Shown: positions 1-64,000 of the stretch, one piece after another
Layout of the letters: the number at the start of each line of letters is the position of its first letter
Position numbering within the stretch: position 1 is the stretch's first letter
Source: Octopus vulgaris
Taxonomy: Eukaryota
NCBI GenBank assembly: GCA_951406725.2
Contig: OX597827.1
Location: 79,546,001-79,610,000 of the forward strand
Direction: 5' to 3'
Length of the DNA stretch: 64,000 nucleotides
Program-made: the position numbers and the translations under genes
Notes under the pieces: model-generated
What the model was told of the DNA's origin: nothing
Databases searched by the model: none
The model's input: the letters and a program-made list of their open reading frames with translations, nothing else

Positions 1-2461
1 GAAAGAACAAGGACCCAGTCATATATTTAAGATATTAGATTACACAGTATTACATTTTTATTAAGTACATTTTAAATTATATTAAAGAATCAATTGAAGA
101 AATATTGCTCAAACAAGTAGGAAATTTTAATAGATAATACATAGAAATACATAATTTTGCCTATTTAAATTTTGATAATGAATAAATTTAGATAATTAAG
201 GTAACTGAACTCTCTGATTTTTTTAATTGAAGAGCTGACCAACTAGATAAGTTTTGTGCGGGACGCATTGTCATGAATTCTAAAAAGTAATTCTGAAATA
301 AACACATATTTATGAAGGGTGGCATTCCTCAGAATATGGTAATAACCTGCATTATATTGAATTTATAAACTGCTATGATGAAAGTTATATTTCAGTGATT
401 TTGTACTGTATTTCAAGGTTGATTAAATTTGATAAGAAAAATGACTTGTTAAAATTTATAGACCCAGTGATTCAGATGTAACATGTTAATGTTTAATTGA
501 AGATAGCACCATGCAATACGATGTGTCCTGGTATATAATATGAGCTGAAGTCTAGAAATTTGATATGGACATAAAGTATTTTAATTGAACATTCTGATTT
601 AATGAGGTTTCTAGACCTTTACCTTTTGACCTACAGATTTAAAAAATAATTTTTTGTAACTAAACACTTTCAAACTTCGTATACTGGTAGAATGTGTCAT
701 ATAAAACAACTTTTACTCTTCTCTTTTTTTCAGAAAAGTTTATGTTTACAAAGTTATTTTGTGTTGAATTTCTCGTATTTCAGTAATTTCAACCAATCAA
801 TGACATGTATTCAGCTGAATAAAATTACTGCCATTGTTTGATAGTGGTGGTGATATTGGTTGAATTAATCTTGGTATTGGTAGTGATGATAATGGTGGAT
901 ATTGTTAACTGTAGCAGTGGTCATATTTTTCTTGTTAATTGTTTTGTTGTTGCTTTTTACTCTCAAGTCAATTATCATTGACAAAAGATAAAAGACATTG
1001 CATTCAGCTTTTAAAATATACTACAGCACCACATTATTTCATGTGATTGTCTTTTATTTTAGAAAGGTGTTGCTCTCCATCAGAAATGAGAAAGGGAAAA
1101 GTCCAAAGAAAGAGAAGAAGAAATCACTGATGGACCATGTGTAGTTACAAACACACACACACACACACATTCATATATATCTGTATGCAGATAGATATAG
1201 ATAGTCATTGAAGCCCAAGAAAATGTATTCCCATCCCCAAGACTAATCACAGTGAAAACTTCCACCTTACACTCTGTGTTTATAGTGAGACCTACACATG
1301 CCTACACATGTATGTACTGTGATTAAAGATTTTGAAATTGATAACTATCCTTTGATCTTAGCTAAAATACCAATAAGTTACCTTTTGTTAAAAAAGAAAG
1401 TTTAATTTCTAAATTCTCAAAATTTATCTGAGTTTCTGTAAGAGCAAAATACTTGACTGTATCCTGGTCATACTTTATATTTTCATAAATATGAATTATT
1501 ATTTTATATGTGAAAAGAACTTAAGGCAAATGATTTTAATATAATCTGTTATTATGTTCATTAGGGGAAAATGGTTTGTGAAAGAGCAATGTATAAATTA
1601 GGATGAGAATTGGTTAACAGAGAAAGACCAGTTATAGAGATGATAGTCAGTTGATTAGACTTATGACCAAATGGCAGAAAGCAATTGAGGAACACATCTG
1701 AAATTAATAGGAGACAAGGCATATTACTTTTCAAACAAATTTAATGAAATTAATGAAAAAATTTAAAATATTTTCATAAAAAAATAAATTGTTGAGGAGA
1801 AAATGGTGGTTTCCAAAATAAAAATGGTAAAATATTTTGCATGATAAAAACAATACAAAAGATTGTCTGTTGATAAGCACTGGAAAAATTGTAGGGCTTT
1901 CTAGGAAAGGTGGGTTGTGGTAAGGAATAATCAACAGAGAAAGAAGTTTATCTGCCTCACTTTATCAACTAGAATATTTTACATATCTGGTGGGTGGACA
2001 GATTTCACTTATTAGTGTGGCTGGACATTGTAAATTACATCTTGATTACTACAGCAACAAAATCCATGAGCACAGATGATGAATTCAGGGTACAAGTACA
2101 GGGCTGTATTCTCAGTTTCCTCTTATTCAACATAGTCATCCAGGCCATAACAGAGAAATTTAGCTGGTTGCCCATGGAAACAACTATATGCTGATGACCT
2201 CACTTTTATAGTAGAATCTGTAGTGAAATTGCAGAAAGCAAATAAGATTCTCCTTCTTTCAGGTAGATGGCCCTGTTCAGTATGTGGGAAAGGTGTTGGA
2301 AGAAATTCCATTCAAGTGAGAGGCAAATGTAGATGACTAGTGAGGAATAAAGCTGATGTGCAACATCAGTGTGCATGTATGACAAAGTGCAAGAGTTCAA
2401 TCAAATGTGGCATGCAAGAGAGAAGTTGAATCAAATGTAGCATGCAAGAGAGAGGACTATG

Positions 2462-2878
2462 ATTTATTTACATTATTTACATTTAACATGTTTCGGATAA
2501 CACAACGTTTCGGCTGCTATACCCTCCAGCCTTCATCAGGTGTCTTGGGAAAATTTCAAACCTGGGCTCTCATTCCTAAGGTATTTTTCAATGTTATTAT
2601 TATTATTGCTATTATTCAGGCCTCTGCCTGCAATCGAACTTGGAATCTTGGGGTTAGTAGCCTGCGCTCTTAACCACTACATCATATACCCGTGGGCAAT
2701 TATGGAGTGAATTTTAGGGCTTATAAATCTAATATTTTCCTATCCTTCCTTAGTTCCGGATGAAGGCTGGAGGCGATATCCACCGAAATATTGTATTAAC
2801 AACAAACAAGATGAGGACAAATATCCATCATGTGTAAATAATGTACATAATTCCTCATCTCTTAAATATAGAACTGTA
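2462..2878 (-). mobile_element. tRNA-derived SINE with hammerhead-containing tail and an inverted partial tail copy (second copy ~16716-17086)
   Basis: Minus strand shows A-box-like TGTAGTGGTTAAGAGCG and B-box-like GTTCGATT (~2619-2690); inverted repeat 2499-2544 vs 2756-2800. Confidence 0.7.
2499..2544 (-). ncRNA. Minimal type I hammerhead ribozyme motif
   Basis: GACAC-CUGAUGA-A-GGCUG(loop)CAGCC-GAAA-CG-UU-GUGUU: complete core, stems I and II, palindromic ACGU stem III. Confidence 0.65.
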
Positions 2879-3714
2879 AGGCTATGATTGTTTGCACATG
2901 TGATAAGTGTGAATGAAGACAGCTGTATAAAGAAATGTCAGTCTCTTAAAGTGGATGGCACCTGTGGAAACCCAGATAGACATGGGATGAAGTAGTGGGG
3001 ACTGATCTCAAGAAGTTGGCCCTCATATAGGAGATGACAATGGATCAAGATGTCTGGCCGTATGATGTTCTTAGGAAGTCCTGCCCACCTCAGTGAAACT
3101 GTTTCCTGGAAGTGCTGTGTATTCTACCAACATGTAACATTCATTCACACATTGTACCCTAGCAAATCAAATCAAATTACATCTCTTCTTCTGCTCCCCA
3201 CCATGCACTATACTTACCTTTATCTTCTCACTCCTGTAGCCCAATCATGTCCTCTCCACTGCCAAATGTATCATTGCTAGCCTGTTGCCTCCTCCCCCAT
3301 ATACCAATGTTTCACCATTCACTGCATCCACCCCTCCCCACTTTTCCTTTTCTCTCCCCTTTTTGCACTTATAAGAACTTTTTACTCATGTATCCTGAGA
3401 AATCCTTTACCATTCCATTTATATACATATCCTTGTACCTTGAGAGTATGCCCTGGTACATAGTCACCATCTCTCTCACCACCTCTCACTTTTGTTGTCT
3501 CTCTTGCTCTATCTCTCTCTCTCACTCTCTCTTGCTCTCTATCTATCTATCTATTTATCTCTTTCTCTCCCCACCACAACTACAATAACCATATATCTCC
3601 TCCACAACAAAACACCTTTTTCCCCTTCGGTCAGTCTCTTTCCTCTCACCACCTAGCACAAATCCACTTCTTTCAACACTCCATACCACTCAAGTGAGCT
3701 TTGCCTTTCAAGTT

Positions 3715-3890
3715 TCTTGGTGACCTTGCTAGTACTGGTACCTCACAAAAAGTATGCAGTTTACTCAGTAAGGTGGTTGGTGTTAGGAAGGGTGTCCAGC
3801 TGTAAAAAGCCGGCCAAAGTAGACGGTAGAGCTTGGCACAGTGCTGTGACTTAGCAGCTCCTGTCAAACCATCCAATCTATACTAGCAGT
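3715..3890 (+). mobile_element. 3' part of an abundant SINE family (related pieces at 10120-10300, 17200-17375, 31948-31995, 34158-34525, 43960-44110)
   Basis: Recurring GTGGTTGGTGTTAGGAAGGG..CCAGC...CCAACCCATGCYAGCATGG blocks across the window. Confidence 0.6.
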
Positions 3891-4022
3891 GAACACTGTT
3901 TCATAATCTCTTGTGTCTATATGAATTAGAATTTGATGACCTATACAACATTGAAAAGTATAGATGAAAGAAGAAAATTAAAAAAATATAACACTTGAAA
4001 AATAGATATATGGCATAAGTAC

Positions 4023-6437
4023 CTGTGGAACTGGGGGAAGTTTTCTGGGTGTTGTTGAGTAGTTCCATTCATTGGTCAACTGGTCTATTTCTGGATAGTA
4101 TGAACATTTAGGGTTTATTGACTGAAGATTTCTGCTAAATATCTCTTCTGCATTCTGAGTTATTGCAACAGGATTATTAGTCTGATACAGAATTTGTCTC
4201 ATTTCAGTCCTCGATAGAAATTTTGGATTATCTTTTTCTCCAGATGAATTATTGAAGTGATTAATACATTTGAAAATACATAGTGTTATTGACACTACAA
4301 CAGCCACAGATAGTATTACAGCTGCTGCTACAATGATAATTATCCAGGTCATATTCAGGTTGTTATCAGACTGTGAGTGGATAGCAGTCAACATTGGAGA
4401 TGTATCGTTACTAACAAACAGTGTTAGTATGATAGCAGTTGTTGCTGATTGAACTGGAGTACCACCGTCTTTCACTATAAACTGCAGCTCATATGTTCCT
4501 GCATCATTTTGGTAAACTGTGCGAGAGAAAGATAACACACCAGTGTGTGAGTTCACTGTAAACAGGTTTTTATCATTGGATCTCAGTATTCCATATGTGA
4601 GGAAAGCATTGTTTCCAGTGTCTTTGTCAGATGCTTTCAGAATTGTGATGTCCTTCTTACTGTGTGGATGGTAGTGGACATCTAGATTGTAAGGGTCATT
4701 ATTAGGAAAGATAAAATAAGGTGCATTATCATTTTTATCTAGAATCTCTATAAGAATGTTAGCAGTGTTGTTCAGAGAAGGTGTTCCATTGTCTTTGACT
4801 AAAACCTGTAAATTATAGATGTCTTTCACTTCTCGATCTATTGGTTGTGATGTAGAAATAAATCCATATTTTGTCAGTTGGAAAGGAATGTTATCATTGT
4901 TGTTATCATTGATGATAGAATATGTAAGTTGGCCTCCATCTCCAAGATCAGGGTCTGTAGCATTGATGAAGCCAATAGGGAAGTCAACTTTCTGGTTTTC
5001 ATAGGTGAGGAATTGGAATGTCTCTTTGGTGAAATGTGGTTCTACATCATTGACATCAGTTACTTTGACAGAGAACTGTTTCTTAGTCTTTAATGGAGGT
5101 GATCCCATGTCATGACATACAATAGAAACAACATAATGGTCTATAGTTTCTCTGTCAAGAGGTTCTTTCACCAATATTTTATATTCTTTAGAACCCATAT
5201 TAGAAAGCTGGAACATTTTATGGTGAATATTACATTTAATTTGTCCATTAGGCCCATTATCAGTGTCAATGACCATAACGTAAGCTATAAAACTCCCAAT
5301 TTTACTTGCTTCTGAAATAGCAGTAGAAGTCTTTGTTAAAGGTGATATAAAATCTATATTTATTGCTGGAGCATTATTTTGATTGTTAATTACATTTATA
5401 ATCAACGTTGACATGGAGCTTAATGAAGGATTTCCACCATCCCTAGCTTCAACGTATAACTGGTATTTACTTTCCTTATTTCTAAAGAAATTATCATTGA
5501 TGAAGATTTCTCCAGATTTATGATTTAATTTGAAATACTTTTTATCATATTCATTTGTATTTCTATGTAAAAAATAATTTATATTTCCATTTTGACCAGA
5601 ATCTAAATCTGTTGCTGATAAAACAAAAACAGGAGAAGATATATGATGTGTGTCACTGATGGTGGTATTATATAATTTTTGTGTAAACGTAGGTCTGTTA
5701 TCATTGACATCAATAACAGATATTTCAATGTTCAGAATACCTTCTTTTGGTGGAGAACCCCCATCTCTTGCAATCAACTGTAACATATATGTGTCTTTTA
5801 ATTCTCTATCTAACATTCCTTCTAGAATTATTTTAAGTAAATTTATTCCATCAGATTCTTTAAATATGGAGAGCGAGAATGTTTTGCTTTTATCTTTGAG
5901 TTTATATATTATCTTAGAATTTGGAAGACTAATGTCTTTATCAACAGCATTTGGTATTGATTTTGTTGATCCTTTCCCGTCTGTTTCATCGAATTTGATT
6001 TTTAATTTGTTTGATGGGAACTCTGGTTGATGATCATTAATATCTTCTATAATTATTTTTATCTTTAATATCTTTAGAAATGTTTCCTCTTTCCTTACTG
6101 CTACTTTAACAGTTCTAGAGCATTCTTTCTTGTAAACACAAAGTTTTTCAGCATCCAGTGTTTGAGTAGTGTATAGTTTTCCTAAGCTTGTGACATTAAA
6201 TAAGTGAGAACCACTTGATACTGTTCTCTGTAGTTGTGTAAATGTAATGAGTGTGAGCTGTTGATGTGTAAGAGGATTTGATAGGTTAGAGTCAGCTGCA
6301 ATATCTCCAATGTATGTGTGTGGACTGTCTTCTTCATTGACATGGTAAATGTAGTCTATCGACATGACAGAATACATTAGTCCATAGAAAAGGTAAAACT
6401 GCAAAGTATTGCTTGTCATCTCATTATTGTAATTCAT
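4023..6437 (-). CDS. Pcdh: Protocadherin gene A, large exon (signal peptide, EC1-EC6, TM, proximal cytoplasmic); downstream exons lie off the left edge
   Basis: ORF 3978..6437 has DINDH/DVNDN/LDRE/DxD cadherin motifs, a C-X5-C in EC1 and the TM segment WIIIIVAAAVILSVAVVVSITLCIF. Donor CAG|GT at 4023/4022 is conserved in all paralogs. Acceptor tttttag at 6464-6465. Confidence 0.95.
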
Positions 6438-7531
6438 TATTATTCATGGATATACCTCAAAATCTAAAAAGAATATAAAAGAAATTGCTTGAATCAAACA
6501 GTCATTATACAGAAATATTAATATGGAGAAAATATGTATACTAATATTAAGTGTACAACATTTATCATGTAATATAATCAATAATATTTAGAAATGTTTG
6601 TAACATTATGAAATAATGAAGTAAAATTTTGATAGTCTCATATGTGCCTGTGGCCAGTTTTCTGAATGAAGCAAAATCCATACTTGGTACAACATAGAAG
6701 TATATTCCATAATTATAAAAAAAATTTAAATCATAGTAAATAAAATTATCTCTTCACATATATGAAGTGATTAGAATGAGAATGCATTGCCTCTATATCC
6801 AAAATTAGACATGATAAGAGATTTTAACACATAAACTGTGCTATTTGCTTTTATGAAGTTTTTATGAAAGTTTTCTCATTATGAACTTATTCCTAAGATT
6901 GAAATTACTGAATTACAGATTATAAATAATGTAAAAGAAACACATTATTTTTCAAACACTCTCATTGCATCTATTTATCATACTTAGCTGTTAAATGGAA
7001 TTTGATGTTAGGTCACTTGTGGGTGCATCTGGCAATATCTAACCCAGTCCAACTTGTTTCATAATTAGGTTGTTGCCTACAAAGCTGTTAATTCCACCAA
7101 ACTTGCATGGTGTGAAGGGTGATTTTGGATAAGCTGCAGGATGAATAACAAAACTTATCAAAGAGCAGGTAAACTTAGATAAGTCATTAGCCATCCAATA
7201 AAACATATATATGCAGGTTATATATGTGTATGTTAGTGAAATGTTCATATTTCATTCAAATGAAGCATGGAAGAAATAAGTAATCTTCATCTCCCCAGCA
7301 TTAAAGTTGGCAGCATCAGGCTAATGGGGCAACTTTGAGGTGGAAACATAAAGTCATACAGGATTAAAAGCTATGATGCAGAGTAAATATTGAAAAAAGT
7401 TTTATGACCTGGATATGCACAAAGTTTGATATTTTTTCTTACCTAAACATTTTGTGTTGATATTCAAAGTGAAATAATCTATGTAGTCACTTGGTCTCTT
7501 GAATGTTCTGTCAAGTCTCTTAACAATATAA

Positions 7532-9460
7532 CTAATAATATTAATAGTAATAATAATGATAATGAAATTATTGTGTATAGTGTTCAGGTGAATTACAACT
7601 CATCAAAGGTGCATGTACAGTACATAGAATTATATACAAAAATCAGAGAAGTGAACAGTGTAAGAGTCATGATGTACATTTGTGCATACGTATGGAGTGG
7701 TGGGGATATCAGGTGTAGCATTGGCATGGTTCAGGAAGTATGGAGTTCTTAAAGGATGCAATGTCTTGGCAGCTAACAGTTGATGCAGGTAATTTGTTCC
7801 ATGCTTCAGAAACTCTGAGTTTGAAAAAATGTTTCCAAAAGTCATGGGAGCTGTGCTGTTTTCTGACTTTGTAGACAGACCCATTTGTGTTAGATATATA
7901 GAGCTCAAAAAGGTGCTTAAGGTGGTTGTTGGCATGATGGGTAATAATTTTGTGGGAGTTTGCTCGGTCAGTTACCAGACATCGGAGCTTCAATGTATCT
8001 ATGCCCAGGGAAGCAAGGAATTCAGAGTATGGTCAATGTCTGATGGAAGGCAATTGCTTGGTAGCACATCTCTGAACATTTTCCAGGTGGTCAATGTTCT
8101 GACAAAGATAGGGGTTCCAGACTAGTGATGCAAATTCCAAGTGTGGCCACACCATAGCCATATACAGTCTTAAATAGATAGCTGGTGAGCAGCTGACAAA
8201 AGTCTTGCTGAATGATGACAAGACACCCTCAGGCTTCTTGACAATTTTAGAGATGTGCTTCGCCCAGTGCAAATTGCTGCTGACTGTAATGCCCAGGTCA
8301 CATTCACAAGAAGACTTCTTGATATTAGCATTGTAGAGAAAGTATGTGGACGTTGGGTTTTTCCTCCGAAAATGCATGGTGGCACACTTGTCCACAGCCA
8401 GTTTGAGTTGCTAGTCCATGATCTATTGTTGCGTTGTGTCAGGTTTGATTGCATGATAGATCTATAGTGCCCAGGACCTGTCCTTTTTATCTCAAGGTAC
8501 AGCCTGATGTCATCTGCATATTTCAGCATGGTGGCATTCTTTAAGTTGCCTTTAATATGTCAATAACGTATGTAACAAACAAAAGGGGACCAAGAACAGA
8601 ACCCTGCAGTACACTAGATGACATGTTATAGGGTGAAGAATGCTGCCCTAGAACTGTGACTACCTCTTTTCAGCTGAGGATGAAGGAGTCCAACCAGTTA
8701 AAAATATCATCTTTCACACCAATTACAGAGAGTTTTGCCATAAGTCTTTTTTGTGGCACAGAATTAAAAGCTTTAGCAATGTCATGGTAAACAACATCCA
8801 CCCATGTGCCACCGTTAGTGATCTGGGTGATATTTTCAAAAAAGATGTTAAATTAATCACAGCAGCTGGAGTTAGGGATAAATCCAAATTGCAAGGGCTG
8901 GATAAGGCTGTGAGAATTCCAGAACTTCCAGAGTGCTTCTCTGACATAGGATTCCATCAGTTTGGCAATGCAGTTAGCAAGACTGACTGGATGATAGCTG
9001 ACAGGTGACATGCTGTCACGCTCTTTGAACAGAGGAATGATACTGCTCAGGAGTAGCACCATTGTTAAGACATAACTGAAAGAAGAGTGGAAGCTGGTGC
9101 AGAAGAAAGTACCCACTACGTTTGAGAAGCAGGTACATAACACCATGAAGACCAGGAGAGGCATAGTTGCGTTTATTCTTAAGGTGACTTTGCAGTATTG
9201 CAGGTGCAAATTCCATAATTGTTATGGAATTTTATATCAGAAGTGGTGGAGATGGTACGTTTTGGTTTTCGACAATACAAATGCCTGCATAGCAATCAGC
9301 AATGAGTTCTATGCATTCTTTGGGATCGTCAGTAATCTGGCTTGTGTGGAGATTGCGAAGAGGACCAACTGGAGAGTGAGGTCTCTGCTTTGATCGTACA
9401 TATTTCCAGAACACCTTACTTCAGGATTGGTTGCTATATACTGCTCAAATTCTAAATTTC
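7532..9460 (-). mobile_element. 5'-truncated, degenerate CR1/L2-group LINE in intron 1 of gene A
   Basis: Fragmented RT (YHPVSLAN, QFGF, QGSVLGPLLF, KYADD), C-terminal WPHLEFASLVWNP and WNKLP, (ATT)n-like tail at ~7532-7565. Confidence 0.88.
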
Positions 9461-9842
9461 AAGGCAGAGGAAATTGTATGAAGAGGAAACCTGAAACAAC
9501 TTGAATTGATTCCAACTTAGTGCTCAGTTTTCGTTTTTTTTCTAAGAATGTCACCTGTGTCTGTATTCAGATTAAAGCTATGCAAAATGTTTTTTTCATT
9601 GTCTTATATTAATCATCAACTTACTTTATTTCCTTTTTATTATATTGTTCATTTGACAGAAATCATGAAGAAAAACAACTTTGAACCACTCACCCTGTGG
9701 GAAGATACCCTGTTGGGTTGGCTATCAATCTTTTTAAAATAAATTTCACTCTCTTTGTGGTTTAAGTTGATTAGAAAAAAAAAATTAAAATATTATTTTC
9801 TAATGACAGTTAATATATTTTCACTAAAGCTTTTAAGAGAAC

Positions 9843-9990
9843 AGAGTTGTTCCCCCTTTCAATCTTGTTATATTTTATCTTGTTAGTCTGTCGATGCATA
9901 GTGTTCTTGGAAGAAATATATATCTCCAATTGCACATTTTATTGAAATATTTCACTGACTTCTAATCGATGTGGCCCTGTATTATACACT
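9843..9990. promoter_or_regulatory. Conserved intron-1 element starting with AGAGTTGTTCCCCCT (one copy per gene)
   Basis: Related motifs at 20709, 29441, 40000, 51335 and 63004, all in the same orientation. Confidence 0.5.
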
Positions 9991-12009
9991 TATAATCTGA
10001 TTGTTTAAGTAATATTATAGTGGCAACTGACTGATTTCTGTTGACAGAGATTTGCCTTCCAGGAGGACAGTAATTCCAAATAAAATCTGATACAAAATAG
10101 AGGAGAATTTTAGCCTTTAACATTGGCTAACCATTCTAGTTCTGGTGATACAGTCAACACATCCGGTTCACACCGTAAGACATACATAAAACTGGAAATT
10201 TTTCTTTATTACTGTGTGTGATAGATTACAAGTGTGAGATGAATAATGAGATTTCTTCAATCCATGCCTACATGGAAAAATAGATGTAAAATTACAAAAA
10301 GGATGAGGAATGACAATTTTAATCCTTATTAAAATTCTGGTGTTAAATGATAAATTAACTTTTCATTTAATATGTACAATTGAGATCATATGAAATATAA
10401 ATCTATGTCTCTAGTTTTATGATTGTTATTTTCGACTTGTTCTGATCAGCTTTGCTTGAGAAGACACTCAACAAAAGTGTAGTCAATAAACTAAATGAAG
10501 ACTGCAGATTTAGATGCCCATACAAACTAAACTGCCGTCTGTTGTGATATCATACTATGTTATGTAGACTGTTTGAAATAAAAGTGGATTTCAGAGTATG
10601 TTTGAATTTTTGTACAGTTGTTGGCAATATGAAGCATGTAGAAAAGTAAAATCTACATAACAAGTAAATTTTTCATTTTGTGGAAGAGTTGAGTTTGCTA
10701 CCAGAAATGGCATAGACCTTGATGGCTGTCTTAAATAGCTGGAAAAATAATCTTATTTCTTTTACTTATATTTGACTGAAAATTTGTGGTGTGTCTGTTT
10801 ATGGTTGTTTTAGTTATGATTGTGATCGTTTTTCTATGTGAGTTGAAAACATTATTCAGAAGATTCTGATATTAGTAGAATTATTTACACAAACAAGAAA
10901 AATGGTGTTCAGATGTTTAACAATAGGTAGCCTCATGTTTCCTGATCAAACTCTTCCAATCTTGATAAAGTAGCAATAATAGAATAGAAATAATTTGTAA
11001 TTAGGGATAATTTTGAGGTCATTTATACATATTATATATATATATATATATATAAAGAATTGTTAGTTATATTTGCTTATCATCATTATTTATTAAAAAT
11101 GGGATAAAAAATAACTTGCATTTACTGCAAATGACGATTTTTACTTCGTTACACTTGAAAATATAGAATTTTGAATTTGCTTATGTAAGTGGCCAAAATT
11201 AAACTGACTAAAAATATAATAAATTAAAATATCAAGTGAATGCTTGTCTTTGTACAATGAAGTGCAATGATTCACTGAGTGTATGAACATATATTTTCAT
11301 TTATATATATAGTTATTTTAATTATATATATTTACAGTGATACAGATGTTTATATAATTGATTCTGTTTTCTTGATAAGAATAAATTTTAAAGATATCAA
11401 AATAAGTTTAGAAAATATGTATTTTGTAATTAAGAATAAAAGAAATAACTGAATAATATTTTTAGTTTTAAACATGAATGTCTTCTTTGAGGTTATTTGT
11501 AAAATTAATAAAAACTTGCAATAAGGAATCAAAACACAGACTCTGAATTTGTTGACAGAGAAACTAAATTCTAAAATGAAATTATATTCTTTGAGACTAG
11601 CAGTCCATGCATATTTTGTTATGCATTTGATTCAATATTCTATTTAAATAGAAAGAAATAAGACATTCTCAAAGGTTAATAAATATTGCCTATTTAAACT
11701 GATTTATAGAAATATTTGAATTAATAATTTTAATGAAATATAGTAATATGTATGAAAAATATGAAGTAAAATACAGTTAACTGACAGTCTGGTATTTACA
11801 TAATGATTGCTGTTAAATATATCTACTTTCACATAGTAACTATCCTACTTCAATAGCAATAGCTTTTGGTAATGGCTACATAATTCCATGGCTTCCTATT
11901 TCCTTGCTTGAATATATTATCATTATTAAATATATTAGTATCCATTTCTCATGCTTCAATATCCTAAAATATGAACAGAATATCAAATGAGAAATTGCAA
12001 TGTAATATG

Positions 12010-12150
12010 ACTTACCTACATTGTTTAATCCGTTGTGCTTCCTATAGAAGACATTATTGCATAGTGTTTCAGTGTAACTGCTGCTGTAGTAGTTTGACAA
12101 GGGCAGTATGTTGATGGTGTAGATTTGTGAGTCATACAGAGAGCCAACTA
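12010..12150 (-). promoter_or_regulatory. Putative promoter and non-coding first exon of gene A
   Basis: Conserved module: TGACTCA (12128-12134), CAGCAGCAGTTACAC, donor GTAAGT at 12015. Confidence 0.65.
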
Positions 12151-13409
12151 TACTCTAAAGACATTTTTTAATCTGAGCATATAGGATTCACTTAAATTAT
12201 TTTACACAATGATTAAAATATTTGAATAATGAATTTTGATAAAGTATTTTCAGTTTATTTCAAACTGCATTAATATGTATACACACACACACACACACAC
12301 ACTTACGCATGTAAGTATATGTCAAAAGGCATACAATAGATATGGATCAGCTTAGAGTTCAGCAGTCTGAATTCCTAAAATCCAACATCCTAACTGTGTT
12401 GCTACATATTCCACTGTTAGAAGGAATGGATAGCAACACAATTATAACTTGAATTGATATATTCCATACTTATTTGTTAACATCAGTTTAGTACATATGC
12501 ATAATGACTATCACTACATCTGTTTGTTACTGAATCCTTGATACGGGTGTAAAAGACTACATTGAGTTATTTTCTTTCTTCTCAGTTGTAATTTTGCTTA
12601 TGAAATCTCTGGAAAGCTACTCATTTATAGAGGAGTACAATTAACTAACTTCTTGTGTTTTACTTAATTATATTTTATATGCATATTTCTGTAAACTATT
12701 TATAAATTTTTTGATGCAATAAATCTCTCATTTTATCTGTGTGTTTGTATGCACACACACACACACACATGCACATAACTAATGAATTATCTCTTGTATG
12801 CAGATGCTTATAACACTGATGTACATATTTATGCACTGTGTACTGCAGTATGTAAAATATTAATTTCTAAGTCCAGTAACAATTTCATTATACATACTAC
12901 AGTGGATTAGTCCTCTATGAAATACCTATCTAGATTACATGAAAAATAACATTGCTGAAAACTATAATTTTAATAATTTTAAAATATTGATCTGAATGTT
13001 CAAAATAGTAGAGTTAGTGCCAGAAATGGTAAATTGTCAAAGTGTATGTTTTCAAGTAGTTTTGTTTCTATATTTTTTAATTGCACAGTATATTGCTAAA
13101 ATATCTGTTATTAATAAACAACTAATGAGGATTTAATATGTTATAAAGTTATCTTTGAAGATTTTGACCAAGTGCATGATCAAAGTTTATCAATTATGTG
13201 TCAACATTTCTAATTTACATATTTACATATTTACATATTTTTTATATATAAACTTGGATTAATTAGTTCTTGCTATGTATCTGCTGGTTAGATCAATTTT
13301 ATTTTAGAAGAGTCTCTTAATTATATTCCATTTCTGGAGTCAAATTGCGAGAGAAATTTAGTTATCCCTAGTACTAAGAATTTGAGTCATGTTAGTCCTG
13401 TGATTATTA

Positions 13410-13498
13410 TTATTTCTTATATATTGGTTCAAGATAAGTGTCTTGTTCTTGTCCACTCTTTGGCATTGGAGGTATGTTTGGTGTATAATTACTATATT
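13410..13498 (-). CDS. Pcdh: Gene B terminal coding exon (EYSNYTPNIPPMPKSGQEQDTYLEPIYKK*)
   Basis: ttttag acceptor, phase 1, 89 nt ending in TAA; conserved in five copies. Confidence 0.9.
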
Positions 13499-13833
13499 CT
13501 AAAAGAGAGAAAAATACAAAATAGTATAACTAATATCTGAGAATAGAATTTTGTGTCAATGAGAAGAAAAAAAATGAAAGAAAAATGTAATCAAATACTT
13601 GGTTCTAAAATAGTCCTGTATTGATATTAAATTAGCTTATCTATTTTCAAAATTTTGTATCTTGGATCTGCTCATGTTACAGCAATTTCTTTCATTTAGT
13701 TTACTTTTCAAGTACTTCCTATAAACTTTGTATATTGCAATAAAAATTATTCAATGTTATGAATATGATACAACTGCACACATGCACATAGACAAAGTCA
13801 GTATCCAATGTTTGTTGATATTTGACAAGTTAC

Positions 13834-13981
13834 CTGCTGGTTGATGCTTAATATCCCCTTCATTCCAAGCACAGTTGTGATCTCTTTGAGATGGCAATGT
13901 ATCACTTAGGTTGTTTGATGTCAAAGTGCTACTGTTGTCACCTTGCTCATAAGACCCGTCTGCAACCTGTTTATTGTAGAT
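13834..13981 (-). CDS. Pcdh: Gene B cytoplasmic exon 1 (IYNKQVADGSYEQGDNSSTLTSNNLSDTLPSQRDHNCAWNEGDIKHQPA)
   Basis: cag|ATC...G|gtaact; 148 nt, phase 0/1, open frame; a homologous exon follows each paralog. Confidence 0.9.
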
Positions 13982-13989
13982 CTGTCAAT

Positions 13990-16900
13990 GAAAGAACAAG
14001 GACCCAGTCATATATTTAAGATATTAGATTACACAGTATTACATTTTCATTAAGTACATTTTAAATTATATTAAAGAACCAATTGAAGAAATATTGCTCA
14101 AACAAGTAGGAAATTTTAATAGATAATACATAGAAATACATAATTTTGCCTATTTAAATTTTGATAATGAATAAATTTAGATAATTAAGGTAACTGAACT
14201 CTCTGATTTTTTTAATTGAAGAGCTGACCAACTAGATAAGTTTTGTGCGGGACGCATTGTCATGAATTCTAAAAAGTAATTCTGAAATAAACACATATTT
14301 ATGAAGGGTGGCATTCTTCAGAATATGGTAATAACCTGCATTGTATTGAATTTATAAACTGCTATGATGAAAGTTATATTTCAGTGATTTTGTACTGTAT
14401 TTCAAGGTTGATTAAATTTGATAAGAAAAATGACTTGTTAAAATTTATAGACCCAGTGATTCAGATGTAACACGTTAATGTTTAATTGAAGATAGCACCA
14501 TGCAATACGATGTGTCCTGGTATATAATATGAGCTGAAGTCTAGAAATTTGATATGGACATAAAGTATTTTAATTGAACATTCTGATTTAATGAGGTTTC
14601 TAGACCTTTACCTTTTGACCTACAGATTTAAAAAATAATTTTTTGTAACTAAACACTTTCAAACTTCGTATACTGGTAGAATGTGTCATATAAAACAACT
14701 TTTACTCTTAGCTTTTTTGAGAAAAGTTTATGTTTACAAAGTTATTTTGTGTTGAATTTCTCGTATTTCAGTAATTTCAACCAATCAATGACATGTATTC
14801 AGCTGAATAAAATTACTGCCATTGTTTGATAGTGGTGGAGATATTGGTTGAATTGATCTTGGTATTGGTAGTGATGATAATGGTGGATATTGTTAACTGT
14901 AGCAGTGGTCATATTTTTCTTGTTAATTGTTTTGTTGTTGCTTTTTACTCTCAAGTCAATTATCATTGACAAAAGATAAAAGACATTGCATTCAGCTTTT
15001 AAAATATACTACAGCACCACATTATTTCATGTGATTGTCTTTTATTTTAGAAAGGTGTTGCTCTCCATCAGAAATGAGAAAGGGAAAAGTCCAAAGAAAG
15101 GAGAAGAAGAAATCACTGATGGACCATGTGTAGTTACAAACACACACACACACACACATTCATATATATCTGTATGCAGATAGATATAGATAGTCATTGA
15201 AGCCCAAGAAAATGTATTCCCATCCCCAAGACTAATCACAGTGAAAACTTCCACCTTACACTCTGTGTTTATAGTGACACCTACACATGCCTACACATGT
15301 ATGTACTGTGATTAAAGATTTTGAAATTGATAACTATCCTTTGATCTTAGCTAAAATACCAATAAGTTACCTTTTGTTAAAAAGAAAGTTTAATTTCTAA
15401 ATTCTCAAAATTTATCTGAGTTTCTGTAAGAGCAAAATACTTGACTGTATCCTGGTCATACTTTATATTTTCATAAATATGAATTATTATTTTATATATG
15501 AAAAGAACTTAAGGCAAATGATTTTAATATAATCTGTTATTATGTTCATTAGGGGAAAATGGTTTGTGAAAGAGCAATGTATAAATTAGGATGAGAATTG
15601 GTTAACAGAGAAAGACCAGTTATAGAGATGACAGTCAGTTGATTAGACTTATGACCAAATGGCAGAAAGCAATTGAGGAACACATCTGAAATTAATAGGA
15701 GACAAGGCATATTACTTTTCAAACAAATTTAATGAAATTAATAAAAAAAAGTTGTTGAGGAGAAAATGGTGGTTTCCAAAATAAAAATGGTAAAATATTT
15801 TGCATGATAAAAACAATACAAAAGATTGTCTGTTGATAAGCACTGGAAAAATTGTAGTGCTTTCTAGGAAAGGTGGGTTGTGGTAAGGAATAATCAACAG
15901 AGAAAGAAGTTTATCTGCCTCACTTTATCAACTAAAATATTTTACATATCTGGTGGGAGGACAGATTTCACTTATTAGTGTCGCTGGACATTGTAAATTA
16001 CATCTTGATTACTACAGCAACAAAATCCATGAGCACAGATGATGAATTCAGCGTACAAGTACAGGGCTGTATTCTCAGTTTCCTCTTATTCAACATAGTC
16101 ATCCAGGCCATAACGGAGAAATTTAAGCTGGTTGCCCATGGAAACAACTATATGCTGATGACCTCACTTTTATAGTAGAATCTGTAGTGAAATTGCAGAA
16201 AGCAAATAAGATTCTCCTTCTTTCAGGTAGATGGCCCTGTTCAGTATGTGGGAAAGGTGTTGGAAGAAATTCCATTCATTGCATCTAGTACAAGCTATAG
16301 ACACATAAGCAGTGCATTGGAATCACAGGTAGGTTAAGAGACAAAGTTGCCTCTGTATGTGGCAGATGTGCAGAAACAATAAGTATTAAGGACATACAGG
16401 AATTAGGCTCTCTCAAAAACTCAGGAGGCTCCCTTAAGATTGTAAATAGTCTCCATTATCTAGGAGATAAAATTAGCCATAATGGAAGATGTTCTGAATG
16501 TATTGTTCCTAGAGTTAGAATAAGATGGAGGAAGTTCAGAGAGCTATTACCCCTATATGCTCCATGGTAGGGAGAGGCAAATGTAGATGACTAGTGAGGA
16601 ATGAAGCTGATGTGCAACATCAGTGTGCATGTATGACAAAGTGCAAGAGTTGAATCAAATGTGGCATGCAAGAGAGAAGTTGAATCAAATGTAGCATGCA
16701 AGAGAGAGGACTATGATTTATTTACATTATTTACATTTAACATGTTTCAGATAACACAACGTTTCGGCTGCTATACCCTCCAGCCTTCATCAGGTGTCTT
16801 GGGGAAATTTCAAACCTGGGTTCTCATTCCTAAGGTATTTTTCAATGTTATTATTATTATTGTTATTATTCAGGCCTCTGCCTGCAATCGAACTTGGAAT

Positions 16901-19540
16901 CTTGGGGTTAGTAGCCTGCGCTCTTAACCACTACATCATATACCCGTGGGCAATTATGGAGTGAATTTTAGGGCTTATAAATCTAATATTTTTCTATCCT
17001 TCCTTAGTTCCGGATGAAGGCTGGAGGCGATATCAGCTGAAACATTATGTTAACAACAAACAAGATAAGGACAAATATCCATCATGCACAACAGAACACC
17101 TCTTTCCCCTTCGGTCATTCTCTTTCCTCTCATCACCTAGCACAAAGCCACCTACTTCAACACTCCATACCACTCAAGTGAGCTTTGCCTTGCAAGTTTC
17201 TTGGTGACCTTGATAGCACTGGTACCTCACAAAAAGTACGCAGTTTACTAAGGAAGGTGGTTGGTGTTAGGAAGGGTGTCCAGCTGTAAAAAGCAGGCCA
17301 AAGTAGACAGTGGAGCTTGGTATAGTGCTGTGACATAGCAGCTCCAGTCAAACCATCCAATCTATACTAGCAGTGAATCACTGTTTCATAATCTCTTGTG
17401 TCTATATGAATTAGAATTTGATGACCTATACAACATTGAAAAGTATAGATGAAAGAAGATAATAAAAAATATAACACTTGAAAAATAGATATATGGCATA
17501 GGTACCTGTGGAACTGGTGGACGTTTTCTGGGTGTTGTTGAGAATTTCCATTCATTGGTCAACTGGTCTATTTCTGGATAGTATGAACATTTAGGGTTTA
17601 TTGACTGAAGATTTCTGCTAAATATATCTTCCGCATTCCGAGTTATTGCAACAGGATTATTAGTCTGATACAGAATTTGTCTCATTTCAGTCCTCGATAG
17701 AAATTTTGGATTATCTTTTTCTCCAGATGAATTATTGAAGTGATTAATACATTTGAAAACACACAGTGTTATTGACACTACAACAGCCACAGATAGTATT
17801 ACAGCTGCTGCTACAATGATAATTATCCAAGTCATATTCAGGTTGTTATCAGACTGTGAGTGGATAGCAGTCAACATTGGAGATGTATCGTTACTAACAA
17901 ACAGTGTTAGTATGATAGCAGTTGTTGCTGATTGAACTGGAGTACCACCGTCTTTCACTATAAACTGCAGCTCATATGTTCCTGCATCATTTTGGTAAAC
18001 TGTGCGAGAGAAAGATAACACACCAGTGTGTGAATTCACTGTAAACAGGTTTTTATCATTGGATCTCAGTATTCCATATGTGAGGAAAGCATTGTTTCCA
18101 GTGTCTTTGTCAGATGCTTTCAGAATTGTGATGTCCTTCTTACTGTGTGGATGGTAGTGGACATCTAGATTGTAAGGGTCATTATTAGGAAAGATAAAAT
18201 ACGGAGCATTATCATTTTTATCTAGAATCTCTATAAGAATGTTGGCAGTGTTATTCAGAGAAGGTGTTCCATTGTCTTTGACTAATACCTGTAAATTATA
18301 GATGTCTTTCACTTCTCGATCTATTGGTTGTGATGTAGAAATAAATCCATATTTTGTCAGTTGGAAAGGAATGTTATCATTGTTGTTATCATTGATGATA
18401 GAATATGTAAGTTGGCCTCCATCTCCAAGATCAGGGTCTGTAGCATTGATGAAGCCAATAGGGAAGTCAACTTTTTGGTTTTCATAGGTGAGGAATTGGA
18501 ATGTCTCTTTGGTGAAATGTGGTTCTATATCATTGACATCAGTTACTTTGACAGAGAACTGTTTCTTAGTCTTTAATGGAGGTGATCCCATGTCATGACA
18601 TACAATAGAAACAACATAATGGTCTATAGTTTCTCTGTCAAGAGGTTCTTTCACCAATATTTTATATTCTTTAGAACCCATATTAGAAAGCTGGAACATT
18701 TTATGATGAATATTACATTTAATTTGTCCATTAGGTCCACTATCAGTGTCAGTTACCATAACATAAGCTATAAAACTACCAATTTGACTGTCTTCTGAAA
18801 TAGCAGTTGAAGTCTTTGTTAAAGGTGATACAAAATCTATATTTATAGATGGCACATTATTTTGATTGTTAATTACATTTATAATCAACGTTGACATGGA
18901 GCTTAATGAAGGATTTCCGCCATCCCTAGCTTCAACATATAATTTATATTTATTTCTTTTATTTCTGAAGAAATTATCATTGGTGAAAATTTCTCCAGAT
19001 TTATGATTTAATTTGAAATACTTTTTATCATATTCATTTGTATTTCTATGTAAAAAATAATTAATATTTCCATTTTGACCAGAATCTAAATCTGTTGCTG
19101 ATAAAACAAAAACAGGAGAAGATATATGATGTGTGTCACTGATGGTGGTATTATATGATTTTTGTGTAAATGTAGGTCTGTTATCATTGACATCAATAAC
19201 AGATATTTCAATGTCCAGAATACCTTCTTTTGGTGGAGAACCTCCATCTCTAGCAATCAACTGTAACATATATGTGTCTTTTAATTCTCTATCTAACATT
19301 CCTTCTAGAATTATTTTAAGTAAATTTATTCCATCAGATTCTTTAAATATGGAGAGTGAGAATGTTTTGCTTTTATCTTTGAGTTTATATACTATCTTAG
19401 AATTTGGAAGACCAATGTCTTTATCAACAGCATTTGGTATTGATTTTGTTGATCCTTTCCCTTCTGTTTCATAAAATTTGACTTTTAATTGGTTCGATGG
19501 AAACTCTGGTTGATGATCATTAATATCTTCTATAATTATT
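13990..19540 (+). repeat. Near-identical duplicated or converted segment, copy 2
   Basis: Matches 1..~6055; has ~295 bp extra at 16278-16570 and lacks ~2832-3605 of copy 1. Confidence 0.92.
16753..16798 (-). ncRNA. Minimal type I hammerhead ribozyme motif (duplicate)
   Basis: Identical to 2499-2544. Confidence 0.65.
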
Positions 19541-19905
19541 TTCACCTTCAAAATCTTCATAAATGTTTTTCCTTTCCTCACTGCTACTTTAACAATTCTG
19601 GAACATTCTTTGTTGTATGTACACAGAGACTCAGCATCCAGTGTTTGAGTAGTGTATAGTTTTCCTGAGTTGGTGACATTAAATAAGTGAGAACCACTCT
19701 CGACTGTCCTTTGTAGTTGTGTAAATGTAATGAGAGTGTGTTGTTGATGTGTGAGAGGGTGTGATACGTTGGAGTCAACAGCAATGTCTCCTATATAGGT
19801 GTGAGGACTGTCTTCTTCATTGATATGGTAAGTAATGTCTAAGGCTACACCAAAATACAGTAAGCCATAAAAAATGTGAAGCTGTAAAGTGTTGATTGAA
19901 ACCAT
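17506..19905 (-). CDS. Pcdh: Protocadherin gene B, large exon
   Basis: ORF 17386..19905, six EC repeats plus TM. Donor CAG|GTACCT at 17506/17505; acceptor AG at 19939-19940. Confidence 0.95.
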
Positions 19906-20989
19906 TGTTGTTATTCATTATCTTTCATAAATATTTATCTAAATTTAAAAAGAAAAGAGAGCTTGTTAATTGAATCATACAATCTAATATAGAAATGTTA
20001 ACTATATGAAAATTATAGATAGTTTAAACTGAGAGATGAAAAATATGAGAAACTTACTAATCCATAATGTTTAGTAACTTCTGTAATATAATTGATGAAA
20101 ATTAGTTGTTAAGTTATTAACTCAGGTGAAATTAAAGTAATGTCAGCCATTGTCGGAATTGATCTGGAATTGAACTGAGAGACTAAACCAAATTCCATAA
20201 AATGTTTTGTCAACACTTTATACATTACTTAATTTTTAAAACTAATTGTATAAATGGATATAGAAAGTGTGCAATGAGGACCTGGTGTTGTGTACCATAT
20301 AGTAAATGAATCAACAATTTGAATTGATTCTTATATAAAGCTCACTTGAGCTTTTCCTTTTTATATCATCCTATATCTGTAGTCAGATTAGATTTTAAAA
20401 AATATCTGTCATTGTCTCAGATTATTCATCAAAAGGTTTAATTTAAAAGTTTTTATATCAACCAAATTACAGAGCTGATTTTTAAAAAGTACTAATTTAT
20501 GTCTTCGCCCTATTCTTGGATACTCTTTCAACTTAGCTTTACACCATTTCAAAGTAAACATAATTATTGACACTTACAATTCTTGTTGGACGATATAGTG
20601 TTGCAAAATAAATTCAGTAGTTAATCCCTTGGTCTCCAAGATATATTTATGAAGCTTTTCAAATTTGTGGCAGCCAATATATTTTCTATGATAACTATTA
20701 AAAACAATAGAGTTATTCCCCCTTCTAATATTTTGAATATTTCCTTCTTTTTCTTAGGTTAATAAAAGTTTGAAGAAGGTCCCATGTTAGCTGAGATACA
20801 AAAAAATATGTGAAAATGTGCTTCCTAGGTCTGTAAACAACATTCAGTGGCCTCGAAATGAATTCAACAAAGGCTAAAGATTTACCAAGCATATAGAAAA
20901 GTAGCCAGTGCAATGTTCACACACATACACACTCGCACAAAAGGGCGCACTTACTCAGTATAGCAGATTGTAAATTTGTATGCTGTACT

Positions 20990-21700
20990 CAGTGTAAACT
21001 ATGGATGCACAAAAGATGTAATGGGATCACAGGGAACGTAGGCTTTGTTTGTGGTGGAGGCACATAAATAATTAGTGGTAATAATACACACAAAAACCAA
21101 CTCTTTCAAATACATGGGAGGCTTACTAAAAGTAGTTAATAGTTTTCATTACCAAGATGACCTAATTTGTAGTAGAGGTGAGTGTATACAAGGCATAGTA
21201 GAGTCTGAAGAAGAACATGATGGAAAAAACTTAGGGAGCTGTTATCTCTGCTGGCAACAAACGAGTTCTTGTAGAGTGAAGGGCAGATTGTATTATGCTG
21301 GTATATGAATTGCAGTACTGCATGGTAGTGAACATAAGGGTTCTGACATAAAACGATTTATGAAGACTAGAAATAAATACAGTATGCACTACTACTTGTG
21401 TTATGTGAATGAGCATGAATTGTGGAACAAAATAAAGTGGCCTTCACTACTACTTGTGTAACGTGAATGAGCATGAATTTTGGAACACAAATGATTTGAG
21501 AGAAAAACTGGTTATAATAAAAATCAGATTTAAGGAGCAAGAGAGAAGCTTGTGCTGGTACAGACTTGTGGTGCTTATAGAGACTAACAGCCCTGTAAAG
21601 AAGTGCTGAGTGCTCTATGTAGATGGAACCTGTGGAAGAAAGAGGTTTTATAAAGTGATGGATGCTGAACTTCAAAAAGGAGGTGACAAAGTACCACAAG
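20990..21700 (+). mobile_element. Highly degenerate RTE-like LINE fragment
   Basis: LKVVNSFHYQDDLI resembles the post-RT segment of the RTE piece at 16430-16550; internal ~60 bp tandem duplication at 21388-21490. Confidence 0.5.
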
Positions 21701-22344
21701 GATTAATAGTGTTGTAGTGCTAGAGGACACTTTCTGTCTCATCCATATAAATATGTTAAACCTCCATCATCTGCCCCCTTGCTTCTTTGACATATTTTGT
21801 CTCTATCCTCCACATTCTCCATATTCATGCTTGTCCACACTATTGCCTTTGACATCCTCTTGCCTTTGTTCCATTCACTTTCTGCCTGCTTTGGCCTCTG
21901 CCACCTATTTGACATCCTCTCATCTATCTCATTCTTCTCCTTTCCACACACCCTCTCACACACTCTTTGTCTCTTATCCAGTGTGCCATGCTATCAATAT
22001 AACATGAGATAGCAAGGGATCTTTTAATATTCAAACTATTCTAATATCATCCTTTTCACTCTACCCCTGTTTCTCTCCCATCACAGTGCCTATATAATGA
22101 GGGATTGCATTAGATCCCTTTACAATGGATACACTGCACCTCTTCTGTGCTGCTAACCATTACTCCTTCTTCTCCTAAGTCACTCCTAACTGACACTCAA
22201 CACTCCTTACATAAGCTGTCTCTACACCTTACTACCAGTTTTTCTCTCTCACCACTAAATACGTAACTGCTATCACCCATTATCCTCTATTATTACTGTC
22301 TACATTATTGTCCCCACTTACCAGACTATCTCTCTCATTAATTC

Positions 22345-22822
22345 CTATAAGGGTCTATAGGAGTTGCATGAGAACTGCAATGCTGTATGGGAGTGTGACA
22401 TCATGTCTGAGGGAGAGAGACATGACAATTTTGAGACGGACTGAGAGAGTAAGGGTGAGAGGAATGTATGGTGTGAAGCTGTTTGATAAGAAGAGGACTT
22501 GATGGGGATGTTGGGGTTGGAGGAATCAGTGGAATGGCTGGTAAGGGCGAAAGGAGTGCAGTGGTATGGGCATATGTTGAGGCAGGATGAGGAGCATGTG
22601 CTGAGGAGGATGCTTGAGTTTGAGGTAAATGGACCACGAAAGTGAGGTAGACTAAGGAAAACATGGAGGGGATGGTTGGATTGAGAAGGGAGGACACCCA
22701 AAACTGGGCAAGATGGCGAAATGGTGTGAGGGCAGTTGCTATGGCATTAAGGTAGATCCAGCCACTTCTGTTAACGGGGACAAAACCCAGATTTAAAACA
22801 CTGGATGATAATGATAATGATG
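22345..22822 (+). mobile_element. 3' end of an RTE-clade LINE
   Basis: RVYRSCMRTAMLYGS..LRRTER..RGMYGVKL, WYGHMLR, and a (GAT/AAT)n tail. Confidence 0.75.
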
Positions 22823-23765
22823 TATCTTGGTTTGGTAGAATTTTTATAAATATCCAAAATACAGTCTAAATATTTGACAATATGTAGATTTCTGCTTCCA
22901 AATAAAATTCACCCGAGATTAAGTGGTAGTAGTGGTACAATAATATAATAATATTTATTAATGTTCTTTTGGAATGTATAACTAATATAACCAAACGATT
23001 ATTACATATATGTATGTATGTGTATGCGTATACATGTTATACATGTATACATACTCACAATTCACAATTACTTCATAAGAGTGTGAATAAAATAATAAGA
23101 AATGCCTGTTACAGATGATGGTTTCATTTAACCAAAGTTGAAAAACTAGAAAACTTAAATTTGCATATGACCAAAATGAAAAGAACTAAAAATATAATAT
23201 AATAAATATAAATATATTATAAATATCAAGGAAATATAAAAATTTTAAATTTATTATAGGTATATTTATGGTAAATATAGTGAGGGTATTTTAATAATAT
23301 ATTGGCAGTGATATACAGTATTTCATTATTTATATATCCCAAAATTTGAATAATATACTAGAAAATCTTATATGATCTAATATATAGATATCTAGTACTC
23401 CATTTCAGTGGAAAGAAATAAGATGTTGCAAGCATCCATTCAATATTCTCAATTATAACAATATTATATCATTAAATCATATTAAGAAATGTGTCAGTAT
23501 ATATGAAAATATTTAATTAAACACAATTGGCTGACAGAGATGAGTATTAACATAATAGTTGTCGATAAAATATCTATCTTCTCATAGAAACGATACTACT
23601 GCTGTAGTAATTACTTTTAGTAATGGCTAGACCTATCTATGGCACTCTGTGGTGTAGTTTATATATATTACCATGAAACACACTATTATTTATTTTCAAT
23701 TTATCACATTATATCACAATATTCAAATATGTATTACTAAAATATTTAATGTAAATTGCAAAATG

Positions 23766-23910
23766 ACTTACTGTTATTGAGAAATCCTTTGTTTGGGCCT
23801 CTTATAGAAGACATTATTGTGTAGTGTTCCAGTGTAACTGCTGCTGTAGTAGTGTGACAATTGCAGTATCCTGATGGTGTAGGTTTGTGAGTCAAATAGG
23901 GAGCCAACTA
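23766..23910 (-). promoter_or_regulatory. Putative promoter and non-coding first exon of gene B
   Basis: TGACTCA at 23888-23894, same core, donor GTAAGT at 23771. Confidence 0.65.
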
Positions 23911-24798
23911 CTCTTTAAAGAATCTATGTTTGGTGCATAATGAATTTGTTTAAATTATTTTAAACAATGGCTGAAATATTTTATAATTAATTTTACAATA
24001 GCTCTAATTTATTTTAAAGTACATGAATATGTACGTATGCACACACACGCGCACACAAACACGCATGTGCACACACACACACACACACAAGTATTACATT
24101 CTACTTGAACATGTATGCTTATGACACCCTAATTTATATGCTCATGTTTACACATTGTGTATTGCAATAAGTAAAATACCAATTTCTCATTTCAATGGTA
24201 ATTTAATGGTACATATTGTAGTGGATTGAACTGGAGAATAATTATTGTAATTACATAAAAATTATAGACATTTTGCAATTTTATTTTGACCATTCTATTG
24301 TTTATTCATTAACCTGTGATAGTATATTATTAGTGACTAGTATAAGTGGTTGTAAAAATTGTAGAATTTTGGAGTAAATGTTTTCTTGTACTTTTGTTTT
24401 TATATTTATATATTTTCTGACAACATTTCTTTTTTTGCAGGGTAAACACAAACTGTACTTTTAATATACTAGAGGAAATTCCAAATATTTTACCCCATCT
24501 TTTGAATATTTTGGCTTAGTATATGTCCAAATTAAATTATGATATTTATGAATTTGAATGAACTAATTTGTTTATTCTTGAGTTACAGTTTGAAGGAAAA
24601 TATTTACAAATACATATTATTAATGTATAAATTTAGCTATATTAGTTGAAATTACATTATTCTGTATTTTCAAATTAATTTTACTTTATTTTAAAGCAGA
24701 AGCTATGTTTTGATTCTGTTGCCTTATTAATATTAAATGCAAGGAAACTTTAATAATCTCCAAAGCAAAGAATTAGAATTGTGTTTATTTTGAGTTTA

Positions 24799-24887
24799 CT
24801 ATTTCTTATATATTGGTTCTAGATATGTGTCTTGCTCATGTTCATCTTTTAGTATTGGAGGTATGTTTGGTGTGTAGTTACTGTATT
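24799..24887 (-). CDS. Pcdh: Gene C terminal coding exon (EYSNYTPNIPPILKDEHEQDTYLEPIYKK*)
   Basis: tttcag acceptor, 89 nt ending in TAG, homologous to paralogs. Confidence 0.9.
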
Positions 24888-25315
24888 CTGAAAGATAAAA
24901 AAAATATTTATTTAATAAGAGTTGAAAGGGACAGCTACCCTATATTATGCCAATGCTTTTATTAAATTAATCCAACATTATTATATTAGTTTTATATTAT
25001 ATTATGTAAGATTTAGCTGCTTACATTAAAACACATTCTTTTAAATAGTTTACTCTTTGAGTATCTTATATAAACCTATAAACCTTTTTACATTACAATA
25101 AAGGGATTTGAGGTTATAAAATATGATTCAATTGTTGCTGTGAGCTTATATGAAATCAGTGTTTATTGTTGCAGGTAATCATTGAAAGATATCCATTCAT
25201 TTATACTCTTTAAATCTTTTATATGACATTAAAAAAACAGTGTTATAAATATGATACATGTGTATCCATGCATTTATGGGAAGTAGGTGTCAGCATTTGT
25301 TATTTGACAAGTTAC

Positions 25316-25463
25316 CTGATATATGATTTTTAATATCTCCTTCACTCCATCCACGGCAGCGATCTCTTTGAGACGGTAATGTATCACTTAGGTTGTTTGA
25401 TGTCACAATGCTGCCATTGTCACCTTGCTCACAAGACTCATCTGAAATCTGTTTATTGTAGAT
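25316..25463 (-). CDS. Pcdh: Gene C cytoplasmic exon 1 (IYNKQISDESCEQGDNGSIVTSNNLSDTLPSQRDRCRGWSEGDIKNHIS)
   Basis: 148 nt inside ORF-track entry 25290..25481; CAGCAG acceptor, G|gtaact donor. Confidence 0.9.
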
Positions 25464-26674
25464 CTGCTGTTGAAATAACAAAGCTTTAGATAAACATTTG
25501 ACAGTTAGTGTACACTATTATGAGTTTATGATGATTTCATATGAGATTACATTTTTCATTACAGTAAATTTCTGAAGTACTTAGAATTAGTTCAAGTATT
25601 GTTGTGCTATGTCGTGTGTTGGTTAGACAAGATTAAGTGGAGCTAGTTGGTTGTTGTTTAGCCTAAATCATGTCCTTCTTGAGTTGGAGGAGGGTGAGTG
25701 AGGTTTGTATGTGAGTGTGTGAGTTTGACACCACTTTAAATTTTTTACTTCTACAAAAATGCAATACATAAAACCATTTGGGATAGTAAAATTGTTAAAT
25801 ATATAACAGATCTTACATTTATGTTAAAAATGCTCCTAGTAGATCTGTATGAGACTGGTTGATTAATCACTTAAATGGCATTTTACAGTAATATATAATG
25901 AAAACAAGGATCTTTTGGAGAGAAGTGATCCAAGAATCAGTTAGTACTACAAATGAGCTGTTAGTAGTACATATGAAAATTACGTTTTGCAATGTAAACT
26001 GAGTAAAATATTTGGCAGAGATCCATAAATATAATGATTCTGTATAGTTATCCATTATCCAGCTCATTGTATCCAGATTACATGCAAATATAACAATATA
26101 ACACACAGATCACAACACAGCATTTGAAGATCTGAGTATCCATGAAAATCTGTGAATTTAAATGCAATAGGAACCCTAAAATTAATCTCTGGATGAGTGT
26201 AGAATATCCATGTGGTCTTAATGCTATCCAGAACATATAGACTTATTCTTACTTAAATATATTACCTTTCGTTGTTATATTGCCTGGTGACTAATAGTAG
26301 CTGTAATGTCAAAGCATATATCACCAAATAATAGCTAAATCAGGTGCTTAATCTAATAAGAATCCATAGAAGTTCCAGGGTAATTCCCATGCTTACAAAT
26401 ATCTGGATTAAAAACAGTAAAGAATTTTTAAGTGGTGTTATAGGCCAAACCATTCTTATGAACATTAAGGTTTCCTGAATGTTGGCTATAACAAATAATT
26501 TTCAGAGATTTGTAAACATCTGAGAAAATAGGATATGAAAAACATTCAAAGTACACTCTACAGCTCTTATTAAATTATATGATGATATGGTGATATAAGG
26601 AATAATGAAGTGAATAAATATTAAAAACAAAAGCATTAAACAACATTTGAAAAATAGATGTGTTGCCCAGATAC

Positions 26675-29086
26675 CTGTGGAACTGGTGGAAGTCGCCTGG
26701 GTGTTGTTGAGAATTTCCATTCATTGGCTGATTGTTCCATCTCTGGATAATATGGACTTTTGGGGTTTATTGACTGAAGATTTCTGCTAAATATCTCTTC
26801 TGCATTGCGAGTTATTGCAACAGGATTGTTTGTCTGATACAGAATTTGTCTCATTTCAGTCCTCGATAGAAATTTTGGATTATCTTTTTCTCCAGATGAA
26901 TTATTGAAGTGATTAATACATTTGAAAACACACATTGTTATTGACACTACAACAGCCACAGATAGTATTACAGCTGCTGCTACAATGATAATTATCCAAG
27001 TCATATCCAGGTTGTTATCAGACTGTGAGTGGATAGCAGTCAACATTGGAGATGTATCATTACTAACAAACAGTGTTAGTATGATAGCAGTTGTTGCTGA
27101 TTGAACTGGAGTACCACCGTCTTTCACTATAAACTGCAGCTCATATGTTCCTGCATCATTTTGGTAAACTGTGCGAGAGAAAGATAACACACCAGTGTGT
27201 GAGTTCACTGTAAACAGGTTTTTATCATTGGATCTCAGTATTCCATATGTGAGGAAAGCATTGTTTCCAGTGTCTTTGTCAGATGCTTTCAAAATTGTGA
27301 TGTCCTTCTTACTGTGTGGATGGTAGTGGACATCTAGATTGTAAGGGTCATTATTAGGAAGTGTAAAATATGGAGCATTATCATTTTTATCTAGAATCTC
27401 TATAAGAATGTTGGCAGTGTTATTCAGAGAAGGTGTTCCATTATCTTTGACTAAAACCTGTAAATTATAGATGTCTTTCACTTCTCGATCTATTGGTTGT
27501 GATGTAGAAATAAATCCATATTTTGTCAGTTGGAAAGGAATGTTATCATTGTTGTTATCATTGATGATAGAATATGTAAGTTGGCCTCCATCTCCAAGAT
27601 CAGGGTCTGTAGCATTGATGAAGCCAATAGGGAAGTCAACTTTCTGGTTCTCATAGGTGAGGAATTGGAATGTCTCTTTGGTAAAATGTGGTTCTACATC
27701 ATTGACATCAGTTACTTTGACAGAGAACTGTTTCTTAGTCTTTAATGGAGGTGATCCCATGTCATGACATACAATAGAAACAACATAATGGTCTATAGTT
27801 TCTCTGTCCAGAGGTTCTTTCACCAATATTTTATATTCTTTAGAACCCATATTAGAAAGCTGGAACATTTTATGGTGAATATTACATTTAATTTGTCCAT
27901 TAGGTCCTCTATCAGTGTCAGTGACCATAACATAAGCTATAAAACTTCCAATTTTACTTGCTTCTGAGATAGCAGTAGAAGTCTTTGTTAAAGGTGATAC
28001 AAAATCTATATTTATAGATGGCACATTATTTTGATTGTTAATTACATTTATAATCAACGTTGACATGGAGCTTAATGAAGGATTTCCACCATCCCTAGCT
28101 CCAACATATAACTGGTATTTACTTTCCTTATTTCTAAAGAAATTATCATTGATGAAGATTTCTCCAGATTTATGATTTAATTTGAAATACTTTTTATCAT
28201 ATTCATTTGTATTTCTATGTAAAAAATAATTAATATTTCCATTTTGACCAGAATCTAAATCTGTTGCTGATAAAACAAAAACAGGAGAAGATATATGATG
28301 TGTGTCACTGATGGTGGTATTATATAATTTTTGTGTAAATGTAGGTCTGTTATCATTGACATCAATAACAGATATTTCAATGTCCAGAATACCTTCCTTT
28401 GGTGGAGAACCTCCATCTCTAGCAATCAACTGTAACATATAAGTGTCTTTTAATTCTCTATCTAACATTCCTTCTAGAATTATTTTAAGTAAATTTATTC
28501 CATCAGATTCTTTAAATATGGAGAGTGAGAATGTTTTGCTTTTATCTTTGAGTTTATATATTATCTTAGAATTTGGAAGACTAATGTCTTTATCAACAGC
28601 ATTTGGTATTGATTTTGCAGTTCCTTTGCTGTAATATTCATCAAACTGTAATTTTATTTGCTTTTGAGGAAACTCTGGCTGGTGGTCATTAATATCTTCT
28701 ATAATTATTTTTATCTTCAATATCTTTATAAATGTTCCTGCTTTCCTCACTGCCACCTTAACTATTCTGGAACATTCCTTGTTGTATGTACACAGAGACT
28801 CAGCATCCAGTGTTTGAGTAGTGTATAGTTTTCCTGAGTTGGTGACATTAAATAAATGAGAACCACTCTCGACTGTCCTTTGTAGTTGTGTAAATGTAAT
28901 GACAGTGTGTTGTTGATGTGTGAGAGGGTGTGATAAGTTGGAGTCAACGGCAATGTCTCCTATATAGGTGTGAGGACTATCTTCTTCCTTGACATAGTAA
29001 GTAATGTCTATAGAAACTACAGTATACATCAGTCCATAGAGAAAGTAAAATTTTATGTGTTGATTATAATCATTGTTGTAATTCAT
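26675..29086 (-). CDS. Pcdh: Protocadherin gene C, large exon
   Basis: ORF 26636..29086; donor CAG|GTATCT at 26675/26674; acceptor AG at 29107-29108. Confidence 0.95.
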
Positions 29087-30499
29087 TATTTGTCATGAAT
29101 ATTGTTCTAAAAAAGAAAAATCATTTTGAATTAATGCTACATATATTTGATTTCATCAGTTTTATATATATAAAAGGTTTTATATATGCAAAATACATGT
29201 TTCTTTAAAAGCCAAATGCATTTAATTTATCCAGTTATTATCTTGAAGCATTCGTGACATCCTGAAATATTTGATATAGTTTATAAAAATTAAGACTTGA
29301 GGTAATATCTTGAAGTAAAAACTTTATACATGCTTGGAGGTTGTTATCTAAATGAAAATAAGTTAATAGTTATTGCAATAGATATTTTATCAGATAATCT
29401 ACAAGATTAAATAACGCTGTTAAGGATCTTGAAAAACATTAGAGTTGTTCCCCCTCCTCAGTTTTCGTATATTTCTTTTAAGATGATCAGCGATAGAATG
29501 GATTCTAAAGTCGGTGAAACCAATTGAACATTTCTATTAAAATTTTGGAATCGTCTTCAAAATAATGCGACTCTGTATTACACAGTTTTTATTTGAAATT
29601 GATGAGTAGTTACGTAATGAAATAATGATAACTGACTGAGTTTGTGCTGGTTTTCACTATTTTTTTCCTCAATGAAAATAATTCTGATTTAACATAATAA
29701 ATTATTCGCTAAAATATAAAATGAACATCTAAAGCTTTAGCCAAAAACATATAGTATGGTTGTAGTCAATCAACCTTATGGCAGCTACATGTTGGTTTAG
29801 CGCTTGAAAATACAAAACTTCTGTCTGACATGAAAAATTATTTTGTACACATTGCAATATCTCTTTGGGATTCATAGTTGAATCTAGAGCATGTTTCCTT
29901 ATACGGTTGCAGTGTTCTCTATATGTGAGAAACACCTAAAACAGCTACAGCCAGCATTGCTGTAGGTGCTTCTAAAATTTTCAGCAAATATTAAAAAAAA
30001 AATCCTATACTAATTCATAGATTTTTTTTTAAAATGTCTATTGAACTTTGGTGACCATTGAGTAATAAGTTATGGATACAATTTTGTTGTAGTGTTCTCT
30101 ATATGTGAGAAATAATTCAGTAAACTATAGTTATGGCACATTATGAAGCTCAACAAAGTGAAATTTTCACAAATACTAAAAATATAATCCAGGTGCTTTA
30201 CAATATGTAATTTTGCACTTCAACATTAAATTCCTCCAGTTTTACTGATCCAGTAGCAATAAAGTAATGATAATTCATAATTAGAGATCTTTTTGAAATT
30301 ATGCTTCTTTTTAAAAAAGTTTATAATTATTCATATATATACACACACATCATACTACCAATTCCATTCACTACTAAAAATCTTAGCCACACCCTGGCAC
30401 CTGGTTCATTTCCTCCCCATTCTCTCCCCACAAATTAATGACCTCAATTTGCTACTCTTTGTCTTTTTCCACAGATTTTGTATATATATATATATATAT

Positions 30500-30790
30500 A
30501 TACATGCACACAAAAGTACTGCCATCCCAAAAACCATAAAGATATGTAAGAAATGAAGTAAGGAGTTTGAGGAGCAGAAGCCCCTCTCAGAAAACAAGAT
30601 TGAGATAAAATTTTATGCATATACATGTATATTTGTATGTACATTTTATAATTTTACGTATATACATGTAAAATTTTAATGCAATCCATTTTTTCTGGGA
30701 GGGGATTATACCCTTCAAACTCCTTACTTTGTTTCGCAGATAGCTCTATGCTTTTTTTTGCAGAGTATTGCTTTTTTGTGCTTGTTTGTT
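30500..30790. repeat. Imperfect ~290 bp foldback (MITE-like)
   Basis: AAGTAAGGAGTTTGA..CCCCTC..AGAAAA (30556-30594) is the reverse complement of TTTTCT..GAGGGG..TCAAACTCCTTACTT (30690-30729); pairing extends on both sides. Confidence 0.7.
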
Positions 30791-30909
30791 TGTGTGCACG
30801 TGTGTGTGACATTCAATAAATGAGCTGGAAGGGATATCTTCCTGGGCTTAAAATTGCAGTTCATCATCTCTTACAGAATAGCCACGTTAAAGTGGGGATA
30901 AACACTACC

Positions 30910-30910
<1 letters not shown>

Positions 30911-30972
<62 letters not shown>

Positions 30973-31413
30973 CCTTAAAGTTTGTTTACAGAAACTATTT
31001 TGAATATGTATATAAAAAGCTCCTATTTTATTATGCTGGCTACAGCCTAATAATGTTGACTGGTGATACCAGTTTTTCAGAGTTGCATAAAGCTGTGTCG
31101 ATTTACTGTAGGATAAATATAGTAATAACAATAATAATCCTTGGATGGATTTATAACTATTTTAATGCATTGCTATGTGTTTCCACAAATGACATGTTTC
31201 TTAAGACTTAGTCCATGTTCCTGGAATGATTACAGTGCAGTCCATAGTATCCATGAACACTGGGTGATCATCCCAGGAATACAGATTATGATCTTAAGAA
31301 AAATGTAATTTGTGGAAATGCATGTAGCAATACATCAAAATATTCATGATTCCATCCAAGGATTATTATTTTTATTACTTCAAATATATGTGCGTGTGTG
31401 TGTGTGTGTATTG

Positions 31414-31453
<40 letters not shown>

Positions 31454-31473
31454 GTATGTATTTTGTATGTATG

Positions 31474-31527
<54 letters not shown>

Positions 31528-31837
31528 TGTATATATGTATATGTATACATATAAATCATCAACATTTAAAAAAACAGACACAGGTTAATAGTAAATATGC
31601 ATTATAAATGAATGTTGTCATTTAACTAAAGATGAAAATAAAGAAACTTGAATCTATTTATAATAGTGAACAAAACAAAAGTGACAAAATATAAGCAAAA
31701 CATATTGTCATGTACTTGTCTTTTTTATTGTTTTGTTTGGATATGTTTCTCGAAGGATATCTAAAGTTAGATGGTTCCCTGGTTATATTAACAGTGCAAA
31801 GTGCAGTTTTTAAAAATATTTTTTTTGTGCTGTACAT

Positions 31838-31871
<34 letters not shown>

Positions 31872-31899
31872 TGTATGTATGTATGTGTATGTATGTATG

Positions 31900-31950
<51 letters not shown>

Positions 31951-32278
31951 CAACCCATGCTAGCATGGAGAACGGACATTAAACGATGATGATGATATAT
32001 ATATATATATATATATATATAAGAATGTTTTGTGTAATAAGATAAAAAACCAAGGCTGTATAGATATTAGAGCATTTATAGATAGACCTTCCATCTATAT
32101 AAATGCTCTAATATCTATACAGCCTTCGTTTTTTATCTTATTACACAAAAAAGTCTTATATATACACACTGACGTTGAACCCTTTATTCACAATATTACC
32201 GAATCTGGAACTTAACTATGGTCTGTCTATAGCACTTATTCAGCATTACCTGACATTCTTGGGTCTCAATGACACCAT

Positions 32279-32322
<44 letters not shown>

Positions 32323-32335
32323 AGAGATAGAGAGA
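30911..32335. repeat. Microsatellite cluster: (CA)n, (TA)n, (TATG)n
   Basis: Tracts at 30911-30972, 31392-31550, 31840-31947, 31995-32020 and 32287-32335. Confidence 0.95.
32028..32150. repeat. Near-perfect inverted repeat: 53 bp arms, 1 mismatch, 17 nt spacer
   Basis: 32028-32080 is the reverse complement of 32098-32150. Confidence 0.92.
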
Positions 32336-32953
32336 GAAAAGATGAAAAGGAATGCAAATGATGTTAATATTTTTTAAGAATGATAGAAATTACTAGTAGT
32401 GAATAACACTTTAGATTTAAAGTATGAATATCTGATTATCACTGCTGATGAAATAAATGAAAGATGAAATAAAGACTCATATTCAAGGCTATAATTATAT
32501 TCACAGAAAAATTTAATGATATAAGAAATTATATTGCTCAATATCTTGAAATTTGAATTATGTACTAGCAGTCTATATATATGCTATGGAAATCGGTTTC
32601 CAAAATACTTCTTCAGTGGCTGATAAACAATAATTATACCAAAAGCATTCCCTGTTTAAACTAATTTATTAAATGATGTTATATGTGAATTATAACAATA
32701 TATATGAAATTATGTGATAAATATAATCAAGTCACAGATCAGTATTTGCAGAACAGTAGCAGTCAAAAATATCTGTTTTAAAGTAACTACACCACTGCTC
32801 TTAGTAATGGCTACATAGTTCTATAGCTTCCCAGTTTCCTCTCTGTGTTATATTACCATTAAACATAGTATTATTTATTGTCTATTTCTCATATATTAGT
32901 GCTGAAATATATATATAAAAAAAATATTAAATGAAAAATTGCAATGCAAAGTG

Positions 32954-33098
32954 ACTTACCAAAATTATTCAATCTTTTGTGATTCTTATAACAGGCATTT
33001 GTTCTTTTGTAGTGTTCCTGTGTAACTGCTGCTGTAGTAGTTTGACAATGACAGTATCTGTACGGAATAGATTTGTGAGTCATAGAGGGAGCCAATTA
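32954..33098 (-). promoter_or_regulatory. Putative promoter and non-coding first exon of gene C
   Basis: TGACTCA at 33076-33082, same core, donor GTAAGT at 32959. Confidence 0.65.
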
Positions 33099-33728
33099 CA
33101 GTTTGAAATACTTTTTTTTTATCTATTCTTATTGTATCTATTTAAATTTATGCACTTTAAACAATGATTAAAGCATTTAATAATGAATTTTGCAGTAAGT
33201 ATTTTTAATATACAGTAATATATACATATATATAGTAGATTTACTCTTGTACATGAATGTTTACAACACACTAACATACGGGCACACACATGCTCATGTT
33301 CATGCAATGATTATTACAATATGTGAATATTAACTTCTATCCTAAATAGCAATATCACAACATATGTGACAGTGGATTATGGCATAAAGTATTCATTTAG
33401 ATTGAATTCTAAATGTTTTATAATTTTTCTAAGTTATTGATAATTTTATAATTTAAAGATAATTTTTATAATTCGAAAATATCAACTCATATTTTAATTT
33501 TTTAAATCGTATATTATTTGAAAATACAATAGATGGTGACAAAATTGTAGATTATTGAAGCAAGTGTTTTCTAATATGACGTTCTTATATTTTCAGACTG
33601 CAGACTATATGAAGCTTAAACTCCTTTCACTAGCAGCACCTCTAATATAATACATGATTTTGGCCTAATGTGTAACCAAAATAATCAGTTTCATCATCAT
33701 GCATTTTGAATTTGAATTATCCCATTTG

Positions 33729-33773
<45 letters not shown>

Positions 33774-33918
33774 GCATTAATTACCTGATTCTATATGTTA
33801 TTCTGTATTTGCTAATTAAATGTTCTGATTAAGTTCTGATGATAAAACCCCAGAGAAATTTCATAATTTCTGCAATAATTGGAGTCATGTTAATATTGAG
33901 TTTACTGGTTATATATAT

Positions 33919-34007
33919 TTACTGCTTATATACTGGTTCAAGATATGTGTCTTGTTCATGTTCACCTTTTGGTATTGGAGGTATGTTTGGTGTATAGTTA
34001 CTGTATT
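33919..34007 (-). CDS. Pcdh: Gene D terminal coding exon (EYSNYTPNIPPIPKGEHEQDTYLEPVYKQ*)
   Basis: tttcag acceptor, 89 nt ending in TAA. Confidence 0.88.
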
Positions 34008-34900
34008 CTGAAAGATAGAGAAAAACATAAATATATTATAATTTTCTTATGATATTGTGTTTATGAATGAAGAATAAATGTCTTTCTTCTAAACAATTCT
34101 TACTTGGATATTAGGTTTTACTTGCAATTTATATTTATCATAGATAAATGGATCTGCAGTAAAGAAGCTTGCTTCTCAACCACTTGGAGCTGGGCTCAGG
34201 CCCACTGCTTAGCATCTTGGGAAAGTGTCTTCTAAAACAACCTTGGGATGACCAAAGGCATGTGAGTGGATTTGGTAGACAGAAACAAGCCCCTTGTACA
34301 TGTTTTTGTGTGGTGGGTAGGGATAGATGTAAACAAATGTCATTAGCATTCAAACACTTTTCTTTGCTTCCAGTCTTCCTCGAAAACATGTCTGATCATG
34401 GGGAAATATGATCTTGCCTGGAATCAGTTGAGAGTTTGGTGACAAGAAGGGCATCTGAGTATAGTAATTCTACCTCAACAAATTCCATCTGACCCATGTA
34501 AGTATGGAAAAGTGGATGTTAAAACAACACTGCTACAGTTGATATGTCAATTTTGCATGTGTTTTAACCTTGGTATAGAAATTCTTTTCAAATACCATAT
34601 TCAGTTGCTTATCAGGTCACTTTTTAAAAATGTGTTCCAAAAAATCAGCCTGTATTTCATAAGCATAAGGTTTGGGTTTAGGTTACTAGCAAATGGCAGT
34701 TCAAGAATAAACCTGCCATAATTGAAATAATATGTTTATGTGTTCTATAAACTTTAAATACAGTATTATACACTCCTGAGTATTTGATATAAACCTCTTA
34801 TATTACAAAAAAAAAATGTTTCATTTATAAATATGATGTAATTGTACCAGTAAGTTTATACAAAGTCAATATACACGATTGTTGATAATAGGTAATTTAC

Positions 34901-35033
34901 CTGATGTCTGATGTTTAACATCAGCTTCATTCCATCCATGTTTGCAATCTCTTTGAGATGGCAATGTATCACTTAGGTTGTTTGATGTCACAATACTGGT
35001 GTTGTCAATTTGATCACAAGATCCACCTGAAAC
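34901..35033 (-). CDS. Pcdh: Gene D cytoplasmic exon 1 (VSGGSCDQIDNTSIVTSNNLSDTLPSQRDCKHGWNEADVKHQTS); 5' boundary uncertain
   Basis: Homologous open frame with a G|gtaaat donor. The ancestral acceptor position (35049-35050) reads GG; the nearest in-frame AG is at 35034-35035. Confidence 0.7.
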
Positions 35034-35764
35034 CTTTTTATTATAAAGCCATTATAAAAACAACATGGATTAGATGCATATTTGAGAGATTAGAGTGCAT
35101 GATATTTCTATGAATTCTATTTTACATCTTAGAAGAAGACTAGTTGGAATATTCTCATGGGAATTGGGAAATTTACTTTAATAACCTTTTTTGTAGTATT
35201 GGTAGTCCAAGCTTATGACAGTTGTATGTTTATAGTAAGGGGCATTCCAGCCATGATTACTCTGAGTTTTTGTTTTTGATTGTGAGGTAGGATGACATTA
35301 ATAATGTATACTTCTTTTTAAAGATAGTAGGAAAGATTTAAAGGAAATTTGAGTATTGTTTCAAGTAGACTGAGGAATCGATTGGGGCTTCATTATTGAT
35401 TCAGCATAGTTGGTTGTATAACTAGGTGTGACCAACAAATCCAGAGCTGCTGATATATTATACCTATGTCTGTGGACCTTAACATACTATGGTATACAAA
35501 ATAGACAGCAGTGTTGCTGTATATATGAACATTAAATTGATTTTGCTTAAAAATTCTGCAGGTCAGTTTTATAAAATTATGGCAGTACTCCCTAGAATGT
35601 TTATAGTATTTTTAATTTGCTGATATCAAAAATTAGTTCACAAAATTTAAAAGTAATAACTTCTGAATGTTGAGAAATTTTCTTTTTAGAAAATGCAATT
35701 ATTTAATTAAAATACATTTTAGTTATGTGTATGTATTACTGTTATTGTCTGTTCAATTATTCTT

Positions 35765-35975
35765 TTCTACCCTAGGCACGAGGCCCGAAATTTGGGGGGA
35801 GGGGGCCAGCCAATTAGATTGACCCCAGTACACAACTGGTACTTAATTTATTGTCCCCAAAAGGATGAAAGGTAAAGTCGACCTTGGTGGCATTTGAACT
35901 CAGAACGTAAAGACAGGTGAAATACTGTTAAGCATTTCACCCAGTGTGCTAACATTTCTGCCAGCTCACTGCCCT
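35765..35975 (-). mobile_element. tRNA-derived SINE, second abundant family
   Basis: Minus strand: GAGCTGGCAGAAATGTTAGCAC head, GAGTTCAAAT B-box, GTCGACTTTACCTTTCATCCTTT core; many copies in the window. Confidence 0.8.
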
Positions 35976-36567
35976 TTGTCTGTTCAATTATTAAAAATGA
36001 GAAATGCAGTGAATGAAACATCAAGAAGGGAATATAAAATGCATAAGTTTAATAGGTTATGAAATTATATAATAATATAACTGTATTAAAGCTTGATACA
36101 GAAAACAGCTGAAAGCCATTGTGGTAGATCAGAAGTGAATATAATGAAAATAGTAACATTATAGAATCTTAATATCACAAAATCATTTCCTAAAAAGAAA
36201 AGAAAACAGCAGAAAATTGTGGTTTCCAAGGTATGCCAGGTTAAATGTTTACCCACAGGAATCATATCCATGCTAGAAATGACTATGAACAAGAAAATAA
36301 CATTCATGCTATAAATGGGTTTTCAACACCTGATTACCATCTAAACATTCTGACTTTTTGATAAAAAGGGAAATATAAAACTTAGCTTAAGATGTGTACA
36401 TCAGTCAAAAGTGTAGATTTTACAGATTTCATTCAAGGATTTATAAACAAAATTTGACAAATATTCAAAATATATTTAACTGTTACTGTATGATGATCTG
36501 AAATGAATAGGTATAATGTAAAAACAGTAAAAACACATTTTGAAAAATAAATTTATGGCTTACATAC

Positions 36568-38967
36568 TTGTGGAATGGATGGAAGTCTCCTGTGTGTTGT
36601 TGAGAATTTCCATTCACCACTTAACTGGTCTATCTCTGGATAATATGGGCTTTTAGGATTTATAGATTGAAGATTTCTGCTAAATATATCTTCAGCATTC
36701 CGAGTTATTGCAACAGGGTTGTTTGTCTGATACAGAATTTGTCTCATCTCAGTCTGAGAGAGAAATTTTGGATTATTTTTTTCTGCAGATGAATTATTGA
36801 TGTGATTAATACATTTGAAAACACACATTGTTATTGACACTACAACAGCCACAGATAGTATTACAGCTGCTGCTACAATGATAATTATCCAAGTCATATT
36901 CAGGTTGTTATCAGACTGTGAGTGGATAGCAGTCAACATTGGAGATGTATCGTTACTAACAAACAGTGTTAGTATGATAGCAGTTGTTGCTGATTGAACT
37001 GATGTACCACCGTCTTTCACTATAAACTGCAGCTCATATGTTCCTGCATCATTTTGGTAAACTGTGCGAGAGAAAGATAACACACCAGTGTGTGAGTTCA
37101 CTGTAAACAGGTTTTTATCATTGGATCTCAGTATTCCATATGTGAGGAAAGCATTGTTTCCAGTGTCTTTGTCAGATGCTTTCAGAATTGTGATGTCCTT
37201 CTTACTGTGTGGATGGTAGTGGACATCTAGATTGTAAGGGTCATTATTAGGAAAGATAAAATATGGAGCATTGTCATTTTTATCTAGAATCTCTATAAGA
37301 ATATTGGCAGTATTATTCAGAGAAGGTGTTCCATTGTCTTTGACTAAAACCTGTAAATTATAAATGTCTTTCACTTCTCGATCTATTGGTTGTGATGTAG
37401 AAATAAATCCATATTTTGTCAGTTGGAAAGGAATGTTATCATTGTTGTTATCATTGATGATAGAATATGTAAGTTGGCCTCCATCTCCAAGATCAGGGTC
37501 TGTAGCATTGATGAAGCCAATAGGGAAGTCAACTTTCTGGTTTTCATAGGTGAGGAATTGGAATGTCTCTTTGGTAAAATGTGGTTCTACATCATTGACA
37601 TCAGTTACTTTGACAGAGAACTGTTTCTTAGTCTTTAGTGGAGGTGATCCCATGTCATGACATACAATAGAAACAACATAATGGTCTATAGTTTCTCTGT
37701 CAAGAGGTTCTTTCACCAATATTTTATATTCTTTTGAACCCATATTAGAAAGCTGGAACATTTTATGGTGAATATTGCATTTTATTTGTCCATTAGGCCC
37801 ACTGTCGGTGTCAGTGACCATAACATAAGCTATAAAACTTCCAATTTTACTTGCTTCTGAAACAGCAGTAGAGGTTTTTGTTAGTGGAGATACAAAATCT
37901 ATATTTATAGATGGCACATTATTTTGATTGTTAATTACAGTGATAATCAACATTGCCATGGAACTTAATGAAGGATTTCCACCATCTCTAGCTTCAATGT
38001 ACAATTGATATTTATTTTCTTTATTTCTAAAGAAATTATCATTGATGAAAATTTCTCCTGTTTTAGAATTTAATTTGAAATGTTTTCTGGCATATTTATT
38101 TGTATTTCTATGTAAATAGTAAGTAATGTTCCCATTTTGACCAGAATCTAAATCTGTTGCTGATAAAAGAATTACAGGTGAAGATATGTGATGTGTGTCA
38201 GTGATGGTAGTATTATATGATTTTTGTGTAAACATTGGTTGGTTGTCATTAACATCTGTAACAGAAATATATATTTTCAATATACTTTCTTTTGGTGGAG
38301 TACCTCCATCTTTAGCTACTAAATGTAACATGTAACTGTGAATTTCTTCTCTGTCTAACATTCCTTCTAAGGTTATTTTAAGTAAGTTTATTCCATCAAA
38401 TCCTTTAAATATGGATAGTGAGAATTTCTTGCTTTTATCCTTCAGTTTATATGTGATGTTAGAATTAAGAAGACCAATGTCTTTATCAACAGCATTTGGT
38501 ATTGATTTTGTTGATCCTTTTACATCTGTCTCATAAAACTCTATTTTAATTTGATCATCTGGAAACTCTGGTTGATGATCATTGATATCTTTTATAATTA
38601 TTTTTATCTTCATTATCTTTATAAATGCTCTTGCTTTCCTCACTGCTACTTTAACAATTCTGGAACATTCCTTGTTGTATGTACACAGAGACTCAGCATC
38701 CAATGTCTGAGTAGTGTATAGTTTTCCTGAGTTGGTGACATTGAATAATTGAGACCCACTTGATACCATCCTTTGTAGTTGTGTAAATGTAATGACTGCA
38801 TGTTGCTGGTGTATAAGTGAATGTGATATGTTAGAATCAGCTGCAATATCTCCTATATATGTGTGTGGACTGTCTTCTTCATTGACATGGTATATAATAT
38901 CTATGCACACAACTGGATACATTATCCCATACAGAATGTAAAGCTGCAGAGTGTTGATTACACTCAT
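36568..38967 (-). CDS. Pcdh: Protocadherin gene D, large exon
   Basis: ORF 36553..38967; donor CAA|GTATGT at 36568/36567; acceptor AG at 39006-39007. Confidence 0.95.
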
Positions 38968-40635
38968 TATTGTAATTCATTATTACAATTCATAAATCCA
39001 TACATCTAAAATAAAATTTTAAAATATTAGCTTATTCACACAAATACATTTTAAAGTATTGCAGAATGTACTTATATAAAATCCTCCTTACTTTTCAGTC
39101 ATAATTAAGATTTCTAGAAATGTCTTAAATTTTTGATTGATAAATGAACTTGTTAATCTGGAGATATAGTCAAGGTAATGACCTGATTGATTTTTAAAAT
39201 TTTATTTTATCAGTCTCCACAGTTGCATGTTACCTGTTAGCTAAAGAAAAAGAAAATTCACAAAATGTCATAGCCACAAGCTCACATCAATATCCTTTAT
39301 TCTGAAAATTTAACTTAATACTATCTAAATTATAAAGTATAGTTTTCAACTGTTTTGTATAACGCAAATTATGTAAATGAGAATGAAGTATTGATTAATT
39401 TAATAAAACATAAGACAATATCAAAAAAAGTAAAAAATAAATTACTGAGATGCAAGTGTGATTATGACACAAAAACACAAATTGAACTGATATGAGTATC
39501 TTTATAACTAGATGATAAACTAAAGGTAAACATATTTTACTAAACTAAACTAAATATTTTACTAATAATGAGTTGTGCCTGTAAAAGTTTGGAGAGAAGA
39601 ATGATTTGAAAACTGAACCAACTCAGTATGGCAAGCGAATCTGTTTCTTCGATATATCTTATATGGGACTATTTTTATCATTAAAGAATGACGTTGTGTT
39701 TGATAGGTAGAATGATTAGAGCATCACCCAGTTTGCTATTTGTCACAGCTCTTGACATTCTGAGTTGAAATACCACCAATGTTAGCTTTGCTTTCCTTCC
39801 TTCTGGGGTCAATAAAATTTTACTTCACTAAAGTAAAACTTAATAAAGACCTACTCATTATATAAATATTTGCAATTTGTGATACATTTTTGCAAAACTA
39901 GTTCTGAAATAATTACCTTCTTTTTAAGTTTCATTCTCATATCTTACTTTTATGAATGAACTCATAAAAATGCATATTTTTAAAACATTCTAAAACTTTA
40001 GAGTTACCTCCCCTATTTTCTTCTACTATTGCTTTTATGGTGTATAAAAATTATTGAATATGTTCGATTGAACACTACACACTGTATTGGAATTTCTCAA
40101 TAGCTTTTAAGTGATGCAGCTCAGTGTTTATATAATCATTTTTCGTTTGTTTTCTTAATTCTATGATGAAATAGTGGCCTTTTTAATGATATCCCTTTTT
40201 TAACTGCTATCGAAATTAATATGAATTTCTTCATTTGAAACATATCCCTAAAATTATACCACATCATTTAGATTATTTTTGTTGTTAATCAAGTGCAATT
40301 ATTTATATTCAAGTACAGAATTGGCCAATTACGTTTTTTTTTTGTTCTGTTCTGCAATATGAGAAAGATTTTTAAAAAAGTTGTTTTTTTAATTTTTAGC
40401 CAGAAGGAAAAGTTTTGCCCATGTCCATTGCAGACCCCATTGTAACTGGTGAAATAGACATGGTTAATGTCCCTCAATTTAAGTCAATGGTTGCATAAAT
40501 TACACTGAGCTTCAGGGATATTTCCTCAATATTTTTTATCCATCTTGCTCCGAATAACTGAAAACTCATTTGATAACTTTTTTTTAAGGATTCACAGAGC
40601 ACAGCTCTTAAACATAATGCAATTATTAATGTTTC

Positions 40636-41062
40636 AGACTTTGGCACAAGGCCAGTAATTTCAGAGGAAGGAGGTAAGTTGATGTAATCAACCACCGTGG
40701 CCAATTGCTACTTATTTTGTCAATCCCAAAAGGATGAAATGTAGAGGTCAAACTCGGCAGAATTTGAACTCAGTTACAGAGGAAATGCTGCAAAGCATTT
40801 TGCCTGGCATGCTAATGGTTCTGCCAGCTCACCACCTTATGTTATTATTAATAATGGTTTCAAATTTTGGCACAGGGCCAGCAATTCTAGGGGATGGGTA
40901 AGTTGGCTACATTGATCTCAGTATTCAATACTTTTTTTAATGTCCCTGAAGGGAAGAAAGACAAAGTTAACCTTGGCAGAATTTGAATTTAGAATGTGAA
41001 AATGGATGAAATGCCACTAAGCATTTTGCCTGGTATGCTAACAATTCTGTCAGCTCCGTACC
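40636..41062 (-). mobile_element. Two tandem copies of the same SINE family
   Basis: Repeated GGCAC..GGCCAG..AATT...GGCAGAATTTGAA...GCATTTTGCCTGG..TGCTAA..CAGCTC unit. Confidence 0.8.
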
Positions 41063-41399
41063 TTATTGTAATTATTGATATTGAAATGACTTTGATGCAT
41101 AATGTGTATTTTATGTCTGTAGCATTTGGGAGATGGGTGAAGCTGTTATTAAAAGAGTGTTTTGATACAGCTCTGGTGATATAATTCCTTTCATTATAAA
41201 TGTTTTTGAACATGCAGTTACAGGATTTATATGGGTTATAATAGATAATAGTTATAAAATATGATCTCTCCTTACTTTTGTGGAAGAGGACTGACATTTT
41301 GAGTAATTTTGAGTCAACCATATTGCACTTTAAGAAAATGTACTTTAATGTAAAACACATACAAAATGTCCTAATACCATCAGAACACAGATGTTGTAC

Positions 41400-42317
41400 A
41401 AAATATCCAAGAAACAACCAATAAAATCCCCAATGGTTCGATCAGAGCCATTGCAATGGACCGTAAGCTTTCAAAATCACCATCAGAAGAGATGTGCATG
41501 AGGACATCCTGTACAAGTTGCATGTGACAAGTGAGAATTGTTCTATCCATGTGAAGTGTTTGTTGAATGAATTAAAACACCAAAAGGCTGGAATGTGAAA
41601 AAAAGGCTCCAATGAGAAAAACTTCAGTCTGGGCCAAAAGGGTAAACCAAAGGAATGTCACATAGTTATACAGATATCTGAATGATGTTCCAACAGTCAT
41701 GCGTAATAAATTCTCAGTAACTGTGATGGTTCTGGGAGTCGTCAGCAACAAGGAAAATGTCATGCATCCACGTATCTTTTCACAAGGCTTAAGAGACAAT
41801 GTTGCTGTCTACAGAGAGGTGTTGGAGAAAGTTGTGAGGCCCTGATTAGGCAGAGTATGCAATGGAAGACTGTATATCTTCCTACAGGACTCCGCATTGT
41901 CTCATAAGACTAGGACAACCCAAACATGAATGTATGCCAATCTCCATGATCATGTTCTCCCAGACACATGGCTTCCTGGCTCTCTAGACCTCAATCCATT
42001 GGACCATTACATGTGGGGCCAGTTGAGAGAGAAGTCAGTCAACATCTCCATAACACCATGCAATTTCTCAAGTCCAACATAACCAGCACTATGTCCAAAA
42101 TCGATCAAGGCCACCTGATTTGGGCATGTCAATGCTTCTGACTCCATATTGAAGCAACCATTAATGTTAACGGTGGATTCATAAAATAGATGTGATAAAA
42201 GGATTCTCAATATTATTTGTGCCAATTTATTTGCTAATACAGCTTTTCTTTGATAATCTATGCTTCTTTTCTAAATTCACACAAATGACCTAAAAAAAAC
42301 CCCGATGATCCAATATA
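41400..42317 (+). mobile_element. Degenerate Tc1/mariner-superfamily transposase fragment (DD37D/maT-like)
   Basis: Decayed MVLGVVS..., FLQDSALSHK..., W.PGSLDLNPLDHYMWG with stops. Confidence 0.7.
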
Positions 42318-43284
42318 AACATAAAACAACGATGTGAAGAAGATGATGGTTGTCTTTTCCAATTTATGGTTCTCATCAAAGTGATGTGAGGAAATAATGT
42401 TTAAACTAAGAATCATAACTAAAATGACAAAAATATAATGAAGAAAATTGATAGTAAACAATGGCTTCATATTTCTAATAGGGTTTTGTTAAGAAATCAA
42501 AGTATATTCTTCAAATTCCTAATTGGGTTGGGTATTTAAAGAATATACTTTGAGTTATATACTGTTTTATATACCTGATTTTGAATATTGATTTAAATTA
42601 CCATGCTAATATACAATATTTATTAAGCATGAAAAAAAGTGCTAAATTAAATATCAGTTATAAATTAATTACAGAAAGAACTGTAACTTGTAATCAAAAT
42701 GAATTTGTTGACTCATTGAAAAGAAAACATCTATATAGGGAATGAGAGTATAATTATTACATGAATATACAATATTATTTATGTATTTTACATCCTAAAA
42801 TTTTAAAGTGTTTTTTAACAAAATTTCTCAATATTATTCTGAACAAACATTTTGTAATTCAGTATATTATATTTTTGTATTTCAATATGCATGGTGCAAA
42901 TGTTGATTGCAGATAAAAATTAATTAAATGACTTCATTATTGTTACTATAATTGATACATATTAATGAGATAATTAAACATGTACTGAGAACCACTTAAA
43001 ATGGTAACACTTCATACAACTAATATTGAAAATAAATGATCAATTAAATTCTACTTGACAAACCAGAATTTTTGTGTAATGGTAACTGTAAAAAGGCATC
43101 TTTGTTATAGAAGTAGCTATACTACTATTCCAGTAGCTGCTCTTGATACTGGGGGAATTAATGTCTTTTTTCTTTTCTCCTTCTTTGTATATTTATTCTG
43201 TAGGTGCACAATTTTAACTGTTATCAAATACTTCTACTTCAATATATTATCTAAACAATTTATATGAAATTGTAATGTAAAGAA

Positions 43285-43430
43285 ACTCACCTATTTTGCT
43301 TAATCCTTTGTTCTTGTCCCTTAGAGAAGACATTCATCATGGCGTAGTGTTCCAGTGTAACTGCTGCTGTAATAATGCCACAATAGCAGTATCTTGGTTT
43401 GTAGATTTGTGAGTCATAGTTGGGTAGCAG
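43285..43430 (-). promoter_or_regulatory. Putative promoter and non-coding first exon of gene D
   Basis: TGACTCA at 43410-43416, same core, donor GTGAGT at 43290. Confidence 0.62.
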
Positions 43431-44525
43431 TTTCATGTTAGGGAATTCTATTTAACTTTGTATATTGTATATATATATTTAAAAATTACTTTTCATTATA
43501 AGATTGTTTTTGGTCTAAAGTGAAATATATTTTGGTCTATAACTGAATATAGCATATAATCATCAGATTGTGCCATATTCATAATTCTAAATTCACTCAC
43601 GCATATCTGTCTAAACATGTATATCTGTCTAAACATACACACATTCTTGTGATGCATAGTCCTTTTAATTTTTATCCTTAACAGCTATTTTCCAATAGTT
43701 CTTACAGTAATCATTGAATTACTAATAATTCATTTAAAATTTTAGGAAAACTGAAAAATTGCAGTAATTTTATCTGTTATTTTTATTTATTCATAATTTT
43801 AAAAGTAAATTTAAAATATCAACTAAAATTATAATACTCAAAATAAACTGGGACAAATATGGTAGCATGTTGGATTATATGCATTATAATATATTATGAT
43901 CAATCTGAAATCAGAATTTTCATGGGAAATCCAATTTATCTTCATCATTAAACTTCAATGTTTCAACCCATGTTCATGACCTGAATGGTTTGACAGGACT
44001 GCAATGGGGTCCACTATCCACTTTGGCATGATTTCTATGGCTGGATGCCTGTTCTAACACCAACCACTTTACAACATTTACTGGGTGCTTTTTTTCATGC
44101 CACCAGCACCAAAGAGCTCAGCATTTATCTTGCAAGAATATTATCTCCGAGAGAGGTAGCTTTATGCTAGTAGAGAAGGGAGTTAAAGTAGTAGAGTAGA
44201 ACATATTTCTTGTAGTAATTATCTATACAAGTACACCCATTGTATAAAAATGGCCTTAAAAAGGATCAATCAAATATTTGTGAGCATTTAGAATGATAAT
44301 GATTTTATTCACTTTACAGCTAAGGCATAGTCTCCATGTAAATAACTGCAAATAAATATTTTTAATATATAAAGTTTGATGAATTTATTTGCATCATGTG
44401 TTACTATGTTTGATGGTAAATGATATTTATCTTAATACTACTATTAGTAATGTTTGATGTTATATCTCAATGTAAATTAATAATTTCTATGATAAAGAAT
44501 CAAAATTTGGCTAATTTTGAGTTTG

Positions 44526-44614
44526 CTATTTCTTATATACAGGTTCTAGATATGTATCTTGTTCATGATCACTCTTTGGTGTAGGAGGTATGTTTGGTGT
44601 GTAGTTACTGTATT
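44526..44614 (-). CDS. Pcdh: Gene E terminal coding exon (EYSNYTPNIPPTPKSDHEQDTYLEPVYKK*)
   Basis: tttcag acceptor, 89 nt ending in TAG. Confidence 0.88.
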
Positions 44615-44698
44615 CTGAAACATACAGAAAAATACTTTAAAAATAGTTTTGAAAGGAAAATGTTTACACACACGCACACACACACATATATATAAAAA

Positions 44699-46758
44699 AT
44701 GGGGAAGGCCGGTTTATGGGATTACGTTAGGTTTCCCATCCATAAAGGGTTTAGCTTTATGGTGTATCATCAGATCAAAAAAAATGCCTTCATTACCATA
44801 AAAGATCATAAACCAAATTTTGCCTCAAACCCTAAATGCTGCCTGATCAATCTGGCCAAATCCAAGATTGGTCTGGTGACCAAGCACATATTGAAAGATA
44901 TCAATAATGACATAAGGAGGGCCACCAGCCTATCCTTGTGGTGCAACATCAATGAAGTGACCGCATGGTTTAACACCAACAAGGGAAGAGGCAGAGCAAG
45001 GTTTACCCAGTTTGATATAGTCGACTTTTATCTGTCTGTATCAAAAAGACTACTGGCCAAGAAGCTTTCTTTTACTAGGGGCTTCACTGACATCAGTGAC
45101 AGAGATATAAAAGTCATAATGCATGCCAGAAAGACAGTGCTGTTCAACAAAAGTTCAGCATGGGTCGAGCAATCCAACCCCACAGGCTCCTTTGATGCAG
45201 TAGTGGGAGCCTTCAATAGTGCTGATGTATGTGACCTCATTGGATTATATAACGTTGACACCCTTAGGAGAAAGTTCCCCTCTGTCCTCTTTGTATTCAA
45301 CAGAGATGATATTCCAGCCATCTCTAGGGGAGCAAATGGACATACACTAGACAGGCTGAGAAAAGATCTAATCAGCACATTTGCCTCCATGGGATAGAAA
45401 ATCACAATAGAAACCAACCTCACAACTGCAGACTTCTTAGATGTCACACTCGTCTTGGGCTCCAGTACATACAGGCCCTACTGCAAACCAAATGAGAAAC
45501 TAACATACATTAACACAGCCTCCTTCCACCCACTTATCATGTTCAAAAACCTGGGGAAGTGTGTTAGTAAGAGGATCACAAACCTTTCCTCCAATGAAGA
45601 GATTTTTGATACAGTGACCCCGCACTATAATGAGGCCCTAGCTGCCAGCAGATTTAGGGACTGCATCTCCTACATGCTGCAGAAAGAAGCACTGCAGAAA
45701 TACCATTTGGTTTGCCCTCACCCCCACTTCTCTCTCAACTCAATAACCCCATAGATAGTATAATCCTTAACTTATAAGCATTTCACTAGCTCCCACTGAT
45801 ACAGGCCCATTTTCAACAGGCACAACATTACAGTCTCATTTAGCTGTGCTCCCAATATTAAGAGCATCCTAGTTAGTGCCCCTAGGCCATGGGGAAGAGG
45901 CAGGATGTTCATGCCAAGACCACAACAGATGTCTGGTAGGAGACCACTGTGAAACCAAGGGGGGGGGGTCGTCTATGAAGCCAAAGTACTAGCAAACTCT
46001 GGCAATACCACAGGTAGAAGTAGTAGCAGCTGTAGATATGAGAACAGTACCAGCAACACCGCCACCATCACCACAGTTAACAACATTACCAGTAATAACA
46101 AAAGCAGCATTGGCTCAACAGCAACTTCGCCATCAGCAGCAGCATTACCAACAGCTTCCCTGACGTCCACAGTAGTAGACCCGACAACCCCTGTAGCAGC
46201 AGCAACAGATCCAGTGCCACCACCAGCAATCACAGCAATAATGACAATAATGGCAACAGCAGCAGCAATGACAGTGGCCCCAGCAGAAACACCAGCAGAA
46301 CCACAGCTAATGACACTGCTATCAGCAAAGGCAACTCTCCCACTAATGACGAGGACCACAATAACAACAACAGTACCTGCATCATAACTGGCAATGGCAA
46401 TACCATTACTGATGCCTCTACCACCACCTCCAGCAATGCCAACATGTTTATATTTCAGGAGGTATCTGCTAGCCTTTTGGAGCCCACAAGATGGTAGCAC
46501 AGCTGGAAGTCGATAGCCAATAGAAAAAGCTGATGATTCCCAATTGTTACTTTTGAGTAGAGAGGCATTTCCTCCTCCATATTTTTAAGAGGTTTTGGGC
46601 CAACAGGTTTTGGGATTTGATTATATGCCATAAAGCTATACCCTTTATGGACAGGAAATCTAAGGTAATCCCATAAACCAGCCATATCCATTCTTAATAT
46701 ATACTGCTCTACATCTTAGACTGTGCTTCTTCTTTTTGATTTATGTCTTTTACAGACA
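44699..46758 (+). mobile_element. Penelope-like retroelement (Naiad-like RT), degenerate, with an inverted terminal segment
   Basis: AFITIKDHKPNF..NPKC.LIN, QFDIVDFY, GAF.SADVCDLIGLY, NRDD, DFLDVT, SFSCAPN, C.C....C.....C..VVYEA. 44699-44776 is an inverted copy of 46614-46691. Sits among (CA)/(TA) tracts. Confidence 0.85.
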
Positions 46759-47039
46759 ATATATATATATATATATATATGAATATTAAAAAACCTACTT
46801 CATCAACCATATGTTCAAATTAAATAACCATTTGCTTCAACTTTAACATTTAATATATTTAACACTCAACTATTGTACTATGAATCCTTTTGATTAAAAT
46901 TTTTCTCACTAGTGAACTATTTAGAATCATAAAGAAACAATTTCATATTTTATTATAAAGTTGTTTATTTATGATACAACTGTGCCAATGCCTTTATAAG
47001 AATTCAACACTGTAAAAGTGATAATACTTGGCAAATTAC

Positions 47040-47196
47040 CTGATATTATTGAAGTTTGATGTGAAATATCTCCTTCACTCCATCCACGGTTGCGATCCTT
47101 TTGAGATGGTAATGTGTCACTTAGATTGTTTGATGTCACAATACTATTATTGTCGCCTTGTTCACATGACCCATCAGAAACTTGCTTATTATAGAT
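47040..47196 (-). CDS. Pcdh: Gene E cytoplasmic exon 1 (IYNKQVSDGSCEQGDNNSIVTSNNLSDTLPSQKDRNRGWSEGDISHQTSIIS)
   Basis: ttag|ATC...G|gtaatt; 157 nt (9 nt longer, frame preserved). Confidence 0.88.
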
Positions 47197-48226
47197 CTAA
47201 CATGAAAGTAACAAAAATTTACATTCACAATTTATATGCTTAGGTGTGTACATTTAAATTATCAATTTCATACATTTTTATTTTATAAAACATCTCTAAA
47301 TCAAGCTAAATAGATATATCAATAGATATAAATATGCAATATCATCTTCATAATTCATTAAATTTGAGATGGTTAAGAAGGGACATTAAAGAATAATACA
47401 GCTATTGGATCATATCATTTTTTGATAATAATTTAAATATTCAATTGAATGCAGAGTTTTGAAAATTATTTCACAAGGTAGAATATTATACTATTAAGCA
47501 TACATGTGCTTATTGTCATTGAGCCAAAGTCAAACCTTTCTGAGTAGACCTATGATCCATTCAAGCTGAAACCATACTGTCTTTTTAAAGGTTATCTTGG
47601 ACAACATCAGCCAGTGTGCCATTTGATTATTTCAGATAGTGGTTTTGGACTTCAGAGATATTTCTTTGTTATTTCTAGCAGATTAAGATATCCTAAATGG
47701 TGATTTGTTGAGGAATTTAGAATTTATCTTGAATCACAGAAAACTGGTTTGGATTGCAATTATTGATTACAAGGCTCAAATTTTATGGAAGAGGAAAAGT
47801 ATGGATCTCAATACTTAACTGTTACTTGATTTTATCACTCTAAAAGAATGAAAGTCAAAGTTGGCTTTTGCTGGGTTTGAACTCAGAACATAAAAAGCCA
47901 TCATATACTGTTTGGTTTTTCTCATATCAAATGATTTTGTCAACCCACAAGCAATTATTAGAATTATTCCTCTTCAAAATTCTAATTTTCAATTGATTAT
48001 GTTTTCAATGTGAATTTTAACACTAATATGTTCAGAAAGATTTTTTAAACATTGATGTAAGGCTATATAGTTTAGAATTCTGAGGTTCCTCAAGACTTGG
48101 AACTTGAAGATCTCAAAGAAAACAAATTATATAAAATCATTAGAAAAAAATACAATCTAAAAGGATAGATAAATAAAAAATTTAAATGTCATATATTACA
48201 GAGAGAAAAATTTGTGTGAACTATAC

Positions 48227-50637
48227 CTGAGGAGTAGGTGGTAGCCTCCTGGGTGTTGTTGAGAATTTCCATTCATTTATTGGTTGTTCTGTCTCTGTAT
48301 AATAAGGACTTTTGGGATTTATTGCTTGAAGATTTCTGGCAAATATGTCTTCTGCATTTCTAGTTATTGCAACAGGATTGTTAGTCTGATACAAGATTTG
48401 TCTCATTTCAGTCCTCGATAGAAATTTTGGATTATCTTTTTCTGCAGATGAATTATTGAAGTGATTAATACATTTGAAAACACACATTGTTATTGACACT
48501 ACAACAGCCACAGATAGTATTACAGCTGCTGCTACAATGATAATTATCCAAGTCATATTCCAGGTTGTTATCAGATTGTGAGTGGATAGCAGTCAACATT
48601 GGAGATGTATCGTTACTAACAAACAGTGTTAGTATGATAGCAGTTGTTGCTGATTGAACTGATGTACCACCGTCTTTCACTATAAACTGCAGCTCATATG
48701 TTCCTGCATCATTTTGGTAAACTGTGCGAGAGAAAGATAACACACCAGTGTGTGAATTCACTGTAAACAGGTTTTTATCATTGGATCTCAGTATTCCATA
48801 TGTGAGGAAAGCATTGTTTCCAGTGTCTTTGTCAGATGCTTTCAGAATTGTGATGTCCTTCTTACTGTGTGGATGGTAGTGGACATCGAGATTGTAAGGG
48901 TCATTATTAGGAAACGTAAAATAATGGAGCATTATCATTTTTATCTAGAATCTCTATAAGAATGTTAGCAGTGTTGTTCAGAGAAGGTGTTCCATTGTCT
49001 TTGACTAAAACTTGTAAATTATAAATGTCTTTAACTTCTCGATCTATTGGTTGTGATGTAGAAATAAATCCATATTTTGTCAGTTGGAATGGAATGTTAT
49101 CATTGTTGTTATCATTGATGATAGAATATGTAAGTTGGCCTCCATCTCCAAGATCAGGGTCTGTAGCATTGATGAAGCCAATAGGGAAGTCAACTTTCTG
49201 GTTTTCATAGGTGAGGAATTGGAATGTCTCTTTGGTAAAATGTGGTTCTACATCATTGACATCAGTTACTTTGACAGAGAACTGTTTCTTAGTCTTCAAT
49301 GGAGGTGATCCCATGTCATGACATACAATAGAAACAATATAATGATCTATAGTTTCTCTGTCCAGAGGTTCTTTCACCAATATTTTATATTCTTTAGAAC
49401 CCATATTTGAAAGCCGGAACATTTTATGATGAATATTACATTTTATTTGTCCATTAGGTCCACTATCAGTGTCAGTTACCATAACGTAAGCTATAAAACT
49501 CCCAATTTGACTTGCTTCTGAAATAGTTGTAGAGGTCTCTGTTAAAGGTGATACAAAATCTATGTTTATATTTGGGGCATTATTTTGATTGTTAATTACA
49601 TTAATAATCAACATTGCTGTCGAACTTAAGGGAGGTCTTCCTCTATCCATGGCTTGAATATATAGTTTATAAATTTGTCCCCTATCTTTGTAAAAGTTCT
49701 CGTTTAGGAAAATTTCTCCATTTGACATTAATTTAAAATTTTTTTCAGCATAAGAACTTGCCCTTTGATAGAAGTTATATGTAATATCTCCATTTTTACC
49801 TGAGTCTAAGTCTGTAGCTGATAAGATAAAAATTGGAGTAGATATGTGATGTGTATCACTAATAGAGATATTGTATATTTGTTGGGGAAACTGTGGCTGA
49901 TTATCATTAACATCTATAACAGATATTTCTATGTTCAATATACCTTCTTTTGGTGGAGAGCCTCTGTCTTTAGCCACCAACTGTAACTTATAAGTGTCTT
50001 TTAATTCTCTGTCTAACATTCCTTCTAGGGTTATTTTAAGTAAGTTTACTCCATCAAATCCTTTAAATGTGGATAGTGAGAATTTCTTACTTTTATCTTT
50101 CAGTTTATATGTGATGTTAGAATTGAGAAGACCAATGTCTTTATCAACAGCATTTGGTATTGATTTTGTTGATCCTTTCCCATCTGTTTCATAAAATTCT
50201 AATTTTATTTGATCTTCTAGAAACTTTGGTTGATGATCATTAATATCTTCTATAATTATTTTTATCGTTAATATTTTTATAAATGTTTCTACTTTCCTCA
50301 CTGCTACTTTGACAATTTTAAAACATTCTTTCATGTAAATACACAGGGACTCAGCATCCAGTGTCTGAGTAGTGTATAGTTTTCCTGTGTTGGTCACATT
50401 GAATAAGTGAGAGCCACTTGACACTTTCCTTTGCAGTTGTGTAAACGTAACAAGAGCGTGTTGCTGATGTGTGAGAGAACGTGACAAGTTAGAATCAACA
50501 GCAATGTCTCCTATATAGGCATGAGGACTCTCTTCTTCGTTGATATGGTAAACAATATTTGCAGAAATAACAACTGGCAGCTTTGTGTATGCAATGAACA
50601 ACATTAGTGTGTACATAGTCATTGTTGCGATCATCAT
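48227..50637 (-). pseudogene. Pcdh: Protocadherin gene E, large exon broken by two +1 frameshifts (pseudogene or, more likely, assembly error)
   Basis: Three overlapping ORFs (48907..50637, 48465..48938, 48221..48556) reconstruct a full paralog. Extra bases at ~48923 and ~48559. Splice sites and downstream exons are intact. Confidence 0.8.
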
Positions 50638-50734
50638 TGATCCTCAAATTTATCAGCACCTAGAAACAAGGAAAAGATGAATGCAATTATTATTATTATT
50701 TTTAATTTTCAAATGCAAATCATGTCCAGAATTG

Positions 50735-50932
50735 AGCCTAGGACATTTACTCCCCATGGACAATACCCCCACCCCACCACCACCATGACAATTACCCCTG
50801 AGGACAGCAGATGATGATTTAAAACTTCTTAATATATTGGAGAGGAGGTAATTAACCAAAGGGGGTAATTGTCCTAGGGGGTAGTTGTTGTCGAGGGGAA
50901 TTGTCCTATGGGGGGAGGGTAATTTTCCTGGT
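50735..50932. repeat. Small foldback element with GGACAATTACCCC / GGGGTAATTGTCC subrepeats
   Basis: Three to four C-rich units on the left and four G-rich reverse-complement units on the right. Confidence 0.7.
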
Positions 50933-51376
50933 ACGCCAGAATTATGTATTACCAGAGATTATTGCAAGAATATTTAATAACTGAAAAGTAATCCTACTAT
51001 TGCTATGGTTATGTGTCAGTATTAGTGCTGTTGGTTGTGAAAAAACTGCATATTTGTATTTATTTATTTATTCCACTTTACTAACATTGACAGTTAATGT
51101 CACCTTCCTGATATCAACATCCAATCACTACATTTCAGATGTTCATTTAATTGTAGTTTGGCAAAGTGAGTTAAAAAGATAATGACACTTATATTGACTA
51201 CAAAGATGAAATTTAACCACCAGTGAAATTTGAACTCTGGTTGTAGAGAGATGGAACTGGATACCAAACAAGATTTAGTTCTGCTCATTTATATGACATC
51301 AACTTTTAGTGTTTGACCTGTAAAGATTATATGAAGAGTTACTTCCCTGGAAATCCAGTCGAAAGGAAGAAAATAT

Positions 51377-51590
51377 TCTTTTCTATTCGAGGCACAATGT
51401 CCGAAATTTTGGGGGAGGAGGCCAATCGATTAGATCGACCCCAGTGTGCAACTGGTACTTGAATTATCGATCCCGAAAGGATGAAAGACAAAGTCGACCT
51501 CGGCGGAATTTGAACTCAGAACGTAAAAAAAAACGAAATACTGCTAAGTATTGCACTTGGCATGCTAACATTTCTGTCAGCTTGCCACCT
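51377..51590 (-). mobile_element. Young copy of the second SINE family (CpGs retained)
   Basis: GGATGAAAGACAAAGTCGACCTCGGCGGAATTTGAACTCAGAACG, homologous to 35765-35975. Confidence 0.82.
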
Positions 51591-51644
51591 TGTTGGATAT
51601 ACAGTTCCACTGTGCAACTGTATATATACACCTCCACTGTACAG

Positions 51645-51679
<35 letters not shown>

Positions 51680-52987
51680 GCTTATATGTATATATATATA
51701 TATATATAAAGGAGGAAAATATTGCTATGACAAATTAGTACATTTTATTAGAAATTTTTTTTTTCTGTTTAGGCTGATGTTATTTACAGATATTTAAGGA
51801 TAAGGTTTAACTTTTCTGTAAATTTGGTTTCATGGGAAATACAAACGTTTGTTACAAAACAAAATGTAGTTTGGTTGATAACAATGAAAAAAGCTTTTTA
51901 TAATTTTCCTTTAGTATAAAATTATACTGTATATTGTAGTATATTGTATATTGTATTATACTGTATGTTGTAGTATATTACAGTATATTGTATTTATGCA
52001 TATATCGTATAAGTAAGTACAAGTGGATATGCATATGTGTGCAGATAAACAATTGCTTATAATTTCACATGTAAGGAATTTATAATAATTATAATACAGA
52101 AATATACGTGATAAATTGAGTAGTTAAAATTAAAAATAAATTTCATTGTATGTTTAGAATCAGTAGATTTAATTCTTTATGGAATTTATAAATATGCCAG
52201 GTTGCCATTTTCCTTCTACTCATGTTAGTTAAGAGATAATGATATAGCATTAGCTATAGCAGAATTTCATTACAACAATGCTGTAAAATTTCAGAAGTAT
52301 AATTTCTCAATTATATATTTTTATGTGGTGACTATTTTTTAAAGTTAATTTTGATAGGAGATATTTTACTTAAAAATAAAGATACAAAATTTTCCTGAAT
52401 TTATATATTTATATTTTAAGAGAATAACACAAAATTATGAATAAATGTTTGTGATTGTCTTATATGTGTGTTATTATAAATTTCTGTATTTAAATTATAT
52501 GTGTCATAAATATATCTATTAAATTTTATGGGAAATTTAGTAATATGAATTTTTTCTCTGGTATGTTGGAAATCACCTTCATCTTCAATTGCAAAATAAT
52601 TTCAAAATTATCAGCATAAACCCTTTTGGCTTTTCACACACTAGAGTGATAAAGTTATAATTTCAAGCAAGCAGCTAATAAGTTGAAGCAGATATGTACA
52701 TTATATATCAACTAAACAAAAATAGCAGTATGTATAAAATATATTCTGCCAAACTATAGGAGATTATATAATTAGTTATTTCTTGTCATGTAAATTTATA
52801 ATTTGTTTGGTTTTGATTGCTATGTAAATATGTCATCCTTCTACATAAAATTGTATTGCAACTATTGTAGCAGCAACTCTCAGGAATGGTGGAAATGAAT
52901 GCGAGATTACACTGTGTTACATTTTGCTTAGAATATCAATTGTCATCTACCAAAATGGAATTAAATTGGAAATGTCAAGATAGGGAG

Positions 52988-53140
52988 ACTTACCTTCATT
53001 GTTTAATCCATTGTTTCTATAATATAAGATCAGAGATGTGCATCCTGGTGTAGCATTCTGGTGTTAAAACTGCTATTATAGTATGACTAGCGCTGTATAT
53101 CGATGAACTGCAGTTGTGAGTCAGATGACAGGAAGTAGAA
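52988..53140 (-). promoter_or_regulatory. Putative promoter and non-coding first exon of gene E (diverged copy)
   Basis: TGACTCA at 53117-53123; GGATTAAACAATG...GTAAGTC donor block (donor at 52993) shared with the gene A copy. Confidence 0.55.
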
Positions 53141-54580
53141 CCTTTATTTGGGAATTTGTGTTTTAACTTTGTAATTGTATATATATATGTGTATTTGTAC
53201 GTCTGCACTGTATGTGTTGGAGTGTGGAAGAGTTTTCTTTGTTTTTCAGTGCCTTTTGGTTATGGAATTTAATACATCTATTCATTATACTTAATTATCT
53301 TAATAATTTGTTTCTCTCTGTATATGTGTACAACACACACACACATGCAGTATTTTGATAGAATAACAAATCTGTCACCAAATTCTTTTAGACATTTAAT
53401 GTTATGAAATAAAATAATTACATGATAATAAACATATATAAATTTAATTTATCAATTCAATTTTTTAAATTTATGATTCAAATTGTATTTTTTAATTGTA
53501 ATGGTTTTATTTTATATAAAATTTTCCAAAATCATATTAGAAACAAAAAACAATGATTTTAAAATCATATTATAATTCTTTTTATTGTGAGGAAATTTAT
53601 GAAAATGTTTTTTGTATATCAAGATTAGCTGTATTTCAGAATGCCTTTGTTCATGTAATGTATGTGAACATGTTCATGAACACACACACACTTCCTACAT
53701 GATAGTATATCTATTGTTGACAGTCATATCTATTTTTCCATTAAAGTGTATAAAATAAAATAATGTGGTTGTTTATCATCCAGTAAATTCTCTAATATAC
53801 ATTCATAAATTTGCTACTAAAATTTTACTTTATTAACGCATTTTGTATGGCTTCAATTTCAAATATTTTTATTACAATTTTTCACTACACGAAAAGCTGA
53901 ACAAGCATTTTCTCAAATATAGATGGGTAAAGATGCCTCAGACAGTCCAAGTGGAAGGAACCTGTAAGAGGAGAAGACCCAGGAAATAATGGAAAGCGGT
54001 GGGGGGAAGCAGATCTTAGGGAGTTGACTGCCATGAAGGAAATGACAAAGGATAAAATGTGATGATGTTGATTTGGCTCCTATCAATTTGAGAGAGAGAA
54101 AGAGATGTTGGCTAATGAGTAGCCACAAGCTGTCACTTTTTGTATGAGACTTTTGGATTTCTGTTTGAAATACATTCTAAATACTTTTCATTTAACCATA
54201 AACTTGATGTTTAGAAGGTGAGGGAAAATTGATTTATTGACATTGTCAAAAAGATATGGCTACTACTAGGAATTTAAGCCAAATCTCTCATTTTATTTTA
54301 CAAAATATAAATTGCATTGTTAAATATTTATCAGTGTAACACCTATATAGATTTTTGTTGTTTTTGATTATAACAAAAAGCTTCAGTAAAACTCTCAATA
54401 GTTTTATGATTTTCATTATAATTAAAAGGATTTTTCTTTATAGAAATCTTCCAAAAAAAACCCAAGAAACAAAAAGCTTCAATACATTTAAAGTAGTGTT
54501 TAATATAATGTCATAATTAAATTATATTAAATTATTTTCTAAGTGGTTCTGTAATTAATGAAAAGTAAACATGATGTATG

Positions 54581-54660
54581 TTAAACCGGTGCTAGATAGG
54601 TTTCTTGTTCATATTCGCTCTTTGCTGTTGGAGGTATGTTTGGGTGATAGTTACTGTACT
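54581..54660 (-). CDS. Pcdh: Gene F terminal coding exon (EYSNYHPNIPPTAKSEYEQETYLAPV*)
   Basis: ttttcag acceptor, 80 nt ending in TAA. Confidence 0.85.
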
Positions 54661-54950
54661 CTGAAAATATATATAAACAAAACTTAGACTAGTTTTGAAA
54701 TATATTGTTGATTTCTGAATTGAAAATATTTCATATTTTGTTATGCCTTTTTTTTCCTGTGGAACTGATAGTTCATCCACTAATATATTTTTTAAAAATT
54801 AAGTAATAATTTTTTTCTGTGGAAATGATAGTTTATGGACCAATATATATTTTTTAAATTAAGTAATAATTTTTTTCCATTACATTTATTTTAGGTTAAT
54901 TAAAAAACTTCTGATAGTAATTTGAAGCTACTGATTCATTTTGTAATTAC

Positions 54951-55101
54951 CTGATACTCCAGACGTCTGTTGTGTAATATCTCCTTCACTCCATCCTCGA
55001 TTTCGTTCTTTTTGAGAAGTTAGAGTAGTATTTAAGTTGTTTGATGTACCATTATAACATTTTTGTTCACCTGAACTCTCTGTTATGTCTTTAGTGTAAT
55101 T
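54951..55101 (-). CDS. Pcdh: Gene F cytoplasmic exon 1 (NYTKDITESSGEQKCYNGTSNNLNTTLTSQKERNRGWSEGDITQQTSGVS)
   Basis: 151 nt, phase 0/1, keeps the TSNNL and RGWSEGDI motifs; aag acceptor, gtaatt donor. Confidence 0.82.
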
Positions 55102-55502
55102 CTTTCAGAAAAAAGATAAATGGGAAACTTACTTTGCACATGTTACATACAGTTAAAAAATCCAATTTCTGATAAAAAGGGGTGGAAATAATCTTGCTTT
55201 AATTCCTTATAACTGATAGTTAAACTGAATTAAAAGTTAAAAGTTAGAATTATAGTTAAAATTATAAGTTATAATTGAGATTGAGCTGACATTTATAAAT
55301 TATTACTTATAAAAAGAAAATATCAAAAGGCTGTTAATGGCAGCAGTGTAGCTATTTTACTTGCTTTATAATCAACGTAGCATGAATTAAATGATGCAAT
55401 CGGGTATATTTCCAGAAAATATTGGGTCAATTATATTACATATAACCTCAGTTACTAAAGTTACATGAAATAATAGAAAGGAAAAGTATCATAATTATTA
55501 TT

Positions 55503-55873
55503 AGCTGGCAGAATCGTTAGCATGCCAGGCGAAATGCTTAGTGGTTTTTGTCTGCCACTACATTCTGAGTTCAAATTCTGCCACGGTCGACTTTGCCTGT
55601 CAACCTTTTGGGGGTCAATTAAATAAGTACCAGTTACGCACTGGGGTCGATATAATAGACTTAATCCGTTTGTCCTCTCTGTGTTTATCCCCTTGTGGGT
55701 GGTAAAGAAATAGGTATTTTGTCTGCTGCTAGGTTCTGAGTTCAAATTCCACCAAGGTCAACTTTGCCTTTCATCCTTTCGAGGTTGATAAATTAAGTAC
55801 CAACGAAATACTGGGATTGATGTAATCGACCAGTCCCCTCCCGCCAAATTTGAGGCCTTGTGCCTTTAATAGA

Positions 55874-55934
<61 letters not shown>

Positions 55935-56520
55935 GTAAGCTAGCAGAATCATTAGCATACTGGGCAAAATATTTAACTGCATTTCATCCATCTTTATGTT
56001 CTGAGTTCAAATACACTGAGGTTGTCTTTTTGGGATCAATAAAATAAGTACCAGTTGAGCATTGGCGTCAATGTAATTGGCTTAATCCTTCCCCTGAAAT
56101 TGCTGGCCTTGTGCCTAGCAGAATCCTTGAACATTAAACAAAATACCTTCCAACTCTTTACACAGGTTTCAAGAGAGGATTTTTATCAATACCTTCAACA
56201 TCACTATTTGATTGGTACTTTATTTTATCAATTCCAAAAGGATGAAGGGCAAAGTTGATCTCAGTGGAATTTGAAATCAGAATATGATGTGCTGTAACTA
56301 AATACCACAAAGCATTTTGTCCAATGCTCTAATGATTCTACCAATTCACTGCCCTCAGATAATAATAATGATTTATGATTTAGGTACACGGCCTGCAATT
56401 TTGAAAGAAGGGTGTTAGTCAATTGCATCAACCCCAAGACTTACTAGTACTTTATTCTATTGAATCCAAAAGGATAAACAGCAGAGTGTACCATGTTAGG
56501 ATATGAACTCAGAATGTAAA
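55503..56520. mobile_element. Cluster of about five SINE copies in both orientations, with (TAT)n at 55878-55933
   Basis: Plus-strand copies ~55503-55690, 55725-55870, 55938-56115; minus-strand copies ~56200-56355, 56380-56520. Confidence 0.78.
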
Positions 56521-56524
56521 GAGG

Positions 56525-56790
56525 GACAAGGTCGTTTTATCAGCAGGGAAGGGATCCAAAAGGCACTGTGTTTATTGACTATCTTCAAAGGGGCCACACC
56601 ATCAATGGAGAGAACTATGCCAACTTTCTGAGGCGTTTATGAAAGGCTATGAAAATTAAATGCTCAAGAAAACTGAATAAAGGATCTTGTTTCACCAGGA
56701 CAATGTTCCAGTACATAACTTCTTGGTTTCAATGGCTGCTATGCATGACTGTGGATTTGAAGAAGCTTTTCGCCCTCCCTATTCTCAAGT
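56525..56790 (+). mobile_element. Mariner transposase internal fragment
   Basis: Decayed IDYLQRGHTINGE.YA..., FHQDNVPVH..., PPYS. Confidence 0.7.
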
Positions 56791-57215
56791 AGGACCATGC
56801 AACACCAATGGAAGACTAGTGTGAACTGCAAGGGGTTGATGAGAGTATCTTGAGCAGCCTATGAATGATTCAGCCGACCCTCATATATTTTCAAATACTT
56901 GCAAATGCTTTTTGCATTTTATTCCAAATGGTTTCTATTATTATTTTTCTATGATATATAATAAGAATTACATAAGGAATTTCATTCTGGTTATTCACTT
57001 ACTGCTAAATTCTGATGTTCTTTATGAAATCTATCCCAATAATGAAACACAAATATCTACTCATCACAATTATAACCATGTTGAAAACTTCAGAATTAAT
57101 GTATTTTCCCCATAATACATAACTATATATTCAATCCATTTCTTCTGTACACATGATATTTATATATGAAATTATGAACATATTTATAGATGTAAATAGA
57201 TTATATTTTACATAC

Positions 57216-59615
57216 CTGAGGAGTAGGTGGTAGCCTCCTGGGAGCTGTTGAGAATTTCCATTCATTTATTGGTTGTTCTGTCTCTGTATAATAAGGACTT
57301 TTGGGATTTATTGCTTGAAGATTTCTGGCAAATATGTCTTCTGCATTTCTAGTTATTGCAACAGGATTGTTAGTCTGATACAGTATTTGTCTCATCTCAG
57401 TCTGAGAGAGAAATTTTGGATTATCTGTTGGTGTAGGCGAGTTATTGAAGTGATTAATACATTTGAAAACACACATTGTTATTGACACTACAACAGCCAC
57501 AGATAGTATTACAGCTGCTGCTACAATGATAATTACCCAAGTCATATTCAGGTTGTTATCAGACTGTGAGTGGACAGCAGTCAACATTGGAGATGTATCA
57601 TTACTAACAAACAGTGTTAGTATGATAGCAGTTGTTGCTGATTGAACTGGAGTACCACCGTCTTTCACTATAAACTGCAGCTCATATGTTCCTGCATCAT
57701 TTTGGTAAACTGTGCGAGAGAAAGATAACACACCAGTGTGTGAGTTCACTGTAAACAGGTTTTTATCATTGGATCTCAGTATTCCATATGTGAGGAAAGC
57801 ATTGTTTCCAGTGTCTTTGTCAGATGCTTTCAGAATTGTGATGTCCTTCTTACTGTGTGGATGGTAGTGGACATCTAGATTGTAAGGGTCATTATTAGGA
57901 AAGATAAAATATGGAGCATTATCATTTTTATCTAGAATCTCAATAACAATGTTTGCAGTGTCATTGAGAGAAGGTGTTCCATTGTCTTTGACTAAAACCT
58001 GTAAATTGTAGATGTCTTTAACTTCTCGATCTATTGGTTGTGATGTAGAAATAAATCCATATTTTGTCAGTTGGAAAGGAATGTTATCATTGTTGTTATC
58101 ATTGATGATAGAATATGTAAGTTGGCCTCCATCTCCAAGATCAGGGTCTGTAGCATTGATGAAGCCAATAGGGAAGTCAACTTTCTGGTTTTCATAAGTG
58201 AGGAATTGGAATGTCTCTTTGGTAAAATGTGGTTCTACATCATTGACATCAGTTACTTTGACAGAGAACTGTTTCTTAGTCTTCAATGGAGGTGATCCCA
58301 TGTCATGACATACAATCGACACAACATAATGGTCTATAGTTTCTCTGTCAAGAGGTTCTTTCACCAATATTTTATATTCTTTTGAACCCATATTAGAAAG
58401 CTGGAACATTTTATGGTGAATATTACACTTAATTTGTCCATTAGGTCCACTGTCAGTGTCAGTGACCATAACATAAGCTATAAAACTACCAATTTGACTT
58501 GCTTCTGAAATAGCAGTAGAAGTTTTTGTTAGTGGAGACACAAAATCTATATTTATATTTGGGGCATTATTTTGATTGTTAATTACATTGATAATCAACA
58601 TTGCCATGGAGCTTAATGAAGGATTGCCTTCATCTCTGGCTTCAATATACAGTTGATATGTAAGTTCTTTACTTCTAAAGAAATTATTATTGGTGAATAT
58701 TTGTCCAGTGTTAGAATTTAATTTAAAATATTTTCTGGCATATTTATTTGTATTTCTATGTAAAAAGTAGTTAATATTTCCATTTTGACCAGAATCTAAA
58801 TCCGTTGCTGATAAAACAAAAACAGGAGAAGATTTGTGATGTGTATCACTGATGGAAATATTATATGATTTCTGAGTAAACATTGGTTGGTTATCATTGA
58901 CATCTGTAACTGAGATTTCTATCTTCAAAGAACCTTCTTTTTGTGGAGAGCCACCATCTTTAGCTACCAACAATACCGTATAAGTGTCTTTTAATTCTCT
59001 ATCTAACATTCCTTCTAGGGTTATTTTAAGTAAGTTTACTCCATCAAACCCTTTAAATATGGAGAGTGAGAATTTCTTACTTTTGTCTTTGAGTTTATAT
59101 GTGATGTTAGAATTAAGAAGGCCAATATCTTTATCAACAGCATTTGGTATTGATTTTGTTGATCCTTTTGCATCAGTTTCACCAAACTCTATTTTAATTT
59201 GATCTTTTAGAAACTCTGGTTGGTGATCATTGATGTCATCTATTAATATTTTAATTCTTAATATTTTCATAAATGTTTCTTTTTTCCTCACTGCTACTTT
59301 AACTATTCTGAAGCATTCTTTGTTGTATGTACACAGAGACTCAGCATCCAGTGTTTGAGTAGTGTAGAGTTTTCCTGAGTTGGTGACATTAAATAAGTGA
59401 GAACCACTCTCGACTGTCCTTTGTAGTTGTGTAAATGTAATGAGAGTGTGTTGTTGATGTGTGAGAGAGTTTGATAAGTTGGAGTCAGCAGCAATGTCTC
59501 CTATGTAGGTGTGAGGACTATCTTCTTCCTTGACATAATAACTGATATCCATGGGTACAACACAATATATCAGTCCATAAAGAAGGTAAATTTGTAGAAT
59601 TTCATTACATTTCAT
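57216..59615 (-). CDS. Pcdh: Protocadherin gene F, large exon
   Basis: ORF 57201..59615; donor CAG|GTATGT at 57216/57215; acceptor AG at 59651-59652. Confidence 0.95.
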
Positions 59616-59761
59616 CTTTATAATTCATTGTTATTCCTGGTTTCTTACATCTAAAAAGAAAAAAATGCAAAATTTCGTAGTCAAACATATACAGAAATAT
59701 TAATATGAAGAATATGGCACTTATCACAAATAAGTGAGGGTTTTTTTCTAAAGAGTTTATA

Positions 59762-60320
59762 TTGGGTTGTCTGAAAAGTTTGTGCTGATTTATAGTTGCT
59801 TACCTTTCCACTAATTTTGGAACATGGTTGAGTCCATAAAAAAGAATTTGACTACACATCCATTTAGAGCACAGTTTAAGCTATCTTTTCGTGGAAGAAG
59901 GTTTTGTTCCTATAACTTGTGTTAATTCTGTAACCCTTTAAAATGGAAGAAAGTTCCTTTTCAGCACTTGATGCTTTGGGAACCAGACAAAAATTGCTGC
60001 AGTTCAGCTGGGATGTGTGACTCCACCCTCCATATTCACCAGATATTGCTCCTTTGGATTTCCACTTATTCAGGTCTCTGCAGAATAGTCTTAATGGTAA
60101 AAATTTCAATTCCTTGGATGACGTAAAAAGATACCTTAGAAATTCTTTGCCATGAAACCACCTCAATTCTGGGAAGAGGGTATTATCAAGTTAAAGGAAA
60201 GATGGATACGCATTGGGCAACAAAATGGTTCATATTTGGTTGATTAAAGATGTAATGACAAGTATTTATTGACCTTTTTCTTTCCTTTAAAAATCGGCAT
60301 GAACTTTCCGGACAACCCAA
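59762..60320 (+). mobile_element. Internally deleted mariner element with ~30 bp TIRs and TA target duplication
   Basis: TA-TTGGGTTGTCTGAAAAGTT...AACTTTCCGGACAACCCAA-TA; retains HPPYSPDIAPLDFHLFRSLQNSL...LKERW. Confidence 0.9.
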
Positions 60321-61239
60321 TAATATTGTAAAAAGAAAGAAAGAAAGAATAAATAATTGAATAAATTGAACTCACAAGTTGAGGGTGAGGTCATCATACC
60401 AGAGATGAATCTGGAATAAGAGGAGGTTGCATGTAAGATCAAAATAGAAGGACGAGAGTAGAACAATTATCTTTTCATCCACTGAAACTGCTGAAGCGCA
60501 TGCTCTTTTTTCTTTTTCAATAGAGCATTAAAAATGGTTTTTAAATGATGTCATTGGTGATTTGTTTTTATTCAAACCATCAAGATGAATTTACTTAATG
60601 TCTCACTCCTTAAAAATTTCATTTTGGTTACTATAAGAGTATTATATATTTTAATCTTTATTTCCTCCTATAAATATGTTACATATACACTTGTAACAAG
60701 TGATGGGGCTTCTATATAGTCACTCAACCTGCTGAATTTATAATTAAATCTTCTTTATTAATTACCTAAATACAGACACCTCCTGCATAATGATTACCTC
60801 AGATTATAAGATTTCAGGCCTATGGAAATTGCAAAATATGGCAATGAATTCCAGGATGCAGTTTTAAATTTCAGTCTTACAGAAACTTGAATATATTTTG
60901 GTAATTCAAAAACCACTCTTTCTTCTTAGCCAAAAGGCTGCTGCTTTGTATTTAGCTAAGTGTTGATGATTTAAAACAATATAATCACAATACATAAGTA
61001 CACACACTAATATATTTTTAAAAATGCCTAAAGTTTGCATGGCCACTTGTCGATAAAGGAAGGTGAAGTTTCTAATGAAAAAACGTTTTCTGATTAGTAA
61101 CAGTTGCTTTGAAAATCTTAAGAAGAGCATGAATTTACACAACATAAAAATAACTGAAGCTGCTAGTGCTGTTATGGAGGATACTCTGTTTAATTATCAC
61201 AAGGATAAACGGTCAGCGTATTTGTAACTTTACAAGTTT

Positions 61240-61700
61240 TCAACAAGTAAAATGTCTACATCAAATACAAGAAGATAGTGTGACACTTGCAAACGATGTA
61301 GGTTTTGAAGAAGTTATAAAAGATGACATGGTTGAGTTCCACAGAGAAAATTTATCTAATAAGGAGCTGATGTTGTTAGAATAAGAGCAAGCAGAGAATC
61401 CACATAAGAATACAGAAGTTCCACCAAATCTTCTTAAATCGGCTACAAGGAATATTGCTGAAGGTTTAGCACTTAAGGAAGGTGTGCAAATTAATACTGA
61501 TAACAACCTTAACTGTAAATGCAACGTAAAATTTACAAATGGAATTTACAAAGAGCTCAGTTCTTACACTGTGGTGCACAGTCTCTTTGTACAGCTCAAG
61601 CATCAAAGAATTTTAGATGAATTCTTTGTCCCTCAAGTAGATGTTAATTATGATGAACTATAAGAGAGAAAATGGTTTCTCATTTCCTCCTAGTAACTCT
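61240..61700 (+). mobile_element. Possible pogo/Tigger-like C-terminal fragment
   Basis: VTLANDVGFEEV..DDMVE...LSNKELMLLE resembles Tigger acidic tails; recalled similarity only. Confidence 0.35.
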
Positions 61701-64000
61701 CATTACACCACCAGCTTTCATACAGTAAATCTTTCTTTGTTAATAGCATATACTATTATGGTACTACAGTTCTACTTTATTCTCTAACATATTTATTTCA
61801 AATGATTTTATGTATACATACTGCACTGAATGTTTTTAGAAATTGTTACTTTTATGCATAAAAGTGGACAGGGTGCTTGCCTTTTGATGTTATTTTGGAA
61901 TGAAATTAGGAATATTGATTAGAGTGATCAAAAGAAAAGTAAAAAATTTTATTTCAACTAAATATTATCCTTGACTTTCTGCATTGAGTTACTCAGCTCT
62001 AGGACTAACAAACCAACCATACTTGACTGTAGAGCTTCATCCACCTCTCATTTGGGGTTAGCCCTGTTTGAAGAGAAGAGGATGTTGCTTACCAGAGAAA
62101 CATGTATGATTGAAAGAAAGCATTCAGGAAAAAGATAAAGATCATTTACATAAATTGGAACCTCTAAAATGTTTGTATGATGCAGCCTTATCAAATTCAT
62201 TGTAGATTGAAGTTGTAGGGTCAGTAAAAGTCTACATTCTTGAGTAGACCTAAGAATATGCATTAACTTTAGAATTAAGAAATGATTCTTGGTTGTTAAC
62301 AAAGATAGCCTTGATGTTGCTCAATTCAGTCAATGTTTCTAGGAACTTGTTTGAGGTTTTCCAGCTTGAAAAGAAAGGTGGTAGTTAGGCTAGATTGGAG
62401 ACTGTCAGGGGAAGAGTATGTTGATAAGATAGGAACAATGATAGAAAGAAAATATTTAGTAAATAGATCTACCATAGCTTGATGCAAAAATGAATGGCTG
62501 AATATTCGAAGTTCATATTTCATACCATTCATTTGATGATATCTCCCACCAATGGAGTTACCTTGCTGAACTCTGGTGCCAGAAAGTATGCACTGATTTC
62601 CACAGAACTATTTCAGAAACAGTATTTATAAATTAAATTTACATTTCAATATACACATGAGAATTATATTTGTACTTCTTATATCAAGCTTCTCATATAC
62701 ATATTTCTCTTTCTTTTTCTACAAAAATGACAACTTATAAAACATATAAGACAAAATTGTTGTTCAAATCAGTCAATAGTGAAGGAACAGACTTAAAAGT
62801 CAGCAGTATTTCAGCTGTAATCATTAGTCTTTTTTGTGGGGGAGAGGGCAGTGCACCCAGTACCACATTATCAAATGTCCTTCTTGAAAGACAATAGGGC
62901 ACGGTTTAAAGTAGATTTAACTGCTATTTCTAGAAGGTCGAATGATTTAGTAAAGACTGCTTATTTAACTCGTAAATGCCACACGGTTTCCGCTAGGGAT
63001 GCCGGAGTTGCTTCCCTTTTAATCTTTCTCTACTCGCTGTATAGAATTGCATTATTCAAGTGCTATGAATTGTCTTTTAATCGATGTAACTTATATAATT
63101 GATTTCTGAAACTATACATATAATTTTGAAACGAAAGAGAGGACAATGATACATTTCTGTTTTGCTTTATCATCCTATGACTAATTATACAAATTCGGAG
63201 GAGAGAACATTTTGTTATAGTGATCTCAGTTTTTGAGTAGCATTTATTTTACCGGGACTTCAGAAAGTTGAAAAGGAAAGACGATTGGCATGGCAAGGTT
63301 TTTAAGTTAAATACTAAAATACAAGTTGTGTTATTTCACCTCTCTTTACCTGCTAATTATTAAAAACAATTTTGGTACTAAATTATAAATTTTCTCTTTT
63401 GTGGAAATGTGCCTTTGAGATTGTATAAAATAAACATATCCATTAAAGAGTTCTTGTCATCTTTGTTTGAGAAGAACTATATTTAGACGTAGAGGTGCAA
63501 ATTAGAAATTCATAGCATGTCTTCTGCTGTCCTGAGTATTGTTGTGGCTTCAGTAAAAACAATTAATGTGACATGGTGTGCAGAGGTATTTTTCCTTGAT
63601 GTTCTATTTCCTTCGTTTGTAGTTTTGTTTGTAAAAGAAGAGACATTGACGACCAGGAGAGAGTAATATATTTCATGATGTATGTCTTAAAATAGTGCTT
63701 CCTCCCTTATAATATACTTGTATGTACTCATGAAGGATATAAAACGTTGAAACGAACACAACAAAACAGCTTCCCAAACCTTTTAAAAGTTCCATTGAAT
63801 CACCACACTTGATAGGTTGTCTCTTTTGTCAATCTTAAAAGGATGAAAGGCAAAGTTGATTCCAGCAGTAAAAGGACTCAATGAGTCAGAACACCAAGAG
63901 GCACACTATCCAATGCTCTAATGAATTTACCAGTACCTCCCTCCCTCCCTCCATCCATCCATCCATCCATCTGTCTGTCTGTGTATGTACACACACACAC

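Follow-up and report, generated by a model that had tools for sequence, protein, structure and literature searches.

The clustered protocadherin (cPcdh) genes of vertebrates carry CTCF sites (CSE/eCBS), which, in the sections of PMC7811963 covered here, consist of one conserved element for every unit of the tandem array, each pointing the same way; the octopus word reported in this study has the same arrangement. Cephalopod protocadherins, according to the part of PMC9068888 consulted, arose as full gene duplicates, and those of octopus, unlike the vertebrate clusters, do not share constant exons; the same part of that paper describes a great expansion of C2H2 families in coleoids. CTCF-like motifs (PMC9023564) and an enrichment of cadherin genes (PMC13652810) have been reported at coleoid loop anchors in the sections of these papers covered here, and the former also describes a CCCTC-like motif at squid domain boundaries. 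The portions examined of the O. vulgaris protocadherin paper (PMC6339937) mention neither CTCF nor introns, and in the literature searched we found no description of a cis-element involved in the regulation of the expanded cephalopod protocadherin arrays.

Here we analyse a 64-kb stretch of octopus DNA (the window) in which a 14-base word, RGAGTTRYYYCCCY, stands once in the predicted first intron of each of six tandem protocadherin genes. The word is a real, previously undescribed and probably functional cis-element. Our preferred explanation, to which we give a probability of roughly 0.6, is that it is a putative selected binding site for a mollusc-wide sequence-specific DNA-binding factor, possibly a multi-finger C2H2 protein, within an intronic regulatory element.

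The gene array and the word in its first introns

The window contains six tandem cadherin-repeat genes, g1 to g6, all on the minus strand, whose structures are predicted. Across 95% of its length, the reading frame of g2 matches the Octopus vulgaris protein "protocadherin beta-15-like" with 100% identity, and of its best 120 homologs those with a name come from Octopus or Argonauta only. Each unit has a conserved 5' block that is short and contains a donor, followed by a large exon, which has an acceptor, and by a pair of small coding exons at the 3' end (Table 1). Intron 1 of g1 is supported because splicing its donor to its acceptor yields the final 15 residues (the C-terminus) of P0001, a protein predicted by NCBI, while exon 1 of g6 lies beyond the window and intron 1 of this gene is inferred only. 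The TGACTCACAA word, which we take to be AP-1-like, is invariant in all five promoter/exon-1 blocks within the window.

Table 1. Positions in the window of the word copies, the gene parts and the other features discussed in the text
Feature	Gene	Positions	Strand	Basis or remark
Word copy	g1	9843..9856	+	pattern match, leave-one-out matrix
Word copy	g2	20709..20722	+	pattern match, leave-one-out matrix
Word copy	g3	29441..29454	+	pattern match, leave-one-out matrix
Word copy	g4	40000..40013	+	pattern match, leave-one-out matrix
Word copy	g5	51335..51348	+	pattern match
Word copy	g6	63004..63017	+	pattern match, leave-one-out matrix; putative intron 1
Homologous flank block beside word copy	g1	9858..10050	+	matches ~29456-29660 in g3; contains both flank words
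Promoter/exon-1 block	g1	12016..12140	-	TGACTCACAA word, CAGCAGCAGTTACAC word, donor; putative promoter
Homologs of g1 promoter/exon-1 block		23772-23900, 32960-33090, 43291-43420, 52994-53125	-	
Intron-1 donors	g1-g5	12015, 23771, 32959, 43290, 52993	-	
Large-exon acceptors	g1-g6	6464, 19939, 29107, 39006, 50660, 59651	-	
Intron 1	g1	6464..12015	-	donor 12015 and acceptor 6464
Intron 1	g2-g5	19939-23771, 29107-32959, 39006-43290, 50660-52993	-	aligned donors
Large protocadherin exon	g1	4020..6463	-	
Large-exon paralogs	g2-g6	~17503-19938, 26672-29106, 36565-39005, 48224-50659, 57213-59650	-	
Lys-Val-Asp-Phe-Pro coding stretch	g1	4977..4991	-	partly complementary to word; bears on a rival explanation only
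Lys-Val-Asp-Phe-Pro coding stretch	other genes	18460-18474, 27629-27643, 37522-37536, 49183-49197, 58170-58184	-	

P0001 itself (window 13517-6440) is a g2 protein model that ends in residues of the g1 exon 1 and acceptor, a read-through joining neighbouring genes that is either real or an annotation artefact. Downstream of the large exon, g1 and g2 share an intron of 97.7% identity (1-2314 against 13990-16278; 3590-6521 against 17072-20001), whereas the first intron of g1 has diverged much further than this one and has its nearest relative in g3; the contrast between the two introns is apparently the result of recent conversion or chimeric duplication. The large exons of the six paralogs hardly differ in their 3' half (the last cadherin repeats and the membrane segment; alignment columns ~1300-2100): per 100 columns, 1-12 are variable there and 18-77 in the 5' half, a contrast expected from gene conversion. 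The large exon of g5 shifts frame twice, near 48920 and 48600, and for this reason g5 may be a pseudogene or contain assembly errors. In g5 the intron separating the two small 3' exons holds an insertion (44687-46703) with unassigned open frames and inverted-repeat ends (44687-44782 against 46608-46703, 82%).

The pattern RGAGTTRYYYCCCY matches six times in the window, always on the plus strand and never on the minus strand, once for each minus-strand gene and in every case within the predicted intron 1 (inferred for g6), and no further site with one mismatch or fewer occurs in the rest of the window. These are the six co-oriented copies listed in the preliminary description, recovered at the same positions. 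Eight of the 14 columns are invariant, and the word, which is non-palindromic and G-rich, contains two fixed blocks, GAGTT and CCC. It lies 3379, 770, 334, 994, 675 and 3353 bases from the large-exon acceptor in g1 to g6 respectively, and at a variable 1645-3505 bases from the exon-1 donor. The longest of the former distances had been ascribed to transposable elements inserted in the intron, for which there is weak support in g1 (an RVT_1 match with E=0.0014, below the Pfam cut-off) and none in g6.

Since the pattern was fitted to these six copies, we used leave-one-out matrices. At widths of 14 and 15, the copy left out of the matrix took the top rank of 128,000 positions in all six cases, against 0.002-0.02 such matches expected in its own intron. 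With wider matrices that include the flanks, the g5 copy falls to rank 84-100 and that of g6 to rank 7-17. When the six introns were searched de novo, the word was the sole outlier common to all at widths 12-16, with a motif score at width 14 of 123.5 against 94.4 for the runner-up; at width 10 it was absent, and at width 20 the g1 to g4 copies alone were recovered. No prominent second word common to the six introns emerged in this search at widths 10-20. A weaker word of TTTGTGG type occurs on the plus strand in several introns (10677, 21048, 31309, 41277, 62833, 63398), with a score within the background range.

Descent, orientation and conservation

The right flanks of the word in g1 and g3 align in register, with 74% identity over 172 aligned bases (z 10.3). 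The flanks in g1, g2 and g3 can be aligned, and the preliminary description, which called the introns barely alignable, thus overstated their divergence. Weaker right-flank pairs are g1-g4 (z 3.7), g1-g6 (z 2.3) and g3-g4 (z 2.2), the g6 flank weakly resembling those of g1, g3 and g4 (z 1.4-2.3). None of the 15 left-flank pairs is significant in a 250-base test; further to the left of the word g1 and g2 do align (9495-9743 against 20313-20558, E 6e-13). When the word was masked, flank-only profiles placed g1 (E 0.002), g4 (0.066), g6 (0.69) and g3 (2.4) in register and did not place g2 or g5. Two flank words noted earlier are indeed present, at 9927 and 29521 and at 9963 and 63078, each in two of the six copies only. 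Some flank homology therefore exists for five of the six copies, clear in g1 to g3, weak in g4 and g6 and absent in g5, and within the window the flanks adjoining these five copies match other intron-1 sites only. This homology shows common descent of the word sites in g1 to g3 and, more weakly, in g4 and g6.

Inverted arms of 21 bases (51252-51272, 51589-51609) enclose the g5 copy, and some 20 bases after it comes a dispersed repeat (51371-51582) whose other copies in the window do not contain the word. The arms occur nowhere else in the window at five mismatches or fewer, and within the window a MITE origin of this copy found no support. The frame-shifted g5 is the same gene whose word copy has no homologous flanks. 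A dispersed repeat of about 200 bases is present in many decayed copies on both strands (35755-35966, 39703-39818, 40622-41083, 47800-47912, 51371-51582, 55503-56522, 63809-63860).

When whole genes are duplicated in tandem, any word in an intron is copied once for each gene and keeps its orientation, which accounts for the arrangement observed; orientation is therefore no evidence for a CTCF-like or directional mechanism. The preliminary description had drawn a parallel with the co-oriented CTCF sites of vertebrates and had paired the word with the promoter module. The parallel draws no support from orientation, which duplication explains and for which the flanks show common descent (more weakly for g4 and g6), and the pairing draws none from the distance to the exon-1 donor, which varies from 1.6 to 3.5 kb. 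What survives of that proposal is a selected site for a factor other than CTCF, in agreement with the conservation beyond neutral duplication described below.

In its full form the earlier reading, which is a special case of the explanation that we prefer, would make the word a directional loop anchor bound by a non-CTCF insulator protein, through which a shared enhancer chooses among protocadherin promoters as vertebrate CTCF sites do. We consider this unlikely. A long, non-palindromic, G-rich site present once per gene in a single orientation would suit such an anchor, as would the g5 copy, which is oriented like the others and yet has no homologous flanks. Parts of two further reports are also consistent with it, namely the enrichment of cadherin genes at coleoid loop anchors (PMC13652810) and, in the annelid Capitella, a species-specific motif of no known factor at most loop anchors (10.64898/2026.05.18.725834). 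However, for copies with homologous flanks the orientation follows from duplication, the distance to exon 1 varies, the part of PMC9068888 consulted describes cephalopod protocadherins as duplicates of full genes, and we found no paper on stochastic promoter choice in octopus in the literature searched. A bolder version, in which the site of a mollusc-wide architecture protein was spread by transposons and came to be used as an oriented anchor in each gene, would amount to CTCF-free promoter choice that arose independently of vertebrates, and we regard it as doubtful.

Conservation was judged against neutral decay by calibrating paralog distances on the best-kept intron segment and simulating introns down a tree with indels, a calibration that therefore favours the neutral reading. 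The refined leave-one-out score of 123.5 was reached in none of 227 neutral-duplication simulations at the calibrated divergence (73 + 154 runs), in none of 64 at 1.4x divergence, in none of 42 with unrelated sequence and in one of 94 at 0.75x. A cruder centre-based statistic, which on the actual introns had settled on an incorrect site for g6, was at or above the observed value in 9 of 132 simulations. The simulations assume a uniform rate along the intron and no short gene-conversion tracts, together with a tree, an indel rate and a transition bias of our choosing, and the support for selection is therefore good but model-dependent. Mean pairwise identity within the word is 0.79 among copies that are related rather than independent, and 12 of 15 right-flank pairs and all 15 left-flank pairs have p >= 0.05 against resampled controls. 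In addition, the six variable columns of the word contain no transversion: all 45 pairwise differences are transitions, whereas in aligned intron DNA transitions make up a share of 0.43 (P ~0.007). This pattern also fits RNA wobble pairing. Within the limits of the model, these data support the word having been kept beyond neutral duplication.

The alternative is that the word is simply the part of an ancestral intron that survived best, perhaps derived from the insertion of an old repeat; the g5 copy would then match by chance or have come with a repeat. Homology of the flanks among several copies, the position of the g5 copy among repeat pieces, the similar words held by oyster repeats (see below), the 9 of 132 runs that reach the cruder statistic and the one run in 94 that reaches the refined one at low divergence all point in this direction. 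They are opposed by the complete failure of the runs at calibrated divergence to reach the refined score, under a calibration that already leans towards neutrality, by the lack of transversions in the word, and by the other copies of the repeat adjoining the g5 site, which are without it. We give such a neutral relic little credence.

Similar words in other molluscs and candidate functions

A word similar to this one may be frequent in mollusc DNA. In the supplement of an oyster satellitome study (PMC8268682), 13 GAGTTR cores occur on both strands, three of which continue with at most one mismatch to the octopus word (exactly in CgiSat04, and in CgiSat10 and CgiSat26) against about 0.04 expected (P ~1e-5), in a count made by eye on consensus monomers limited to 400 bases (~16 kb, estimated). 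The Repbase labels of these three monomers are Helitron, Helitron and Gypsy respectively, and the portions examined of that paper do not describe the word. An oyster UTR primer (in the part of PMC4169597 covered) fully matches one 13-letter instance of the pattern, as a single case. There were no matches for six 7-mers in a Limnoperna supplement (PMC12818792), a file perhaps without sequences, or for six 12-mers in a mussel myticin file, and at one mismatch or fewer none of the 30 myticin cores examined, out of 284 and mostly from one coding exon, matched. The conserved boxes of BIV160/Cg170 were likewise set aside, as their alignment (PMC5139131 file 4) holds no core match. A metagenome scan for orthologous loci found 37 cadherin loci at 21-31% identity only, and their 324 kb contain six weak matrix matches (score 14-17) in three GC-rich loci. 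Because near-identical words stand in three oyster repeat consensus monomers, the 14-base word is probably not protocadherin-specific, and is instead probably a general molluscan word. We found no description of it in the literature searched; the CCCTC-like motif of squid domain boundaries (in the part of PMC9023564 covered) or the Capitella anchor motif could be this word.

Under the preferred explanation of a selected binding site, the ancestral gene would have had one site in intron 1, each whole-gene duplication would have copied it, giving one site per gene in a single orientation, and the site would have been retained where the bound factor helps the intron to act as a gene-internal regulatory element, whose target would be the gene's own promoter 1.6-3.5 kb away. 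The g5 copy may be all that survives of its neighbourhood, or it may replace an earlier site. To judge from its shape only, the site would suit a C2H2 protein of four or five fingers: 14 non-palindromic, G-rich bases with the two fixed blocks and a purine/pyrimidine-degenerate middle. The oyster matches would favour a factor older than the C2H2 expansion of coleoids. CTCF, NF-kB, RFX, Myt1, MZF1, Ets and Krueppel sites presumably each fit part of the word only. At the gathering score, Rfam gave no match for the word sites. A local hairpin was rejected as no fold is shared by all six copies (z -0.62 to 1.88), and a splice-site remnant was rejected by inspection, a donor-like dinucleotide being present in three of the six copies only (not g1, g2 or g3), and these differ.

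The only recurrent minus-strand look-alike of the word is the Lys-Val-Asp-Phe-Pro coding stretch, found in every large exon, which raises the possibility that in the pre-mRNA the word pairs over 1.8-4.9 kb with its own large exon; the lysine codon would then hold an A-C mismatch and could be recoded by ADAR. This stretch is the best common partner of the six copies (sum -87.0 kcal/mol, the next being -73.9), in a complementarity found post hoc. Shuffling the columns of the word gave a value as good in 3 of 175 cases, and shuffling the triplets of the exon in 7 of 189; with the exons reversed, complemented or reverse-complemented, the sum came to -71.6 to -75.5 only. Editing has also been reported, in the part of 10.1101/714394 consulted, to be enriched in octopus protocadherins. 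However, the core duplexes are short and weak (11-13 pairs, -11 to -18 kcal/mol), and the stretch is the best exon partner for g4, g5 and g6 only, being second for g1, fourth for g2 and outside the top five for g3. At none of four widths did pairing increase significantly with the real flanks (p 0.13-0.51), and the word is present in oyster repeats too. ADAR editing complementary sequences require a duplex that extends over at least about 20 pairs, and the pairing between word and exon stretch falls short of this. Arginine at that lysine was found in none of the 43 homologs (of 120) with the YENQKxxFPIG form, weak evidence in that these are mostly genome-predicted proteins. Taken together, we judge a role in RNA editing to be distinctly improbable. 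Very unlikely, finally, is that the word, which on the gene strand is a purine-rich G-run, is bound by an RNA-binding protein of hnRNP H/F type and helps to define the 2.4 kb exon downstream: G-runs act as intronic splicing enhancers, and the word has a constant transcript strand within intron 1 and lies 0.3-1.0 kb from the acceptor in four of the six genes, but its invariant five-base block beside the G-run exceeds what a G-run needs, it is a single copy per intron, a distance of 3.4 kb is tolerated in two of the six genes, and similar words stand in oyster repeats.

Comparison with described elements

Set against what we take to be the CTCF consensus, the octopus word does not fit: the copies of g1 to g4 share a CCCCT run, but the bases that follow do not agree. 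The CSE/eCBS sites, in the sections of PMC7811963 covered here, have a CGCT box, which none of the six octopus words contains. The vertebrate sites are, in addition, bound by CTCF and cohesin and loop to enhancer sites of reverse orientation. In those sections, CSE/eCBS sites flank promoters or lie about 700 bases into the coding exon and form a pair at this fixed distance, whereas the octopus word is intronic, 1.6-3.5 kb from exon 1, and present as a single copy, the promoter block having a different word. As it has no CGCT box, is unpaired around the promoter and is variably spaced, we do not class the octopus word as a CTCF site.

ADAR editing complementary sequences are intronic elements complementary to an exon of the same transcript, as in the glutamate receptor and in Drosophila synaptotagmin I. 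The octopus word may likewise be a short intronic element complementary to an exon stretch of its own transcript, with an A-C mismatch; unlike ADAR targets, its putative duplex has 11-13 pairs only, is weak and is not extended by the flanks.

The promoter motifs of mussel myticin genes, as presented in the sections of PMC7356231 covered, exemplify paralog-conserved elements identified through phylogenetic footprinting and resemble the octopus word in being short, in standing at homologous places in diverged paralogs of a mollusc gene family and in having no named factor. In contrast, the myticin motifs form a promoter array, and in those sections are reported not to be shared with other genes, whereas the octopus word is one isolated intronic word with near-copies in oyster repeats. 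Viewed as a footprint among paralogs, the octopus word shows conservation above neutral, in a model-dependent estimate, at positions whose homology is clear in g1 to g3, weak in g4 and g6 and absent in g5. The six homologous 14-base sites offer a precise target for the study of protocadherin-array regulation. The oyster CgiSat04, CgiSat10 and CgiSat26 monomers (PMC8268682) contain the same 14-base pattern as octopus, exactly or with one mismatch, and between their flanks and those of the octopus sites we saw no similarity by eye, in unaligned sequences. If these matches reflect one factor, a binding motif that as yet has no known protein would be conserved between bivalves and cephalopods.

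Follow-up and report, generated by a model that had tools for sequence, protein, structure and literature searches.

Each of the five intervals between six tandem octopus protocadherin genes contains one copy of a short recurrent module, and when the readings that make it a first exon are taken together, the module is probably the promoter and leader exon of the gene downstream. The version that we tentatively prefer, judging from the sequence, is that it would comprise the proximal promoter and a short non-coding first exon of that gene, with TGACTCA serving as the site of a shared AP-1-class bZIP activator, and not as a one-gene switch. The constraint on the module is focal and lies at a 10-mer that includes this heptamer; the whole module is no more conserved than the neighbouring synonymous sites.

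Organisation of the protocadherin array

The window, i.e. the whole 64-kb stretch of DNA that was analysed, contains six large protocadherin exons, all on the minus strand, each of which encodes six cadherin repeats and a transmembrane (TM) segment. The large exon of gene 1 (4023..6463, acceptor at 6463, ATG at 6437) covers the signal peptide, EC1-6, TM and the start of the tail. Those of genes 2 to 5 are located at 17506..19938 (ATG 19905), 26675..29106 (ATG 29086), 36568..39005 (ATG 38967) and 48227..50659 (ATG 50637), and that of gene 6, which has no module upstream of it in the window, at 57216..59650 (ATG 59615). Compared with the other five genes, gene 5 has two insertions of 1 nt that break its frame, at about 48920 and 48560. 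The O. sinensis member of the gene 5 cluster, P0124, is an intact protein of 884 aa, so gene 5 is either a recent pseudogene or an assembly error.

Comparison of the intergenic intervals revealed three blocks that recur in every unit, namely two coding exons, A and B, and the module. Exons A and B complete the tail of the upstream gene with its own stop codon, and the exon-B peptide is a C-terminal ending shared among relatives. The private tail of gene 2 (13410..13981, minus strand like all the others) consists of A at 13981-13834 and B from 13498 to the stop at 13410, and ends as the homolog P0125 does. The corresponding exons were found at 25463-25316 and 24887 to the stop at 24799 in gene 3 (24799..25463), at 35033-34901 and 34007 to the stop at 33919 in gene 4 (33919..35033), at 47196-47040 and 44614 to the stop at 44526 in gene 5 (44526..47196), and at 55101-54951 and 54660 to the stop at 54581 in gene 6 (54581..55101). 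With its own tail exons and stop, each protocadherin gene is therefore complete, which agrees with the statement in PMC9068888 that the cephalopod PCDH expansion proceeded by full gene duplication, without shared final exons. The closest relatives were 'protocadherin beta-15-like' models of Octopus vulgaris and Argonauta (76-90% identity), and the O. vulgaris model P0001 equals gene 2 over the large exon, which makes the window DNA of O. vulgaris or an exact counterpart of it. Having six repeats and TM in one large exon, a tandem arrangement on the same strand and private tails, the six genes are members of the octopod clustered protocadherins (O. vulgaris, O. sinensis, O. bimaculoides, Argonauta).

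Several further features of the array were recorded. When genes 1-4 and 6 were compared over their large exons, the differences at fourfold sites were 0.15-0.20 in EC1-EC4, 0.086 in EC5, 0.014 in EC6, 0.007 in TM and 0.24 in the tail, and the amino-acid identity was 80-85% in EC1-3 and 96-99% in EC4-6. Domain-wise concerted evolution is strong across these exons. In vertebrate clustered Pcdh, EC2-3 stay variable and the membrane-proximal repeats are homogenised. In genes 1 and 2, the introns after the large exon (1-2314 and 13990-16278) were 97.8% identical over 2.3 kb, unlike the modules of these two genes, with about 82% identity; this suggests that a duplication or conversion took place recently, with its breakpoint within the large exon. 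Two near-identical units were also observed within O. sinensis P0121. Each large exon begins with a number of ATGs that lie in different frames (ATGAATnACAAnAATG; e.g. at 6463-6400 and 19938-19880). Genes 1 and 3 have the first shared ATG in frame, genes 2 and 4 have it out of frame, and in consequence the signal peptides are very divergent (43% identity). The intron between the tail exons of gene 5 contains, on the plus strand, a 232-aa ORF (44699-45397), which gave no Pfam match and whose nearest Atlas clusters are reverse-transcriptase-like (0.94); it is likely a retroelement fragment. A dispersed repeat family of ~150-200 nt was found in introns, in both orientations, at 35755-35999, 40643-41068, 51371-51595 and 55503-56522.

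Copies and layout of the module

We located exactly five module copies in the window, one per interval between the six genes and all on the minus strand. C1, upstream of gene 1, occupies 12010..12154, with TGACTCACAA at 12134-12125 and the last exon base, followed by the donor GTAAGT, at 12016. For C2 (gene 2; 23766..23914), C3 (gene 3; 32954..33102) and C4 (gene 4; 43285..43436), TGACTCACAA was found at 23894-23885, 33082-33073 and 43416-43407, and the last exon base at 23772, 32960 and 43291, respectively. C5, the most diverged copy (gene 5; 52988..53143), has TGACTCACAA at 53123-53114 and its last exon base at 52994. These are the only five occurrences of TGACTCACAA in the 64 kb, all on the minus strand, with the first T at the higher coordinate of each pair; CAGCAGCAGTTACAC is present in four of the five copies. 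The preliminary description of this stretch had reported a ~140 bp module recurring once per gene, at the lower boundaries given here, and the motif and profile searches bear it out. The five-copy profile regained the same five copies with E from 2e-41 to 8e-34, a match by construction, and found no further copy below E=1 in the window.

The module lies 1276, 905, 837, 1110 and 1458 nt beyond the stop of the previous gene, within the 0.8-1.5 kb reported earlier, and this stop is not part of the large exon; it sits in a small coding exon, the third. From the heptamer to the donor we measured 112, 116, 116, 119 and 123 nt. The introns between module and large exon are 2334-5552 nt long and place the module 2.4-5.7 kb from the ATG. 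The spacing is not frame-preserving, as had been observed before, with indels of 1, 4 and 7 nt between copies; only one gapped column falls in the first 76 and 15 fall in the last 58, and such a fixed first part followed by a loose one is as expected for a promoter followed by a UTR. No module was found within the 4.35 kb available upstream of gene 6, where the corresponding introns of the other genes measure 2.3-5.6 kb, and a copy belonging to gene 6 may lie outside the window. A sixth paralog of the module is visible as peptide in O. sinensis P0121.

We also considered other classes of element. The copies share no conserved reading frame, and the ATG in TATGACTC is present in only three of the five and always runs into a stop; the frame-breaking indels and the stops exclude a coding exon or a conserved uORF. 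A protein search with a module reading frame scored none of 149 candidates. A structured RNA was rejected on a folding energy of -4.7 kcal/mol and no covarying fold (covariation term +0.72, unfavourable), and Rfam gave no match for the two of five copies tested. A transposon fragment was rejected as well, the profile search having found no copies beyond the homologous positions in the window. Scanning metagenomes for the two-motif pattern gave no matches.

Focal conservation of the 10-mer

In TGACTCACAA, all ten columns were invariant (0/100 pairwise differences), compared with pairwise differences of 0.27-0.36 elsewhere in the module. A run of at least 10 invariant columns had P 0.003-0.009 by column permutation, depending on the span, in a test that is post hoc and uses five related copies; a run of 7 invariant columns alone was not significant (P 0.08-0.14). 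The invariance extends 3 nt beyond the heptamer (CAA), and this extension is not obviously needed by AP-1. The onset of conservation is abrupt at the T of TGA, only two of the 20 columns upstream being invariant. Within the module, the 10-mer is thus better conserved than the rest, at the P values given above. The earlier statement that TGACTCACAA is intact even in the most diverged copy held, with identity in five of five, including C5, the module of the frame-broken gene 5. With 9 occurrences of TGASTCA against an expected 11.9, the window shows no enrichment, and the signal is one of positional conservation, not of abundance.

The module as a whole behaves differently from the 10-mer. It contains 51 invariant columns of 118, compared with 7-23 per 120 nt in the flanks and 66 of 136 in exon A, and the contrast with the flanks arises partly because these are AT-rich and indel-prone. 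The pairwise difference over the whole module was 0.282 vs 0.307 at the fourfold sites of exons A+B (54/176), so that most of the similarity between modules is explained by shared descent.

The donor and its junctions in gene models

Every module ends in a GT(A/G)AGT donor (GTAAGT in four copies, GTGAGT in C4) at 112-123 nt from the heptamer, precisely as first described, vs about 0.04 such sites expected per 130 nt. Of 19 minus-strand GTRAGT sites in the window, five end a module, and in two of the five intervals, that of C3 included, the module donor is the sole GTRAGT. A T-rich acceptor precedes the ATG of each large exon, position for position where it had been placed before, so the large exons need an upstream exon.

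The O. vulgaris protein P0001 (CAI9733468.1, 879 aa) was reproduced letter for letter only via the junction 12016->6463. The exact path has six exons and GT-AG introns, the last of which is 12015-6464; it drops the homology-supported stop of exon B by using a 4-nt micro-exon, which suggests that the predictor was forced by an intron hint. The proposal that the module donor joins the next large exon thus finds indirect support in one gene model; the corresponding junctions predicted for the remaining copies are 23772->19938, 32960->29106, 43291->39005 and 52994->50659. P0127 splices from the C3 donor, and so does P0121 in O. sinensis. Four of the eight linkers in fused or run-on models cross a module (P0001, P0127 and two of five in O. 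sinensis P0121, with none in P0043), and the remaining four bypass it. All four crossing linkers exit at the homologous donor, and they enter at +93, at +25 (twice) and at about +51; one exit with three entry points fits a real donor without a real acceptor. Of the two P0121 linkers, one is the C3 ortholog (31/32 residues) and the other is the sixth paralog. Only P0001 uses the native acceptor exactly; the splice of P0127 and that of one P0121 linker end at sites within the large exon. These junctions may be ab initio rather than transcript-derived, a choice that is possible at C3, where the donor is the sole GTRAGT of its interval. Among the first 120 homologs listed, P0001 was the only credible module match. 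The public octopus annotations P0001, P0127, P0121 and P0043 fuse or run on neighbouring protocadherin genes, several of them by way of the module, which accounts for these models.

It is also conceivable that the module is a passenger, a piece of the 3' UTR or spacer of the upstream gene that is more stable in length than the AT-rich flanks and carries the motif and donor by chance. Its divergence is about equal to that of synonymous sites, its distances follow those of the upstream exons A+B (rho 0.77) no less closely than those of the downstream 5' end (0.70), and no conserved poly(A) signal was found between stop and module (none in interval 3). We nevertheless regard this explanation as very unlikely, given the invariant 10-mer (P<0.01), the perfect donor in all five copies against the expectation stated above, the exact 12016->6463 junction in P0001, and the strong acceptors before the large-exon ATGs with their need of an upstream exon. 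A tree test for the gene that owns the module did not discriminate, as the upstream tail exons and the downstream 5' end performed alike.

A different exon assignment arises from the invariant YAG-CAG at +50..+54, present in five of five copies. The module would then be an internal exon, whether the second of the 5' UTR or one that joins neighbouring genes by read-through. We judge this quite unlikely and give the same low standing to its specific form, in which TGACTCAC is the branch point and YAG-CAG a tandem acceptor. The branch-point consensus is YTNAY, and CTCAC at +3 matches it in all five copies. One P0121 linker seems, as deduced from the peptide, to enter at TACAG|CAG, and read-through fusions of octopus PCDH transcripts have been reported in O. 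vulgaris (PMC9712504). Against the internal exon, the YAG-CAG has no T-tract, and in an acceptor model trained on all 16 real acceptors of the window, the best YAG at +50..+54 scored -5.1, -3.9, -3.7, -2.8 and -6.6, with 15 of the 16 real acceptors between -0.9 and 11.3; one real acceptor, at -4.7, scored below the best module YAG of three copies. Moreover, the putative branch A stands at a distance of about 44 nt, AGs intervene in four of the five copies, and the gene models differ on the entry point, which they reach by micro-exons. The internal exon is disfavoured. The earlier statement that the module has no conserved acceptor is thereby qualified: the YAG-CAG has neither a T-tract nor a high score, but as an acceptor-like word it is invariant in all five copies.

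A proposed promoter and non-coding first exon

If the module is a promoter with a first exon, as we prefer, both would have been carried along whenever a whole gene was duplicated. The start of transcription would fall within the module, perhaps at GCAGTT, an initiator-like word ~55 nt beyond the motif, and splicing would connect a first exon of 62-76 nt with the large exon over 2.3-5.6 kb. Competence would be conferred on the entire sub-array by the motif held in common, and the set of genes expressed in a cell type would depend on the diverged flanks or on distant enhancers. TGACTCA is described as the 7-bp AP-1 site in PMC7532970. The heptamer TGA(C/G)TCA is exact in five of five copies, on the same strand and at the same position; it is an exact match to the AP-1/TRE word and, unlike AP-1/TRE, it is extended by the invariant CAA. 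The modules have neither a suitably spaced TATA box nor an exact TCAKTY initiator, and GCAGTT is shifted by 3 nt in C5.

The other first-exon reading, which we hold to be somewhat unlikely, takes TGACTCACAA for the start site itself or for the site of a non-bZIP factor; all of the 119-130 nt would then belong to the 5' UTR, and the match to AP-1 would be fortuitous. BBCABW is an initiator-type consensus, and CTCACA fits it at +3 in all five copies, the only position common to all; among the initiator, TATA and DPE words, only this one is exact in every copy. The abrupt onset at the T of TGA and an invariant run of 10 nt, longer than the heptamer, also fit a start site, and an annelid CAGE study reports pyrimidine-purine initiators (PMC7854359). 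On the other hand, initiators are degenerate, so that ten invariant bases would be unusual, no DPE-like word occurs at a fixed +28, and three of the five leaders would gain an extra upstream ATG.

A promoter and leader exon duplicated together is ordinary as a class of object. Among the papers that our literature searches listed, we found no description of cephalopod protocadherin promoters or non-coding first exons. The module is real and probably undescribed so far. It gives a tangible common element with which to test how cephalopods choose among their 150-300 clustered protocadherins, along with candidate promoters, exact junctions and a single invariant 10-mer for mutation or footprinting.

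Comparison with known promoter-choice systems

In the preliminary description, the module was interpreted as a CSE-like promoter element. The 5' module per gene, the donor to the large exon (in P0001) and the conserved 10-mer of that interpretation are indirectly supported, but the likeness to the CSE is not. The vertebrate Pcdh CSE is reported as a CTCF site that contains CGCT, is sensitive to CpG methylation and keeps a set distance from the ATG (PMC7811963, PMC3333863). CGCT is absent from four of the five octopus copies and falls in a non-conserved column in the fifth; the copies contain 0-3 CG each, with no position in common; and of 37 window matches to a CTCF-like site (consensus with up to 3 mismatches), one lies in a module (C5) and none is shared. 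The octopus module also differs from the CSE in lying 2.4-5.7 kb from the ATG, across an intron, and in carrying a splice donor. The module is not a CSE, and this argues against a CTCF-type element at the promoters of this protocadherin sub-array. What the two have in common is one element per gene in a head-to-tail array (in five of five complete intervals here), likely associated with a promoter, and the module may still act like a CSE in the weak sense that the genes have a promoter element in common, one each.

The gene architecture differs too, as vertebrate clustered Pcdh have shared constant exons and the octopus genes have private tails (PMC7811963, PMC3333863, PMC9068888). For whole-gene duplicates with private tail exons, a promoter per gene is the default and no choice mechanism is needed; the sequence holds nothing that points to vertebrate-style random choice among genes. 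A CSE analogue, with stochastic neuronal choice among protocadherin promoters coupled to activity by AP-1, is a reading by analogy and highly improbable. The single shared motif per gene and the head-to-tail array would suit it. A 2023 review expects that cohesin-type stochastic regulation may apply to cephalopods and notes a lack of functional evidence for what cohesin does in spiralians (PMC10658181). Squid has CTCF and cohesin (PMC9023564), and three PCDH, called non-clustered, were up with enrichment in O. vulgaris qPCR (PMC7465212). Against such an analogue speak the lack of conserved CGCT, CpG or CTCF-like sites and of shared constant exons, as well as expression. Single-cell data from O. 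vulgaris put the number of PCDH at about 19 per cell and 21 per neuron, of which some are ubiquitous and others enriched in cell types (PMC9712504), a split that is similar in squid (PMC12240821) and points away from sparse stochastic expression; near-identical paralogs and short-read ambiguity may blur these per-cell counts. Equally improbable, in our view, is an independently evolved, CTCF-free variant in which AP-1-anchored promoter cassettes compete for common enhancers and thereby choose an activity-coupled subset per neuron.

Another invertebrate system for comparison is that of the chelicerate sDscam genes, which, as summarised in PMC6339937, carry tandem 5' cassettes with alternative promoters. 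The octopus array resembles them in being a tandem array of invertebrate genes for neuronal recognition in which each unit has a promoter, a putative one in octopus. The difference lies in the unit, since in sDscam the choice of alternative promoters operates among 5' cassettes, whereas each octopus unit is a complete gene.
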